Of a stretch of 64,000 nt of DNA, positions 1-64,000 are shown piece after piece. The stretch covers positions 628 to 64,627 of the forward strand of contig JBEPUM010000002.1 of the NCBI GenBank assembly GCA_041691515.1, given 5' to 3'. Positions within the stretch are counted from its first letter, which is position 1; every line of letters starts with the position of its first letter. The position numbers and the translations under genes are program-made. The notes below the pieces were generated by a model that worked only from the letters and a program-made list of their open reading frames with translations, had not been told where the DNA came from and did not search any database. The DNA is from Pseudomonadota bacterium. GTDB taxonomy: Bacteria; Pseudomonadota; Alphaproteobacteria; Rhizobiales; Xanthobacteraceae.

Positions 1-2
1 CG

Positions 3-779
3 AAGACCAGCATCGTCAAACCACGCAAGCTCGCAGCATCCAAATCTTCAATATCCAAAACTTCAGTATTCAAACCCGCAGCAACTTCGCTGCGGCTGGC
101 CGGTAAAAAGCCGCCGAAATGCGCTGCCGCGAGACCGAAGGCAAACTCCGCCGCGCGCAAGACGGCTGCCAAGGGATTTCCAGCCAAGACATCACCCACA
201 AAGACATCTCGACCCACAAAGACATCCCGGTCCGTCAAACCGCGTGGTGAAAAAACGCGGGCCGCCGTGGCCGCGCGCAGCAAGACGATTTCTGCAACGA
301 TGCGGCGCGCCGATGAAACGGCTGTTGTTGTCGATGAACAAGATGATGCCGCGAAGGCGGGATTGGACAAACAGCGCGCGCGGCGGACATCGGCTAGCTG
401 CAAGGATGCGCCGAGCCCGCGCATCAAGCGCACCGCGGTCGAGCGTGTCGGCGACCCTCCGCCTGCGACGGGTCCGCTCCTGATTGAGCGCGTGACGCGC
501 GCGATCGAGCGCGAGCTTTCGCTGATCGAGGTCATCGTCGGTGGCCACCATCTCAAGACCCAACAGCGCAGCGAAGCCGAGCGCCGCGCCCGCACACTCG
601 CAAGTCTCGCGCGGACGCTCGGTGAAGTGACGCGGCTGCGCGCCGGTCAACAGAAGGCAAAGCCCGCCGATAACGATGCCGTGCCCCGCGATCTCGACGA
701 GTTCCGGCGCACGCTTTCGCGCCGACTGGAACAACTGGTCGCAGCACCAGCGTCGCCTGCTGCTGGAGAGCATGAGTGA
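3..779 (+). CDS. GTA small terminase-like protein (g1 position) with Lys/Ala/Pro/Ser/Thr-rich N-terminus; 5'-truncated by window
   Basis: Frame of ORF 267..779 stays open back to base 3 (KTSIVKPRKLAASK...); C-terminal DLDEFRRTLSRRLEQL resembles the GTA g1 tail; overlaps terL start. Confidence 0.65.
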   Translation, partial: KTSIVKPRKLAASKSSISKTSVFKPAATSLRLAGKKPPKCAAARPKANSAARKTAAKGFPAKTSPTKTSRPTKTSRSVKPRGEKTRAAVAARSKTISATMRRADETAVVVDEQDDAAKAGLDKQRARRTSASCKDAPSPRIKRTAVERVGDPPPATGPLLIERVTRAIERELSLIEVIVGGHHLKTQQRSEAERRARTLASLARTLGEVTRLRAGQQKAKPADNDAVPRDLDEFRRTLSRRLEQLVAAPASPAAGEHE

Positions 780-2040
780 GGAGGAACTCGGATTTCTTAG
801 CCATCAATGGGATATTTTTGCGCACGACCATCAGCGCCCGCCCGCGCTCGCGCCGAACGGCGCACCGTGGCTGATCTGGCTGATGATTGGCGGCCGTGGC
901 GCGGGCAAGACCCGCGCGGGAGCGGAATGGATTCGCGCACAGGCGCTGGGGCTGCCGCCGTTCGCGGATGCGCCAGTGGAACGCATCGCATTGGTCGGCG
1001 AAACCGAACATGATGCGCGTGAGGTGATGATCGAGGGCGTCTCGGGGCTGCTCGCGGTTCACGCCGCCCATGAGTGGCCGACATGGTCGCCCTCGCGCAA
1101 GCGGCTGGAATGGCCCAACGGGGCGGTTGCGCAGGCGTTTTCGGCCGAGGATCCCGAAAGCCTGCGCGGACCGCAGTTCGGTTGCGCCTGGTCCGACGAG
1201 ATGGCGAAGTGGCGCTATGCGGAGGCCGCGTTCGACATGCTGCAGTTTGGTTTACGGTTGGGATCGCAGCCGCGCCAGCTCATCACGACGACGCCGAAGC
1301 CGACGACGCTGCTGAAACGATTGATGAGCGATCCGGCCAGCATCGTTACGCACGCGCCGACGCGCGCCAATGCCTTCAACCTGGCGCCGACGTTTCTGCA
1401 GAGCGTGATGGCCCGCTACGCCGGAACGCGGCTCGGACGGCAGGAGCTCGACGGCGAGATCATCGAGGATCGTCCGGACGCACTGTGGTCGCGCGGATTG
1501 CTGGAAGCATGTCGTGTGCGCGAGACGCCGCCCTTGCAGAGGATCGTCGTGGCCGTCGATCCTCCGGTCACGTCGAGCAAGCGCGCCGACGCCTGCGGCA
1601 TTGTCGCCGCCGGAATTACAGAGGCCGGGATGGTTTACGTCATCGCGGACGATACGGTGGCTGGCGTTACGCCGGCGATGTGGGCTTCGAAAGCGATCGC
1701 GCTGTGGCGCAAACTCGAGGCCGACGCGCTGGTGGTGGAAGTCAATCAGGGCGGCGAGATGGTGAAGGCTGTCATCGGCGAGGTCGACGCGGCGGTGCCG
1801 GTCATCCCCGTGCGCGCGATGCGTGGAAAATGGCTGCGCGCCGAACCGGTGGCGACGCTTTACGAGCAGGGGCGCGTCAAGCACGCCGGCAGTTTTGCCG
1901 CGCTGGAGGACGAGATGTGCGACTTCGCGGTGTCGGGCCTGTCGTCCGGCCACTCGCCCGACCGGCTCGACGCGCTGGTGTGGGCGGTCGCCTCGCTGGC
2001 ATTGGTCCCGCGCGCCGCGCCGCGGGTGAGCGAATTGTGA
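676..2040 (+). CDS. Terminase large subunit (RcGTA g2 homolog); alternative start ATG 772
   Basis: Walker A GGRGAGKT, LRGPQF/WSDE Walker B region, VVAVDPP and SPDRLDALVWA nuclease motifs. Confidence 0.95.
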   Translation: MPCPAISTSSGARFRADWNNWSQHQRRLLLESMSEEELGFLSHQWDIFAHDHQRPPALAPNGAPWLIWLMIGGRGAGKTRAGAEWIRAQALGLPPFADAPVERIALVGETEHDAREVMIEGVSGLLAVHAAHEWPTWSPSRKRLEWPNGAVAQAFSAEDPESLRGPQFGCAWSDEMAKWRYAEAAFDMLQFGLRLGSQPRQLITTTPKPTTLLKRLMSDPASIVTHAPTRANAFNLAPTFLQSVMARYAGTRLGRQELDGEIIEDRPDALWSRGLLEACRVRETPPLQRIVVAVDPPVTSSKRADACGIVAAGITEAGMVYVIADDTVAGVTPAMWASKAIALWRKLEADALVVEVNQGGEMVKAVIGEVDAAVPVIPVRAMRGKWLRAEPVATLYEQGRVKHAGSFAALEDEMCDFAVSGLSSGHSPDRLDALVWAVASLALVPRAAPRVSEL

Positions 2041-2053
2041 AGGTGGTGAAGCG

Positions 2054-3229
2054 ATGCTGGATCGATTGAGACAAATGTTTGCGCCGCCCGAGACAAAAGC
2101 CAGCCGTACCGCAAAACTGCTGGCGTTCGAAAGCGGCGGTCGTGCGCGATGGACGCCGCGCGATTTTGCGGCGCTGGCGCGCGAGGGCTACCTCGCCAAC
2201 GCCATCGTGCATCGCGCGGTCAGGTTGATCGCGGAAAACGTAGCATCCTGCGCGTATCTGGTGTTCGACGGAGCGCAGGAGCGCGACGCGCATCCGCTGC
2301 AGCTTCTCTTAACGCGGCCGAATGCGCGACAGGATGGCGGCGCCTTTTTCGAAATGCTCGTGTCGCATCTGCTGCTGGCCGGCAATGCCTATATCGAGGC
2401 CGTCGCGCTCGATGGCGCGGTACGCGAGCTCTATGCGCTCCGGCCCGACCGCATGAAGGTGGTGCCTGGCGCCGATGGATGGGCGGAAGCCTATGAATAT
2501 AGCGTCGGCGCGCGCAGCGTGCGCTTCGATCAGGCGGCGTCGAGCGTGCCGCCGATCCTGCACCTGACCTTCTTTCATCCGCTCGACGATCACTATGGCC
2601 TGGCGCCAATCGAACCGGCAGCCGTCGCGATCGACACCCACAACGCCGGGTCGAAATGGAATAAAGCGTTGCTCGACAATGCCGCGCGCCCGTCCGGCGC
2701 GCTGGTCTATTCCGGTCCTGAAGGCGCTGTTCTCTCCGACTCGCAGTTCGACCGGCTCAAGCGCGAACTCACCGACACTTACCAGGGCGCGGCCAACGCC
2801 GGTCGGCCGCTGCTGCTCGAAGGTGGGCTCGACTGGAAGGCGATGTCGCTGACGCCGAAGGACATGGATTTTCTCGAGGCCAAGCATACGGCGGCGCGCG
2901 AGATCGCGTTGGCCTTCGGCGTGCCGCCGATGGTGCTCGGCATTCCCGGCGACAACACCTACGCCAATTTTCAGGAGGCCAACCGCTGCTTCTTCCGCCA
3001 GACGGTGCTGCCGCTGGCATCGCGGATCGGCAATTCGTTCGCGCAGTGGCTTTCGCCGCAATTCGGCGACGGCATCCGCATCGTGGTTGACACCGATCGC
3101 ATCGACGCGCTCGCCGCCGACCGCGCCGCGCTGTGGGAGCGCGTGTCGAGTGCGGCGTTCCTCACATTGAATGAAAAGCGCGAGGCAGTCGGCTACGCGC
3201 CGCTCGAAGGCGGCGACCGGCTAGAGTAA
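2054..3229 (+). CDS. HK97-family phage portal protein (g3)
   Basis: LRPDRMKVVPG, LLLEGGLDWK, AREIALAFGVPP, LTLNEKREAVGY portal motifs. Confidence 0.95.
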   Translation: MLDRLRQMFAPPETKASRTAKLLAFESGGRARWTPRDFAALAREGYLANAIVHRAVRLIAENVASCAYLVFDGAQERDAHPLQLLLTRPNARQDGGAFFEMLVSHLLLAGNAYIEAVALDGAVRELYALRPDRMKVVPGADGWAEAYEYSVGARSVRFDQAASSVPPILHLTFFHPLDDHYGLAPIEPAAVAIDTHNAGSKWNKALLDNAARPSGALVYSGPEGAVLSDSQFDRLKRELTDTYQGAANAGRPLLLEGGLDWKAMSLTPKDMDFLEAKHTAAREIALAFGVPPMVLGIPGDNTYANFQEANRCFFRQTVLPLASRIGNSFAQWLSPQFGDGIRIVVDTDRIDALAADRAALWERVSSAAFLTLNEKREAVGYAPLEGGDRLE

Positions 3230-3233
3230 AACA

Positions 3234-3356
3234 CGTGTCTGGGCGCGACGCATGTGCGGTGCATCGCAGTACCGGGACCCTCACAAAGACGGTTTGGATT
3301 CTTGAACCCCCGGTTCTGCAGCGCAGCGTGACGAACGCCGCACCGGGTCCGGGGCA
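3234..3356. repeat. Degenerate palindromic intergenic repeat (Bradyrhizobium-type cgtgtcccggac...gtccggggcacg family)
   Basis: Imperfect terminal inverted repeats (cgtgtctgggcgcg ... gggtccggggcaag) and internal gcagtaccggga / cccggttctgc pairing; family assignment from memory. Confidence 0.45.
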
Positions 3357-3366
3357 AGGAAAATTG

Positions 3367-3576
3367 ATGTCCGATCTAATCCGCATCTTCGGCGAGCGCG
3401 GTGATCTCGCGCACGTCGCGCTGTTGCTGTGGGCGTGCGCGGCCTCTGCCGCGCTGTGGTTCAGCCTGCGCGAGCTGGCCGCAGCGTCGCGCCGGTTCGA
3501 CGATTTCGTGCGCGAACTGTCGCGCTTCAACCGGCGGCAGCTTCGCAAAAAACATCTCAACAAGGATCAGGACTGA
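3367..3576 (+). CDS. Small membrane-anchored GTA head-region protein (g3.5 position)
   Basis: AAGGA RBS, ATG 3367, hydrophobic segment VALLLWACAASAALWFSL; TGATG coupling to the next gene. Confidence 0.65.
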   Translation: MSDLIRIFGERGDLAHVALLLWACAASAALWFSLRELAAASRRFDDFVRELSRFNRRQLRKKHLNKDQD

Positions 3577-3764
3577 TGGACACACTGCATCGCGTGCTCT
3601 CTTCCTTCAACACCGAAACCAAATCGGCGCGGGATCATCTCACGGTGTTCCGTGAATTCCTGGCGCATCTCGACCAGATCCAGCGCAAGTCGCCCACCGC
3701 GAAGTCGGCGCGCGCAAAACCGGTTTCGCGGCGCAAGCCTGCGAGGCGCGTTCGCAAGGGCTGA
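3576..3764 (+). CDS. Small hypothetical protein with basic C-terminus
   Basis: ATG overlaps upstream stop (TGATG); MDTLHRVLSS...RRKPARRVRKG, 62 aa. Confidence 0.55.
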   Translation: MDTLHRVLSSFNTETKSARDHLTVFREFLAHLDQIQRKSPTAKSARAKPVSRRKPARRVRKG

Positions 3765-3780
3765 TCTCTTTCTTGCTTAT

Positions 3781-3900
3781 CCCTCCCCCTGGAGTGGGGA
3801 GGGTGGCTGGCCACAAATCTTTTTGTGGCCGATCGGGTGGGGTGCGTCACCTGCCAGTGCCCCCCACCCCGACCCTCCCCACCGAAGGCGGGGGGAGGGA
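3781..3900. repeat. RIME/CIR-like palindromic intergenic mosaic element, copy 1
   Basis: CCCTCCCC..GGGGAGGG hairpins at both ends, internal GGGTGGGG/CCCCACCCC pairing. Confidence 0.7.
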
Positions 3901-3963
3901 GGTCCGCACCATCCGCGTCAAGTCCGGCATTCAATTTCACCCCCGCCATTTGCGAGGCCGACC

Positions 3964-4602
3964 ATGCACGCCCCGTTGTCATCCGTGTCGCGTCTCGCCT
4001 TCAGCGGCGACGGCACGGTCGAAGGCTATGCAAGCCTGTTCGGCGAGATCGACCAAGCGCGCGACATGGTGATGCCCGGTGCGTTCGCGCTGACCTTGAA
4101 GCAACGCGGTTTGCGAAAAATCCCGATGCTGTTCCAGCACGATCCGGCCGAGCCTGTCGGCGTCTGGCTTGAGCTGCGCGAGGATTTTCGCGGGCTGTGG
4201 GCGCGGGGTCGGCTGATTCCGGACGTGACGCGTGCGCGTGAATTGCTGGCGCTGGTCGAGGCCGGTGCGGTGGACGGGCTGTCGATCGGCTATCGCACCG
4301 TGCGCGGCCAGATCGAGCCGCGTTCGCGCGTGCGCAAGCTCTACCAGGTCGACTTATGGGAAATTTCCATCGTTACGTTCCCGCTGCTGGCGGGAGCGCG
4401 TGTCCGCGCGGTGAAGGAGGCGCCGGCCCCACGGCGCCTGTCGCCGCTGCGGATACAGGCCGAGCGTGACTGGCGGAGCATGACGGAGGCCGCGGATGAA
4501 CCGGCGCCGCAGCTCCGCCCGCGCTCGGCGGTTTTTTCGGCGTCATTGCGGGGACGGGAAGGGCGGCGCGCAGCGCTGCGCGCGCGGAGATGGTGGGAGT
4601 GA
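3964..4602 (+). CDS. HK97-family prohead protease (g4)
   Basis: VEGYASLFG, MLFQHDPAEPVG, DGLSIGY, LWEISIVTFP motifs; ATG 3964 after GAGG. Confidence 0.93.
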   Translation: MHAPLSSVSRLAFSGDGTVEGYASLFGEIDQARDMVMPGAFALTLKQRGLRKIPMLFQHDPAEPVGVWLELREDFRGLWARGRLIPDVTRARELLALVEAGAVDGLSIGYRTVRGQIEPRSRVRKLYQVDLWEISIVTFPLLAGARVRAVKEAPAPRRLSPLRIQAERDWRSMTEAADEPAPQLRPRSAVFSASLRGREGRRAALRARRWWE

Positions 4603-4606
4603 ACCA

Positions 4607-5035
4607 ATGACCGACCATGCCGGTGCATTTGAAGCTGCGCAGCTTGCGCGCTGGATGCGGCCCGATGCCGACAGATGGATACGCCCGGATGCGGCGCTCT
4701 TCCTGAAACCTGGCTCCGATCCGCGCGATGTCTTTACGGCGTTGGCCCGGAAATACAGTCCGGATCAGCCACGCGTGCCGGCGGGCAGTGGGCGGGAAAG
4801 CGGTCAATGGACAGGCGGCGACGCCTCCGGCCCCCAGGGAGCTAATGAAAACACGTTGATGCAGGATATACTTGCCACAGCATCGAATCTTCAGCTTATC
4901 GGTTGCCCGGCGGACTATCGAGAATGCGTCAAACTTTGCTATCCTTTGTTGGAGCGATTTTCAGCTCCTGGAAGCGACAGGAATTACTGGGATTTCCAAA
5001 AGTGCCTGAATGTTTGTCTCAAACGAGGGCTTTGA
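4607..5035 (+). CDS. Putative polymorphic effector A: RPDA/QPRVPAG leader plus Cys-rich C-terminal mini-domain
   Basis: ATG 4607 lies 4 nt after the protease stop; leader is paralogous to 7266 ORF; C-term GCPADYRECVKLC...QKCLNVCL. Confidence 0.7.
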   Translation: MTDHAGAFEAAQLARWMRPDADRWIRPDAALFLKPGSDPRDVFTALARKYSPDQPRVPAGSGRESGQWTGGDASGPQGANENTLMQDILATASNLQLIGCPADYRECVKLCYPLLERFSAPGSDRNYWDFQKCLNVCLKRGL

Positions 5036-5036
5036 T

Positions 5037-5279
5037 ATGGATATCGACGCGGCCCGGCATACTGTCCGCCAGTCATTTCAAATCGCGCGCGAACTCCAGA
5101 GCCTGCTTCCGTTTCTGAAAGAACGCTGCGATACGAACGAATACCGGCAATATGCCGTCGATATCGCCAAGGCGGTCGATGCCGTTAGCGTGGCTCTGCT
5201 CAACAAAGCGATCAAGGATTATCCCGAGCTTAAGGACGAGATCGAGAGCCGCATCGCAACTTACGGGCGCTACTTTTGA
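5037..5279 (+). CDS. Putative cognate immunity protein for effector A (80 aa, helical)
   Basis: ATG 1 nt after effector A stop, GAGGG RBS; function inferred only from position. Confidence 0.55.
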   Translation: MDIDAARHTVRQSFQIARELQSLLPFLKERCDTNEYRQYAVDIAKAVDAVSVALLNKAIKDYPELKDEIESRIATYGRYF

Positions 5280-5291
5280 TCGGCCAGAACA

Positions 5292-5579
5292 TCACCGCTT
5301 AAACGCCAGCGCCGCCGAAAGGCCCACGATGACGCCGGCGCAGATCGCAGCACCTCCGGCGGCCATGCCCCAGTTCAGGAAATAGAGAGCCATCGACAAG
5401 AACGTTTTGTCGGTGCTGCCGCCGAGCAGCACGAACGATGTTGCGAACGCCACCAGCAGCACAGCGCAAACGGCCGTCCAGAACCAGGCGGGCCCGCGCC
5501 GCGAAGGCTCCATCGCAACCCAAGCGCCGCCGGCGGCGGCGATGACCAGAACGACCCAGACAAAAATCGCAAGACGCAT
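5292..5579 (-). CDS. Small integral membrane protein (about 3 TM), antisense insert
   Basis: 95 aa with three hydrophobic segments; fills the gap before the capsid gene. Confidence 0.6.
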   Translation of the reverse strand: MRLAIFVWVVLVIAAAGGAWVAMEPSRRGPAWFWTAVCAVLLVAFATSFVLLGGSTDKTFLSMALYFLNWGMAAGGAAICAGVIVGLSAALAFKR

Positions 5580-5697
5580 CGGTTGACCCCGGCAGGGATG
5601 TCACGTCGCCGATCTGTAGCCCATGACGCGCGCCGGTTGAAGAGGCCGGCATCCGTCTCGCCATGTTTTGAGACCCATCATCACCAAGGAGAACCAG

Positions 5698-6951
5698 ATG
5701 GATTTTGACATCACCGACACCGCGCCGGAGCACAAATCCGGCATCGCCGCGTGGGGCGATTACGACGATTTTCGCGCGACCTTCGAGGAGTTCAAGTCGG
5801 CCAACGACGAACGGCTGGCGCGGCTTGAGAAGAAGCGCGGCGACGTGCTGCTGGAGGAAAAGGTCGATCGCATCAATGCTGCGCTGGATGCCCAGCACAG
5901 GCGCATGGACGACCTCGCCCTGAAGCACGCCCGGCCGGTGCTGGAAGGCCGCGGCCGCATCGTCAGGGACGCCGCGTCTCGCGAGCACAAGAGCGCGTTC
6001 GACGCTTATGTGAGGGGCGGCGAGGCGGGCAGCTTGCGCGATCTGGAGAGCAAGGCGATGTCGGTCGGGTCCAATCCGGACGGCGGCTATCTGGTGCCGG
6101 TCGAACTCGAGCACGAGATCGGCGAACGTCTGGCCGCGATCTCGCCGATCCGCGCGATCTCATCGGTGCGCACCATCTCCGGCAACGTCTACAAGAAGCC
6201 GTTCATGACCGCTGGCCCCGCCACCGGCTGGGTCGGCGAAACCGACTCGCGGACGCAGACCACCTCGCCGACGCTGGACGCCCTGAGTTTTCCGGCGATG
6301 GAGCTTTACGCCATGCCGGCGGCGACCGCGACCTTGCTCGATGACAGCGCCGTCAACATCGACGAGTGGATCGCGCAGGAGGTCGAACTTACCTTCGCCG
6401 TGCAAGAGGGCGCCGCCTTCGTCAACGGCGACGGCACCAACAAGCCGAAGGGCTTTCTGCAATCCACCACGGTGGCCAACGGTTCGTGGGCCTGGGGCAG
6501 CCTCGGTTACATCGCGAGTGGTGCTGCCGGCGCGTTCGCCTCGACCAATCCATCCGACGCGCTGGTCGATCTGATCTACGGGCTGAAGGCGGGTTATCGC
6601 CAGAACGGCATGTTCGTGATGAACCGCAAGACGCAGGCATCGATCCGCAAGTTCAAGGACTCGGGCGGCGCGTATCTGTGGCAGCCGCCGTCGCTGGCGG
6701 GCGGCCGCGCGTCGCTGATGACGTTCCCGCTGATCGAGGCTGAGGATATGCCGGACGTCGCCGCGAATTCACTGTCGATCGCATTCGGCGATTTCCGCCG
6801 CGGCTACCTGGTGGTGGACCGCGCGGGCGTTCGCGTGCTGCGCGATCCTTACTCCGCAAAACCCTACGTTCTGTTTTACACCACCAAGCGGGTCGGCGGC
6901 GGCGTGCAGGATTTCGACGCCATCAAGCTGATGAAGTTCGCGGCGAGCTGA
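5698..6951 (+). CDS. HK97-fold major capsid protein (g5)
   Basis: AAGGAG RBS and ATG 5698; DGGYLVP, NGDGTNKPKGFL, AFGDF, RDPYSAKPYVLFYTTKRVGG. Confidence 0.97.
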   Translation: MDFDITDTAPEHKSGIAAWGDYDDFRATFEEFKSANDERLARLEKKRGDVLLEEKVDRINAALDAQHRRMDDLALKHARPVLEGRGRIVRDAASREHKSAFDAYVRGGEAGSLRDLESKAMSVGSNPDGGYLVPVELEHEIGERLAAISPIRAISSVRTISGNVYKKPFMTAGPATGWVGETDSRTQTTSPTLDALSFPAMELYAMPAATATLLDDSAVNIDEWIAQEVELTFAVQEGAAFVNGDGTNKPKGFLQSTTVANGSWAWGSLGYIASGAAGAFASTNPSDALVDLIYGLKAGYRQNGMFVMNRKTQASIRKFKDSGGAYLWQPPSLAGGRASLMTFPLIEAEDMPDVAANSLSIAFGDFRRGYLVVDRAGVRVLRDPYSAKPYVLFYTTKRVGGGVQDFDAIKLMKFAAS

Positions 6952-7007
6952 GCGCTTTCTCGATCTGAAGACGTCGCGGTGCGCCCCATCGACGCGCCGT
7001 AGCGATG

Positions 7008-7190
7008 TCCCTCCCTCCGCTCTCGCGGTGGGGAGGGTCGGCCGAGCCGAGGGCCAATGCGTTGCCCGCAGGCGGAGGCCGGGGTGAGGGGATTTAAGGC
7101 ACGCCCCCAACCGACACATCGCTCGCGGCGCTCACGATGCGCCACCCTCCCCACCGTGCGTAGCAAGAGCTGCGCGGAGGGCAGGGATAA
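7008..7190. repeat. RIME/CIR-like palindromic intergenic element, copy 2
   Basis: ccctccc..gggagggt hairpin, ggggtgagggg / ccccaacc, accctccccacc..gggcaggga; same architecture as 3781 and 12499. Confidence 0.6.
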
Positions 7191-7265
7191 GAAAAGGCGC
7201 GCCCGATCGGCGCGCCGTGCGTTTTCAGCGAAATTTTCCAATCACATCGAAACGGACCATCTCGC

Positions 7266-8357
7266 ATGAATACGCGCGAGAACGCCTGGCTGCGCCATCA
7301 GCAGCAACGATGGCTGCGGCCGGACGCGTATCGCTGGATTCGTCCGGACGCGGCGCGGTTTTTCAAGCCGGGCGCCGATGTGACGGAGGCCTATCCGGCG
7401 CTCGCGACCAGTCCGAACCAACGGCTGCGCGAGCGGCGGATCGCCGAAGCCATCGCGCACGATCAGTCCATCATCGCCGAACTGAGAGCCGAACTCGTCT
7501 CGGTGAAGGCAGCGATCGCGTGGCGAAAGGCGGCCCGCGAACGTGAGGAGAAATACAGCCCGAGCCAGCCGCGAGTGCCGGCGGGCAATGGCCGCGACAG
7601 CGGCCGCTGGACCGACGGCAGCAGCAGCGGGCGACCGCGCGTCATCATCGACACCACCAATCTCGATGCGAATGCGGAGGGCGATGGCGGCGGCGTTGGA
7701 AGCGGTATCTCGGCATCGATCAGCGCGTTCGACATCGGCGACGTCAGCAGCGAAGTCGGCTCGCTCGGCTTGTTTGACATCAAACCGCGGGAAAATTCGG
7801 TTCAAGGCGTGCAGCTTGCAGGCGATCCGCCGGACAAGTTGCCGCCGATCGTCATAGCGCCGGAACAGCCGCCGGAAATTCCACCACCCAAGAGGGGCAT
7901 TGCAGAGCGGTCGATCGATTTTATCCGCCGTGCCGCTGAGTACGTTCGGATTGTTGGCCCGCTGTCGCATGCTGCTGGCGCACTTTTTGAGGCGCTAGAG
8001 CAAGCCGAAGAACTCCGAGGAGAGACGGCAGCAATCAAGTCGGCGAACGACCCGCCGCTCACGCTTAAGGAACTGCAAGCCCGCGCGCGATTGCCCAGCG
8101 AACCCGGTTATCAGACGCATCACATTGTTGGTCAGTTCAGGCAGAACAGGCTGCAATTCGGCGATGGTTTGATCTACAGTCGTGAGAACGAAGTGCGAAT
8201 TCCAGTCGTGAAGCACATGGATATCAGTCGATTCTATTCGACGCCCAATAAATACTACAATGGCTTGTCGCCCAGAGACTATCTTCGCGGCAAAAGCTGG
8301 GATGAACAGATGCGCGAGGGACTGAAAATCCTGCGAGATAACGGGGTGCTCTTATGA
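7266..8357 (+). CDS. Putative polymorphic toxin B: RPDA/QPRVPAG leader, coiled coil, low-complexity linker, C-terminal HNH/AHH-like nuclease
   Basis: Leader shared with 4607 ORF; C-terminal GYQTHHIV...SRENEVRIPVVKH (HH..N..H beta-beta-alpha-Me pattern); ATGA overlap with next gene. Confidence 0.75.
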   Translation: MNTRENAWLRHQQQRWLRPDAYRWIRPDAARFFKPGADVTEAYPALATSPNQRLRERRIAEAIAHDQSIIAELRAELVSVKAAIAWRKAAREREEKYSPSQPRVPAGNGRDSGRWTDGSSSGRPRVIIDTTNLDANAEGDGGGVGSGISASISAFDIGDVSSEVGSLGLFDIKPRENSVQGVQLAGDPPDKLPPIVIAPEQPPEIPPPKRGIAERSIDFIRRAAEYVRIVGPLSHAAGALFEALEQAEELRGETAAIKSANDPPLTLKELQARARLPSEPGYQTHHIVGQFRQNRLQFGDGLIYSRENEVRIPVVKHMDISRFYSTPNKYYNGLSPRDYLRGKSWDEQMREGLKILRDNGVLL

Positions 8358-8731
8358 TGACAATGACGCAACCGGATGAGGCGCGTATAAGCCCCCTTGT
8401 CGCGCGTTTTGTCGAGGTATGTCTGGAGCAGTATCAAATCCTCTACAGTTTCGGCAGCACCTCCAGATATAATCGTCTGTACAAGGAAATGGAGCGCGCG
8501 ACGACCGAGCTCCAGCAGATGCCGGGCGATCAGCGGCGAGCCCTGTTGCCGCTGCTGTCGCATTCCAATCCGCAGGTTCGATTGCAGGCGTCACACTCGC
8601 TGCTGGTGCTGTTCCCTGTTGCAGCCCGCCAATGTCTGGAGGAAATTCGTGACTCCGGCACGGCGCCTGTCTACGCATACGCAGCGAGTGCCTTGCGACG
8701 GCTCGACGAGGGAAGCTACGTTCCGAGTTGA
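8354..8731 (+). CDS. Putative immunity protein, HEAT-repeat/DUF2019-like
   Basis: GDQRRALLPLLSHSNPQVRLQAS HEAT-like motif; translationally coupled to toxin B. Confidence 0.7.
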   Translation: MMTMTQPDEARISPLVARFVEVCLEQYQILYSFGSTSRYNRLYKEMERATTELQQMPGDQRRALLPLLSHSNPQVRLQASHSLLVLFPVAARQCLEEIRDSGTAPVYAYAASALRRLDEGSYVPS

Positions 8732-8833
8732 CAGTTTGCGCCTTGCGCCGAGAGAATATCTTCTGACAAAGCGAGCGGCGTGACGCTATCGGGTCGAGAC
8801 GGCGTTTCCTCAAAATCGGGGCCGGTAGAGATC

Positions 8834-9072
8834 ATGCCCAGGTTCAGAACAGAAATCTGCATCAAGCCGAAGGACATTCAAATGATCCTGACGTGGCACA
8901 ATGAAGCGGAATATTGGCTGGACCGGGCGTTTCTCGCTACCTTGGACGACTTTCCCGAATCCCATCGCAAAACGATCCGGATCATCTCGAATGGTATTAT
9001 ATCGATAACGATCAGTATGAGCGACTGCTCGATTTCAGAAAGGAGCTGCGCGAAAAACGCGGCGATCGATAG
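8834..9072 (+). pseudogene. Frameshifted small ORF (about 79 aa if repaired), possible orphan immunity gene
   Basis: One extra A in AAAA at 8969-8972 joins MPRFRTEIC...SHRK to NDPDHLEWYYIDNDQYERLLDFRKELREKRGDR* (TAG 9070-9072) and removes the overlap with the convergent gene. Confidence 0.4.
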
Positions 9073-9106
9073 AGGCGCCGATCCGGTTGAGATTTGGCGG
9101 CGTCGC

Positions 9107-9868
9107 TCAAATCCCGGAGCCCCAGCTCCTCGCCGTTTTCAAAATCCAGTCGCGGTAGAGCGCGAGCGGCGTAACGCCGGTGAGGCCGCCGCAGCCCGAG
9201 GCGTTGTTCGCGCCGGTTGACCAACTGACCACACCGATAACGACGCTGCCGCCGCTTGAATCGAGAAACGCCGGCGCGCCGGAATCGCCGGTGCAGGCGC
9301 CGAGGCCCGCGCGCGCGTTGCTGGTTGCGGGATCGACCAAGCGGATCTGCAATGTGCCGGGCCGTCCGGTGACGCTCAGGCTCGCGGCGCGCGCCACGCC
9401 GCCGCTGCGGCCATCGCCGCGCACGGCGACGCCCATGCCAACGACGGTGAGACGCTGGCCGACAATCACCGGCATCAGCGCGCCACCGAGTGTTGCCGGA
9501 GCCGCGGCGACGGGGGCCGCGAGTTGCAACAGCGCCACGTCGGCGGTGGCGCGGTGCGCCAGCAGACTTTGCATCTGGAATTGCGGATGCGCAGCGGCGC
9601 GCTTGATATCGAGCAGGCGTGGCGGCTGGCTTTTGTAATCCACCATCTTGTAGCTGGTGCCCGGTGCGACGCAGTGCGCGGCGGTCAGGATGATGTTGCG
9701 CGCGATCAGCGTGCCGGTGCAGGACGTGCCGTGTGAGCCGACGATGGTGACAATCGCGCCGGCGACCGCAGGCGAAGGCGCACTGCCGCCGCCGACCATG
9801 GCGAAGGAAGGCTGCGCGAGAGCCGGCAACAGCGCGGCGGTGAGGATCATGAGCGTTCGCTGAATCAT
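9107..9868 (-). CDS. Secreted trypsin-like (S1) serine protease
   Basis: Signal peptide, MVGG mature start, CTGTLI, LTAAHC, DVAL, CTGDSGAP catalytic motifs. Confidence 0.9.
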   Translation of the reverse strand: MIQRTLMILTAALLPALAQPSFAMVGGGSAPSPAVAGAIVTIVGSHGTSCTGTLIARNIILTAAHCVAPGTSYKMVDYKSQPPRLLDIKRAAAHPQFQMQSLLAHRATADVALLQLAAPVAAAPATLGGALMPVIVGQRLTVVGMGVAVRGDGRSGGVARAASLSVTGRPGTLQIRLVDPATSNARAGLGACTGDSGAPAFLDSSGGSVVIGVVSWSTGANNASGCGGLTGVTPLALYRDWILKTARSWGSGI

Positions 9869-9944
9869 CCGGCGATGTGAGCCATCGCACCGCGCGTCTG
9901 TCAACACCTCGACTTTACCTGGACACTCACAACGAGGACATCCG

Positions 9945-10514
9945 ATGCCGTCAATACTTTTGACCGGGCCTGCGATCGAGCCGTGGTCGGTCGCGGAGGC
10001 CAAGAGCTATCTGCGTGCGGAGAATGATGACGATGACACCGTGATCGCGTCGCTGATTTCGGCGGCGCGCAATCAGGTCGAGGCGCTGACGCGCTGCGCC
10101 CTGATCGCGCAGACCTGGCGGTTCGTGCGCGACCAGTGGCCGCCGGATGGGCGGATCAAACTGGGCAGGGGTCCGCTGCGGTCGCTGACGGCGGCACGGG
10201 TTTATGATTCCGCGAGCAATGCCAGCGCCGTCGATGCAGGAATGTTCGTCCTCGACAAGGCGGGAGGCGTGATCGCGTCGCCGTCCTGGGCGCTGCCGGT
10301 GCCGGGCCGCGCGAGCGCCGGTATCGAACTCGACGTCGAGATTGGTTTCGGAACTGCCGCGACCGACGTGCCGGATGTGTTGCGCCATGCGATCCGGACG
10401 CTGGTGGCGCACTGGTACGAGAACCGCGGCCTGATCGCGATCGGCCAGACGGTTGCGATGATGCCGGCCAGCGTCAACGCCATGATCGCAAGCTACCGCG
10501 TGCGCCGGCTCTGA
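9945..10514 (+). CDS. Head-tail connector/adaptor (g6)
   Basis: AEAKSYLR, LIAQTWR, LVAHWYENRG motifs; GAGGA RBS. Confidence 0.92.
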   Translation: MPSILLTGPAIEPWSVAEAKSYLRAENDDDDTVIASLISAARNQVEALTRCALIAQTWRFVRDQWPPDGRIKLGRGPLRSLTAARVYDSASNASAVDAGMFVLDKAGGVIASPSWALPVPGRASAGIELDVEIGFGTAATDVPDVLRHAIRTLVAHWYENRGLIAIGQTVAMMPASVNAMIASYRVRRL

Positions 10515-10543
10515 AACGCGCGCTTTTCTCGTGAGGACATGAC

Positions 10544-10954
10544 ATGACCAGCGCCAATTCAGCGCTTCGCGCCGCCGTGCACGATGCGCTCGCCGCCGAC
10601 ACGGGCCTTCAGGATGCGCTCGGCGGCAACAGGGTTTATGACGAGCCGCCGCGCGGCGACCTGTTGCCTTATGTCAGCGTTGGCGAGGCGCGCATCACGG
10701 ATACGTCGGTCGATGACGGGCCGACCCAGGAGCATCAGATCACGCTGCATGCGCGCTCGCGCCAGGGTGGGCAGGGCGAAGCGCATGTGATCGCCGGGGC
10801 CGTGTTGCAGGCGCTCGACGATGCGCCGCTGATGCTCGCCGGATACCGCCTGGTCAATTTCCGCTTCGCGGTCGCGGACATCCGGCGCGAGTCCGATGGC
10901 CGCATCTATCACGCACAGGTGCGCTTCCGCGCCGTGACCGAACCGACAACCTAA
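10544..10954 (+). CDS. Tail completion/terminator protein, DUF3168 (g8)
   Basis: RVYDEPP, PYVSVGE, VRFRAVTE; synteny. Confidence 0.88.
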   Translation: MTSANSALRAAVHDALAADTGLQDALGGNRVYDEPPRGDLLPYVSVGEARITDTSVDDGPTQEHQITLHARSRQGGQGEAHVIAGAVLQALDDAPLMLAGYRLVNFRFAVADIRRESDGRIYHAQVRFRAVTEPTT

Positions 10955-10968
10955 ATCAAGGAGGCGTC

Positions 10969-11376
10969 ATGGGCGCACAAAAGGGCAAAGACCTGTTGCT
11001 GAAGATGAGCGATGGCACGAGTTTCGTCACCGTGGCTGGCTTGCGCAGCCGCAGGATCGCATTCAACGCCGAGATCGTCGACATCACCAATGCGGAATCG
11101 ACCGATCGCTGGCGCGAGTTGCTGGCAGGCGCGGGCGTCAAGCGCGCATCGCTATCGGGCCGCGGCCTGTTCAAGGACGCTGCGTCCGATGCGCTGGTGC
11201 GGCAGGCGTTCTTCGACGGCGCCATCAGCGATTGTCAGGTCGTCGTGCCCGACTTCGGCACCATCGAAGGCCTGTTCCAGATCTCGAGTCTCGAATTTTC
11301 CGGCGAACACAACGGCGAGGTGACGTTCGACCTCGCGCTGGAGTCCGCCGGTGCGCTGACGTTTACCGCGATGTGA
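10969..11376 (+). CDS. Major tail tube protein, TP901-1 family (g9)
   Basis: MGAQKGKDLLLK, WRELLAGAGV, LESAGALTF. Confidence 0.93.
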   Translation: MGAQKGKDLLLKMSDGTSFVTVAGLRSRRIAFNAEIVDITNAESTDRWRELLAGAGVKRASLSGRGLFKDAASDALVRQAFFDGAISDCQVVVPDFGTIEGLFQISSLEFSGEHNGEVTFDLALESAGALTFTAM

Positions 11377-11384
11377 GGATAGCG

Positions 11385-11705
11385 ATGCCCAACAAACATC
11401 GCGGCGAGATCGCCGCAGAGCTTGGCGGGCGTCAGCGGACGCTGGTGCTGACGCTCGGCGCGCTGGCGGAGCTTGAGGCCGCGTTCGGCGCCGACGATCT
11501 GATCGCGCTAGCCGAACGTTTCGGCTCGGGGCGGCCGTCGGCGCGCGATCTGATCCGCATCGTCGGAGCGGGGCTGCGCGGCGCAGGCGAGACGGTGACG
11601 GACGATGAGGTCGCTTCCATGACGGCTGACGGTGGTGCGGCCGGCTTTGTCAAAATCGCGGCCGAGCTGATCGCTGCGACCTTCGACGACGGCGCTCCCC
11701 GATGA
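11385..11705 (+). CDS. Tail assembly chaperone, GTA gp10 family
   Basis: NKHRGE, LTLGALAELE motifs; ATG 11385 after GAGGA. Confidence 0.88.
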   Translation: MPNKHRGEIAAELGGRQRTLVLTLGALAELEAAFGADDLIALAERFGSGRPSARDLIRIVGAGLRGAGETVTDDEVASMTADGGAAGFVKIAAELIAATFDDGAPR

Positions 11706-11914
11706 AGCCGTTTCCGTGGACGGAGGCGATGGGATTTGGCTTCGGTGTCTTGCGTCTTGCGCCGGACGTGTTCTGGCGGATGACGCCGCGCGAACTGGCA
11801 CAGGCGATCCATGCGGTGCGCGGGCCGATTGCCGCGCCGATCGATCGCGGTTCGCTGGACCAATTGATGATCCGGTTTCCGGACAGGCAGGCGGGAGTGA
11901 GCGATGACGGATAG
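11702..11914 (+). CDS. Small tail assembly chaperone (g10.1 / rcc01693-like)
   Basis: FWRMTPRELA, LMIRFPD; ATGA overlap. Confidence 0.85.
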   Translation: MKPFPWTEAMGFGFGVLRLAPDVFWRMTPRELAQAIHAVRGPIAAPIDRGSLDQLMIRFPDRQAGVSDDG

Positions 11915-12491
11915 CAGCGATCTTCTGGGCACATCCAGCACGCTGGATAGTCTCACGGCCAAAACCCAGGCGCTGACGATCAGCGCGGGCGGCTTTGCGC
12001 GCGCGATGACGCAGGCGTTCTCGACCTCGATCACCGGTGGAAAGCAACTCGACGACGTGCTCAAAACGCTGGTGTTGCGAGTTTCGAGCCTCGCAGTGAC
12101 CGCGGCGTTCAAGCCGCTGGCGAGCGGGCTGACCTCCGGCATTTCCAACCTGTTCTCGGGCCTCACCGGCGCGGGTGCATCGACGGCGGTTGCGGCGCAG
12201 GCGAATGCGCTCGGCGCGATCAAGCCGTTCGCGAGCGGCGGCGTGATCGGCACGCCGACTTATTTCCCCATGATCGGTGGCGGTGTCGGTCTTGCCGGCG
12301 AGGCCGGCCCAGAGGCGATCATGCCGCTGGTGCGCGGTCCCGACGGGCGGCTCGGCGTCTCCGGCAGCGGCGGTGGCAACAGCATCACGGTGCAGATCGC
12401 TACTCCAGATATCGACAGTTTTCGCCGCTCGGAGAGTTACGTCACCGGCCAGATCGCCCGCGCGGTCGCGCGGGGACAGCGGAGCTTGTGA
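11904..12491 (+). CDS. Short tail tape measure protein (g11)
   Basis: PFASGGV, GEAGPEAIMPL, FRRSE..IARAVARGQRSL. Confidence 0.9.
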   Translation: MTDSSDLLGTSSTLDSLTAKTQALTISAGGFARAMTQAFSTSITGGKQLDDVLKTLVLRVSSLAVTAAFKPLASGLTSGISNLFSGLTGAGASTAVAAQANALGAIKPFASGGVIGTPTYFPMIGGGVGLAGEAGPEAIMPLVRGPDGRLGVSGSGGGNSITVQIATPDIDSFRRSESYVTGQIARAVARGQRSL

Positions 12492-12498
12492 TTGTTTT

Positions 12499-12645
12499 AC
12501 CCTCCCCTGGAGGGGGAGGGTCGCTCGCCGATCATGCGCAGCATGATGAGGCGAACGGGGTGGGGTGAAGAGCTGTGCTTGAAGCGCCCACCCCACCCCG
12601 ATGGTCGCTTCACTCCCATCGACCTTCCCCCTCCAGGGGAGGGTG
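12499..12645. repeat. RIME/CIR-like palindromic intergenic element, copy 3
   Basis: accctcccctggagggggagggt ... ggggtggggtg / caccccacccc ... accttccccctccaggggagggt. Confidence 0.75.
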
Positions 12646-12658
12646 AAGAGAGGTTGTC

Positions 12659-13300
12659 ATGACCAGCTTTCACGAAATCCTGTTTCCGCTCGATGTCGCG
12701 CTGAAGAGTGCGGGCGGGCCTGAACGGCGCACCGACATCGTCAGCTTCGGCTCCGGCCGCGAGGCGCGTAACGCGCGCTGGGCGCAATCGCGGCGGCGTT
12801 ACGACGCCGGTTACGGTGTCAAGACGCTCGATGCGTTACAGACCGTTGTCGCATTCTTCGAGGAGCGGCGCGGCCAGCTTTATGGGTTTCGCTGGCGCGA
12901 CCGGCTGGATTGTTGCTCGGCGATCACAGGCACAGCGACCTCGTCGCTGGATCAGGTCATCGGCGTCGGCGACGGCGTGACCGCCTCGTTTCAACTGATG
13001 AAGACTTATGGCAGTTCGTTCGCGCCGTATGTGCGTGTGATCGCCAAGCCGGTGGAGGGCAGTGTTCGTGTCGCTGTCGGCAGCAGCGAAGTTGCGGCAG
13101 GTTCGGCGTTCACCTGCGACGTCACCAGCGGCCTTGTGACGTTTCTGTCCGGCCATATTCCGCCCGCCGGCGCTGCCGTCACGGCGGGTTTCATGTTCGA
13201 TGTCCCTGTGCGCTTCGATACCGACTATCTTGAAGTGGATCTCGCAACTTTCGCCGCCGGCGCCATTCCGAAAATTCCGCTGGTGGAGATCCGGCCATGA
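12659..13300 (+). CDS. Distal tail protein, DUF2460/TIGR02217 (g12)
   Basis: FHEILFP, GGPERRTDIV, FFEERRGQLYGFRWRD, FDVPVRFDTD. Confidence 0.93.
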   Translation: MTSFHEILFPLDVALKSAGGPERRTDIVSFGSGREARNARWAQSRRRYDAGYGVKTLDALQTVVAFFEERRGQLYGFRWRDRLDCCSAITGTATSSLDQVIGVGDGVTASFQLMKTYGSSFAPYVRVIAKPVEGSVRVAVGSSEVAAGSAFTCDVTSGLVTFLSGHIPPAGAAVTAGFMFDVPVRFDTDYLEVDLATFAAGAIPKIPLVEIRP

Positions 13301-14187
13301 GGAGCATCCCATCGGCGCTCCAGGCGAAACTCGATTCCGGCGCGACAACTTTGGCGCGCTGCTGGATCGTAACGCGGCGCGATGGTGTCGTGCTTGGCTT
13401 CACCGATCACGACAGCGATCTGGTTGTTGGCGGCACCACATGCCGTGCCGCGACCGGCTTTACCGCGTCGGAAGCCACCAGCCGGTTCGATCTGTCGGTC
13501 GATGGCGCGGAAATCTCCGGCGCGTTCTCCGATGACTCCCTGACCGAGGCCGATCTCGCCGCCGGACGATACGATGCGGCCGAGATCGCAACCTGGCTCG
13601 TGGACTGGAGCGATGTCTCGCTAAAAATCCTGACCGCGCGGGGTACGCTGGGCGAAGTCCGGCGCGAAGGACAGGCTTTCACGGCGGAGTTGCGCGGCCT
13701 CGCGGATGCGCTGGCGCAGGACAGCGGGCGTCCTTATACAGCCCGCTGCGGCGCCGACCTCGGTGACGGCAAATGCCGGATCGATCTGACCGATGCCGCG
13801 TATCGCGGCAGCGGCGCTGTCACGACGATCGAAGGCACGTCGATCATCGGAGCCTCCGGTCTTGATGGCTTCGCCGATGGCTGGTTCAGCGCCGGGCGGC
13901 TGATATGGACAAGCGGTGCCAATGCCGGTCTCGCGATTGAGGTGAAAGAGCATCGCGTGTCCTCGGGCGAGGTGCGGATGTCGCTGTGGCAGGCGATGCC
14001 CGAGCCGATCGCGGCCGACGATGCCTTCATCGTCACCGCCGGTTGCGACAAGAATTTTGCGACCTGCCGCGATCGTTTCGCCAACACCGATAACTTTCGC
14101 GGCTTTCCGCAGATCCCCGGCAACGATTTTGTCGTGAGTTATCCCGTGCCCGGTGCGCCGGACAACAGCGGCAGCAAAGTGCTGTGA
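13297..14187 (+). CDS. Baseplate hub protein, DUF2163/TIGR02218 (g13)
   Basis: RRDGVVLGFTDHD, AGCDK..TCRDRFAN..NFRGFPQIPG. Confidence 0.93.
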   Translation: MRSIPSALQAKLDSGATTLARCWIVTRRDGVVLGFTDHDSDLVVGGTTCRAATGFTASEATSRFDLSVDGAEISGAFSDDSLTEADLAAGRYDAAEIATWLVDWSDVSLKILTARGTLGEVRREGQAFTAELRGLADALAQDSGRPYTARCGADLGDGKCRIDLTDAAYRGSGAVTTIEGTSIIGASGLDGFADGWFSAGRLIWTSGANAGLAIEVKEHRVSSGEVRMSLWQAMPEPIAADDAFIVTAGCDKNFATCRDRFANTDNFRGFPQIPGNDFVVSYPVPGAPDNSGSKVL

Positions 14188-14199
14188 AGGAGTTGCGCG

Positions 14200-14646
14200 G
14201 TGATGGTTGCAAATCTAACCCGTGAAAGCATCGTCGCGGAAGCGCGCGCGTGGATCGGTACGCGCTATAGCCATCAGGCCTCGCTCAAGGGCATCGGTTG
14301 CGACTGCCTTGGCCTGGTGCGCGGCGTCTGGCGAAATTGCGTCGGTGACGAGCCGGAAACGCCGCCGCCCTATGCGCCCGACTGGGCCGAAGCAGGAGGC
14401 GGCGAGACGCTGGCCGCGGCGGCGCTGCGTCATCTCATTCCCGTCGCGCTTACGGACTTCAAGCCGGGCGACGTACTGCTGTTTCGCTGGCGTGATGGGT
14501 TCGTCGCCAAGCATGTCGCCATCGCTGCCAGCGACCGCACCATGATTCATGCCCACGACGGCGCGGCTGTCTGCGAGATCGTCATCGCTCCATGGTGGCG
14601 GCGGCGTCTCGCCTACGCGTTTCGCTTTCCCGGAGTGATCGACTGA
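14200..14646 (+). CDS. NlpC/P60 cell-wall peptidase (g14)
   Basis: ARAWIGTRY, GCDCLGLVRGVW, KHVAI, MIHA. Confidence 0.92.
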   Translation: MMVANLTRESIVAEARAWIGTRYSHQASLKGIGCDCLGLVRGVWRNCVGDEPETPPPYAPDWAEAGGGETLAAAALRHLIPVALTDFKPGDVLLFRWRDGFVAKHVAIAASDRTMIHAHDGAAVCEIVIAPWWRRRLAYAFRFPGVID

Positions 14647-17600
14647 TGGCAGCGCTCGTTCTTTCTGTCGCAGGCGCCGCCACCGGTGCGCTGTTCGGTC
14701 CAGCCGGCGCGATCGCGGGCCGCATCGCCGGAGCGCTGGTCGGCAACGTCATCGACCGCAAGCTGTTCGGGCCCGGCAATCAGAGCGTCGTCGGACCACG
14801 GCTCGCCGATCTCGATGTCATGGCCTCGACCGAGGGCGCGCCGATCCCACGCGTCTATGGCCGTGCGCGCCTGTCCGGTCAGATGATCTGGGCGACACAA
14901 CTCGAAGAGGTCGTCAGCAGCGAAGCTTCGTCAGGCGGCAAGGGCGGCCTCCTCAGCGGACCGACTACGACGACCACCACCTACAGTTATTTCGCAAACT
15001 TTGCGGTTGGGCTGTGCGAGGGCGTGATCGGACGGGTCGGGCGGATCTGGGCCGACGGCAGTCCGCTCGATGTCTCCGGCCTGACGTTTCGCGTTCATCG
15101 TGGCACCGAAGATCAGGCCGTGGACGATCTGATCGTGGCCAAGGAAGGTGCGGGCAATGCGCCGGCCTATCGCGGGCTGGCCTATATCGTGTTCGAGCGG
15201 CTGCCGCTGGCAAATTTCGGCAACCGCATTCCGCAACTGTCGTTCGAGATCATCCGCCCAATCGGCCAGCTCGAGCAGATGGTGCGAGCGGTGACATTGA
15301 TCCCCGGCACCACCGAATTCGGCTATGAGCCGTCCACTGTCGTGCAGTCGCTCGGCCCCGGCCAGTCCGCGCCGGAAAACCGCCATGTGCCGAACGCTGC
15401 GTCGGATGTTCTGGCGTCGCTCGATGATTTACAGGGCCTATGTCCGAACCTTGAGCGCGTGGCTGTGGTCGTCGCCTGGTTCGGATCGGACCTGCGCGCT
15501 GGCGCTTGTGTCGTTCGTCCCGGCGTCGATAGTGCGGGCAAATTCACCAGCGGCGGCGACTGGTCGGTGGCCGGTGTGACGCGGGCAAGCGCTTATGTGG
15601 TGTCGCAGGTCGACGGCCGTCCGGCGTTCGGCGGTACACCCTCCGATGACAGCGTGGTGCATCTGATCGCGGAGCTGAAAGCGCGCGGGCTGAAGGTGAC
15701 ATTCTATCCCTTCATCATGATGGATATTCCCGAAGGTAACGGTCTGACTGATCCGTGGAGCGGTGCCGCGTCGCAGCCTGCTTATCCCTGGCGCGGCCGC
15801 ATCACCTGCGATCCTGCGCCGGGGCAGGTGGGCTCGCCACAGGGCACAGCGGCGGCGGCGACACAAGTCGGCAACTTCTTCTCCGGCGGAAGCTCGAACT
15901 ATCGCAGCATGATTTTGCACTACGCTAACCTGGCCGCTTCGGCTGGTGGTGTCGATGCGTTCATGATCGGCTCGGAGCTGAAGTCGCTGACGCGCGTGCG
16001 TTCCGATTCCGGTGTCTATCCTGCCGTCGACGCGTTGGTGGCGCTTGCGACGGATGTGAAAGCCATCGTCGGGTCGTCGACGGTCGTGACCTATGGTGCG
16101 GACTGGACCGAATATGGCGCCGATGTCATCGATCCCGGTGCGTCGGAGGTTCGCTTTCCGCTCGATCCGCTTTGGGCCTCCAGCGCGATCGATGTCATCG
16201 GGATCGATTACTACGCGCCGCTGGCGGACTGGCGCGACGAAGCTGGACATCTCGACTCGATCATCGCGTCCTCGGCCTATGATCTCGGCTATCTCGCAGG
16301 CAACGTCACTGGCGGCGAGGGGTTCGACTGGTACTACGCCGACGACGCCGCGCGCGCAGCGCAACATCGTACGCCGATCACCGACGGCCTCGGCAAGCCC
16401 TGGACTTTTCGCGTCAAGGACATCAGGGGATGGTGGTCGTCGGCGCATATCGAGCGGGTCGGTGGCGCCGAACTCGCAAGCCCGACCGCATGGTCGCCGC
16501 AAAGCAAGCCGATCTGGCTGACCGAGGTCGGCTGCCCGGCGGTGGACAAGGGCGCCAACCAGCCGAGCGTGTTTCCCGATCCAAAATCGTCGGAAAACCA
16601 CGTTCCGTATTTCTCCAGCGGCAATCGCGACGACCTGATCCAGCGGCGCTATCTCCAGGCCTTTCTTGGCAAGCTCGATCCGTCGTTTGGCGCTGATGAA
16701 CCCGACAATCCGGTATCCACGGTTGACGGCGCGCGCATGATCGACGCGTCGGCGATTCATGTGTGGACCTGGGATGCTCGGCCCTATCCGGCGTTTCCCG
16801 CGGCGATCGATGTCTGGAGCGACGGGCCGAACTGGCAAACCGGACACTGGCTCACCGGCCGTCTCGGCACCGCGCCGATGGACGCGCTGGTCGCTCAGCT
16901 CCTTGAGGATTCCGGCATCGCCGGCGCGGACACGTCTGCTTTGCGAGAAGGCTGCGACGGCTATGCGATCGACCGGCCGATGGCGCCGCGCGCCATGATC
17001 GAACCGTTAGCCGGGGCTTACGCTTTCGATGCGACGGCCGCCGATGGCACGCTGCGCTTCATCCAGCGCGGCGGCGCTCCGGTTGCTGAATTCGTGGAAG
17101 ACGATTTGGTGCTGTCGGCCAACGGCGCGCTGGCGCAGTTGACGCGCAGCCAGGAAACCGAGCTGCCGCGTGAAGTCAGTTTCGGCTTCACCGACGGAAT
17201 GTCCGATTACCGGCGTGCGGCGGTGACATCGCGCCGGCTCGCGGGCGGTTCGAACCGCAGCGTTCACTCCGATCTCGCCGTTGTCGCCGATGATGCTGCG
17301 ATGGCGCAGCGGGCCGACGTCTGGCTGCAAGATCTCTGGGCCGGACGGGAGAGCGCTGCATTCGCATTCGGCCCGCAATGCCTGTCGTTGACGCCGGGTG
17401 ATGTCATCGCAGTGACGATCAATGACCGGCGCCGGTTGTTCGAGATCGACACGACGGTCGATGCGGAAGCGCGACAGGTCAGCGCGCGCAGCATCGACCC
17501 CGAGGTGTTTTCAGTGCCGCTGCTCGCACCGCGGCTGAAGATCCCTGCGATACCGGCGTCGCTGGGGCCGGTGCAGGCGGTAGTGCTCGATTTGCCGACC

Positions 17601-18497
17601 ATCGATTCATCGCAACCGCCGGTGCTGACGCGACTGGCGGTTTTTGCCAGTCCGTGGCCGACATCGGTGACGGTGTGGACCTCGCCAGACGGCACGAGTT
17701 TTCAGCCGGCCGCGATCGTACCAGTGCCTTCGACATCAGGCGAAACGCTCGACCCGTTGCCCGCAGGACCGGCCGGGCGATGGGATCGCGGCAACACCTT
17801 CCGGGTGCGTCTCTATGGTGGCGCGCTGGCGTCGGTGTCCGATGCCCGCGTGCTTGGGGGTGCCAACGCGGCGGCGGTGCAGACACCGGACGGCGAATGG
17901 GAGATTTTGCAGTTCGCCAATGCAGAACTGGTGGCTGCCCAGACATATAGAGTGTCGCGCCTGTTGCGCGGGCAGGCCGGCAGCGAATACGCCATTGCCG
18001 AGTCTTTACCAGCAGGCGCGCCGTTCGTCCTGCTCGATACGCACCTCACGCCGGTGGCGCGAGGACTGAATGCACTCGACCGCCCGATCCTGATGCGGCT
18101 CGCAGCAGCCGGACGAAATCACGACGACCCGACCGCGGTTGCGTTGACGGTGACACCGCAGGCGACCGCGTTGCTGCCGTTGTCGCCGGTGCACGTCAAA
18201 GCGCGTCGAGATAGCGATGGCATTCACATTTCGTGGATTCGCCGTACACGCATCGACGGCGATGGTTGGGGCATCGAAGTGCCGCTCGGCGAGGAAGTCG
18301 AGGCTTACACGATCGATATTCTTTCCGGCGGATCGGCCGTGCGCAGCATCGCGTGCAGCATATCAGAAGCACTCTACGCCAATGCCGATGAACTGGCGGA
18401 TTTCGGCAGTGCCCAAACCAGCCTGCATCTCCGCGTCGCGCAACTCTCAAGCACCGTCGGCGCCGGCCACCCCACCGAACTCACTCTCACCATTTGA
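14646..18497 (+). CDS. Baseplate multidomain protein megatron (g15; GTA TIM-barrel domain)
   Basis: PAYRGLAYIVFERLPL, YPWRGRIT, GGEGFDWYY, VDKGANQP, WTWDARPYP; ATG 14646 in TGATG. Confidence 0.95.
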   Translation: MAALVLSVAGAATGALFGPAGAIAGRIAGALVGNVIDRKLFGPGNQSVVGPRLADLDVMASTEGAPIPRVYGRARLSGQMIWATQLEEVVSSEASSGGKGGLLSGPTTTTTTYSYFANFAVGLCEGVIGRVGRIWADGSPLDVSGLTFRVHRGTEDQAVDDLIVAKEGAGNAPAYRGLAYIVFERLPLANFGNRIPQLSFEIIRPIGQLEQMVRAVTLIPGTTEFGYEPSTVVQSLGPGQSAPENRHVPNAASDVLASLDDLQGLCPNLERVAVVVAWFGSDLRAGACVVRPGVDSAGKFTSGGDWSVAGVTRASAYVVSQVDGRPAFGGTPSDDSVVHLIAELKARGLKVTFYPFIMMDIPEGNGLTDPWSGAASQPAYPWRGRITCDPAPGQVGSPQGTAAAATQVGNFFSGGSSNYRSMILHYANLAASAGGVDAFMIGSELKSLTRVRSDSGVYPAVDALVALATDVKAIVGSSTVVTYGADWTEYGADVIDPGASEVRFPLDPLWASSAIDVIGIDYYAPLADWRDEAGHLDSIIASSAYDLGYLAGNVTGGEGFDWYYADDAARAAQHRTPITDGLGKPWTFRVKDIRGWWSSAHIERVGGAELASPTAWSPQSKPIWLTEVGCPAVDKGANQPSVFPDPKSSENHVPYFSSGNRDDLIQRRYLQAFLGKLDPSFGADEPDNPVSTVDGARMIDASAIHVWTWDARPYPAFPAAIDVWSDGPNWQTGHWLTGRLGTAPMDALVAQLLEDSGIAGADTSALREGCDGYAIDRPMAPRAMIEPLAGAYAFDATAADGTLRFIQRGGAPVAEFVEDDLVLSANGALAQLTRSQETELPREVSFGFTDGMSDYRRAAVTSRRLAGGSNRSVHSDLAVVADDAAMAQRADVWLQDLWAGRESAAFAFGPQCLSLTPGDVIAVTINDRRRLFEIDTTVDAEARQVSARSIDPEVFSVPLLAPRLKIPAIPASLGPVQAVVLDLPTIDSSQPPVLTRLAVFASPWPTSVTVWTSPDGTSFQPAAIVPVPSTSGETLDPLPAGPAGRWDRGNTFRVRLYGGALASVSDARVLGGANAAAVQTPDGEWEILQFANAELVAAQTYRVSRLLRGQAGSEYAIAESLPAGAPFVLLDTHLTPVARGLNALDRPILMRLAAAGRNHDDPTAVALTVTPQATALLPLSPVHVKARRDSDGIHISWIRRTRIDGDGWGIEVPLGEEVEAYTIDILSGGSAVRSIACSISEALYANADELADFGSAQTSLHLRVAQLSSTVGAGHPTELTLTI

Positions 18498-18523
18498 GAT
18501 GACATGACAGACACAATCTCGGG

Positions 18524-20080
18524 ATGCCGTATATCGACGGCAGCCAGGCGCAGAAGCACATTACCCATAACGAGGCGTTGCGCATTCTCGATTCAGCTAT
18601 CCAGATCGGCGTGCTCGATCTGACGCTCACTGCGCCGCCATCCAGTCCGGGGGATGGCGAACGGCATGTGGTTGCAGGCGGCGCGACCGGCGCGTGGGCG
18701 GGGCATAATAACGCCATCGCGACCTGGCAGGACGGCGCCTGGGCTTTCCTGGCGCCAAAGATCGGCTGGTGTATCTGGTCGGTCGCGGACGATGTCATGT
18801 TCGCGTTCGACGGAACAGTGTGGCGGGATTTTCGCAGCCTGCCGGCTGCGCTGGACAACGCGCTGCGTGTCGGCGTCAACACCGCCGCCAGCAGCCCCAA
18901 TCTCTTTAGTGTCAAATCCAATGCCGCGCTGTTTGCCGCCATCGATGCAGCCGACGGCGGCACCGGCGACATGCGGCTTCAGGTGTCGAAGGAGACGTCC
19001 GCCGACACTGCGTCGGTGTTCTTTTCGGACAATTTCTCGGGAAGGGCCGAGTTTGGCCTTGTCGGAAGCGATACGTTCAAGCTCAAGGTGTCGCCCGACG
19101 GGTCCGCATGGACCGACGCATTCAATATCGATCAGGGTTCAGGCAATCTCACGCTGCCGCGCGGATTGGCGCTGACCGGGGTTATTGCGCCGGCGCAGAT
19201 CACGACCAACCAGAACGACTACAATCCGGCGGGTATCGCGGCGGCATCGGTCCTGCAAATCAACACGGACGCGGCGCGGAGCATTTCGGGGCTTGCCGGC
19301 GGCGCCGAAGGGCGTTGCGTGACCATCATCAATGTCGGCAGCCAGCCTCTCACGTTGCTGAACGAAAGCACGTCCTCCTCGGCATCGAACCGTTTCACGC
19401 TGAGTGGCAGTCTGACGATCGCGGCGAAGCAGGCCGCGATCCTGCGTTACGACGGCACGGCCGCGCGCTGGCAAGCGATGGCGGGCAGCGCGGCGCTGGT
19501 CCCCGGCAACAATCTGTCGGACTTGAATAGCGCGGCCACGGCGTTGACCAATCTTGGCGGCACCACGGTCGGTGTCAGCGTGTTCAAGGCAACCGATGCG
19601 GCGGCGGCCCAAGCGGTAATAGGGCTGCCGAACGGCATCAGCATTCAGACGGCATCGGCCAGTTCAAGCACCTTCGCGAGCGGAACGACGACGTTTGCAT
19701 TCGGCGATAACGTTCCTACGATCACTGAAGGCACGGAAATTATCACTTGTGCCATCACGCCGAAATATTCGACGAGCAAATTGAGGATAGATTACAACAT
19801 CCGGATTGCCGGTACGGGGGGCAACACGGTTGGTGTTGCGCTGTTTCAGGACGCGACTTCGGCTGCAATCGATGGCGAACAGCTGTCGATCGTCAACGCC
19901 GACAATGGAACGACACTGTGCGGCGTATATTTTATGACGGCCGGCACGACCTCATCGACAACGTTCCGGTTGCGCGCAGGCTGCGCCGGAGGAACCTGGT
20001 ACGTTAACGGGACTAGTGCCGGACGCCGTTTTGGCGGAGTGCTCACGACCACGTTGAGCGTCACGGAGATAAAGGGCTAG
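18524..20080 (+). CDS. DUF2793 tail fibre-like protein with variable C-terminus
   Basis: SQAQKHITHNEAL DUF2793 motif, GRAEFGLVGSD, NNLSDL..LTNLG fibre repeat. Confidence 0.85.
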   Translation: MPYIDGSQAQKHITHNEALRILDSAIQIGVLDLTLTAPPSSPGDGERHVVAGGATGAWAGHNNAIATWQDGAWAFLAPKIGWCIWSVADDVMFAFDGTVWRDFRSLPAALDNALRVGVNTAASSPNLFSVKSNAALFAAIDAADGGTGDMRLQVSKETSADTASVFFSDNFSGRAEFGLVGSDTFKLKVSPDGSAWTDAFNIDQGSGNLTLPRGLALTGVIAPAQITTNQNDYNPAGIAAASVLQINTDAARSISGLAGGAEGRCVTIINVGSQPLTLLNESTSSSASNRFTLSGSLTIAAKQAAILRYDGTAARWQAMAGSAALVPGNNLSDLNSAATALTNLGGTTVGVSVFKATDAAAAQAVIGLPNGISIQTASASSSTFASGTTTFAFGDNVPTITEGTEIITCAITPKYSTSKLRIDYNIRIAGTGGNTVGVALFQDATSAAIDGEQLSIVNADNGTTLCGVYFMTAGTTSSTTFRLRAGCAGGTWYVNGTSAGRRFGGVLTTTLSVTEIKG

Positions 20081-20111
20081 TTTTTTGGCGCGTTCTGCAT
20101 AAAATGTGCAA

Positions 20112-20672
20112 ATGACAATCTATTACCTGCCTCTGCTTGGCTCCCGCGATTACATTCATGGCACGACCATTTTTAATCTGATCTTGAGAGAATTGCAGCC
20201 GGGCTTTCCTGTGCAATTGCGCTTCAATTCCTTGATCAGAGGGGCACTTAAAATCGATGCGATCACGCCTGAAAAATCAGATGGTGTCGTGTCGTTTGGT
20301 CGGGCTGACAGGAAAATTTCACTAGGTCTCTATGGCATACCGTCAAACGAGCCAACTGTACGCCAGCCGTTTGACGAAGACGCCATTACGGCCACGACGC
20401 AGATTGATGGCACGATAGTATCGTCGGAAATGACGAATGACGTTTCAATGATCGCGCGGTTTATCGTGATGTACAAAGCGCTTGTGCAAGCCCGATTTCC
20501 CGATGCAAAAGGGAAATGGTTATTTACCGGCATCTCCGCGACGGCATGGCCCGATGACGGAAGGCATCTCAAGCTGGAATTTGCGAGTGCCGTTGGAACG
20601 CGGATGGTCAAGTCTCGCGCGATCGTCGATGGACGCGAAGTTGCTCAGATTCTTTTCTCACTTGCCACGTAA
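20112..20672 (+). CDS. Hypothetical protein, AT-rich moron
   Basis: Clean ORF in visibly lower-GC DNA between fibre and endolysin; GSRDYIHGTTIFN motif. Confidence 0.6.
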   Translation: MTIYYLPLLGSRDYIHGTTIFNLILRELQPGFPVQLRFNSLIRGALKIDAITPEKSDGVVSFGRADRKISLGLYGIPSNEPTVRQPFDEDAITATTQIDGTIVSSEMTNDVSMIARFIVMYKALVQARFPDAKGKWLFTGISATAWPDDGRHLKLEFASAVGTRMVKSRAIVDGREVAQILFSLAT

Positions 20673-20779
20673 CGGACGATAGCGCCGATCGACCGCGCGC
20701 GGCGACCGACGTCGCGGATCGCAGAGCGGCCAACGTCTCCTGGAAGAGCCGGGTCCCATAATCCAATAGGGAATGTCCA

Positions 20780-21289
20780 ATGCCAAACGTAGCCTCCGCT
20801 GCGAGCGCTCCCGCTATGCCCGTATGGCCAAGGGATGCGGTCGATGCGAAGAATGCCTTCTATGGTAATTTCCATGGCGCGAAGTGGCCGTCGCAATATC
20901 TGACGCGGATCACTACTCCATTCCAGATGACCTACGCCGGGAAGCTGCTCCCGTCGCTGCTGGTGAACAGGATGTGCGCTCATGCCATGCTGAGCTGCTT
21001 CAACGATATCTGGAACGAGTGCGACCACGACCAAAAGAAAGTGGACGCGACCGGCGCAAGTGATTTCGGAGGGTGCTTCAACATCCGGCCGATCTCGGGT
21101 TCGAACAACTGGTCGAACCATTCGTGGGCATGCGCAATTGATCTCTCCCCGTCGTCGAACGGCTTCAACATGAAGACGACGCTCTCGCGGATCGTGATCG
21201 ACATATTCAAGGCACACGGCGCGCGCTGGGGCGGCGATTACAGGGGCCGCAAGGACCCGATGCATTTCGAATTCGTTCGATCTGTTTAG
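20780..21289 (+). CDS. M15-family metallopeptidase endolysin
   Basis: R...SNHSWACAID and DPMHFE Zn-binding motifs; adjacent to holin. Confidence 0.85.
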   Translation: MPNVASAASAPAMPVWPRDAVDAKNAFYGNFHGAKWPSQYLTRITTPFQMTYAGKLLPSLLVNRMCAHAMLSCFNDIWNECDHDQKKVDATGASDFGGCFNIRPISGSNNWSNHSWACAIDLSPSSNGFNMKTTLSRIVIDIFKAHGARWGGDYRGRKDPMHFEFVRSV

Positions 21290-21345
21290 AAAGCCCGCTG
21301 CGCGACGGCCTCGCGCAAGCATCCAAACATCTTTGGAGACAACAC

Positions 21346-21585
21346 ATGACATCGGATTCGGTGTGGCAGATCGTGCGCTATTTGCTGATCGCAGCCGGGA
21401 GCTTCGCAACCGGCAAAGGCTGGGTCACTTCGGATCAGGTGACGGGTATCGTCGGCGCGATCGGCACGCTCTTCACCGTCGCCTGGGGCATCTACGTGAA
21501 GTTCGGCACCCGCGCGACCACTGCGGCCGTCGCTGCGCGAATCGACGTTCCGGTCATCAGCGCCGCGACCGGCGCGATCAAGTAA
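21346..21585 (+). CDS. Putative holin (2 TM)
   Basis: GGAGA RBS; two hydrophobic helices (IVRYLLIAAGSF; IVGAIGTLFTVAWGIY) after endolysin. Confidence 0.7.
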   Translation: MTSDSVWQIVRYLLIAAGSFATGKGWVTSDQVTGIVGAIGTLFTVAWGIYVKFGTRATTAAVAARIDVPVISAATGAIK

Positions 21586-21605
21586 CCCTCACAACAGGAG
21601 TTTTC

Positions 21606-22001
21606 ATGCGAAAATTAGTCGCCGCCATAGCGGTCGTCTCCGGTCTGGCGCTCGCAGGGTGTCAGACCGTCTCGCTGCCGTCGCTGAATCTGAACGCCGC
21701 CGTCTCGCTCAATACGATCTACGGCATCGAAAATGCCTATGGCATCGCAGTGAACGCCGCCAATGCCTACAAGGCGCTGCCGCTTTGCAGGACAGGCAGC
21801 GTGCCGGGCGCGGCCAACGTCTGCGCGAAGCGATCGGTGATCGTGAACCTGCAGGCCGCGATGCGCAAAGCGCGCCTGGCGGTCAACAACCTGGTCGGCT
21901 TTCAGAAGGCCTACCCATCGGTCGATATCACCAACACGCTGTCAGCCGCGCAATCAGCCTTGATCGGCGTCCAGCAAGTCCTCGCATCGGGAGCGCAGTA
22001 A
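21606..22001 (+). CDS. Lipoprotein in lysis cassette
   Basis: AGGAG RBS; MRKLVAAIAVVSGLALAG-C lipobox. Confidence 0.75.
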   Translation: MRKLVAAIAVVSGLALAGCQTVSLPSLNLNAAVSLNTIYGIENAYGIAVNAANAYKALPLCRTGSVPGAANVCAKRSVIVNLQAAMRKARLAVNNLVGFQKAYPSVDITNTLSAAQSALIGVQQVLASGAQ

Positions 22002-22002
22002 C

Positions 22003-22254
22003 ATGGTCACAGCAACGGAAATCGAAGCTGGCCTTGCGGTAGCCGAAGCCATCGTCAGTGCCATCGTGAAGGTTGCGCCGGCGATCGAGCAGGGCGTGAT
22101 CTCGTCGGTCCCCTATATTCAGGCTATCGGCGGATTGATCGCAGGCAGCAACGCCACATCGGCGCAGATCGACGCGGTGCTGGCCCAGATCAATGCGGCA
22201 AGCGATGAATTCCTCAAGCCGTTGCCGCCGGACGACGGCTCCACCACGACGTGA
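22003..22254 (+). CDS. Small amphipathic hypothetical protein, end of lysis cassette
   Basis: Starts 1 nt after lipoprotein stop; 83 aa helical sequence. Confidence 0.6.
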   Translation: MVTATEIEAGLAVAEAIVSAIVKVAPAIEQGVISSVPYIQAIGGLIAGSNATSAQIDAVLAQINAASDEFLKPLPPDDGSTTT

Positions 22255-22396
22255 GGCCAGGGCGGGTGCGCTGGACCCCGCGGCGGCTCCGCCGGAGCAC
22301 AAAAATATGACGTGGGCGGGGTCTTCACGTTCATTTGCCATTCACGCCGCAACGGGTCATCTTGGCGCTACTGAAGCCGGAATCACGGAGCCCGCC

Positions 22397-23068
22397 TTGC
22401 GCCTTCTGGTCGTTGAAGACGATCCCGATCTCAATCGTCAGCTTACGACGGCGCTGACCGACGCCGGTTATGTCGTCGATCGCGCGTTCGATGGCGAGGA
22501 GGGGCACTACCTCGGCGACAGCGAGCCGTATGACGCGGTCGTGCTGGATATCGGCTTGCCGAAGATGGACGGCATTTCGGTGCTGGAAGCCTGGCGGCGC
22601 AACAACCGCGCCATGCCGGTACTGATCCTTACCGCACGCGACCGCTGGAGCGACAAGGTGCAGGGGTTCGATGCCGGCGCGGACGACTATGTAGCCAAGC
22701 CGTTTCATCTCGAGGAAGTGCTGGCGCGGATTCGCGCGCTGCTGCGCCGGAGCACCGGCCACGCGCAGTCCGAACTGACCTGCGGACCCGTGTCGCTGGA
22801 CACCCGCACCGGCCGCGTCAGCGTCAGCGGCAATCCGATCAAGATGACCTCGCACGAATACCGGCTGCTGGCCTATCTCATGCACCATACCGGGCGGGTG
22901 GTGTCGCGCACCGAACTCGTCGAGCATCTCTACGATCAGGATTTTGATCGCGACAGCAATACCATCGAGGTGTTCGTCGGCCGCATCCGCAAAAAGCTCG
23001 ATGTCGACATCATCCAGACGGTGCGGGGGCTCGGCTACCTGCTGACGCCGCCGGCAGATGCGCGCTAG
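22397..23068 (+). CDS. feuP: OmpR-family response regulator (FeuP-like)
   Basis: TTG start; LVVEDD, LDIGLP, GADDYVAKPF, TVRGLGY; upstream of lipoprotein-cycHJKL as in rhizobia. Confidence 0.8.
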   Translation: MRLLVVEDDPDLNRQLTTALTDAGYVVDRAFDGEEGHYLGDSEPYDAVVLDIGLPKMDGISVLEAWRRNNRAMPVLILTARDRWSDKVQGFDAGADDYVAKPFHLEEVLARIRALLRRSTGHAQSELTCGPVSLDTRTGRVSVSGNPIKMTSHEYRLLAYLMHHTGRVVSRTELVEHLYDQDFDRDSNTIEVFVGRIRKKLDVDIIQTVRGLGYLLTPPADAR

Positions 23069-24458
23069 AGCATTTTTAGGCCGCCGCACCAGCTCGCTCG
23101 CGACGCGGCTGTTCCTGTCGGCGACCGCCTGGGTGGTGGTGATTCTGCTCATCACGGGCGTCGTGCTGTCGTCGGTCTATCGCTCGGCATCCGAGCGCGC
23201 CTTCGACCGCCGGCTCAATCTCTATCTTCGCACACTGATCGCCGAAGTCGCGACGCCGGACGAGCCGGCCGATCATCAGTTCCAGTCGCTCGGCGAGCCG
23301 TTGTTCGATCTGCCGCTGTCGGGCTGGTATTGGGAGGTCGTTCGCACCGACCCTGAGAAGGCGGAAGTCCGCGCATCACGCTCGCTGTGGGACAAGAAGC
23401 TTCCGAAGCTGGAAGATCAGGGCGTGGAGCTGACGTCGTCTGGAATCCGTGTCGGATACGTCGACGGCCCGGAAGGCCAGACGCTGCGCATGGTGGAGCG
23501 GCCGGTCGATCTCGGCGCGGACGGCAAGTTTCGCGTCACGGTGGCCGGTGACGCCACCGAGATTTTCGACGAGACCCGCGCCTTCGACTACTACCTTGGC
23601 GGCACGTTCGCCGCACTGACGGTAGGGCTGCTGCTGACCACGATATTCCAGGTGCGTTTCGGTCTGGCGCCGCTGAAGCGCATTTCGGATTCCATTGCAG
23701 ATATCCGCTCCGGCCGCGCCGAACGGCTCGAAGGCGAATTTCCGGTCGAGATCGCGCCGCTCGCCCGCGAGACCAATGCGCTGATCGACGCCAACCGCGA
23801 AATTGTCGAGCGCGCCCGCACCCATGTCGGCAACCTCGCGCATGCCATCAAGACGCCGCTCTCGGTCATTGTGAACGAGGCCGCCGTGCACAACCGCGAT
23901 CCCTTCGCGGCGAAAGTGCTTGAACAGGCCGACGTGATGCGCAATCAGGTCGCGCATCATCTGGAGCGTGCGCGTATCGCTGCACGGCTCACCGTCATCG
24001 CCACGGTCACCGACGTTGCACCCGTCATCGAGGCGCTGCGCCGGACCATGGAAAAAATTCACCGCGACCGCGACATTGCCATCGATACCGAAGCAAATGC
24101 GGCGGCGAAATTTCGCGGCGAGCGGCAGGATCTCGAAGAGATGGCCGGCAACCTCGTCGACAATGCCTGCAAATGGGCGCGGTCGCGGGTATTCATCGAG
24201 GCGTCCGTTAGCCCGTCTGCGGGTACCGATCCGGCGCCGATGCTGCATATCATTGTCGACGACGACGGCCGCGGGCTCTCGGACGCCGAGCGCGGACAGG
24301 TCTCCGGGCGCGGCCAGCGGCTCGACGAGACCAAGCCCGGCTCCGGACTCGGGCTGTCCATCGTCACCGATCTGGCAGCGCTCTATGGCGGGAGCCTGAC
24401 ATTGGGCTCCGCGCCGATCGGCGGTCTTCGCGCCGAACTCGTGCTGCCGGCGGCGTGA
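23058..24458 (+). CDS. feuQ: Sensor histidine kinase (FeuQ-like)
   Basis: 2 TM, LAHAIKTPL H-box, NLVDNACKW, DDDGRG, GSGLGL. Confidence 0.8.
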   Translation: MRARAFLGRRTSSLATRLFLSATAWVVVILLITGVVLSSVYRSASERAFDRRLNLYLRTLIAEVATPDEPADHQFQSLGEPLFDLPLSGWYWEVVRTDPEKAEVRASRSLWDKKLPKLEDQGVELTSSGIRVGYVDGPEGQTLRMVERPVDLGADGKFRVTVAGDATEIFDETRAFDYYLGGTFAALTVGLLLTTIFQVRFGLAPLKRISDSIADIRSGRAERLEGEFPVEIAPLARETNALIDANREIVERARTHVGNLAHAIKTPLSVIVNEAAVHNRDPFAAKVLEQADVMRNQVAHHLERARIAARLTVIATVTDVAPVIEALRRTMEKIHRDRDIAIDTEANAAAKFRGERQDLEEMAGNLVDNACKWARSRVFIEASVSPSAGTDPAPMLHIIVDDDGRGLSDAERGQVSGRGQRLDETKPGSGLGLSIVTDLAALYGGSLTLGSAPIGGLRAELVLPAA

Positions 24459-24575
24459 GGGAACCGGTGTCCAATCCCAAGACAAGCTCGCGCTACCCTG
24501 CGCCGCAGTCCCGCCCGAATTGTCGATTCTTGTGACGGTGGGCGTGACATCCTCCTGCGGGACGGCGCCGGAGGA

Positions 24576-25049
24576 ATGATGGTCAAGACAAATTTTCTGG
24601 CGGTTCTCGCGGCCGCGCTCATCCTCTGCGGCTGCGACGTAACCGGTTCCGGCGAAGGTCCGGGTACGCTGACCGGTGCGTATGCGGGCTCGGCATCGGG
24701 AACGGCGTCGGGCGATCCCACGCATGACCGGGCGGCGGCCGCAGTCACTGCGGCTGCGCTCGGCGGATTGATCGGATCGAAGCTCGGTTCGGCGCTCGAT
24801 GATAGCGACCGCGCACTGGCCTATCAGGCCCAGATCGATGCTCTCGAGCGGGGTGCCGCCGGTGCGCCGATCGCCTGGCGGAACCCGGCCACCGGCCGCC
24901 ACGGCAATATCGTCGCCGGGCCGCTCTACGACCTGAAAGGCGCGAAATGCCGCGGCTATTCCCACACCGTCACGACCGGCGCTCAGCTTGAAACCGTGCG
25001 CAAAACCGCGTGCCGGAACGCCGACGGCAGCTGGACCGCGGTGAGCTAG
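24576..25049 (+). CDS. 17-kDa surface-antigen-type (glycine zipper) lipoprotein
   Basis: Lipobox LCGC, GGLIGSKLG zipper, WRNPATG, TACRNADGSW. Confidence 0.85.
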   Translation: MMVKTNFLAVLAAALILCGCDVTGSGEGPGTLTGAYAGSASGTASGDPTHDRAAAAVTAAALGGLIGSKLGSALDDSDRALAYQAQIDALERGAAGAPIAWRNPATGRHGNIVAGPLYDLKGAKCRGYSHTVTTGAQLETVRKTACRNADGSWTAVS

Positions 25050-25234
25050 GGCCGTTGCGGGGCTGGATCAGAAATTTCGCCTATCCCTCTGTTCTGGCAC
25101 GCTCTTTGGCAAGAGGGCATTCACTTCTGGGGCTTCGCTGCCCTACCTCAACGCATCCTTAAGACCGCTCCTGCTATGACATCCGGTGGGCACCCCCGGT
25201 GCCCGTGCGATCGTCCGCGTCAAGATTTGCGTGC

Positions 25235-26629
25235 ATGGACCAGACATCGATCGAACGGCTGAAGGATTACCTCGCGCAGCTCCCGCCGAAGTCGCAGGCG
25301 CTGCTGATGCGGGAGTTCGAGCGCGCGGTCGAACGGGGCGAAGACGCCGCGGTCGCCAACCTCGTGCTTGAGGAATTGCGCAAGATCGTTCGCGGTTCCG
25401 ACGACAGCGTGCGGCCGCGCAATGAAGACCCAGCACGGCATCTGTTTCGTCCGCTGGAACCGTTCCTTGTCGAAGGTGGCTCGACGCTGCGTCCTGGGCA
25501 GATCCGCCGCGCGTCGCTTCTGCCGATCTGGCAGTGGTTGGCGCGAGATGGTGCGCCGGACGCTGCCGGTGTGTTCGAAGCTGCGCTTGCGGCTGAAACG
25601 GGATCGGCATCCGAGACCGAGAGGGCGGTGCGGACATTTCAGATGGCCGCCGCCAACGCTATTCTCAAGATCATGGCAGACGACTCCGGTACCGACAGAC
25701 AGCGGGCGCTCGCTCGCATTGGTGCTCCTAGTGTCGTTGAGGATCTCGCCCCGATCGGTGCTATCCTGAATGCCCGTGAGGCTCTCGATACGTTGAACGG
25801 ACGGCTTCCGAGCTTTCTGCGTGTCTTCGGAGAATCGCAGATTTCCTCGTTGATGGGCGCGCTCAACGTTCCTTCCCTGCAAACCCCGCTGGTTCTGCCG
25901 TTCGCGCTGTCGCTTGTGATGCAACGGCTGTCCGCATCCTGGCAGATCATCCGGCTTGCAATCAGGGTCGCGGGCTCGGACGACGAAATCCGCGTGGCCG
26001 CGATGCCCTATGGCGTGGCCGTGACGCTGGCGATCGACGATCTGTCGCGGATCGCGGCCAGTCTCCGCGCAGACATCCGGCGCGGGCATTTCGAAAATGT
26101 CTCTGAACACCTCAAGACCGTGCACGATGGAATGCGCGGACTGCGGACCGAACTCGATATTCGCACCGATTCGAACTGGGGCCGCCAGCTCGCGGCCATC
26201 AGGGTCGATATTTCCAACGGCCTGCAATCGGAAATCGACAGTGTCCCGGGCCGGGTGAGGCGGCTGCTTCGCCAGCGGCCCGACAAGGACATCTCGCCGG
26301 GTGCACGGGTTGACCCGACCGAAGTCGAGGAAACCGCCGCGCTGATCGATTTCGTCGCCGTGTGCCGGACCTACGCCAGCGAACTCGCCATCAACGAAGT
26401 GACATTGCGCACTTATTCGGACTTGCAGCATTACGTCGAGCAGACCACCGAAGCGCTGGTGGAATCGCTGCGCAACGGCGATGCGCGCGTCCGCGCGTTC
26501 CGCCAGCAGCAAGTCAAGGCCGCGATCCGCTTCTGCGACGTTCTGTTCGGCCATGACTATTCGTCGCTGATGAACAGGGCGGCGGAAAACGCGCTCACGG
26601 TCGAGCGCAAATCGAGCCGTGCCAGCTAA
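25235..26629 (+). CDS. Conserved hypothetical protein
   Basis: Long ORF with host codon bias; MDQTSIERLKDYLAQL start. Confidence 0.75.
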   Translation: MDQTSIERLKDYLAQLPPKSQALLMREFERAVERGEDAAVANLVLEELRKIVRGSDDSVRPRNEDPARHLFRPLEPFLVEGGSTLRPGQIRRASLLPIWQWLARDGAPDAAGVFEAALAAETGSASETERAVRTFQMAAANAILKIMADDSGTDRQRALARIGAPSVVEDLAPIGAILNAREALDTLNGRLPSFLRVFGESQISSLMGALNVPSLQTPLVLPFALSLVMQRLSASWQIIRLAIRVAGSDDEIRVAAMPYGVAVTLAIDDLSRIAASLRADIRRGHFENVSEHLKTVHDGMRGLRTELDIRTDSNWGRQLAAIRVDISNGLQSEIDSVPGRVRRLLRQRPDKDISPGARVDPTEVEETAALIDFVAVCRTYASELAINEVTLRTYSDLQHYVEQTTEALVESLRNGDARVRAFRQQQVKAAIRFCDVLFGHDYSSLMNRAAENALTVERKSSRAS

Positions 26630-26789
26630 CTGAGTGGAATCGACCGCTCGCGATGCCACATTGATTCGGCAGGGCTTTTTGCCGTCGATTGTGCCGCAAT
26701 TGTCAATTGCACGCCCCTCCCAGTCATGATGTAACCCGGGCCATCGGATCCGCCGTTTCGGGCGCCGGTCCATCGGAACCCTGTTTGCG

Positions 26790-27890
26790 ATGACGCTGTG
26801 GTTTTTGTTCGCGCTGATGACCGCCGGAGCGGCCTTTGCGGTGCTGTGGCCGCTTGGCCGCCCAGCCCGGCGGCTTTCGGGCGGTAGCGAAACCAACGTC
26901 TACCGGGATCAGCTCACCGAGGTTGAACACGACGCCAGGACTGGCCAGATTGGCGCCCCAGAAGCTGCTGCGGCTCGCGTCGAGATCGGGCGACGCCTGC
27001 TGGAAGCGGCAGACGCGGAAAGTAGTCAGCCGCAATCGTCGAATCTCAGGTCGAGACGTGCGGTGGCTGTCGCCGCGCTTGTTGGAATCCCGTTGCTGGC
27101 GCTCGCGATCTATCTGCCGCTCGGATCGCCGGAACTCCCCGATTTTCCGCTCGCGGAACGCGTTCGCGCACCGGCGGCGTCGCAACCGCTCGATAATCTT
27201 GTGGCACAGGTCGAATCGCACCTCGAAAAGAATCCGACCGATGGCCGTGGCTGGGCCGTGCTCGCGCCGGTGCTCTCCAAACTCGGCCGCTTCGACGACG
27301 CTGTGCGCGCCTATCGCAATTCGCTGACATACAACGGCGAAACCGCGGAGCGGCGATCCGATCTCGGCGAAGCGATCGCAGGAGCCGCCAATGGTGTTGT
27401 GACGGCCGATGCGAAGACGGAATTCAAGCGGGCAGTCGCGCTGAACCCCAAGGACGTGAAGGGGCGCTATTTCCTTGGAATGGCGGCGGAGCAGGACGGC
27501 CGCCCTGCGGATGCCGCGAAGATCTGGCAGGTCATGCTGGCCGATGCGCCCGCGGATGCGCCGTGGCGCGGTGTGGTGCAGGAGGCACTGACGCGGGTCG
27601 GCGTCAGCGCGCCGCCGCTTCCAGACGGCGCGGTGGCTGCGGCCAGCGGCATGAGCGAAGCGGATCGTACGGCCATGATTCACGGCATGGTCGACCGGCT
27701 CGCAACACGCCTGAAGCAGGACGGCAACGACGTCGATGGATGGCTGCGTCTGGTTCGCGCCTATATGGTGCTGGGCGATCAGGACAAGATACGGAGCACG
27801 CTCGCCGATGCGCGGCAGGCCGTCGGCAACGACGCGGCGCGGCTGCGGACACTGAATGAAGGCCTGAAGAACATGGGGCTGGGCGGTTGA
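26790..27890 (+). CDS. ccmI: Cytochrome c biogenesis protein CcmI/CycH
   Basis: N-terminal TM, VYRDQLTE, YLPLGSP, TPR repeats; first gene of cycHJKL. Confidence 0.92.
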   Translation: MTLWFLFALMTAGAAFAVLWPLGRPARRLSGGSETNVYRDQLTEVEHDARTGQIGAPEAAAARVEIGRRLLEAADAESSQPQSSNLRSRRAVAVAALVGIPLLALAIYLPLGSPELPDFPLAERVRAPAASQPLDNLVAQVESHLEKNPTDGRGWAVLAPVLSKLGRFDDAVRAYRNSLTYNGETAERRSDLGEAIAGAANGVVTADAKTEFKRAVALNPKDVKGRYFLGMAAEQDGRPADAAKIWQVMLADAPADAPWRGVVQEALTRVGVSAPPLPDGAVAAASGMSEADRTAMIHGMVDRLATRLKQDGNDVDGWLRLVRAYMVLGDQDKIRSTLADARQAVGNDAARLRTLNEGLKNMGLGG

Positions 27891-27951
27891 GCATGAAGCA
27901 GGAACGCAAGCCGATTTTCGGCGCCGCCGTATCCCGATCGGAAGATGACGC

Positions 27952-28440
27952 ATGACGCGCAAGCAGCGGCGGTTGACGATGATTGGCGGATCGCTGGCGG
28001 TGCTGGCGATCGCCGCCGCGCTGGTGCTGAATGCGCTGCGCGATTCCATCGTGTTTTTCTCCACGCCCGTCATGGTGTCGGAAAAGCACATTCAGCCGGG
28101 CCAGAGGTTCAGGCTGGGTGGGCTGGTACTGAAAGGATCGGTGGTCCGTGGCGACAATCTCGCGGTGACCTTCAAGGTCTCCGACGGCAGCGCGACGCTT
28201 CCGGTCGCGTTCAAGGGCATCCTGCCGGATTTGTTCCGCGAAGGGCAGGGCGTCGTCGCCGAGGGCGCGCTCGATCATTCCGGCGTGTTCAAGGCAGATA
28301 TCGTGCTCGCGAAACACGACGAGACCTATATGCCGAAGGAAGTCGCCGACGCCTTGAAAAAGCAGGGGCATTGGAAGGATGATTACGGCAAGAAAGCCGG
28401 AAATGTCGAAGCTTCCGGCAAACAGGGAGTGTCGCAATGA
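27952..28440 (+). CDS. ccmE: Heme chaperone CcmE/CycJ
   Basis: [18 protein letters not shown] heme-binding motif. Confidence 0.97.
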
Positions 28441-30419
28441 TCGCCGAAGCCGGACATTATGCGCTGGTGCTGGCGCTCGGCCTTGCGCTGATCCAGTCCA
28501 CGGTGCCGATTATTGGCGCCCGATTGCACGACGGCGCGCTGATGAACGTCGCGCGTTCGACGGCGCTGGCGCAATTGCTGTTCGTGGCGCTCTCGTTCGC
28601 TGCATTGGTGACGCTGCATGTCACCTCGGACTTTTCAGTCGTCAACGTGTACGAGAATTCGCATTCGCTGAAGCCGATGATCTACAAGATCACCGGCGTC
28701 TGGGGCAATCACGAAGGCTCCATGCTACTGTGGGTCACGATCCTCGCGCTGTTCGGCGGGCTCGTTGCCGCATTCGGTAACAATCTGCCGCTGTCGTTGC
28801 GTGCGCATGTGCTGGCGGTGCAGGCCTGGATCGCGACCGCGTTCTATCTGTTCATCCTGCTGACCTCGAATCCGTTCATGCGTATCGCCAATCCGCCGAT
28901 CGAGGGCCGCGATCTCAACCCGGTGTTGCAGGACATCGGCCTCGCGGTGCATCCGCCGATGCTCTATCTCGGCTATGTCGGGTTCTCGATTTCGTTTTCC
29001 TTCGCCGTCGCAGCTCTGCTCGAAGGCCGCATCGACGCCGCCTGGGCGCGCTGGGTGCGGCCGTGGACGCTGATGGCGTGGATTTGCCTGACGCTTGGGA
29101 TCGCGATGGGCTCGTACTGGGCCTACTACGAGCTCGGCTGGGGCGGCTGGTGGTTCTGGGATCCGGTCGAGAACGCGTCGCTGATGCCGTGGCTGGCCGG
29201 GACCGCGCTGCTGCACTCGGCGGTGGTGATGGAAAAGCGTAATGCGCTGAAGGTGTGGACCATCCTGCTCGCGATCCTGACCTTCTCGCTGTCGCTGCTC
29301 GGCACATTCCTGGTTCGCTCGGGCGTGCTCACGTCGGTTCACGCCTTCGCGACCGACCCGACGCGCGGCGTGTTCATCCTGCTGATCCTCTGCATCTTCA
29401 TCGGCGGCAGCCTGACGCTGTACATCTGGCGCGCAGCGGCGCTGAAGCAGGGCGGGCTATTTGCACCGATCTCGCGCGAAGGCGCGCTTGTGCTCAACAA
29501 CCTGTTCCTGACGACCGCCTGTGCCACCGTCTTCATCGGGACGCTCTATCCGCTGGCGCTCGAAGTCGTCACCGGGGAGAAAATCTCGGTCGGTGCGCCG
29601 TTCTTCAATCTGACCTTCGCGCCGCTGTTCGTTCCGCTGATGATCGCAGTGCCGTTCGGGCCGCTGCTGGCGTGGAAGCGGGGTGACCTGCTCGGCGCGT
29701 CGCAACGTTTGATCGCCGCCGGAATCGGCGCCTTGATTGCGGTGGCGGTGTTGTGGGCCTGGACGCGCGGCGGCAGCGCCTTCGCGCCGCTGGCGATCGG
29801 GCTGGCTGTGTTCGTCATTCTCGGGGCGCTCTGCGATCTCGCCGAACGCATCAGCCTGTTTCGCGCGCCGCTTCCAGTGTCGTTGCGCCGTGCCAGGGGA
29901 TTGCCGCGCTCGACATGGGGTACCGTCTTCGCCCATGCCGGCGTCGGCGTGGCTCTGATCGGCATCGTCTGCGAAACCACCTGGAACAGCGAACATATCG
30001 CCTCCATGAAGCCGAGCGATGTGGCGCAGGTCGGCGGCTACAGCCTGACCTTCGATGGCACGACGCAGCGGCAGGGATCGAACTATCGCGAGCAGATCGC
30101 GCGCTTTACCGTGCGCCAGGACGGTCAGCCGATTGCGGTGATGACGCCGTCGAAACGCAATTTCACCACGCGCGGTTCGTCGACCACGGAGGCTGCGCTG
30201 CTGACGCGCGGCGTGAGCCAGCTCTATATTTCGCTCGGCGATACCGCGGCCGATGGCGCGGTCGCGGTGCGCATGTACTACAAGCCGATGGTGCTCTTGA
30301 TTTGGTTTGGGCCGGTTTTGATGGCCTTTGGCGGCATGCTGTCGCTGTCCGACCGCCGCCTGCGCGTCGGAGCGCCAAAACCGGCCAAGGCAAGCCGCGC
30401 ACTCCAGGCGGCGGAGTGA
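28437..30419 (+). CDS. ccmF: Heme lyase CcmF/CycK
   Basis: [21 protein letters not shown] domain. Confidence 0.97.
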
Positions 30420-30423
30420 TGCG

Positions 30424-30924
30424 GTGAGGCGCATTCCTGCATTTGTGGTTTTGGTCTTCATGATGCTCGGCGCGCCCGCCGTCCACGCGGTGCAACCCGA
30501 CGAAATCATGTCCAATCCTGCGCAGGAGTTGCGCGCGCGCGGCTTGTCGCGCGAATTGCGCTGCATGGTCTGCCAGAACCAGTCGATCGACGATTCCGAG
30601 GCACCGCTGGCGCGAGACATTCGCCTGCTGGTGCGTGAGCGCATCGCGGCAGGTGACAGCGATCAGCAGGTGCTGGATTTTCTGGTCGCCCGCTACGGCG
30701 AGTTCGTGCTGCTGAAGCCGCGGTTCGAACCGAGTACGTTGCCACTCTGGCTGCTCACCCCAGCACTGCTGATCGGTGGCGGACTTGCGCTCTGGGGTTA
30801 CACCCGGCGCAGGTCAAAAGCGATGCCGGATGCCGCGGATCCACCGCCGCGATTGAGCGAGGACGAAGAAGCGCGGCTGGCAAAATTGGTGGCGGCGGAA
30901 TCTGCCGCGGATGGCCCGGTTTAG
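30424..30924 (+). CDS. ccmH: Cytochrome c biogenesis protein CcmH/CycL
   Basis: LRCMVCQNQSI, RYGEFVLLKP; GTG start approximate. Confidence 0.93.
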   Translation: MRRIPAFVVLVFMMLGAPAVHAVQPDEIMSNPAQELRARGLSRELRCMVCQNQSIDDSEAPLARDIRLLVRERIAAGDSDQQVLDFLVARYGEFVLLKPRFEPSTLPLWLLTPALLIGGGLALWGYTRRRSKAMPDAADPPPRLSEDEEARLAKLVAAESAADGPV

Positions 30925-31069
30925 CGTGCGCCAAACTGCCGCATCAAATGCGGCCATTGTTACAAAACATTAATTTCCCAGCCAGCCCGCTGTAAGGCGG
31001 GAATCCCCATCTTCAAGACCATAAGGTGCTCGCCCTCGGCACTGTTCAATCTGGTTTTGGAGACTTCGT

Positions 31070-32653
31070 ATGACTGACCGGCCCACCGACCACTCGTCGC
31101 TTCCCTCGTTCAAATCCGCCCGCCGTTCGCTGTTCTCTGCGCGCAAGTTCGCGCTAATGGCGTCGGTCGTCGCCGGTCTCGGCGTCGCCGCTTACGGGTT
31201 CAGCCCTTCGACGGGCAGCCTTGATCTCTTCAGCAGCCCCGCCCACGCACAGGTCAATAACGATGTGAGCAAGGTCGCGCAGCCGATCGGCTTTGCCGAC
31301 ATTGTCGAACGCGTGAAGCCGTCGGTGATTTCGGTGAAGGTCCAGATCAGGGAGAAAACTGCCGACGCGGGCAACAATGACGGTGACTCGCCGTTCCAGC
31401 CCGGATCTCCGATGGAGCGTTTCTTCCGCCGCTTCGGCGGGCCGGATGGCTTGCCGCCAGGATTGCGTGGCCAGCGCGGCCATGGCGCCGTCACCGGTCA
31501 AGGCTCCGGATTCTTCATTTCAGCCGACGGCTATGCCGTGACCAACAATCACGTCGTCGACGGTGCCGACAAGGTCGAAGTCACCACCGATGCCGGCAAG
31601 ACCTATAGTGCGAAAGTGATCGGTACCGATCCGCGTACCGATGTTGCTCTGATCAAGGTTGAGGGTGGTTCGGATTTCCCGTTTGCGAAGCTGTCGGACG
31701 ACAAGGCGCGGATCGGCGACTGGGTGCTTGCGGTCGGCAATCCGTTCGGTCTCGGCGGAACCGTAACGGCCGGCATCGTATCGGCCAGCGGCCGTGACAT
31801 CGGCAACGGTCCCTACGATGACTTCATTCAGATCGATGCGCCCGTGAACAAGGGTAACTCCGGCGGCCCGGCCTTCAACATGAAGGGTGACGTCATCGGC
31901 GTGAACACCGCGATCTACTCGCCGTCCGGCGGCAGCGTCGGCATCGCGTTCTCGATCCCGGCCAACACCGTGAAGAGTGTCATCGCCCAACTCAAAGACA
32001 AGGGTTCGGTGAGCCGCGGATGGATCGGTGTCCAGATTCAACCCGTCACCTCTGACATTGCCGATAGCCTCGGTATGAAGAAAGCTGAAGGTGCGCTGGT
32101 TGCGGAGCCGCAGGCGAACGGTCCGGCCTCCAAGGCCGGCATTGAATCCGGAGACGTGATCAAGGCGGTCAACGGCGAAACCGTGAAGGACGCGCGCGAA
32201 CTGGCGCGGACCATCGGTGCCTTCGCGCCGGGTACATCGATCAAACTCGACGTGCTGCACAAGGGCACGGACAAGGTCGTCAACCTGACGCTCGGCACCT
32301 TGCCGAACAACCTGGAAGCCAAGGCCGATATCAACGACAACGACCGCGGGTCGTCGTCGCGCGGCGCTGAGGTTCCAAAGCTCGGCATGACGGTTGCACC
32401 GGCAACGTCGGTTGCGGGCGCCGGCAAGGAAGGCGTCGTCGTGACTGACGTCGATCCGAAGAGCGCGGCCGCGGAGCGTGGCTTCAAGGAAGGCGACGTG
32501 ATTCTCGAAGTTGCGGGAAAGAGCGTGGCCAGTTCAGGCGACGTGCGCGATGCGATCAAGGCGGCGCACGCGGACAACAAGAACAGCGTTCTGATGCGGG
32601 TTCGCACCGGCGGTTCGGCGCGTTTCGTCGCGGTGCCCATCGCAAAGGGCTAA
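31070..32653 (+). CDS. degP: Do/DegP-family periplasmic serine endoprotease
   Basis: GSGF, TNNHV, GNSGGP, two PDZ domains. Confidence 0.9.
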   Translation: MTDRPTDHSSLPSFKSARRSLFSARKFALMASVVAGLGVAAYGFSPSTGSLDLFSSPAHAQVNNDVSKVAQPIGFADIVERVKPSVISVKVQIREKTADAGNNDGDSPFQPGSPMERFFRRFGGPDGLPPGLRGQRGHGAVTGQGSGFFISADGYAVTNNHVVDGADKVEVTTDAGKTYSAKVIGTDPRTDVALIKVEGGSDFPFAKLSDDKARIGDWVLAVGNPFGLGGTVTAGIVSASGRDIGNGPYDDFIQIDAPVNKGNSGGPAFNMKGDVIGVNTAIYSPSGGSVGIAFSIPANTVKSVIAQLKDKGSVSRGWIGVQIQPVTSDIADSLGMKKAEGALVAEPQANGPASKAGIESGDVIKAVNGETVKDARELARTIGAFAPGTSIKLDVLHKGTDKVVNLTLGTLPNNLEAKADINDNDRGSSSRGAEVPKLGMTVAPATSVAGAGKEGVVVTDVDPKSAAAERGFKEGDVILEVAGKSVASSGDVRDAIKAAHADNKNSVLMRVRTGGSARFVAVPIAKG

Positions 32654-32689
32654 GGCTCCAACGTTGCAAGCAACGTTACAAGAGATGGG

Positions 32690-32842
32690 AAGCGTCGCCG
32701 GCATAGTCGCCCCCGCTGACGGCACTTTCCGGGGGACGGGCCAAAAGCCCGTCCCCTTAAGTTACCTTCCGATGGAATGAGCCCCCCTCCGTCGGAAGGA
32801 CTAAGGGCGGTGGAGTTCCCCCAAGCTCCACCGCCCGCTTTT
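32690..32842 (+). ncRNA. Candidate structured sRNA / 3' UTR element with C-rich loops, ending in an intrinsic terminator
   Basis: Strong hairpins at 32732-32756, 32765-32799 (loop ..GCCCCCC) and 32805-32836 (loop CCCCCA) followed by GCTTTT. Confidence 0.4.
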
Positions 32843-32939
32843 CCTGACGGCCGGGGAGCATCTCGCAGCCTTGCGCGCAGGCGACCGGCGCGCCATGGTG
32901 ACAGAAAGACGAACCCTCTTGGCCGATTCCAGCAACCAG

Positions 32940-33620
32940 ATGCGCCTGCTGATCATCGAAGACGATCGCGAATCCGCGGACTATCTCGTGAAGGCGTTTC
33001 GCGAGGTCGGTCACGTTGCCGAGCTTGCAAGCGATGGCGAGGAGGGGCTGTCACTCGCGGACGGCGGCGACTACGACGTGTTGGTCATCGACCGGATGCT
33101 GCCAAAACGCGACGGGCTTTCTGTGATAGGCTCGCTCCGCGACAAGGGCAACCGGACGCCAGCGCTCATTCTCTCCGCGCTCGGCCAGGTAGACGATCGC
33201 ATCAAGGGATTGCGGGCGGGGGGTGACGACTATTTGCCGAAGCCCTACGCGTTTGCCGAATTGCTGGCACGGGTCGAAGTGTTGTCGCGTCGCCATGGCG
33301 GTCCGGCCGAAGATACCGTCTATCGTGTTGGCGACCTCGAACTCGACCGGCTGTCGCATCGCGTCGCGCGAGGCGCGGATGAATTGACACTCCAGCCGCG
33401 CGAATTTCGCCTGCTCGAATATCTGATGAAGCATGCGGGACAGGTCGTGACCAGAACCATGCTGCTTGAGAACGTCTGGGATTATCACTTCGATCCGCAG
33501 ACCAACGTCATCGACGTGCATATTTCTCGGCTGCGCTCCAAGATCGACAAGGGTTTCGAGCGGCCTCTGCTGCATACCATCCGAGGCGCTGGATACATGA
33601 TCCGTGACGGCGTTCGGTAA
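32940..33620 (+). CDS. OmpR-family response regulator
   Basis: MRLLIIEDD, GGDDYLPKPY, TIRGAGY. Confidence 0.92.
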   Translation: MRLLIIEDDRESADYLVKAFREVGHVAELASDGEEGLSLADGGDYDVLVIDRMLPKRDGLSVIGSLRDKGNRTPALILSALGQVDDRIKGLRAGGDDYLPKPYAFAELLARVEVLSRRHGGPAEDTVYRVGDLELDRLSHRVARGADELTLQPREFRLLEYLMKHAGQVVTRTMLLENVWDYHFDPQTNVIDVHISRLRSKIDKGFERPLLHTIRGAGYMIRDGVR

Positions 33621-35091
33621 ACTGTTCCGCACCACGGCGTTTCGGCTGACGCTGGTCTATCTTCTGCTGTTCGCGCTTTTTGCGGCGTCTCTCCTCGGAT
33701 ATTTTGCCTGGAATACCCGCCGCCTGATCACCGATCAGATCACCTCCACCGTCGGCGAGGAAATTGGCCTGCTCTCCGACGTCTTCAATCGCCGCGGATT
33801 GCGCGGTCTTGTCTTCGCCATCGAAAATCGCGCGCTTCGGCCCGGCTCAAATCTCTATCTGGTGACGACACCTGCTGGCCTCGCCGTCGCGGGCAATGTC
33901 GGGTCGCTTCAGCCTGGCGTGATAACGAGCACCGGCTGGACCGAAACCGCCTACCGCCGGCTAGATGAGCAAGACAAGGCCGATCATCGTGCGCTGGTGC
34001 GCGTGACGGAGTTGTCCAACGGCTTTCGGCTGCTGATCGGCCGCGATCTGGAAGAGCGTCGGCGCATTTTTGGCGTGGTCGCTTCCGCCGCGCAGTGGTC
34101 GGTGCTGATCGTTGTCATTCTTGGTCTCGGCGGCGGCATTTTCGTGGCGCGCCGGGTACTGCATCGTATCGATGCAATGACGGGGACCACACAGCGCATC
34201 ATGGCCGGTGATCTGAGCGGGCGGCTTCCGGTCGGACGCAGCGGCGACGAACTCGATCGGCTGGCGGGAAATCTCAACGCGATGCTCGAGCGCATTGAGG
34301 CCTTGATGATGGGACTGAAGGAGGTCTCCGACAACATCGCCCACGATCTGAAGACGCCACTGACGCGGCTGCGCAATCGCGCCGAGGAGGCGCTCGCTAA
34401 ATCCAGCAATGAGAGCGAATATCGTGCCGCGTTGGAACGGACCATCGAAGAGTCCGACGGGCTGATCCGTACCTTCAACGCGCTCTTGATGATCGCGCGC
34501 GCCGAATCGGGACAGGCGCGGGACAACATGGTAGATTTCGACGCTGCGGAAGTCGCGCAGGGCATCCACGAACTCTACGAGCCGCTGGCCGAAGACAACG
34601 GGCTGATGCTCAATGTCCAGGCTGAGCCTGCCCCGCTGCACGGCAATCGCGAACTGATCAGTCAGGCGCTCGCCAATCTGGTCGAAAACGCCATCAAGTA
34701 TGGACAGTCGAAACCGGTGGCGCAGCCACTCGGGGCCGACGTGCCTGACGTAGCTGTCGCCGCAAACACAGCCACAGCTGACAAGACGATCTTGATCGAA
34801 GCCCGTCGCGATGGTGATCGCGTCATTCTCGGCGTGATCGATCATGGCTCCGGGATCCCCGAAGCTGACCGCAAGCACGCTATCGAGCGGTTCGTGCGGC
34901 TCGAAGCCAGCCGGACACTGCCGGGATCCGGGCTCGGCCTGAGCCTCGCGTCGGCGGTGGCCACGCTACACGGTGGCGATCTCACGCTCAGCGATGCTCA
35001 ACCGGGCCTGCGTGCGATACTATCCATCCCCGCCCGGATCGGCGAGGGACTTGCGGCGCCGACGCCGGACGTGCAACAGAATGGTGCATGA
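33604..35091 (+). CDS. HAMP sensor histidine kinase
   Basis: 2 TM, HAMP, IAHDLKTPL, NLVENAIKY, GSGLGL. Confidence 0.92.
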   Translation: MTAFGKLFRTTAFRLTLVYLLLFALFAASLLGYFAWNTRRLITDQITSTVGEEIGLLSDVFNRRGLRGLVFAIENRALRPGSNLYLVTTPAGLAVAGNVGSLQPGVITSTGWTETAYRRLDEQDKADHRALVRVTELSNGFRLLIGRDLEERRRIFGVVASAAQWSVLIVVILGLGGGIFVARRVLHRIDAMTGTTQRIMAGDLSGRLPVGRSGDELDRLAGNLNAMLERIEALMMGLKEVSDNIAHDLKTPLTRLRNRAEEALAKSSNESEYRAALERTIEESDGLIRTFNALLMIARAESGQARDNMVDFDAAEVAQGIHELYEPLAEDNGLMLNVQAEPAPLHGNRELISQALANLVENAIKYGQSKPVAQPLGADVPDVAVAANTATADKTILIEARRDGDRVILGVIDHGSGIPEADRKHAIERFVRLEASRTLPGSGLGLSLASAVATLHGGDLTLSDAQPGLRAILSIPARIGEGLAAPTPDVQQNGA

Positions 35092-38051
35092 TTTCATCCG
35101 CGAAGGGCGACGCGGACCGGGCCAGTCTGGCGGCACGTCTTACGGACGGGCCAAAAGTATTCGCGCCTGCAGAGTCCGAACGCCGTCTTGAAGATTGGTT
35201 GTCCGATCTAACGCCGAAGCAATCCGGCGCTATCGGGGCTCTGACGGGTTCGTTCCCGCTGGTTCAGTCGATCCTGTTCGGTGTCGCGGAATCGTCGCCC
35301 TATCTTTTTGACCTGATGCGTGCCGACCCGGATCGGACGTTGCGCCTGTTTCACGGCAACCCAGAAGATCGTCTTGCGGGGCTGATTTCGGATATCTCGG
35401 AAGCAGCAGCGTCCGGCGATGAAGCCGAGGCCATGCAACGGCTTCGCGCCATCAAGGCAGAAGCGGCGCTGCTGATCGCGTTGTGCGATATCGGCGGCGT
35501 GTGGCCTGTCATGCAGGTCACGGCGGGATTGACCGGTCTTGCCGTCGCATCGGTCCAGAGCGCGCTGCGATTTCTGCTGCGACAAGAGGCGGGGCGCGGA
35601 CGGCTGCAACCGCCCAACATCGATCGTCCCGAAGACGGCAGCGGTCTCGTGGTGCTTGCGATGGGCAAGATGGGCGCAGGTGAACTGAATTATTCGAGCG
35701 ACGTCGATCTGATCGTGTTTTTCGATCTCGCCGCACCGACGCTTGCTCCTGGTATCGAGCCGCAGCAATTCTTCGTTCGTGTCACGCAAGGTCTGTCGCG
35801 CATGCTGCAACAGCGGACCGGCGATGGCTATGTCTTCCGGGTCGATCTGCGCCTGCGGCCGGATCCGGCATCGACGCAGGTCGCCGTGTCGACCGCGGCT
35901 GCGCTCGATTACTATGAGCGGGAAGGCCGCACCTGGGAACGCGCGGCCATGATCAAGGCGCGGCCCTGCGCCGGCGATGCGCAGGCAGGCGAAGCGATGA
36001 TTGCCGAGATATCGCCTTTCGTCTGGCGCAAGCACCTCGATTTCGCAGCCCTCGCTGATGTTCATGACATGAAGCGGCAGATGCAGACCTACCGAGGACA
36101 GAGCGAGATCTCTGTCGAAGGCCATAACGTCAAGATCGGGCGAGGCGGTATCCGGGAGATCGAGTTTTTCGCCCAGACCCAGCAGTTGATCGCTGGCGGA
36201 CGGCATCCCGAATTACGAGTGCGTCCGACGCTGGATGCGCTCAAGATTCTGGCATCAAGCAACTGGATCACAAACTCAGCACGGGATGAATTGACCGCCG
36301 CATATCTGTTTTTGCGAAAGGTCGAGCATCGGGTCCAGATGATGGCCGACGAGCAGACCCATGTTCTGCCTGCCGACGTCGAGGCGATGGAGCGGTTCGC
36401 GCGTTTTCTCGGATTTGATGATCGCGCGAGCTTTGCGGCCGAATTGCTGGTGCATCTCGATTGCGTTCAAGGACACTATAGCCGGTTGTTCGAAGGCGAT
36501 CCCACCGGCACGGCCAAGCTGCCGACGGTGGACTATGGCGCCGGACCCGACGATCTGCGGTTGATCGATCACCTAACCAAGCTTGGCTTCGAGAAGCCGA
36601 GGATGGTTGCAGCCACCGTCCAGCAATGGATGTCTGGCGAATATCGATCGCTCAAAGCCGAAGCGACGCGGTCCGCATTCGAGGCATTCGTACCGGCGCT
36701 GATTGACGGTCTGGCACGGGCAGAAGAGCCGGATAACGCGGTGGTCGCGTTCGACAGTTTCTTGCAGGCATTGCAACGCGGCGGCCGGCTGATTTCGCTG
36801 CTCAGCCAGAATCAAGAACTCGTTGCGCTGGTGGCGCTCGTGCTCGGCGCCGCGCCGCGGCTCGGTGACATGCTGGCGCGACGTCCGCAGATCATGGATG
36901 GATTGATCGACCCGCGATTCTTCGGCGCCATGCCCGACCGGCAGGAGCTGTCGGCACGACTGGCCGCCACCCTCAAGGATGCGGATTCCTATGAGGAGTT
37001 TCTCGACCGGCTGCGCCTGTTCGGTCAGGAAAGCCTGTTTCTTATTGGAACGCGCATCCTGTCCGGCACCGTGTCGGCGCGGCAGGCGGGCATTGCCTTT
37101 GCCGACGTCGCCGAGGGCATTGTCGATACCGTGCATGGACTGGTGAAGGACCAGTTCGCTGCTCAATATGGCCGGATCGCGGGACAGGAAACGGCGATCC
37201 TCGCGATGGGAAAACTCGGCAGCCGCGAGATGACCGCGTCGTCAGATCTCGATTTGATTCTGCTCTACGATTTCGATCCGGAGCGTCCGGACTCCGACGG
37301 GGCGCGGCCGCTGCATGGCGCGCAATATTTCGCGCGATTCACCCAGCGTCTCATCAGTGCGTTCACCACGCGAACCAACTATGGCGTTCTTTATGACGTC
37401 GATATGCGGCTGCGCCCTTCGGGCCGTGCCGGTCCGGTCGCGTCGCATATCGATTCCTTTGCCGACTATCAGGATAACGAGGCGTGGACCTGGGAGCATA
37501 TGGCGCTGACGCGCGCGCAAGTGATTTCATCCTCGCCCGAGTTTCGCGCCCGGATCGAACGTGTCATCCGTGATGTCCTGACGCGGCCGCGCGATGCCGG
37601 ACTAACCGCGAACGATGTCGCCGAAATGCGCCGCGCAATCGCGTTGGAAAAAGGCGAAGACGATATCTGGGATCTGAAATACGCCGCCGGCGGCATGGTC
37701 GATATCGATTTTATCGCGCAATATCTTCAGCTCATCCACGCGGCGGACAAGCCCGATATTCTCAGCGTCAACACGCAACAGGCGCTCGACAACGCGCAGC
37801 GGCTTGGCATCCTATCGTTGCCAGATGCGGAAATCTTGCGGCCAGCGGCGCGGCTCTATCATGACCTGACGCAAATCCTGCGGCTTTGCGTCAGCGACAA
37901 ATTCAAGCCCGATACCGTGGGCGACGATCTGCTTCGGGTGTTGGCGCGGGCAGGGGATGTGCCCGACTTTTCGGCGCTGGAAGCCCGCGTCCGGGAGATT
38001 CAGGCTGATGTGCGCGGCGTGTTTCTCAGGCTGATGGAGAGCCAGCCCTAG
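35088..38051 (+). CDS. glnE: Bifunctional glutamine synthetase adenylyltransferase/deadenylase
   Basis: Two nucleotidyltransferase domains: MGKMGAGELNYSSDVDL and MGKLGSREMTASSDLDL; RVDLRLRP. Confidence 0.96.
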   Translation: MISSAKGDADRASLAARLTDGPKVFAPAESERRLEDWLSDLTPKQSGAIGALTGSFPLVQSILFGVAESSPYLFDLMRADPDRTLRLFHGNPEDRLAGLISDISEAAASGDEAEAMQRLRAIKAEAALLIALCDIGGVWPVMQVTAGLTGLAVASVQSALRFLLRQEAGRGRLQPPNIDRPEDGSGLVVLAMGKMGAGELNYSSDVDLIVFFDLAAPTLAPGIEPQQFFVRVTQGLSRMLQQRTGDGYVFRVDLRLRPDPASTQVAVSTAAALDYYEREGRTWERAAMIKARPCAGDAQAGEAMIAEISPFVWRKHLDFAALADVHDMKRQMQTYRGQSEISVEGHNVKIGRGGIREIEFFAQTQQLIAGGRHPELRVRPTLDALKILASSNWITNSARDELTAAYLFLRKVEHRVQMMADEQTHVLPADVEAMERFARFLGFDDRASFAAELLVHLDCVQGHYSRLFEGDPTGTAKLPTVDYGAGPDDLRLIDHLTKLGFEKPRMVAATVQQWMSGEYRSLKAEATRSAFEAFVPALIDGLARAEEPDNAVVAFDSFLQALQRGGRLISLLSQNQELVALVALVLGAAPRLGDMLARRPQIMDGLIDPRFFGAMPDRQELSARLAATLKDADSYEEFLDRLRLFGQESLFLIGTRILSGTVSARQAGIAFADVAEGIVDTVHGLVKDQFAAQYGRIAGQETAILAMGKLGSREMTASSDLDLILLYDFDPERPDSDGARPLHGAQYFARFTQRLISAFTTRTNYGVLYDVDMRLRPSGRAGPVASHIDSFADYQDNEAWTWEHMALTRAQVISSSPEFRARIERVIRDVLTRPRDAGLTANDVAEMRRAIALEKGEDDIWDLKYAAGGMVDIDFIAQYLQLIHAADKPDILSVNTQQALDNAQRLGILSLPDAEILRPAARLYHDLTQILRLCVSDKFKPDTVGDDLLRVLARAGDVPDFSALEARVREIQADVRGVFLRLMESQP

Positions 38052-38211
38052 TGAGGTGGACTTGACATTCGCTACCCACGAGCCGCGAATTCGTCATGCG
38101 AATGTCAAATCCAAAGCCCCACTAGAAACTTATAGTCGCTGGTGGTCCTGTGATTCTAATTCGCAAAAGCACCTGCTAAGCGGGATGCGAATGTTAGAAT
38201 CGGACCACTAG
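38048..38211. repeat. CTAG-bounded double-palindrome MITE-like element between convergent glnE and pleC
   Basis: CTAG at 38048, 38122 and 38208; ttgacattcgc/gcgaatgtcaa and gattctaattcgca/tgcgaatgttagaatc inverted repeats. Confidence 0.65.
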
Positions 38212-40535
38212 GCTGCAACGCTGGTTTTCGAAGTCTCCTGGTGGCAATGACGCGGAAGCGCGACCCGGACGACAGTCCCGGAGCCGAGACGTGAGCGAAG
38301 ACGCATCGATCCACCGTGCAAATTGGCAAGCGACTTGGCGATCGCGAGCCCAAGGCCCGAGCCTGCGTAGGTCTTGGTCAATTGGCTTTCGACCTGTTCA
38401 AAGGGCTTGCCCAGTTTACGAAGTGATTGCGGCGCGATGCCAATGCCGGTATCGGAGATCATCAAGACGATCGAATCCTTCAGCATCCGGCTCCGTACCA
38501 CCACACGTCCGCCGTCCGGTGTGAATTTCACCGCGTTGGACAGCAGATTGACCACAACCTGCTTGACTGCGCGGCGATCCGCGACGATGGAAATGTCGTC
38601 CTCGATCTCCGCATCGAGGACAAGATTCTTGTCGTTGGCGCGGCCCGAGACGACGCGGAGCGATTCCGCCAGCGTTTTGGCAAGGTCGAGCGGCTCCATG
38701 TCGAGTTTCATGCGGCCAGCCTCGATCTTGGACATATCCAGGATGTCGTTGATGACTTCGAGCAGATATTGACCGCTGGTCAGAATGTCGTGGCAGTACT
38801 CGCTGTATTTTTCCGAGCCGAGCGTTCCGAACATGCCGCTGCCCATGATCTCGGAGAATCCGATGATGGCATTGAGCGGCGTCCGCAACTCGTGACTCAT
38901 ATTGGCGAGGAATTTCGATTTCGCCTGATTGGCGTCCTCGGCGCGATCTTTTTCCTCCGCATATTTCTGCGCGAGGTCTGCGAGTTCGATCGCCTGCTTC
39001 TCGAGCGTCGTCTGCGACCGTTTCAAGTCGATGACGGTTGCCCGTAGCCGCAGGTCGTTCTCGACCAGCTTTTGCTCATGCTCTTTGATCCGGGTGATGT
39101 CGGTTCCAACCGACACGTAGCCGCCGTCCTTGGTGCGACGTTCACTGATGTGAAGCCAGTTGCCGTTGTCCAGCTGGGCTTCGAAGGTGCGCGCACCCGG
39201 CGCGACCGCGCTCGCTTCGGGTTGCCTCGTTCTGACCTCGGGCATGCGGCCGACTTCGATGACTGTCTCATAAGACGTGCCCGGAGTGACGGCGGTATCG
39301 GGTAGCTTGTGGAGACGCTGGAAATGCGAATTGCACAGCACCAGCCGATCTTCTGCATCCCACAGCACGAAAGCCTCGGGGATAGTTTCGATCGCGTCCC
39401 GCAGGCGGAGGTCGGCTTCCACGGTTTTCTCCGCGAGGCTCTTTTGCTCGGTGATATCGACCGCAATTCCGATCAGATGCGCACCGCCATCGCTGGCGCC
39501 CTGGCTGACTTCACAACGCACGCGCAGCCAGATCCAGTGCCCATTGCTGTGCTGCATCCGAAAACTCTGATCGATATGATCGAGCTTTGATGAAATCAGC
39601 TGGTCCGCTATTGCGAACAGGTCGATATCATCGGAATTGACGAGAGCATTGACCTCGCCAAATGTAAGAAGGTCGCTGCGGCTTTCCAGGCCGAGCATGG
39701 TGAACATCGATTGCGACCAAAAGATTCGCCCCCGCGACAAATCCCAGTCCCAGAGGCCGCATCGACCACGGTTGAGCGCGGTATCAATCCGGCCGCGAAC
39801 AGCGTCGTTGATGAGATCGCCTTCGCGTGCGCGGGTGGATTGCCAGTGAAATGCAAAGCCCAGAATCAGCACCACAAAGCCGGTCGTGGCGGACAGGGTG
39901 ATCGACAGCGCCGTGTCCGAGCGCCACAGGGAATCGGTCTTTTCCTGAATGACAATGACCTGGCCGGGCAGTGATTTGACGATGCGCTGGGTTGCGAATG
40001 CGCCGCCGCCGTCCGGCAAGGTGATGTCGGTTACGCCCGCCGGCGGCGTGCCGCGCATGCTCAGCGGCTGCGCTGCGCTCAGTACTTCCATGATCCGGTT
40101 TGTCTCGCCGGGCGTCACCTCGATCGGCACGCGCGCGAGAATGCGCTGATCGGCGCCGGTGACGATGACGTGGCGGCCGGCGGCAATGCCCCACGACGGA
40201 ATCAAGCCGGGCAAAAGATTCTGCAGACGTTCGACGGATGCAGGGCGGTCTTGGCGGATCACGCCGACATGTTCAAGGCGTTCGGCCAGCAGATCGGCGA
40301 GCGCCAGCAGATCGTGCTTCGTCGCCGTCTGCTTCTGCCGGGTCTGATCGATGACCTGCACAAGAGCGCCGAAGCATATCGTAATCAGGAAAGCGATGAT
40401 CAGGGTTGGAACGGCGCGGCGAAGCGCGGGCTCGGCTATCAGCAGCCGGTGGTAGGCAGGTTTTGCGATCGATTGCGCCAATCCCTTGATCGAATCGGAT
40501 TGAACGCAAGCGCTCGCCGCGTGAGCGCGCGCCAT
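38208..40535 (-). CDS. pleC: PleC-like PAS sensor histidine kinase (cell cycle)
   Basis: 2 TM, two PAS domains, FLANMSHELRTPLNAIIGFSE H-box of PleC/DivJ type. Confidence 0.8.
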   Translation of the reverse strand: MARAHAASACVQSDSIKGLAQSIAKPAYHRLLIAEPALRRAVPTLIIAFLITICFGALVQVIDQTRQKQTATKHDLLALADLLAERLEHVGVIRQDRPASVERLQNLLPGLIPSWGIAAGRHVIVTGADQRILARVPIEVTPGETNRIMEVLSAAQPLSMRGTPPAGVTDITLPDGGGAFATQRIVKSLPGQVIVIQEKTDSLWRSDTALSITLSATTGFVVLILGFAFHWQSTRAREGDLINDAVRGRIDTALNRGRCGLWDWDLSRGRIFWSQSMFTMLGLESRSDLLTFGEVNALVNSDDIDLFAIADQLISSKLDHIDQSFRMQHSNGHWIWLRVRCEVSQGASDGGAHLIGIAVDITEQKSLAEKTVEADLRLRDAIETIPEAFVLWDAEDRLVLCNSHFQRLHKLPDTAVTPGTSYETVIEVGRMPEVRTRQPEASAVAPGARTFEAQLDNGNWLHISERRTKDGGYVSVGTDITRIKEHEQKLVENDLRLRATVIDLKRSQTTLEKQAIELADLAQKYAEEKDRAEDANQAKSKFLANMSHELRTPLNAIIGFSEIMGSGMFGTLGSEKYSEYCHDILTSGQYLLEVINDILDMSKIEAGRMKLDMEPLDLAKTLAESLRVVSGRANDKNLVLDAEIEDDISIVADRRAVKQVVVNLLSNAVKFTPDGGRVVVRSRMLKDSIVLMISDTGIGIAPQSLRKLGKPFEQVESQLTKTYAGSGLGLAIAKSLANLHGGSMRLRSRLGSGTVVRVALPRHCHQETSKTSVAA

Positions 40536-40579
40536 GCCTTAAGCCCCCTTGGAAAATTTTCTGCATACCCGATCGGAAG

Positions 40580-40796
40580 GACTCCCCGGTCTCTCCGAAT
40601 CACAGCGATTTGAATCCACTTTTCTCGGGCTGTCGAGAGTCAACGATTCGTTAATGCAAAATAAATCTTGTCCAAAAGAGAATCAGGGCCTTCGCAGGTC
40701 TCGCGGGTGAGTCCGAAACAAGAACGTCGGCTCGCGTGGTTGTTCAGAGGTTCGCTTCACTGTCCCATCGAGTCCCGTCAAGCGAACTTCTGAATC
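40580..40796. promoter_or_regulatory. Cluster of nine GANTC (CcrM) sites plus a near-consensus CtrA box upstream of pleC
   Basis: GANTC at 40580, 40597, 40612, 40637, 40645, 40680, 40709, 40770, 40792; minus strand TTTA-N7-TTAAC at 40650-40665. Confidence 0.5.
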
Positions 40797-40817
40797 GGGA
40801 CACCGGGACGATCTCCG

Positions 40818-42200
40818 TCAGCTCCCGTACGGCGGTTCGGCGTGGCTGATGACGCGCTTGACGGTCGGGAAGGCACGGCGCAAGGCGCGCTCGATCTCGT
40901 CTACGCTCTCGTGCACCCTGGCGACGCTCATCGACGGCGTAGCGCGGCAGTGAAAGTTGACGATTTCGCCGGCGTTGGTGTCCCTGACGCGCACGTTATG
41001 AATATCATGGATCGGCCCGGCGGCCGCGAAACCCGACAAGGCCGTCTGGATGGCGTCAATCCGCGCGGCGGCCGCATCGGTGCCCAGCGGAAGCTCCGGC
41101 TCCAGGGGTTCGATGTGGGTGTCTACCTCGACATCGGCACCGAATTCGTCGCGGATATCCTGTTCCAGCCGATGCGCAATCTCGTGGGCATCCACCAGCG
41201 CCATGTCGCCATCCACTTCGAGGTCGATGCTGACGATCAGCTTTCCCCCGAGGTCGTGGACGGTGACGTGATGGATCGCGAGACCCGAATTGCGGGCGAT
41301 CACCATGATGCGCTCCCGAACACTTTCGTTGTCGCGCGCAACCGGTATCGCGGTGAACGTCAAGTCCGCATCGCCGAGAGCTGCCGACACGGCTTCCTGT
41401 GCTTGCTGCTTGATGGCGTCGATGCGATCGATCGGATAGGTTCGCGGAACTTCCGCCGTGACATCGACAAAGTGCCGGGGGCCGACCATGCGCACCCGCA
41501 GACGCTCGATATCGACAACGCCCGGCAGCGCCTTGATCGCGGCACTGGCTTTTTCCGCTGCGCCTTCCGGCGCGCGATCCAGCAAGGTTTCGATCGTGGC
41601 GCGTCCGAGCCGCAGGCCCAGGATGGAGATCAGGACCGCCACGCCGATTGCGGCGGCGGCATCGCCCCACGCATAACCCAATCCCGACAGCGTCAGTCCG
41701 ATGATGACAGCGATGGATCCGAGGACGTCGGAGGCGAAATGAAGGGCATCGGCCGCAAGCGCCTGACTGCGGGTGTCGACCGCGGCCCGGTGCAGCGCAC
41801 GGGCGCGCCAGAAATTGACGCCGATGTCGATCAGTAACACGACGAATGGAATCGCCGAGAGCGTGGGCGGAGGCAGGCCTTCGCGCAGGTGACTATAGGC
41901 CTGCACCACGATGCCGCCGGCCAGGACGTACAGCAGCGCAATGACGCCAAGGGCCGAAAGGCTTTCAATCTTGCCATGACCGTAATGGTGCTCGTCGTCA
42001 GCGGGACGGTCGGAAATCCGCACCACGATCCAGGTGACAACCGTCGCGACAAGATCGACCGAGCTGTGCAGCGCCTCGGAAATCAGCGCGAGACTTCCGA
42101 TCGCGATGCCCACAACGAATTTGATCGCCGCCATGCTGGCGCTGGCGATCATCGAGACGGCGGCGACTCTCGTTTTCGAGCTGGAAACGGGGCGGGACAT
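40818..42200 (-). CDS. Cation diffusion facilitator (CDF) transporter with extended C-terminal domains
   Basis: SEALHSSVD, HHYGHGKIE, ADALHFASD. Confidence 0.92.
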   Translation of the reverse strand: MSRPVSSSKTRVAAVSMIASASMAAIKFVVGIAIGSLALISEALHSSVDLVATVVTWIVVRISDRPADDEHHYGHGKIESLSALGVIALLYVLAGGIVVQAYSHLREGLPPPTLSAIPFVVLLIDIGVNFWRARALHRAAVDTRSQALAADALHFASDVLGSIAVIIGLTLSGLGYAWGDAAAAIGVAVLISILGLRLGRATIETLLDRAPEGAAEKASAAIKALPGVVDIERLRVRMVGPRHFVDVTAEVPRTYPIDRIDAIKQQAQEAVSAALGDADLTFTAIPVARDNESVRERIMVIARNSGLAIHHVTVHDLGGKLIVSIDLEVDGDMALVDAHEIAHRLEQDIRDEFGADVEVDTHIEPLEPELPLGTDAAAARIDAIQTALSGFAAAGPIHDIHNVRVRDTNAGEIVNFHCRATPSMSVARVHESVDEIERALRRAFPTVKRVISHAEPPYGS

Positions 42201-42312
42201 CCGCGGGGTTTAGCAGTCCACCGCTCAACATAAAAGCCGCGCTCGTTTCGCAACCGCCATTCATTCGCAACTCGGTATTGCGAATTGTTCCGATTTGAAG
42301 GACGGCCTAAAT

Positions 42313-43290
42313 CTAGAGCGTCACGACAATCTTGCCGAGATGCTTGTTAGCTTCCATGTGATCGAACGCCTTGGCGATGTCGTCGAATGGGAGCACCTTG
42401 TCGATCGGCAGTTTCAGTTGGCGCGATTCGACCGCTGGCCAGATGTCGTTGCGGACTGCGGTGAAGATGTCGCGGATTTCTTCGATAGAGCGAGTACGGA
42501 AGGTGACGCCGATATAGTTGATGCGGCGAGCGGCATGCAGATCGAAGTTGAAATCGCCGTGGCTGCCGCCGAGCCTACCGACGTTGACGATGCGGCCCTT
42601 GACCTTGGTCGCCGCAAGATTCTGGTTGGCAACCTTTCCCGAGACCTGATCGACGATCAAATCGACGCCTTCGCCGCCGGTTGCTTTCAGGACCTGATCG
42701 ACCCAGGCGGGATCGCTGGAGTCGACGGCAAGGTCCGCGCCGAATTCCTTGAGACGTTCGCGCCGCATCGCATCGGTCGACGAGCCGATGACGGTTTTGG
42801 CACCTTTAAGTTTCGCGATCTGCATCGCCATCAGCCCGACGCCGGAACTCGCGCCCTGGATCAGGACCGATTGACCGGCTTGTAATGCGCCGTTGGTGAC
42901 GACGGCATTGTGCATGGTCGCGAGTGCGACGGGCAGGGTTGCCGCGTCCTCAAAACTCATGTTGGCATTCGACGGGATGTGAAACAGCCGGCCATGGTCG
43001 GCGAGGGTATATTCAGCGAAAGCCGCCGCGCCGGATCCCATCACGCGATCGCCGACAGCGACGCCCTTGGCCTCCGGGCCGACCTCGGCGATCTCGCCGG
43101 CCCATTCCATGCCGAGCACGGTGCCAACGCCACCTGCAGCGCCATGCACGTGCCCCTTGGTCATGCCGAGGTCCGCACGATTGAGTCCGCAGGCGCGAAC
43201 CCGCACCAGAACCTGCGCGCCCTTTGGCGATGGTTTTGCTACATCTGCGATTTCGGCGCCGCTGGGGCCATAGACATAAGCCTTCATCAA
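42313..43290 (-). CDS. NADPH:quinone oxidoreductase (MDR family)
   Basis: GLNRAD, LGMEWAG, GASSGVG, GKIVV. Confidence 0.9.
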   Translation of the reverse strand: MMKAYVYGPSGAEIADVAKPSPKGAQVLVRVRACGLNRADLGMTKGHVHGAAGGVGTVLGMEWAGEIAEVGPEAKGVAVGDRVMGSGAAAFAEYTLADHGRLFHIPSNANMSFEDAATLPVALATMHNAVVTNGALQAGQSVLIQGASSGVGLMAMQIAKLKGAKTVIGSSTDAMRRERLKEFGADLAVDSSDPAWVDQVLKATGGEGVDLIVDQVSGKVANQNLAATKVKGRIVNVGRLGGSHGDFNFDLHAARRINYIGVTFRTRSIEEIRDIFTAVRNDIWPAVESRQLKLPIDKVLPFDDIAKAFDHMEANKHLGKIVVTL

Positions 43291-43321
43291 ACTTTTCCTT
43301 GTGACTGATTGGCGCGATTGC

Positions 43322-44410
<1,089 letters not shown>

Positions 44411-44511
44411 TCAGCCGAAGACTGCGTCCTCGGCAGCGGATCATGCGAAATCACTACAGGACATTTGCTCCGCCAGAGCGGAACATCAGCGAGCAATGCC
44501 GGCGACGAGGG

Positions 44512-44946
44512 TCAGGCGGCGTGCATGGGTTCGGAGACGCTCACACCGCTTTCGTCAAACGCCCGGCTGATGTCCCGGATGCTGACCACGCCGATCAGGG
44601 TGTGATCGTCGATGACGGGCACGTGCCGGATATGGTGCGTGTTCATCAAGTGGCGGACATGTTCGAGGGTGTCGGTGGATGCGCAGGAAATCAACTGCTG
44701 CACCGAAATCAGACTCGACACCTTGATGTTGACGCCGGCAGCCCCGTGCTCGGCAATGGCCCGAACGACGTCGCGCTCGGTGAACATTCCGACCGCGGTG
44801 TTCCCCTCGGTCCGCACGACATCTTTCACCACGAGAGCACTGATATTGCCCGCGCGCATCAACTGGGCAGCGATCGCAACGGTCTCGTTCATTCGAACGG
44901 TGGCGATACGGGTGGTTTTCTTACGCAGGATGTCTCCGACTTTCAT
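44512..44946 (-). CDS. CBS domain pair protein
   Basis: MKVGDIL start; GMFTERD, HIRHVPV, GVVSIRD. Confidence 0.9.
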   Translation of the reverse strand: MKVGDILRKKTTRIATVRMNETVAIAAQLMRAGNISALVVKDVVRTEGNTAVGMFTERDVVRAIAEHGAAGVNIKVSSLISVQQLISCASTDTLEHVRHLMNTHHIRHVPVIDDHTLIGVVSIRDISRAFDESGVSVSEPMHAA

Positions 44947-44996
44947 CGCAACCTCCGCTATCAGGGTTTGATCGATATCTCGAACGCTCGGGGATA

Positions 44997-45015
44997 TTGG
45001 TATACAATATACCAA
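44997..45015. promoter_or_regulatory. GntR/FadR-type operator (oxalate regulon box)
   Basis: Perfect inverted repeat TTGGTATA-CAA-TATACCAA upstream of the CBS gene. Confidence 0.7.
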
Positions 45016-45115
45016 TTGTCAACGCGTAATTCTGAAGACTATCGAACAAAACTGATCCAATGGAGCATGAGTACTGACGTTGATTGGCGACGGCCGGCCA
45101 GACGGAAGACAAAGT

Positions 45116-45149
45116 AAAAAAGAAAGGGCGCACGTGAATGCGCCCTTTC
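45116..45149 (-). terminator. Intrinsic terminator after oxlT copy 1
   Basis: gaaagggcgca/tgcgccctttc stem with A-tract (U-tail on minus strand). Confidence 0.75.
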
Positions 45150-45173
45150 GATTCGCGAAGCGCGAGCTATGGA

Positions 45174-46472
45174 CTACTCTGCGGGTTGGCCTATAGCGCC
45201 CTTGTTTTCGGAAGCGCTGATCGAAAGCCGCATCGGCCGCACCACGAATAGCGCCATCAACACCACGACGAAATTCATGATCGCCGCGACCACGAAAACC
45301 ATGTGCCAGCTACCCGTGTGTGTCTTCAGAATATTCGCGATCGGTACCAGGAAAGCGGACAATCCCTTTGCGGTATAGAGAAGCGCCGTGTTGGTGGTCG
45401 CATATTTGGGACCGAACATGTCGGTGCAGGTCGAGGGGAACAGGCTGAAGATCTCACCCCAGGTGAAGAAGATCAGCGCTGCGCAGATCACGAAAGTCCA
45501 CGGGGTCGTGCCTGCCGTACTCAAGAGCCAAAAGGCACCGCCTCCCGCGGTAAACGCGATCGCCATCGTATACTCGCGGCCTATTTGATCGGACACCCAT
45601 CCAAAGAAGGGCCGCGCGCTGCCGTTCGCCAGGTTGTCGATGACGCCCGATACGATCAAGGTCGTTGCGCCGAATAGGATTACCGAACTGGCGACGCCGT
45701 AGTCCCTTGCAATCAGCGCGATCTGCGCCGTCACCATGAGTCCGCTGGCGGATACCATCACGAACATGATGTAGAGCAGCCAGAACACGGGCGAGCGGAG
45801 CATCTGTCCCGGCGTGCTGCTGGTCTTGGACTGCAGCACTTTGACGGCCGAACCGGACACGACTTCGCCAGCAACCGGCGGCCGCAGGAGCCAGGCAAGG
45901 GCGAAGATGATGATGCCCTGGCCGATCGCGAACCAGAAGAACGTCGATGCATACCCCGATGACGCGATCATCTTCTGAATTGGAATGACGGTTATGGCGG
46001 CGCCGGCGCCAAATCCCGCAGCCGTCAGGCCGACGGCGAGGCCGCGCCGATCTGGAAACCATTTAACCGCGTTACCGACGCATGTTGCATAGATCGCGCC
46101 AGCACCGACGCCGGACAGCGCCGCGCCGACGTAGAGCATCTCCAGCGAATTGGCGAACGAGTTGATGAGCCAGCCGAGCGAACCAAAAATCGCGCCGAAG
46201 GCGACCGCGTACTTCGGACCGCGTGGTCCAAGCGAGTCGACGATCCATCCCTCGATCGGCGTCAGCCACGTTTCAAGAGCGATGAAGATACTGAACGCCA
46301 CCTGGATCTTGGCAACTTCCCAGGAGTGGGCCTTGGCCATCGGGCCGACGAAATAGGTCCAGCCATATTGCAGGTTGGCGATCGTCGCCATGCAGATAAG
46401 ACCGATGATCAGCTGCATCCAGCGATAGTTGCTCGATGGAGCTGATGCGCTCGTTTGTGTTTGAGAAACCAT
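45174..46472 (-). CDS. oxlT: Oxalate/formate antiporter (MFS), copy 1
   Basis: ANLQYGWT, KWFPDRRG, RPFFGWVSD, WGEIFSLFP, LYTAKG; near oxc/frc. Confidence 0.9.
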   Translation of the reverse strand: MVSQTQTSASAPSSNYRWMQLIIGLICMATIANLQYGWTYFVGPMAKAHSWEVAKIQVAFSIFIALETWLTPIEGWIVDSLGPRGPKYAVAFGAIFGSLGWLINSFANSLEMLYVGAALSGVGAGAIYATCVGNAVKWFPDRRGLAVGLTAAGFGAGAAITVIPIQKMIASSGYASTFFWFAIGQGIIIFALAWLLRPPVAGEVVSGSAVKVLQSKTSSTPGQMLRSPVFWLLYIMFVMVSASGLMVTAQIALIARDYGVASSVILFGATTLIVSGVIDNLANGSARPFFGWVSDQIGREYTMAIAFTAGGGAFWLLSTAGTTPWTFVICAALIFFTWGEIFSLFPSTCTDMFGPKYATTNTALLYTAKGLSAFLVPIANILKTHTGSWHMVFVVAAIMNFVVVLMALFVVRPMRLSISASENKGAIGQPAE

Positions 46473-46546
46473 CTTTCCTCCTTGGCGCTTCTTCGTGTGG
46501 CTTATTGCCACGGACTTGTGACTTAACGTCGCGCTCCCAGAAAGAC

Positions 46547-46563
46547 TGGTATATTATATTCCA
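46547..46563. promoter_or_regulatory. Oxalate regulon box upstream of oxlT copy 1
   Basis: TGGTATA-TTA-TATTCCA. Confidence 0.6.
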
Positions 46564-46662
46564 ATTTGCAAGCTGCAATTCGACTGAGAATACCGCGCTG
46601 CGGTGCAGCAATCGTGAGCGCGATTTTGGTCGATTTTCATCGAGGCACGCGATCGTACACGC

Positions 46663-46696
46663 AAAGAAAATGCGCCCGTCGCAGGGCGACGGGCGC
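46663..46696 (-). terminator. Intrinsic terminator after oxlT copy 2
   Basis: gcgcccgtcgc/gcgacgggcgc stem with A-tract. Confidence 0.7.
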
Positions 46697-46720
46697 GGTT
46701 CTCAGGCAGGTGGATCAAAG

Positions 46721-48007
46721 TTACGAAGCGACCGCTTTCGCAACCACGGTTCGCCGCCAGGGCTTGAGCACGATAATGGCGAGCAGCGATGCAAGAATGT
46801 TTGCCGCTGCGGCAAGCAGGAATACCGTGTCCCAGCTTCCCGAAGACTGCTGCATGTAGTTACCGATCGGCACGAGAAGCGATGCCGTGCCTTTCGCCGT
46901 GTAGAGCAGGCCAGCATTCGTGGTTGCGAATTTAGAGCCGAACGTATCCGTGCAGGTGGACGGGAAGAGTGAGTAGATCTCGCCCCATGCAAAGAACACG
47001 AGACCGGACAGGATGACGAACATCACCGGGCTGTGGCCCCACAGGTACAACATGTAAATGCCGATACCCTCGAAACCGAATGCGAGGAACATGGTGTTCT
47101 CGCGTCCGATCTTGTCGGAGATCCAGCCGAAGAACGGTCGGGTCAAGCCATTAAGGACACGATCGATGGTGGCCGCGAATGTCACGGTCGTCATCGTTAT
47201 CCCCATGAGAGTGACGGGCAGGGCGTCGATCTTCCAGTCGGCTGCGATCGGCTTCAGGTTGGCGGTGACCAGCAATCCGCCGGCACCGACCAGCACGAAC
47301 ATCAGATACATCAGCCAGAAGATAGGATGCCGGATGACCTCGGAAGGTCCGTAGTTGCGGCGGCTCTGCATGATCGTCGCGGTCTGTAGCGCCTCGGGCA
47401 CCTGTCCGGCCTTCGGAGCGACTAGGAAAAATGCGAGAATCATAACGACGATTCCCTGGCCTAATCCGAAGTGAAGAAAGGTGCTCTGGAAACCGTCGCT
47501 CTTGATCATGGCCTGAATGGGCGCAACCGTCAGCGCCGACCCGGCGCCGAAACCAGCCGCCGTGATGCCGGCCGCGAGACCGCGTTTATCGGGAAACCAT
47601 TTGAGCGCGTTGCCAACGCAGGTGCCGTAAACGGCGCCGGCGCCGATTCCGGCGACGATCATCCCAAGATAAAATCCGCCCAGGCTCGTCGCATAAGCGT
47701 TGATGGCCCATCCGATGCCGCAGAGGAGGCCGCCGATCAGAACAACGAGGCGCGGGCCGTATTTATCGACGAACCAGCCTTCGATCGGGACGAGCCAGGT
47801 TTCGAACAGCACGAATAGCGTGAACGCCCACTGGATCGAGGCGCGATCCCATCCGAATTTTTTCTGGATGTCGGGGACAAAGAACGTCCAGCCATATTGA
47901 TAGTTGGCGATCATCACCATCGCGCCAACGCCGATGGCCAATTGCGTCCAGCGATAGCCGTCGCTGACCCGCGCGGCGGCCGCACCGCCATGCACTGTTT
48001 CTGTCAT
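46721..48007 (-). CDS. oxlT: Oxalate/formate antiporter (MFS), copy 2
   Basis: ANYQYGWT, KWFPDKRG, WGEIYSLFP, LYTAKG. Confidence 0.92.
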   Translation of the reverse strand: MTETVHGGAAAARVSDGYRWTQLAIGVGAMVMIANYQYGWTFFVPDIQKKFGWDRASIQWAFTLFVLFETWLVPIEGWFVDKYGPRLVVLIGGLLCGIGWAINAYATSLGGFYLGMIVAGIGAGAVYGTCVGNALKWFPDKRGLAAGITAAGFGAGSALTVAPIQAMIKSDGFQSTFLHFGLGQGIVVMILAFFLVAPKAGQVPEALQTATIMQSRRNYGPSEVIRHPIFWLMYLMFVLVGAGGLLVTANLKPIAADWKIDALPVTLMGITMTTVTFAATIDRVLNGLTRPFFGWISDKIGRENTMFLAFGFEGIGIYMLYLWGHSPVMFVILSGLVFFAWGEIYSLFPSTCTDTFGSKFATTNAGLLYTAKGTASLLVPIGNYMQQSSGSWDTVFLLAAAANILASLLAIIVLKPWRRTVVAKAVAS

Positions 48008-48060
48008 CGTTTCTCCCCGAGGTACGCTTCTAATTCACGCGAGCGTTACCAGTGGGATTT

Positions 48061-48077
48061 TGGTATGCGATATGCCA
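48061..48077. promoter_or_regulatory. Oxalate regulon box upstream of oxlT copy 2
   Basis: TGGTATG-CGA-TATGCCA. Confidence 0.65.
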
Positions 48078-48162
48078 CCTTTCAAGCGTTTCAGGTCTTA
48101 AAACGCTGCCCGCGCGCAAATGCCGCAGATTGGAACATGCCTTGAATCTTTCTTGGCCGCGC

Positions 48163-48240
48163 AAAAAGAAAAAGCCCCGGCAGAGCCGGGGCCAAGTCTG
48201 GGAGGAAGTGCGAAACTACGTCAGGCTGGAATAGCAAACG
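48163..48240 (-). ncRNA. suhB/MmgR (alpha-r8)-like small RNA; 5' end uncertain
   Basis: Minus strand reads CACTTCCTCCCAGACTTG then hairpin GCCCCGG-CTCTG-CCGGGGC and a U-tract, like the UUCCUCCC plus terminator architecture of this family. Confidence 0.5.
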
Positions 48241-48280
48241 CCTGTCGGCCAGTGTCCGAAAAACACCGACGTCTCAAAGT

Positions 48281-48418
48281 TCACAGACCGAAATACGGAA
48301 CGTCGCCGTTGCGTACGGAGACTTCGTGCCACGCCAGCAACAGCCGGTCGACTGAAGCCATAAAGCGGGCGAAGATTGAGGGGGTCGGGTTGAAGGCGGC
48401 GGAGGTGGTGTCGGACAT
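48281..48418 (-). CDS. 45-aa small protein missed by the ORF track
   Basis: AAAGGGA RBS; MSDTTSAAFNPTPSIFARFMASVDRLLLAWHEVSVRNGDVPYFGL*; upstream operator-like box. Confidence 0.65.
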   Translation of the reverse strand: MSDTTSAAFNPTPSIFARFMASVDRLLLAWHEVSVRNGDVPYFGL

Positions 48419-48474
48419 TTGGGTCCCTTTCGGATGGCAACACGCTGTGCTGCGTTCTGATCTGGAACCAATTT

Positions 48475-48491
48475 ATGTATACCAGATGCCA
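48475..48491. promoter_or_regulatory. Degenerate oxalate regulon box upstream of the 45-aa ORF
   Basis: Minus strand TGGCATC-TGG-TATACAT. Confidence 0.4.
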
Positions 48492-48574
48492 CAGACAATC
48501 GCTTTGTTTGCATAGCAGCATAATACATTTCGCAATGCACAAAATCAGCATTGCTCCGGTGACCCAATAAGGCA

Positions 48575-48600
48575 AAGGCCGCCGGGTTACCGGCGGCCTT
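48575..48600 (-). terminator. Hairpin terminator after frc
   Basis: aaggccgccgg-gtta-ccggcggcctt. Confidence 0.7.
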
Positions 48601-48625
48601 CAAACGAAAATAGAAAAACCTTTGG

Positions 48626-49903
48626 TTATTCAGCAGCTTGCTTGCGCGGCGGATCTAGCGCACCGGAGTCGTGAATTTCCGCAACCAGATGGTCGCTGAA
48701 TCCCAGAACTTGGCGCAGGATTTCGTCGGTATGCTCGCCCAGAAGTGGCGAACGCCTCACGTCGGCAGGGCTATCCGAAAGCTTGATCGGGTTTCCGACC
48801 GAGAGATAGGCGCCGCGGGTCGGATGATCGACCTCGACGACAGTGCCGGTCTCGCGCAGCGAAGCATCGTCGGCCAGTTCCTTCATCGACAGGATTGGAC
48901 CGCAGGGGATGTCGTCCTTGTTCAGGATATCCATGGCTTCGAACTTGGTCTTGGTCATCGTCCACTGTTCAATGCGCGCGAAGATCTCGTTGAGCCGCGG
49001 TAGGCGCGCCGCCGGCTTGGCATAATCTGCATGGGTTTTCCAACCCGGCTCGCCGATCACGTCGCAGATCTTCTCCCACACCGGTGCCTGGGTGATGAAA
49101 TAGATGTAGGCGTTCGGATCGTTTTCCCAGCCCTTGCACTTCAGGATGCGGCCCGGCTGACCGCCACCGGAATCGTTCCCCGCACGTGGCGTCGCGTCGC
49201 CGAACGGGATGCCTTCGCCGTACTGGCTGTACTCGGTCAGCGGTCCCGCCTTGAGACGCTGCTGATCGCGCAGCTTGACGCGGCAAAGGTTGAGCACGCT
49301 GTCCTGCATCGCGACGCTGACTCGCTGGCCCTTGCCGGAGTGGGTGCGGTGATAGAGCGCGGTGACAATGCCCAGCGCGAGATGCAAGCCGGTGCCGGAG
49401 TCGCCAATCTGCGCGCCCGTCACGAGCGGCAGGCCGTCACGGAAGCCCGTGGTGGAGGCTGAGCCGCCGGTGCACTGCGCAACGTTCTCATAAACCTTGC
49501 AATCCTCGTAAGGTCCCGGCCCGAAGCCCTTGATCGAGGCAACGATGATCCGCGGATTGAGGCTGCTGATGTGCTCCCAGGTGAACCCCATGCGGTCGAG
49601 CGCGCCGGGCGCGAAGTTCTCGACCATCACGTCGCAGGTCTTGATCAACTCTTCGATGACGCGCTTGCCCTGAGGGTTTTTGCTGTCGACGGTGATCGAA
49701 CGCTTGTTGTGGTTGAGCATCGTGAAGTAGAGCGAGTCCGCGCCCTTCACGTCCACGAGTTGGCCGCGCGTGATATCGCCGACGCCGGGTCGCTCCACCT
49801 TGATGACATCAGCTCCGAACCACGCCAGCAGTTGGGTGCAGGTCGGTCCAGACTGGACGTGTGTGAAGTCGAGGATTTTGATGCCTTCAAGCGCCTTCGC
49901 CAT
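48626..49903 (-). CDS. frc: Formyl-CoA transferase
   Basis: [29 protein letters not shown] glycine loop; downstream of oxc. Confidence 0.96.
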
Positions 49904-49971
49904 AATTATCTCCAGATATCGAGGACGTGTCTCTGCCCCGGCGGGGCCTTGCGGGCCGCGCCGGCGCGTTG

Positions 49972-51708
49972 CTATTTCTTCTTCAGTGCGCTCTGCGGAT
50001 TGAGATTGCCGATGCGGCCGCTCTCGCTGCCGGCTGCCGGATCGAGCACCGCGTTGATGAGGGTCGGCTTGCCGCTATCCATCGCCGCGTTGACCGCGCG
50101 CTTGAGCTCGTCCGGGGACGTCGCATTCACGCCAACGCCGCCAAAGGCCTCCATCATCTTGTCGTAGCGCGCGCCTTTGACGAATACGGTCGGCGCAGGA
50201 TCGTTGCCGGCCTTGTTCACATCGGTGCCGCGATAGATGCCGTCGTTATTGAAAATGACGATACAGACCGGCAGCTGGTAACGGCAGATGGTTTCGACCT
50301 CCATGCCGGAAAAGCCGAAAGCGCTGTCGCCTTCAACGGCGAGGACGGGCTTTCCGGTTTCGATGGCCGCGGCGATCGAATAGCCCATCCCGATGCCCAT
50401 GATGCCCCAGGTGCCGACATCGATACGCTTGCGCGGCTGGTACATGTCGATGATGCCGCGCGCGAGATCGAGCGTATTGGCGCCTTCGTTCACCAGAATG
50501 GCATCCGGCCGCTCCTTGATGATCGTCCGCAGCACGCCGAGCGCACCGTGATAGTCCATCGGAGAATTGTTGTTCATCAGCCGCGGCGCCATCTTGGCGA
50601 CGTTCTCTTCACGCTTCTTGGAGACGGCGCCGGTCCAGTCGGACGAAGGGGCGGGCCAGTTGTTGCCCATGGCTGCGAGAAGCGCCGAAGCGCATGAACC
50701 GATATCGCCGACCACGGGAGCAACGATCTCGACGTTTGAATCCATCTCCTTCGGCTCAATGTCGATCTGAATGAATTTCTTCGGCGCTTCGCCCCAGCTC
50801 TTGCCTTTGCCGTGCGACAGCAGCCAATTTAGCCGCGCACCGATCAGCATCACGACGTCGGAATCCTTGAGCACGGTCGAACGCGCCGCGCCTGCGCACT
50901 GCGGATGGGTATCGGGCAGAAGACCCTTGGCCATGCTCATCGGCAGGAATGGGATGCCGCTCTTTTCGACCAGTTGACGGATGACGTCGTCGGCTTGCGC
51001 GTAGGCGGCGCCCTTGCCAAGAATGATCAGCGGCTTCTTCGCGCCCTTGAGAACATCGAGCGCGCGCTTGATGGACTCAGGCGCCGGAATTTGGGCGGGA
51101 GCTGCATCGATGACCTTGACCAACGACTTCTTGCCGGCTTCCGCATCCAGCACCTGGCCGAACAGTTTTGCCGGCAGGTCGAGATAGACGCCGCCCGGCC
51201 GTCCCGAGACCGCCGCGCGGATCGCGCGCGCCAGTCCGATGCCGATGTCCTGGGCATGCAACACACGGAACGCCGCCTTGCATAGCGGTTTGGCGATTGC
51301 GAGCTGATCCATTTCCTCATAGTCGCCCTGCTGAAGGTCGACGATCTCGCGCTCGGACGAACCCGAGATCAAAATCATCGGGAAGCAGTTGGTCGTGGCA
51401 TGGGCGAGGGCGGTCAGGCCGTTGAGGAAACCGGGAGCCGACACAGTGAGGCAGACGCCGGGCTTTTTGGTGAGGAAGCCGGCGATCGACGCCGCGTAGC
51501 CAGCGTTCTGCTCGTGCCGGAACGAGAGCACGCGAATGCCTGCGGCCTGCGCCATACGGCCGAAGTCGGTGATCGGAATGCCCGGCACGCCATAAATCGT
51601 ATTGAGGCCGTTGAGCTTGAGGGCATCGATGATGAGGTTGAAGCCGTCCGTCAGTTCGCGCTCGGCTTCAGCGGCATTCGCAGTTATGCTCTGTACAGTT
51701 GCGGACAT
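49972..51708 (-). CDS. oxc: Oxalyl-CoA decarboxylase
   Basis: [38 protein letters not shown] ThDP motif. Confidence 0.97.
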
Positions 51709-51774
51709 CCCGCTGTTCTCCCTGAATCTTCGTGATGGACGAGTTCGTCGTCTTCTTGTTGTGAACTCGAGCAG

Positions 51775-52506
51775 TTACGTAAACAGCTCCTGGCCATGAG
51801 CCTCGACATAAGCTGCAAGCCCGAGCGTGTGGTCGCGTGCGCGCTTTTCAGCAAGTTCGGTGTTACGTTCTTCGAGCGCGTCGATGATGGCCATGTGTTC
51901 CGGCAGCGAAACCGCGGTGCGATCGGTGCGCCCGATCGTCAGTTGCCTGTAACCGCGAACATGCAGAAGAATGTCATTGGTCATATCGACCAGCACCGGG
52001 GACTCGCTTAGCGAAATCAGCGCCTGGTGAAATGCGATATTCGCCTTCGAGTACTCCTCGACGTGATCCTGCGGCAGGCGATCCTTATTGAAATTCCTGA
52101 AAAAGTCGCGTAGCGCCGAGATGTCCTTCTTGCGCGCGGTCGTCGTGATAAGACGCGCCGCCATGCTCTCGAGCGCGGCCCATGCCCGGATCATGTCGAC
52201 GATTTCGTTTTTTGTCCGGCGCACCACGACGATGCCCCGGCGCGGAACCGTTTTCACGAAGCCATCCTGCTCGAGCATCGCGATCGCTTCGCGGATAGGG
52301 GTGCGGCTGACGCCAAGGCGTTCCGACAACGCGCGCTCATCGAGCATCACCTGCTCGGGCGTGGCGTAGATATCCATTTTCAGGATAGCTTCCTTCAAGG
52401 CGTCATACGCCTTATTTTTGAAGCTCGTTTCCGGTGCGATCCGGACGATGGCGATGTCTGCCTCGGCCATTGTGGGCGACGCCTTGGTTGGTTTTACGTC
52501 CGGCAT
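51775..52506 (-). CDS. GntR (FCD) transcriptional regulator of the oxalate cluster
   Basis: LGVSRTPIREA HTH; FCD domain. Confidence 0.92.
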   Translation of the reverse strand: MPDVKPTKASPTMAEADIAIVRIAPETSFKNKAYDALKEAILKMDIYATPEQVMLDERALSERLGVSRTPIREAIAMLEQDGFVKTVPRRGIVVVRRTKNEIVDMIRAWAALESMAARLITTTARKKDISALRDFFRNFNKDRLPQDHVEEYSKANIAFHQALISLSESPVLVDMTNDILLHVRGYRQLTIGRTDRTAVSLPEHMAIIDALEERNTELAEKRARDHTLGLAAYVEAHGQELFT

Positions 52507-52563
52507 AAGAAATCTCCATCGGTGGGAGACTCTGTAATACCAGAATAATGTACGTTATATTTT

Positions 52564-52661
52564 TGGCATACCAAATACCAGAATGTCAAGATATCCATAT
52601 TTTAGAGACATCGGTCCCTTCGACAGCCTTGACAAGGCTCGATCTGGCATACCAAATGCCA
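52564..52661. promoter_or_regulatory. Two oxalate regulon boxes in the divergent gntR / acyl-CoA ligase promoter
   Basis: TGGCATA-CCA-AATACCA (52564-52580) and TGGCATA-CCA-AATGCCA (52645-52661). Confidence 0.7.
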
Positions 52662-52839
52662 TAAGAAGCAACAGCAATCGTGGATTGCGGCGGCGTGGCC
52701 GCTCGCAAGTCCAAGGCCGTTTTCATGCGAGCACGTATGCGTTTGCGATCGGCGACACCGACGACGCGCGATGGGTAATCGATGTCCGCACTCGCGGCGC
52801 GGCTGACAGACACAAAAATGGACGCGAAGGAGGAAACCA

Positions 52840-54969
52840 ATGTCTCATTCCAAGGATGCGGTTCGCAAAATTCTCGATGCGGTCAAGGCTGATAAGCGCA
52901 CGAGCCTGACAGCGCCGGAAGGCAAGCTGGTCTGCGATGCCTACGGAATTCCGGTGCCGGGCGAAGGTGTCGCTAAATCGGCGGCCGAGGCGGCCAAGCT
53001 CGCGTCTGGCATGGGATTTCCGGTGGTGATGAAAATCGTCTCGCCGGACATTTTGCATAAGACCGAAGCGGGCGGCGTCATTGTCGGCGTCAAGAGCGCA
53101 GCGGACGCTGAAAAGGCCTACGATACCATTCTGGCGAACGCCAAGAAGTACAAGGCGGACGCCAAGATAGAAGGTATTCAGGTCCAGCAGATGCTGGCCG
53201 GAGGCACCGAGGTCATCGTCGGCTCGATCACGGATGGTTCGTTCGGCAAACTCGTGGCGTTTGGTCTGGGCGGTGTGCTGGTCGAGGTGTTGAAGGATGT
53301 CACCTTCCGGCTTGCACCGGCCACCAGGGACGATGCGCTGTCGATGCTCGACGGTATTCAAGCAAAGGAAATGCTGAAGGGCGTTCGCGGCGGCGATCCG
53401 GTGAACCGCGATGCGCTGGCCGACGTCATCGTGAAGGTCTCCCAACTCGTGAGCGACTTCCAGGAAATCGTCGAGCTCGATCTCAATCCGGTGTTCGCGA
53501 CCAAGAAGGATGCGATTGCCGCGGACGTGCGCATCGTCGTCGATTTCAACTACAAGCCGCGCCCCGCGCCGCGTTCCGACGCGGAGATCGTGACCGCGAT
53601 GAACCGCATCATGATGCCAAAGTCCGTCGCGGTCATCGGCGCATCGGCCGAAGACGGCAAAATCGGCAATTCCGTGATGAAGAACCTCATCAATGGCGGC
53701 TACAAAGGCGAGATCTATCCGATCCATCCCAAGGCGGCCGAGATCCTCGGGCACAAGGCCTATAAGAGCGTCAAGGACGTCGCCGGGGTTATCGACGTCG
53801 CGGTGTTTGCAATCCCTGCGAAATTCGTAGCGGGCGCGCTCGCCGAATGCGGTGAGAAGAAAATTCCCGGCGCTGTTCTGATTCCCTCGGGCTTTGCCGA
53901 AGCAGGCGCTCCCGAGCTGCAGGATGAAATCGTCGAAGTCGGCAAAAAGTACAACATCCGCTTGATGGGGCCGAACATCTACGGCTTCTATTATACACCG
54001 GCCAATCTCTGCGCGACATTCTGCACGGCCTACGACGTCAAGGGCTCAGCCGCGCTGTCGTCGCAGTCGGGCGGCATCGGCATGGCGATCATCGGCTTCT
54101 CGCGTTCCGCGAAGATGGGTGTTTCGGCGATCGTCGGTCTCGGCAACAAGTCCGATATCGACGAGGACGATCTGCTCGCCTTCTTCGAGCAGGACAAGAA
54201 CACCAATATCATCGCGATGCATTGCGAGGATCTGAAGGACGGACGCGCCTTCGCGGATGCTGCCAAGCGGGTCTCGAAGAAAAAGCCGGTGGTGGTGCTC
54301 AAGGGCGGCCGCACCTCGGCCGGCGCCAAGGCGGCTTCGTCGCATACCGGCGCGCTGGCCGGCAACGACAAGATCTACGAGGATGTTTTCCAGCAGTCTG
54401 GCGTGATCCGCGCCCGCTCGCTGCGTCAGCTTCTCGAGTTCGCCCGCGGCATTCCGGTGCTGCCGACTCCGAAAGGCGAAAACGTCCTGATTATCACCGG
54501 TGCCGGCGGCTCGGGCGTGCTGTTGTCGGACTCGGTCGTCGACAACGGGCTTTCGCTGATGGCGATGCCCGATGATCTCGACAAGGCGTTCCGCAAGTTC
54601 ATCCCACCGTTCGGTGCATCGGGCAATCCGGTCGACATCACCGGCGGCGAGCCGCCGATCACCTACGTCAACACCGTGAAGCTCGGTCTTACCGACGATC
54701 GTATTCACTCGCTGATTCTCGGCTACTGGCACACCATCGTCACGCCACCGATGGTGTTTGCGAAGAACATGGTCGAGATCAAGAACGAGATGAAAGCCAA
54801 GGGCATTGAGAAGCCCATGGTCGCGTCGCTCGCCGGCGATGTCGAGGTGGAGGAAGCCGCTGAATATCTCTACCAGAATGGCATCCCGGCCTACGCGTAT
54901 TCCACGGAACTCCCGGTGGAATTGCTGGGCGCCAAATACAAGTGGGCAAGAGGCGCGGGTCTGCTCTAA
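52840..54969 (+). CDS. NDP-forming acyl-CoA synthetase (acetate-CoA ligase family), ATP-grasp domain first
   Basis: GFPVVMKIVSPDILHKTE, ELDLNPV, GPNIYG, SQSGG, ASSHTGALAG phospho-His, NPVDITG. Confidence 0.9.
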   Translation: MSHSKDAVRKILDAVKADKRTSLTAPEGKLVCDAYGIPVPGEGVAKSAAEAAKLASGMGFPVVMKIVSPDILHKTEAGGVIVGVKSAADAEKAYDTILANAKKYKADAKIEGIQVQQMLAGGTEVIVGSITDGSFGKLVAFGLGGVLVEVLKDVTFRLAPATRDDALSMLDGIQAKEMLKGVRGGDPVNRDALADVIVKVSQLVSDFQEIVELDLNPVFATKKDAIAADVRIVVDFNYKPRPAPRSDAEIVTAMNRIMMPKSVAVIGASAEDGKIGNSVMKNLINGGYKGEIYPIHPKAAEILGHKAYKSVKDVAGVIDVAVFAIPAKFVAGALAECGEKKIPGAVLIPSGFAEAGAPELQDEIVEVGKKYNIRLMGPNIYGFYYTPANLCATFCTAYDVKGSAALSSQSGGIGMAIIGFSRSAKMGVSAIVGLGNKSDIDEDDLLAFFEQDKNTNIIAMHCEDLKDGRAFADAAKRVSKKKPVVVLKGGRTSAGAKAASSHTGALAGNDKIYEDVFQQSGVIRARSLRQLLEFARGIPVLPTPKGENVLIITGAGGSGVLLSDSVVDNGLSLMAMPDDLDKAFRKFIPPFGASGNPVDITGGEPPITYVNTVKLGLTDDRIHSLILGYWHTIVTPPMVFAKNMVEIKNEMKAKGIEKPMVASLAGDVEVEEAAEYLYQNGIPAYAYSTELPVELLGAKYKWARGAGLL

Positions 54970-55051
54970 GGCTTGCTCCTTATCGGCTCTGAACACTCAA
55001 GATGCCGTCCGGTTCGCCGGGCGGCATTGTCGTTTATGCAAACTTGGAAAC

Positions 55052-55408
55052 TTACTGCGCCCTGAATCCGCGCCATCGCGCGGCAAGCCAGATCATCCCT
55101 GCAGCGCCGGCAAGCCCGACGCACGCCGTAGCGGCATCGACCACAAAATCCTCAAGTCGCGCATGGCGGCCGGGCGCCCACAGTTGCATGATCTCAAGCA
55201 GGCCGATCAGGACGACGGATATGGCAGCGACAAACAGCCGTCGCCGCGGAAACGAAAGGCCTACGGCGAGACCAACCAGAACGAAGGCGAGGGCGTGTTC
55301 GCCATCCTGGCCCAGCGCGGAGTGCGGGCGGTAGCTCGGCGGACCGAGCGTCGCAAATACGACCGCCGCGATCAGGATTGCCGTGCCTATACGCAAAGGA
55401 ATTTTCAT
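55052..55408 (-). CDS. VanZ-family membrane protein
   Basis: EHALAF, LEIMQLWAPGRHARLED. Confidence 0.8.
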   Translation of the reverse strand: MKIPLRIGTAILIAAVVFATLGPPSYRPHSALGQDGEHALAFVLVGLAVGLSFPRRRLFVAAISVVLIGLLEIMQLWAPGRHARLEDFVVDAATACVGLAGAAGMIWLAARWRGFRAQ

Positions 55409-55462
55409 TGTTGGCGCATAGCACAGTTTGTCGTCCCGCAAAGGCCGGCCGAACGAATCCCT

Positions 55463-56080
55463 TCAAATTTGCTTCCGCACGCCAATTCCGGTCATGAATC
55501 GCTGCCGAATTTGCACGGGATCGCGATCGGTGGTGCCGACGCCGGGTTTGTCGTCAATCCGGACCGCGATGAACGTCGGTCCAGTTGCAGATAGCGAGGC
55601 TTCGATGAGCCGTTCGAAGTCCTCTTCGTCGGCGGCCCAGCTGCTGTTGCCGAGACCACTTCCGGTCGCGATGGAGACGATGTCAGCCACCGCCGCTGCC
55701 GGCGTCGGCTGCGCGCCGGTGATCTGATAAATGCCGTTGTCCATCACGATCATGGTCAGGTTCTTAGGCGACAGCGCCGCGATGGTGGAGAGGCAGCCGA
55801 GCTGCATGAGCAACGAGCCATCGCCCTCAAGCGCGAAGATCCGCCGCTCCGGCTGCGCCAATGCGATCCCGAGCGCGATCGGGAAGGCGAGGCCCATGCT
55901 GCCCAGCATGTAGAAGTTCTGCGGGCGATGACCGGCGGCCCAAAGGTCGAAATTTGTATTTCCGATGCCCCCGATCACCGCCTCTTCATTCTTCAGTTTG
56001 GTGCTCAATCGCTTGGTGAGATCGAAGCGGTTCATCACCTTGGTGTTGCGGGCCGGTACGTGATTATCGTTGCTGTTCAT
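55463..56080 (-). CDS. ThDP-dependent decarboxylase beta subunit (ComE/phosphonopyruvate decarboxylase-like)
   Basis: NFYMLGSMG, EGDGSLLM...DNG ThDP motif. Confidence 0.85.
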   Translation of the reverse strand: MNSNDNHVPARNTKVMNRFDLTKRLSTKLKNEEAVIGGIGNTNFDLWAAGHRPQNFYMLGSMGLAFPIALGIALAQPERRIFALEGDGSLLMQLGCLSTIAALSPKNLTMIVMDNGIYQITGAQPTPAAAVADIVSIATGSGLGNSSWAADEEDFERLIEASLSATGPTFIAVRIDDKPGVGTTDRDPVQIRQRFMTGIGVRKQI

Positions 56081-56087
56081 AATATCC

Positions 56088-56648
56088 TCACGCGGTGAAG
56101 ACTTTGCCGCCGGTCAACAGCGGCGACAGGATCAATGCAACGGGCGCTTGAGTTGCAATGGCTTGTTTGATCGAGCGATCGACGATGAATTCCATCTCGT
56201 CGAGCCGCGTCATCGTGTGATGCTCGATGGCAAGTGAATCGAGCACAGGCCGCATGGTGCGGCAGACCAGCGACTGCCCGTAGTTAAATTCACCAAGGGT
56301 TCCGCGCTCCGATACGAACATGATCAGCGGAATCTGGTAGGGAAGCGCCAGCGACGCGAGCGCATTCGGCAGCGTGGCGAAGCCGCTGGTTTGCATCAAC
56401 ACGGCGCCGCGCTTGCCGCCCATCCAGGCACCGGAAACGATGCCGACGGCTTCCTCCTCCCGCGCGGTGGGAAAGGTCGTAAAAAACGGATCGGCGTGAA
56501 TGTTCTTGATGAGAGTCGTGAGCACGCGGTCGGGCACATAAGGCACGAGCCGGATGTCGTTACGCTTGAGGGTTTGCAGGACGATCTCATGCCAGGCCGG
56601 GCTTGGAGGTCTTTGTTCCTCGGCGAGCGCCATCTCATTCTCCGTCAT
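56088..56648 (-). CDS. ThDP-dependent decarboxylase alpha subunit (ComD-like)
   Basis: YVPD, REEEAVG, MQTSG; start approximate. Confidence 0.85.
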   Translation of the reverse strand: MTENEMALAEEQRPPSPAWHEIVLQTLKRNDIRLVPYVPDRVLTTLIKNIHADPFFTTFPTAREEEAVGIVSGAWMGGKRGAVLMQTSGFATLPNALASLALPYQIPLIMFVSERGTLGEFNYGQSLVCRTMRPVLDSLAIEHHTMTRLDEMEFIVDRSIKQAIATQAPVALILSPLLTGGKVFTA

Positions 56649-56708
56649 TTCTATCGATCGGGCATCCTGTTCGACAGGAATCCTGACCATGTCCGCGTGC
56701 ATCAAAAC

Positions 56709-56738
56709 TTGACGGGATCGACAGGATTGTCAACAATC
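56709..56738 (+). promoter_or_regulatory. Sigma70-like promoter overlapped by a GntR-type palindrome
   Basis: TTGACG-N17-AACAAT; GATTGT-CA-ACAATC inverted repeat at 56725-56738. Confidence 0.55.
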
Positions 56739-56803
56739 ATGTTATCCAAGCGGCGCCTGATCAAAAACGTTCTGGTACGCCGTTTCTCCAGCGACCGGTC
56801 TCG

Positions 56804-57466
56804 ATGAAAGCGAACGCTCCCGAGGATGACGGCAGACAGGACGTAGCCGCACGGCTTCGCGAATGGATCACGGGTGGCCGCTTCATGCCCAACGAGCGGC
56901 TGATTGAGACGGACCTTGCTCAAGTCTTGAACGCCAACCGCGCAAATGTCCGCATGGCCTTGGCGATGCTGGAGCAGGAAGGGCTGGTCGTTCGCGAGCG
57001 CAATCGCGGTGCGCGTGTCCGTTTGGTGTCGGATGCAGAAGCCATCGAGATTGCTGAAGCTCGGCAGTCGCTCGAAGGTCTTGTCACGCGCCAGGCCGCC
57101 GCTCGGGCGTCGAAGGCCGACTGCGCGACGTTGCGCGGGATCATTGCGGACATGCGAAAGGCCCATGCGGCCGCGGACTATCTGGCGATCTCGGCGTTGA
57201 ACGGCCGGCTTCACGCGGAAATCCAGCGCATTGCAGACAATGCGACTGTAACGCGTCTGCTCGAAATGCTGAGATCCCAGATCGTGCGCCAGCAATATCG
57301 CGCGATCCTCTTGCCCGGGCGTGCCAAAGCTTCGGTTCAGGAACATGCGGCGATTGTCACCGCCATATGTGCCCACGACATGAGCGCAGCAGAAGAGGCG
57401 ATGCGACGACACATCGGCGGGGTGATTGCCGCCCTCAAGCAGGCAATCGCCTTGAAGGTGAGCTAA
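56804..57466 (+). CDS. GntR (FCD) transcriptional regulator
   Basis: PNERLIETDLA..RANVRMAL HTH; FCD. Confidence 0.9.
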   Translation: MKANAPEDDGRQDVAARLREWITGGRFMPNERLIETDLAQVLNANRANVRMALAMLEQEGLVVRERNRGARVRLVSDAEAIEIAEARQSLEGLVTRQAAARASKADCATLRGIIADMRKAHAAADYLAISALNGRLHAEIQRIADNATVTRLLEMLRSQIVRQQYRAILLPGRAKASVQEHAAIVTAICAHDMSAAEEAMRRHIGGVIAALKQAIALKVS

Positions 57467-57526
57467 CACGAAGAACGAAAGCCAGCCGGCATTGATCGGC
57501 AGCTCAAAACGTCAGGGAGGTACATC

Positions 57527-58498
57527 GTGCGAAAATCGCTTGGAATGTTCATCGCGGCAGCGGCGCTGGTCGCTACCTACGGTTCCGCTATCGCGCAGAC
57601 AGCGTTTCCATCGAAGCCGGTGCATATCTTTGTTCCGTATCCCGCCGGCGGTGGCGTGGACATCCTCACGCGAACGTTGGGCGATGCGCTTTCGAAAGAG
57701 TGGGGACAGTCGATCGTTGTCGAAAATCGGCCGGGTGCTGGCGGGGTCGTCGCATCGCAGGCGCTCGCCACTTCACCACCTGACGGTTACACGCTGATCG
57801 TCGTTGCCAGCGGCCACGCGACCAATCCCTTCCTCTATCCCAAAATGCCCTACGATACGTTCAAGGCCTTCACGCCGATCTCGCTGCTCGCGTCATCTCC
57901 GAATATCCTTCTGGTGCGCAAGGATTCGCCGTTCAAGACGCTCGCCGATCTGCTCGCTGCTGCCCGCGCAAAACCGGGAAGCCTGTCGTTTGGGCATGCC
58001 GGGAACGGCACGTCGACCCATCTCGCCGGTGAATTGCTGAAGAACCTCGCGAAGATCGATATGGCGGCGATTCCCTATAAGGGTGGCGCGCCGGCGATCA
58101 ACGATCTGTTGGGAGGGCAGATTCCGATGTCATTCAACAATGGACCGGAATCTGTCGGGCAGATCAAGGCCGGAACGGTGCGCGCGCTTGGCGTGACAAG
58201 TGCAAAGCGCGCGGCCTTTTTGCCGGATGTGCCGACCATAGCCGAAGGTGGAGTGCCGGGTTACGATACCGAGGTCTGGTGGGGTTTGCTTGGGCCGGCC
58301 AACATGCCCGCCGATGTGGTGAAAAAGCTATCGCATGACTTTATCGCAGCCTTGAACACTAAATCTGTCAAGGACCGCCTCGAACCTCTCGGTGCGACGC
58401 CGATCGGCAGTTCGCCGGAGGAGTTTGCGGCAAAGATCAAAGCGGACTACGACAAATGGGGGCCGATTATCAAAGCAGCCGGCATGAAGATCGAGTAA
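57527..58498 (+). CDS. TctC/Bug tripartite tricarboxylate transporter substrate-binding protein
   Basis: VPYPAGGGVD, VENRPGAGG, PDGYTL, PYKGG. Confidence 0.93.
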   Translation: MRKSLGMFIAAAALVATYGSAIAQTAFPSKPVHIFVPYPAGGGVDILTRTLGDALSKEWGQSIVVENRPGAGGVVASQALATSPPDGYTLIVVASGHATNPFLYPKMPYDTFKAFTPISLLASSPNILLVRKDSPFKTLADLLAAARAKPGSLSFGHAGNGTSTHLAGELLKNLAKIDMAAIPYKGGAPAINDLLGGQIPMSFNNGPESVGQIKAGTVRALGVTSAKRAAFLPDVPTIAEGGVPGYDTEVWWGLLGPANMPADVVKKLSHDFIAALNTKSVKDRLEPLGATPIGSSPEEFAAKIKADYDKWGPIIKAAGMKIE

Positions 58499-58504
58499 GC
58501 AGCG

Positions 58505-59395
58505 ATGGTTTCTGCAATACCGGCGTGTCTGCCGCCGCTCGAACCCAGCCGGCCTCGCGTGCCGCCGCCGCCAAATGCGTGCGATACCCACGCGCATGTC
58601 TTTGGGCCGGCAGATTTGTTCCCCTATGCGCATGACCGCAGTTACACGCCGCCGGACGCGCCCCGCGAAAAATACCTTGCGATGCTCGATACGCTCGGGT
58701 TCGATCGCGGCGTGCTGGTTCAAGGCAGTGCCCATGGCCACGATAATTCAGCAATGCTGGATGCGCTCACGCATCATCGGAATCGGTTGCGTGGCGTAGC
58801 CGTGGCTGATGCGGACGTGTCTGCCGCGACATTACGGCAATGGGCCAAGACCGGAATTTGCGGGTTGCGCTTCAATCATTTTTTCCGCGACGGGCAACTG
58901 CACTACCGGGGCGGCATTCCGCTAACCGTGGCGAAGGTCCACGCACCTGTCATGGCGGAGCTCGGTTGGCACCTGCAGCTCTGGATCGATGCCAAAGATC
59001 TGCCCGAGACCATTCCCGTCCTGAAAGCGATAGGCTTGCCGGTCGTGGTCGATCACATGGGGCGAACCGACGCGCGGGCCGGCATTCAAACCGCCGGCTT
59101 TCAGAGCCTCTTGCGCGCTGTCGGCGAGGGCTGGTGCTGGGCCAAGCCGTCGGGCGCGCACAGACTGAGCCAGAACGCGCCGGATTATCCCGAAGCGCGC
59201 GCCTTTCACGAGGCGCTGGTGCGCGAAAATCCGGAACGTCTGGTCTGGGGCGGCGACTGGCCACATCCACGCGTCGAGGGTGAGATGCCGGACGTGGGAC
59301 ATCTGTTTGAACTGTTTCAAAGCTGGACGCCGGACACGGCCGTGCAGCATCGTATTCTCGTCACCAACCCGGCCCAGCTCTACGGGTTCTCCTAA
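58505..59395 (+). CDS. Amidohydrolase_2 lactonase (LigI / sugar-lactone hydrolase-like)
   Basis: CDTHAHVFG, VDHMG, WGGDWPH, NPAQLYGF. Confidence 0.88.
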   Translation: MVSAIPACLPPLEPSRPRVPPPPNACDTHAHVFGPADLFPYAHDRSYTPPDAPREKYLAMLDTLGFDRGVLVQGSAHGHDNSAMLDALTHHRNRLRGVAVADADVSAATLRQWAKTGICGLRFNHFFRDGQLHYRGGIPLTVAKVHAPVMAELGWHLQLWIDAKDLPETIPVLKAIGLPVVVDHMGRTDARAGIQTAGFQSLLRAVGEGWCWAKPSGAHRLSQNAPDYPEARAFHEALVRENPERLVWGGDWPHPRVEGEMPDVGHLFELFQSWTPDTAVQHRILVTNPAQLYGFS

Positions 59396-59415
59396 ACTGA
59401 AGGTCAGCCAAGAAA

Positions 59416-60462
59416 ATGTCCGTCAACAACAAGCGCGTCTTCTATGTCAAATACCTGGCGAACCCAATCTACGCCGAAATCCTGCAGGCACGTCCCGACG
59501 TACGGCTTGATCGGCTCGAGATCGACAGTCCTGACGATGTTGTGACGCCAATCCTTTCCGCCGCGCACGCGTATCAAATCGGCGCGGCCCGCGACGAGAT
59601 GGAAAGATTCCAGGTCGATCGCGATTTCCTCAAGCGAGCGCCGAACCTCCTGATCGTCTCCAGCAACGGCGCGGGTTTTGACACGGTCGACGCCGATGCC
59701 TGCACCGAAGCGGGCGTGATCGTCGTCAACCAGTCCGGCGGCAATGCGCATTCGGTTGCCGAGCATGCGCTAGGCATGATGCTGACGCTGTCGAAGCGGA
59801 TCATCCAGTCGGATCGTCTGCTCCGGCGCAATCCGAACGTGGACCGCAATACGCTGATCGGTAATGAAATCCACGGCAAGACGATTGGTATCATCGGCAT
59901 CGGCAATGTCGGCCGCCGCCTGGCGGAGCTCTGCAAGGGCTTGTTTGGCATGACCGTGCTCGCCTACGATCCCTATGTTTCGGCGGAGGAGACCGCCGCG
60001 CGCGGGGCGAAAAAGGTCGAACTCGACGAACTGCTTCGGCAGTCCGATTTCGTATCAATCAATTGCCCGCTCACCAAAACCAATCGCGGCATGATCGGCG
60101 CGCGTGAATATGCGCTGATGAAGCCGAGCGCCTATTTCGTCACGACGGCGAGGGGCTTTATCCACGACGAGGCTGCGCTGCTCGATGCGCTGCGGGCAAA
60201 GCAGATTGCCGGTGCAGGACTCGATGTCTGGTCCAAGGAACCACCGCCGCCGGAACATCCATTGCTGCAGCTCGACAATGTGCTGGCCAGCCCGCACACG
60301 GCAGGGGTGACCATCGAAGCCCGCACCAATATGGGCCGCATCGCGGCCGAACAGATGCTCGACGCACTTGACGGCAAGCGGCCGCCCCGTCTCATCAATC
60401 CCGAGGTCTGGCCAGCTTATGCCAAACGGTTCGAGAAGATTTTCGGCTTCGCGCCCAAGTAG
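59416..60462 (+). CDS. D-isomer-specific 2-hydroxyacid dehydrogenase
   Basis: GIIGIGNVG, TARG, GLDVWSKEP, SPHTAG. Confidence 0.9.
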   Translation: MSVNNKRVFYVKYLANPIYAEILQARPDVRLDRLEIDSPDDVVTPILSAAHAYQIGAARDEMERFQVDRDFLKRAPNLLIVSSNGAGFDTVDADACTEAGVIVVNQSGGNAHSVAEHALGMMLTLSKRIIQSDRLLRRNPNVDRNTLIGNEIHGKTIGIIGIGNVGRRLAELCKGLFGMTVLAYDPYVSAEETAARGAKKVELDELLRQSDFVSINCPLTKTNRGMIGAREYALMKPSAYFVTTARGFIHDEAALLDALRAKQIAGAGLDVWSKEPPPPEHPLLQLDNVLASPHTAGVTIEARTNMGRIAAEQMLDALDGKRPPRLINPEVWPAYAKRFEKIFGFAPK

Positions 60463-60560
60463 CTGATCAAGTAATCGATCCGGATTGATTGATCGGGCAA
60501 TCTGAATTTAGATAACGGAGGCCGCTCGCCATGATGCGTGACGGCCGCGGAAGGATGTGC

Positions 60561-62297
60561 ATGGTGACCAGGAAAACTGCAGACTCTCTGCGCAGTGCGC
60601 GCTGGTTCGCGCCCGACGATCTCCGGGCTTTCGGCCATCGCTCCCGCGCCATGCAGATGGGTTACGCTCCCGAGGAATGGGTTGGCCGCCCGGTGATCGC
60701 GATCCTCAATACGTGGTCGGATGCGCAGCCCTGTCACATGCATTTCAAGTCGCGCATCGACGACGTCAAACGCGGCGTGTTGCAGGCCGGCGGCTTCCCG
60801 ATCGAATTGCCCGCGCTGTCGCTGTCAGAATCGCTCCTGAAGCCCACAACGATGCTGTATCGCAATCTGCTGGCGATGGATGCCGAGGAATTGCTGCGCG
60901 GCCATCCTGTGGACGGCGTGGTGCTGATGGGCGGTTGCGACAAGACCACGCCCGCGCTGCTGCTGGGTGCAACCAGCATGAACCTGCCGACAATCTATCT
61001 GCCGGCAGGGCCGATGCTGCGCGGCAACTGGAAGGGAAAGACCCTCGGCTCGGGCTCAGATGCCTGGAAATACTGGGACGAGCGGCGTGCGGGGAAGATT
61101 TCCGACAAGGACTGGGTCGACGTCGAGGCCGGCATCGCACGCAGCTACGGCACCTGCATGACCATGGGCACCGCTTCGACCATGACGGCCATCGCGGAGT
61201 CGATCGGCATGTCATTGCCGGGCGCATCGTCCATTCCGGCGGCGGATGCCAACCACATTCGCATGAGCTCGGAATGCGGCCGCCGTGTCGTCGAGATGGT
61301 ATGGGAAGATCTGACGCCGAAGAAAATACAGAGCCGCAAGGCCTTTGAGAATGCGATCACCGTCGCCATGGCGATGGGTTGCTCGACCAACGCCATTATC
61401 CATTTGATTGCACAGGCGCGCAGGGCAGGGCAGGACATCGGACTTGACGATTTCGAGAAGGCTAGCCGCAAGGTGCCGGTCATTGCCAATGTACGACCGA
61501 GCGGCGACACCTACCTGATGGAGGATTTCTTCTACGCGGGCGGACTGCCGGGCCTGATGATGCGGATCAAGGATCATCTGCACCTCGATGCGATGACGGT
61601 GACCGGTAAGACGCTGGGTGAGAACATCGCTCGCGCCGAAGTCTACAACGACGATGTCATTCGCACGGTTCAAAATCCGATTTATGCTGAGGGCGCGCTC
61701 GCGGTGCTGAAAGGCAACCTTGCGCCTGACGGCTGCGTCATCAAGCCGAGCGCATGCGAACCGCGATTCCTGAAGCACACGGGTCCGGCGCTGGTGTTCG
61801 ACGATTACCCGTCGATGAAGAAGGCGGTTGACGACCTCGATCTTGATGTCACCGCCGACCACGTGCTGATCTTGCGCAACGCCGGGCCGCAGGGCGGACC
61901 GGGCATGCCGGAATGGGGCATGCTGCCGATCCCGACGAAGCTGGTGAAGCAGGGTGTGCGGGATATGGTGCGGTTGTCCGATGCCCGCATGAGCGGCACC
62001 AGCTATGGCGCATGCATCCTGCATGTTTCGCCGGAATCTTATATCGGCGGCCCGCTGGCGCTGGTCAGGAACGGTGACATGATTTCGCTCGATGTTGCCG
62101 CACGCACCATCAACCTCGACGTTCCCGGGGCCGAGCTTGCGAAACGGCGCGCGGCCTGGAAGACGCCGGAACCACGCTATGAACGCGGCTATGGTTGGAT
62201 GTTCACGCGCCATATTCGCCAGGCCAACGAGGGCTGCGATTTCGATTTTCTGGAAACGGGCTTTGGCGCGCCGGTCAAGGAACCGGCGATCTATTGA
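60561..62297 (+). CDS. IlvD/Edd-family sugar-acid dehydratase (L-arabinonate dehydratase-like)
   Basis: GGCDKTTP, CMTMGTAS, GCSTN, GPGMPEWG, SDARMSGT. Confidence 0.9.
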   Translation: MVTRKTADSLRSARWFAPDDLRAFGHRSRAMQMGYAPEEWVGRPVIAILNTWSDAQPCHMHFKSRIDDVKRGVLQAGGFPIELPALSLSESLLKPTTMLYRNLLAMDAEELLRGHPVDGVVLMGGCDKTTPALLLGATSMNLPTIYLPAGPMLRGNWKGKTLGSGSDAWKYWDERRAGKISDKDWVDVEAGIARSYGTCMTMGTASTMTAIAESIGMSLPGASSIPAADANHIRMSSECGRRVVEMVWEDLTPKKIQSRKAFENAITVAMAMGCSTNAIIHLIAQARRAGQDIGLDDFEKASRKVPVIANVRPSGDTYLMEDFFYAGGLPGLMMRIKDHLHLDAMTVTGKTLGENIARAEVYNDDVIRTVQNPIYAEGALAVLKGNLAPDGCVIKPSACEPRFLKHTGPALVFDDYPSMKKAVDDLDLDVTADHVLILRNAGPQGGPGMPEWGMLPIPTKLVKQGVRDMVRLSDARMSGTSYGACILHVSPESYIGGPLALVRNGDMISLDVAARTINLDVPGAELAKRRAAWKTPEPRYERGYGWMFTRHIRQANEGCDFDFLETGFGAPVKEPAIY

Positions 62298-62316
62298 TCC
62301 GACAAGCAGAGGCATC

Positions 62317-63033
62317 ATGGCTCTGAGTGATCAGACGCGTACAAAATTCAGTGCAGTAAGCACGGCCACCGTTGCGACGGCGCTCTACAAGCGCGGCTTC
62401 CGCATCCAGTCGATCCAGGATGTGCACCCGCTTGGCCCCGATCAGCCTGTTCTCGTCGGCGAAGCTTTTACGCTGCGCTATATGCCGGCGCGGGAAGACC
62501 TCAACCCCGTCTCCGTGTTTCGTGACCGCGCCCATCCGCAGCGCAAGGCCGTGGAGGAGTGCCCGCCGGGCGCCGTGCTAGTGATGGACAGCCGCAAAGA
62601 TGCGCGTGCCGCCTCCGCCGGCTCCATTCTGGTGACGCGGCTGATGAAGCGTGGGGTGGCGGGTGTGGTCACGGACGGCGGATTTCGCGATGCCGCGGAG
62701 ATCGCAAAGCTCGGCTTTCCTGCCTTCCATCACCGTCCGAGTGCGCCCACCAATCTGACGCTGCATCAGGCCATCGAGATCAACGTCCCGATCGGCTGCG
62801 GAGATGCCCCGGTGTTCCCCGGCGACATCATCCTGGGCGATCAGGACGGTGTTATCGTCATCCCCGCGCATCTGGCCGACGAAATCGCCGACGAGGCGAC
62901 GGAAATGACAGCTTTCGAAGATTTTGTCACGGAGCAGGTCAACAAGGGGCGTTCGATCCTCGGCCTGTATCCAGCAACGGACGAGCAGACACTGGTTGAT
63001 TTCGAGGCATGGCGAAAGGCCAACAAGCGCTAG
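62317..63033 (+). CDS. RraA/HMG-aldolase family protein
   Basis: VGEAFTLRY, VTDGGFRD, PGDIILGDQDGVIVIP. Confidence 0.88.
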   Translation: MALSDQTRTKFSAVSTATVATALYKRGFRIQSIQDVHPLGPDQPVLVGEAFTLRYMPAREDLNPVSVFRDRAHPQRKAVEECPPGAVLVMDSRKDARAASAGSILVTRLMKRGVAGVVTDGGFRDAAEIAKLGFPAFHHRPSAPTNLTLHQAIEINVPIGCGDAPVFPGDIILGDQDGVIVIPAHLADEIADEATEMTAFEDFVTEQVNKGRSILGLYPATDEQTLVDFEAWRKANKR

Positions 63034-63114
63034 CTTTGAAGCATCGCTGCATTGCTTGCATGTGGCCACAATATGCCGTTCTCAGCCCTTCTATTTGGTG
63101 ATATCCCTCGATCC

Positions 63115-64000
63115 ATGAACCAGCGCGCCAAGATCGATATCCGCCATTCGACATGCCCTCACGATTGTCCGTCTGCCTGTGCGCTGGATATCGAAGTGAT
63201 CGACGGCTCGACGATCGGCCGGGTGCGCGGTTCCAAAATCCAGACCTACACAGCCGGTGTCGTCTGCGCCAAAGTGGCGCGTTACGCCGAGCGCATCCAT
63301 CATCCGGACCGCGTGATCTACCCGCTGCGCCGTAACGGGCCGAAGGGCTCCGGACAGTTCACCCGCATTTCGTGGGATGAGGCGCTGGACGAGATTGCTG
63401 CGCGGTTCGATCAGGCCGAGCGGGACTTTGGAGCAGAGTCGGTCTGGCCTTACTACTACGCCGGGACCATGGGCATCGTGATGCGCGACGGCATCAACCG
63501 TCTCGCCCACGTGAAAAAATATTCGCGCTTCTACAGCACGATCTGCGCGAACGTCGCCCGCGTCGGTTTTGTCGCCGGGACGGGCCGTATCGCCGGCGTC
63601 GATCCGCGCGAGATGGGCGTGTCCGATCTCATCGTGATCTGGGGCACCAATCCAGTCTCCACCCAGGTCAACGTGATGACGCATGCCTCGCGCGCCCGCA
63701 AGGAGCGCGGAGCAAAGATTGCGGCGGTCGATGTCTACAATAACGAAACGATGAAGCAGGCGGACATCAAGATCATCCTGCGGCCCGGCACCGACGGCGC
63801 GTTCGCCTGCGGCGTCATGCACGTGCTTTTTCGTGAAGGCTTTGCCGATCGCGCCTATATGGACAAGTATACCGACTGCCCCGATGAGCTTGAAGCGCAT
63901 CTTGCGGCGCGGACGCCGGAATGGGCATCGGCAATCTCAGGCGTATCCGTCGAAGACATCGAGGCGTTCGCGCGTCTGATTGGGCAGACCAAAAAATCAT
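63115..64000 (+). CDS. Molybdopterin oxidoreductase (DMSO reductase superfamily), 3'-truncated by window
   Basis: MNQRAKIDIRHSTCPHDCPSAC...CAK 4Fe-4S motif, ISWDEALD, IWGTNP, RPGTDGA; absent from ORF track because no stop falls in the window. Confidence 0.9.
   Translation, partial: MNQRAKIDIRHSTCPHDCPSACALDIEVIDGSTIGRVRGSKIQTYTAGVVCAKVARYAERIHHPDRVIYPLRRNGPKGSGQFTRISWDEALDEIAARFDQAERDFGAESVWPYYYAGTMGIVMRDGINRLAHVKKYSRFYSTICANVARVGFVAGTGRIAGVDPREMGVSDLIVIWGTNPVSTQVNVMTHASRARKERGAKIAAVDVYNNETMKQADIKIILRPGTDGAFACGVMHVLFREGFADRAYMDKYTDCPDELEAHLAARTPEWASAISGVSVEDIEAFARLIGQTKKS

Follow-up and report, generated by a model that had tools for sequence, protein, structure and literature searches.

Candidate polymorphic toxin and immunity cassettes in the head module of an alphaproteobacterial gene transfer agent

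A long-standing question is why bacteria keep gene transfer agents (GTAs), which are lethal to the cell that produces them. The locus described here lies in a 64,000-nucleotide stretch of DNA (the window) and raises the question of what such a particle may carry besides DNA. On either side of the major capsid gene stands a gene that shares its N-terminus with the other and ends in a C-terminus of its own, and each is followed by a small partner gene. Should the particles deliver polymorphic toxins, each matched by an immunity protein, then GTAs could have a role in kin discrimination or competition beside gene exchange. The genes are ordered as terminase, portal, S78 protease, ORF A cassette, PF05065 capsid and ORF B cassette, with cassette A at the protease-capsid junction and cassette B at the capsid-adaptor junction:

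676..2040, plus strand: large terminase of the RcGTA-type cluster, given as context (Pfam Terminase_6N, E 6e-28, and Terminase_6C, E 6e-22)
2054..3229, plus strand: portal protein, here without a toxin fusion (PF04860, E 2e-88)
3964..4602, plus strand: HK97-type prohead serine protease, S78 (PF04586, E 4.7e-39)
4607..5035, plus strand: candidate toxin A with the short-form leader, 142 aa (open reading frame and leader match)
5037..5279, plus strand: candidate immunity protein for tip A, 80 aa, helical (homologues behind A-type tips)
5292..5579, minus strand: hydrophobic ORF of 95 aa, convergent, between cassette A and the capsid gene (ORF list and translation)
5698..6951, plus strand: major capsid protein, HK97 fold, with an N-terminal delta-like region (PF05065, E 1.7e-88)
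7196..7216, plus strand: GC-rich hairpin with eight GC pairs, then a T-run (terminator-like pattern match only)
7266..8357, plus strand: candidate toxin B with the long-form leader, 363 aa (leader, tip motif and AF2 model)
8354..8731, plus strand: DUF2019 protein (HEAT-like), candidate immunity protein for tip B, 125 aa (PF09450, E 1.4e-24)

Further genes of the cluster matched GTA_TIM, Rcc01698_C, GTA-gp10, DUF2460, phiJL001_Gp84 and NlpC/P60 in Pfam, and by its collinear head and tail genes the cluster is of the canonical RcGTA type, with the exception of the head-closure gene. The host genome is probably a Nitrobacter-like MAG. At the usual place of the head-closure gene (g7, PF05521), the GTA of this genus has none that Pfam detects, and none was found across the host's own genome, which is 87% complete. 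Just 29 nt separate g6 from the tail-completion gene, and in congeners PF05521 occurs only adjoining prophage capsids. Given that no g7 is detectable by Pfam, particles from this genome may be impaired. The capsid gene start at ATG 5698 agrees with the starts of its homologues, and its orthologues are 63-93% identical across the host's family and 88-93% among congeners. The 95-aa ORF at 5292..5579 had no match in Pfam, and it is uncertain whether it is part of the toxin system.

What the two flanking genes share is a leader made of several blocks. BLASTP aligned ORF A with ORF B at E 9e-21, with identity limited to residues 1-75 of A and 1-122 of B, the latter carrying a 47-residue insert. In ORF A, block 1 is located at 4649-4720, block 2 at 4751-4813 and the QLIG boundary at about 4883-4900. 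In ORF B, block 1 (7308-7379) is followed by a helical insert (about 7413-7550), block 2 (7551-7613), a Gly-rich linker and block 3, which ends in GVQLAG (7713-7823). Block 1 consists of three RW.RPDA-like repeats, block 2 reads K-Y-x-P-x-Q-P-R-V-P-x-G-..-G-G-Q-W, and the third block common to both proteins closes with QL[IA]G. The leader DNA of A and B differs at many positions and block 2 is near-identical as protein; together with the BLASTP result and the ORF calls, this comparison bears out the blocks, their positions and the protein-level conservation that the original prediction had read from the sequence. No further copies of the leader are present in the host's own genome. AF2 renders blocks 2 and 3 as disordered linear motifs between folded parts (residues 102-212 are disordered in the model of B). 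As had been anticipated, Pfam searches at E up to 0.1 found no MuF domain, nor any other domain, in A and B, and neither protein has a signal peptide or a known secretion domain. Comparison of the leader profile with the window's protease and portal and with the capsid alignment in hhalign gave nothing (probabilities 0.1-0.4%), so the leader is no detectable duplicate of a head-protein segment. A co-fold of capsid and leader (alignments A8 and A2) scored 0.07 against a mark of 0.32, which speaks neither for nor against binding.

Identity between A and B ends with the leader, and the GC content drops from about 0.65-0.69 to 0.50-0.55 over the tips and partner genes (4800-5250 and 7950-8550), in agreement with the unrelated, AT-richer C-termini noted at the outset. 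The coupling to the partner genes is also as tight as claimed: the stop codon of A (5033-5035) is separated by a 1-nt gap from ATG 5037, and that of B overlaps the next ATG as ATGA. Tip A (4841-5032) is a helical domain of about 60 aa with a twin CX3C motif, common to 55 proteins and with four invariant Cys (alignment A6), which AF2 models as three helices at a pLDDT of about 88-90. Tip B (7881-8354) carries an HNH-like motif, GYxxHHIV..N..P...H, at 8106-8216. Among its 21 homologues, the G-Y-x-x-H-H-I-V, the N and the P-x-x-x-H are all invariant, and the AF2 model (pLDDT >90) contains a beta-beta-alpha unit with strands at residues 282-286 and 309-313 followed by a helix at 314-325. With Foldseek, tip B found weak matches only (E ~1), to colicin E7/E9, pyocin DNases and the HNH of Cas9; neither model A nor model B had a match in the PDB at E <= 0.001, and re-ranking of model B with VIA-align returned only generic helical matches (Z <4). 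Tip B had no match in Pfam, and its profile retrieved nothing meaningful from the PDB sequences. The DUF2019 protein matches PF09450 over profile positions 3-105 of 105 with 86.5 bits (cut-off 23.3). Judging from sequence, we consider it reasonably likely that A with 5037-5279, and B with the DUF2019 gene, constitute two polymorphic toxin/immunity cassettes, with toxicity and neutralisation as their candidate activities.

If this is correct, the leader should recur with many different tips, each followed by a small gene of its own, as the original prediction had proposed. Indeed, the leader profile retrieved hundreds of proteins with differing C-terminal toxin domains (252 of 199-636 aa and 171 of 78-249 aa), in which the similarity stops at GVQLAG and the tips diverge beyond it. 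Among 150 members searched against Pfam, RNAse_A_bac (PF18431) was found in 48/150, MafB19-deam (PF14437) in 9/150 and Deam_C in 1/150, the others being unmatched; only toxin-tip families were matched, and MuF was found in none of the 150. Other kinds of tip are HNH-like, Cys-rich with the twin CX3C, or different again. Single-linkage BLAST clustering over-merged the tips through their common linker and block 3, and was not used for counting tip families. The small downstream genes appear as predicted and according to tip type: a B-type tip is followed by a DUF2019 gene in 7/7 extra instances (L005/L006, L029 and L033), an A-type tip by a homologue of the 80-aa protein with 33-35% identity in 2/2 (in the post-capsid slot of L032 and the post-terminase slot of L033), and a deaminase tip by an Imm1 gene. 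Tip type and downstream partner covary across the family. Orphan cassettes also occur and carry 3' fragments of head genes. In L007 (9424-9852), a capsid fragment precedes a deaminase toxin, and more such fragments derive from the capsid (G121, G393), the portal (L024, L029) and the protease (L029), while L033 holds a tip fragment (13488-13682) followed by DUF2019, as well as three further DUF2019 genes. A conserved N-terminus with diverse tips, a covarying downstream gene and orphan cassettes are hallmarks of polymorphic toxin systems (Zhang et al., 2012) that this family shows; a further hallmark, a toxic tip neutralised by the downstream protein, is predicted for it.

The family is also tied to GTA head modules. 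A leader-profile match is present in 169/401 genomes of the host's family, covering 41/62 genera. The predicted enrichment in GTA/HK97 head modules was observed, as 65/80 leader-positive genomes have a copy no more than 6 kb away from the GTA capsid gene and in the same orientation as it. In 43 of the 80, a copy begins 79-532 bp past the capsid stop codon; related genomes are non-independent samples, and these counts overstate the statistical weight. Cassettes are found at all four head junctions, namely terminase-portal, portal-protease, protease-capsid and capsid-adaptor. A minority of leader or block-2 genes is located away from the GTA (G261, G069, G152 and one copy in G005) or outside GTA clusters altogether (L025-L027 and L030).

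Moreover, block 2 extends beyond the leader proteins. In one locus (L013) a portal protein is fused to it and to a toxin, in the order Phage_portal, block 2, Colicin_E5, and portal, block 2 and tip are likewise fused in L011, L023 and L024. The tip family of the last (ORF 8197-10068) also occurs on stand-alone leaders (P0005). A corresponding fusion of Peptidase_S78, block 2 and tip is encoded in L010/L022. These fusion loci lie outside the host's family, in other alphaproteobacterial clusters with GTA head genes, and L020 and L021 additionally have homologues of g12-g15. A profile of block 2 matched 5337 representative proteins, the best of which contain 2-11 copies between ADP-ribosyltransferase, Zeta-toxin, topoisomerase IB and ChaB domains. 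On phage contigs, such multi-copy proteins are encoded between portal/MuF and protease/capsid, and block 2 is also found near the N-terminus of S78_2 protease proteins. A tblastn search of a phage collection with the 36-aa block-2 peptide gave no match, the query being too short. The motif K[YF]xPxQPRxPxG..GG[QR]W is short, very widespread and marks effectors in phage head modules; possibly it is a general signal by which proteins are loaded into HK97-type heads or processed inside them. A signal of this kind would be useful for annotating virion-delivered effectors and, if confirmed, for loading proteins into phage-like particles.

In the reading that we favour, to which we assign a probability of roughly 0.6, the leader would be a head-loading and processing signal, and the tip would be carried in the GTA head and expelled with the DNA into the recipient. 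GTA particles would then carry protein toxins besides DNA, which the sequence evidence makes probable. Comparative genomics (head-gene linkage, fusions to portal and protease, and the motif in phage head-module effectors) supports loading into the head well; loading itself, cleavage, ejection, toxicity and an effect on the recipients of GTA DNA are inferred. By means of the leader the toxin would enter the procapsid during assembly, with block 2 acting as a docking element or as a cut site for the S78 prohead protease, perhaps with a cut after the invariant Lys. The tip would be retained in the filled head until it leaves with the DNA, and the cognate immunity protein would shield the producer and those kin that have the same cassette. 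Recombination might swap tips and immunity genes, the crossover points being the conserved leader and the 3' ends of head genes. Weighing against this reading, RcGTA delivers DNA to the periplasm, after which the competence machinery of the recipient is needed; tips that are nucleases, RNases or deaminases would have to pass the inner membrane in an additional step. To our knowledge, no GTA activity has been documented for the host's family. Food for broader speculation is whether RcGTA-type particles of many Alphaproteobacteria are dual-cargo, containing random host DNA and strain-specific toxins by way of a universal head-effector junction motif that attaches toxins to the leader, the portal or the prohead protease. 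We regard this generalisation as tentative, somewhat short of even odds. If true, the immunity repertoire of the recipient would decide whether a GTA 'gift' is survivable. Gene transfer would then be kin-restricted, or GTAs would serve as weapons, and there would be a selective reason for their long-term maintenance.

Several other explanations have to be weighed against delivery by the particle. The cassettes could be ordinary toxin/immunity or addiction modules that hitch-hike in permissive GTA junctions and borrow the GTA promoter. Their products would either take a different way out of the cell or stay inside, and the leader would have another export or a regulatory role. Head junctions do host unrelated inserts (GIY-YIG, a DDE transposase, a glutaminase, an S1-P1 nuclease and a conserved trypsin-like gene), and some leader or block-2 genes, L025-L027 and L030 among them, are situated outside GTA clusters. 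Nonetheless, an insertion hot spot leaves unexplained why motif and tip are fused in frame to portal and prohead protease, and why the motif recurs in effector polyproteins of phage head modules. Considering also the linkage within 6 kb in 65/80 genomes and the lack of a signal peptide or known secretion domain in A and B, hitch-hiking seems unlikely. We find it very improbable that the tips act inside the producer, for instance as an HNH nuclease aiding the terminase or in the breakdown of host nucleic acids, or that they are released in a colicin-like manner. The HNH-like motif of tip B would suit the former, as packaging in HK97-like phages is helped by HNH proteins encoded next to the terminase and portal, and the latter would exploit the producer lysis that GTA release needs. 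However, the tips are interchangeable (RNases, deaminases, nucleases and a Cys-rich mini-domain) and each has a cognate inhibitor, which is a misfit with a fixed packaging role, and the proteins, of only 140-470 aa, do not have the receptor-binding and translocation domains of colicins.

Alternatively, the proteins could be packaged and injected as escorts rather than weapons, helping the transferred DNA by countering defences or remodelling the recipient, while the partner genes guard the producer during assembly only. Block 2 is common to polyvalent effectors of phage head modules, which have been read as early-acting and DNA-delivered (PMC5512222), and what MuF toxins do biologically is not known either (PMC11699363). 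We doubt this explanation, because tips of the RNase A-like CdiA-CT, MafB19 deaminase, colicin E5 and HNH-like kinds, with orphan stacks and extra immunity genes, are a signature of inter-strain antagonism, and because a GTA does not replicate by itself and so has no cycle that such help could serve. Finally, the system could be real across the family and yet a relic in this genome, where the cassettes of a GTA that misses its head-closure gene would possibly go undelivered. The failure to find PF05521 in the genome, the 29 nt between g6 and the tail-completion gene and the confinement of PF05521 to prophage capsids in congeners all point in this direction. On the other hand, the open frames of the remaining GTA genes and of the two cassettes are all intact, congeners share 88-93% identity in the capsid, and a second, independent metagenome, from a cave, contains near-identical copies of both cassettes (17 and 11 differences over 1.7 and 2.4 kb). 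In addition, the genome is just 87% complete and a non-homologous stopper protein is conceivable. Decay at this locus appears quite unlikely to us, and loading of the tips into the particle is still the reading that we prefer.

Loading by a short peptide has precedents. In the internal proteins of phage T4 and in encapsulin cargo, a short terminal peptide directs unrelated proteins into a shell with the HK97 or a related fold, and the T4 prohead protease removes the peptide. By analogy with the T4 capsid targeting sequence and the encapsulin cargo-loading peptides, the GTA leader is proposed to load unrelated proteins into a shell, but it has no sequence relationship to them and is longer and tripartite. 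With CdiA-CT/CdiI and Rhs systems, the family has tip families in common (PF18431 CdiA-CT RNase A, MafB19 deaminase and colicin E5), as well as a sharp demarcation motif ahead of the tip, arrays of orphan tips and immunity genes, and Imm1-type immunity proteins; the delivery module differs, being a leader linked to head genes rather than T5SS, T6SS or Rhs machinery.

The nearest relatives known so far are the MuF polymorphic toxins of temperate phages, termed 'MuF-SS' (Zhang et al., 2012, PMC3482391; Jamet et al., 2017, PMC5576092) and including Bxa and Apk2 (PMC11699363). Packaging in the capsid and delivery with DNA are predicted in both cases. Unlike MuF toxins, the GTA proteins have no MuF domain in Pfam and use as carrier a linear-motif leader of about 55-120 aa, a portal or a prohead protease; the host element is a chromosomal RcGTA-type GTA rather than a replicating prophage, and several head-gene junctions are occupied. 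Polyvalent proteins of phages and conjugative elements, defined by two to fifteen effector domains per polypeptide, include RNase (PBECR) and 2H domains fused to portal or MuF (Iyer et al., 2017, PMC5512222). They resemble the present proteins in being head-module effectors, and block 2 separates their domains. The GTA proteins, in contrast, are single-tip, have a cognate immunity gene and are polymorphic between strains; A and B have one tip apiece in their AF2 models and share only the junction motif with polyvalent proteins. That motif was not found in the text of PMC5512222 ('linker' and 'motif between', 0 occurrences each). The novelty claimed in the original prediction holds in part: our literature search turned up no paper that connects GTAs with polymorphic toxins, with immunity proteins or with portal-toxin fusions, but capsid-packaged polymorphic toxins as such were already known (MuF, Zhang et al., 2012). 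What is new here is the carrier and the host element, not the principle.

A few smaller observations concern the cassettes themselves. Joints in reads and contigs that bypass the post-capsid cassette were disregarded, as their sides were shorter than 30 nt. A rhizosphere metatranscriptome contained one 256-nt contig that matches 8444-8699 of the DUF2019 gene without a difference, an insufficient basis for claiming expression. ORF A begins 4 nt after the end of the S78 protease gene. The hairpin at 7196..7216 precedes ORF B by 50 nt and could serve as an attenuator that separates toxin B from the capsid gene.

A cluster of the RcGTA type, collinear and on the + strand, occupies positions 676-18497 of the window, and the remainder of the window is ordinary chromosome. 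Its head genes encode a large terminase, a portal, an S78 prohead protease and an HK97-type capsid; on the same strand follow a head-tail connector, a tail completion protein, a tail tube, a GTA-gp10-type chaperone, DUF2460, a phiJL001-Gp84/BR0599 hub, NlpC/P60 and a 1301-aa protein with GTA_TIM, Phage-tail_3 and Rcc01698_C domains. The source of the DNA is a metagenome of freshwater sediment; a near-identical copy is present in a cave metagenome. Two candidate toxin genes, each with a small partner gene, flank the capsid gene (5698-6951):

4607-5035, + strand: ORF A, 142 aa, starting 4 nt past the protease stop
5037-5279: partner of ORF A
7196-7216, + strand: GC-rich hairpin between the capsid gene and ORF B
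7266-8357, + strand: ORF B, 363 aa, starting 315 nt past the capsid stop
8354-8731: DUF2019 gene, partner of ORF B

The original prediction held that A and B have a common N-terminal leader, and BLASTP of one against the other agrees (E 9e-21, similarity confined to the N-termini). The positions it gave for block 1 (RW.RPDA-like repeats) and block 2 (KYxPxQPRVPxG..GGQW) are exact, and the small coupled ORF 3' of each gene, the GC drop over the C-terminal tips and the lack of a MuF domain in either protein (Pfam) are as it described. In B, a 47-residue helical insert separates block 1 from block 2. Additionally, a strongly hydrophobic 95-aa ORF with no Pfam match (5292-5579, - strand) points towards cassette A in convergent orientation, a short way before the capsid gene.

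Residues 1-125 of B retrieved 252 proteins (199-636 aa) and A retrieved 171 (78-249 aa); where the sources name an organism, it is Bradyrhizobium, Rhodopseudomonas, Nitrobacter, Afipia, Pseudolabrys or Xanthobacteraceae. The leader aligns in two forms, short and long, with R15, D20, R26, P35, K96, Y97, Q101-P102-R103, P105, G107, G113 and W115 invariant. Block 3 (..LFxIKP......GVQLAG) sits after a Gly-rich linker, and downstream of it the sequences are unrelated. The expectation that the leader would be found with differing C-terminal toxin domains was borne out, as many unlike tips lie past GVQLAG, RNase A and deaminase types among them: Pfam on 150 members identified the bacterial CdiA-CT RNase A domain in 48, a MafB19-like deaminase in nine and Deam_C in one. 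The tip of B belongs to a family of which 28 members were collected, with GYxxHHIV...N...P...H invariant, and its confident AF2 model contains a beta-beta-alpha unit. From motif and model the tip would be HNH-like, an assignment for which Pfam, PDB sequences and Foldseek gave no confirmation. The A tip family (55 members) is a three-helix domain of about 60 aa with an invariant twin CX3C.

That each tip has its own small downstream gene was likewise upheld. A DUF2019 gene stands 3' of all B-type tips examined (the window, L005/L006, two in L029 and three in L033, the L numbers being loci of relatives), A-type tips in L032 and L033 are followed by an 80-81-aa homologue of 5037-5279, and a deaminase tip is followed by Imm1. 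L033 also holds orphan tip fragments and surplus immunity genes. Extra cassettes often have a duplicated 3' fragment of the upstream head gene in front of them, namely of the capsid (L007 and genomes G121 and G393), the portal (L024, L029) or the protease (L029). Orphan tips, surplus immunity genes and head-gene fragments together are the trace that recombination typically leaves at polymorphic toxin loci. Window 8444-8699, inside the DUF2019 gene, is matched without a difference by a 256-nt contig from a metatranscriptome library of the rhizosphere, which is too little for a claim of transcription.

Of 401 genomes sampled from the family, 169 match the leader profile, in 41 of 62 genera, often with 2-13 clustered copies per matching genome. 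We compared positions by hand in the 80 genomes with listed leader coordinates and a located GTA-type capsid. Leaders are systematically linked to GTA head genes, in line with the predicted enrichment in head modules: 65 of the 80 have a leader on the capsid's own contig and strand, no more than 6 kb away from it, and in 43 the leader starts 79-532 bp past the capsid stop. These counts are descriptive and carry no statistical test because the sampled genomes are related to one another. The exceptions are mostly fragmented assemblies or block-2-only matches. Each of the four head junctions, from terminase|portal through portal|protease and protease|capsid to capsid|adaptor, holds cassettes in one genome or another.

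Across 400 genomes of the class and 150 of the order, nothing outside the family matched block 1. Block 2 does occur there, as an in-frame junction in several architectures:

L013: Phage_portal, block 2 and a Colicin_E5 RNase
L011: portal, block 2 and an uncharacterised tip
L010: Peptidase_S78, block 2 and an extension
L015: short proteins with block 2 and Colicin_E5

These fusion genes sit in clusters with GTA head-gene order, to which L020 and L021 add homologues of g12-g15 (RcGTA numbering). One genus inside the window's own family also has portal fusions (L023, L024). In L024 a single ORF (8197-10068) joins portal, block 2 and a tip of a family borne elsewhere by stand-alone leaders (P0005); therefore, the same tips move between the free leader and proteins that with certainty form part of the procapsid or are contained in it.

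Beyond these genomes, block 2 was searched for with a 36-position profile: at E <= 0.001 it matched 5337 representative proteins out of 1.84 billion. Those that score highest are 700-4000 aa long and have 2-11 motif copies, standing between ADP-ribosyltransferase, Zeta-toxin, topoisomerase IB, ChaB and other domains; two such examples are encoded in phage contigs between portal/MuF and S78_2 protease plus capsid. Block 2 also stands near the N-terminus of S78_2 protease proteins, one of them a Zeta-toxin-protease fusion. The multi-copy proteins are polyvalent proteins as defined by Iyer et al. 2017 (PMC5512222), who recorded portal and MuF fusions of RNase domains and in whose paper we found no description of the block 2 motif. 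As far as the sequences show, block 2 is a junction motif of head effectors in general. In two phage contigs (L054 8001-17817, L055 6571-13573) nearly all genes from MuF/portal to capsid contain it, their products including 972-1588-aa proteins that join ADP-ribosyltransferase with Zeta-toxin, ChaB or Acb1 domains, and a fusion of Zeta-toxin with S78_2 prohead protease. A shortened variant, KYSPDQPR-D[ED][RH]GRW without the VPAGxx insert, occurs in A-type toxins P0125, P0126, P0127 and P0135 and in a phage polyprotein (L054 14326), which suggests that the junction motif has two sub-forms.

Read most economically, block 2 would tag proteins for residence or processing within HK97-type procapsids, and block 1, in the leader family, would give docking to proteins without fusion to a head component. 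Block 2 might bind the shell or scaffold, or be cleaved, possibly after its invariant Lys by analogy with HK97 gp5, which is cut at Lys-Ser. The window capsid reads ..ESK-AMSVGSNPDGGYL.. and block 2 reads ..K-YSP..GNPDGGQW.., a resemblance that is suggestive only. Blocks 2 and 3 are disordered in the AF2 model, in keeping with a possible role as linear motifs; a co-fold of capsid and leader gave no verdict either way. If the particle injects into the periplasm, as is thought, enzymes acting in the cytoplasm would need an extra step.

A further caveat is that the GTA of the window's genus is without a detectable head-closure gene (g7, PF05521). None was found between g6 and the tail-completion gene, where the gap is just 29 nt (window 10514-10544), nor elsewhere in the same genome (87% complete). 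Relatives do have it (L005 12897-13211, L007, L032). Given that PF05521 in congeners only adjoins prophage capsids, the loss looks genus-wide.

For MuF fusions, packaging of polymorphic toxins into capsids was put forward in 2012, and the function of such toxins is still unexplained (PMC3482391, PMC5576092, PMC11699363). MuF toxins use the MuF domain as carrier, whereas the candidate toxins of the window have a non-MuF leader and those of some relatives a portal or protease carrier. In the literature searched we found no description of a non-MuF leader for capsid toxins, of portal and protease toxin carriers with immunity genes, of a GTA association of polymorphic toxins or of the shared junction motif.

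Other genes also lie among the GTA genes. Directly 3' of the DUF2019 gene, an ORF of low GC (8836-9220, + strand, about 0.52) with no Pfam match may represent either an orphan immunity gene or what is left of a displaced cassette. A trypsin-like serine protease gene (PF00089, 9107-10003, - strand) with a likely signal peptide separates the post-capsid cassette from the g6 adaptor. Homologues hold the equivalent place in L005, L007, L023, L024, L028, L029 and L032, duplicated in some, making this a conserved non-GTA gene within the GTA cluster, adjoining the toxin slot. Finally, GTA head junctions of relatives hold a GIY-YIG gene, DDE transposases, a glutaminase and an S1-P1 nuclease (L005 1350-1637 and 5774-8496; L007 3813-4631 and 6369-7532), and head junctions are therefore general insertion hot spots.
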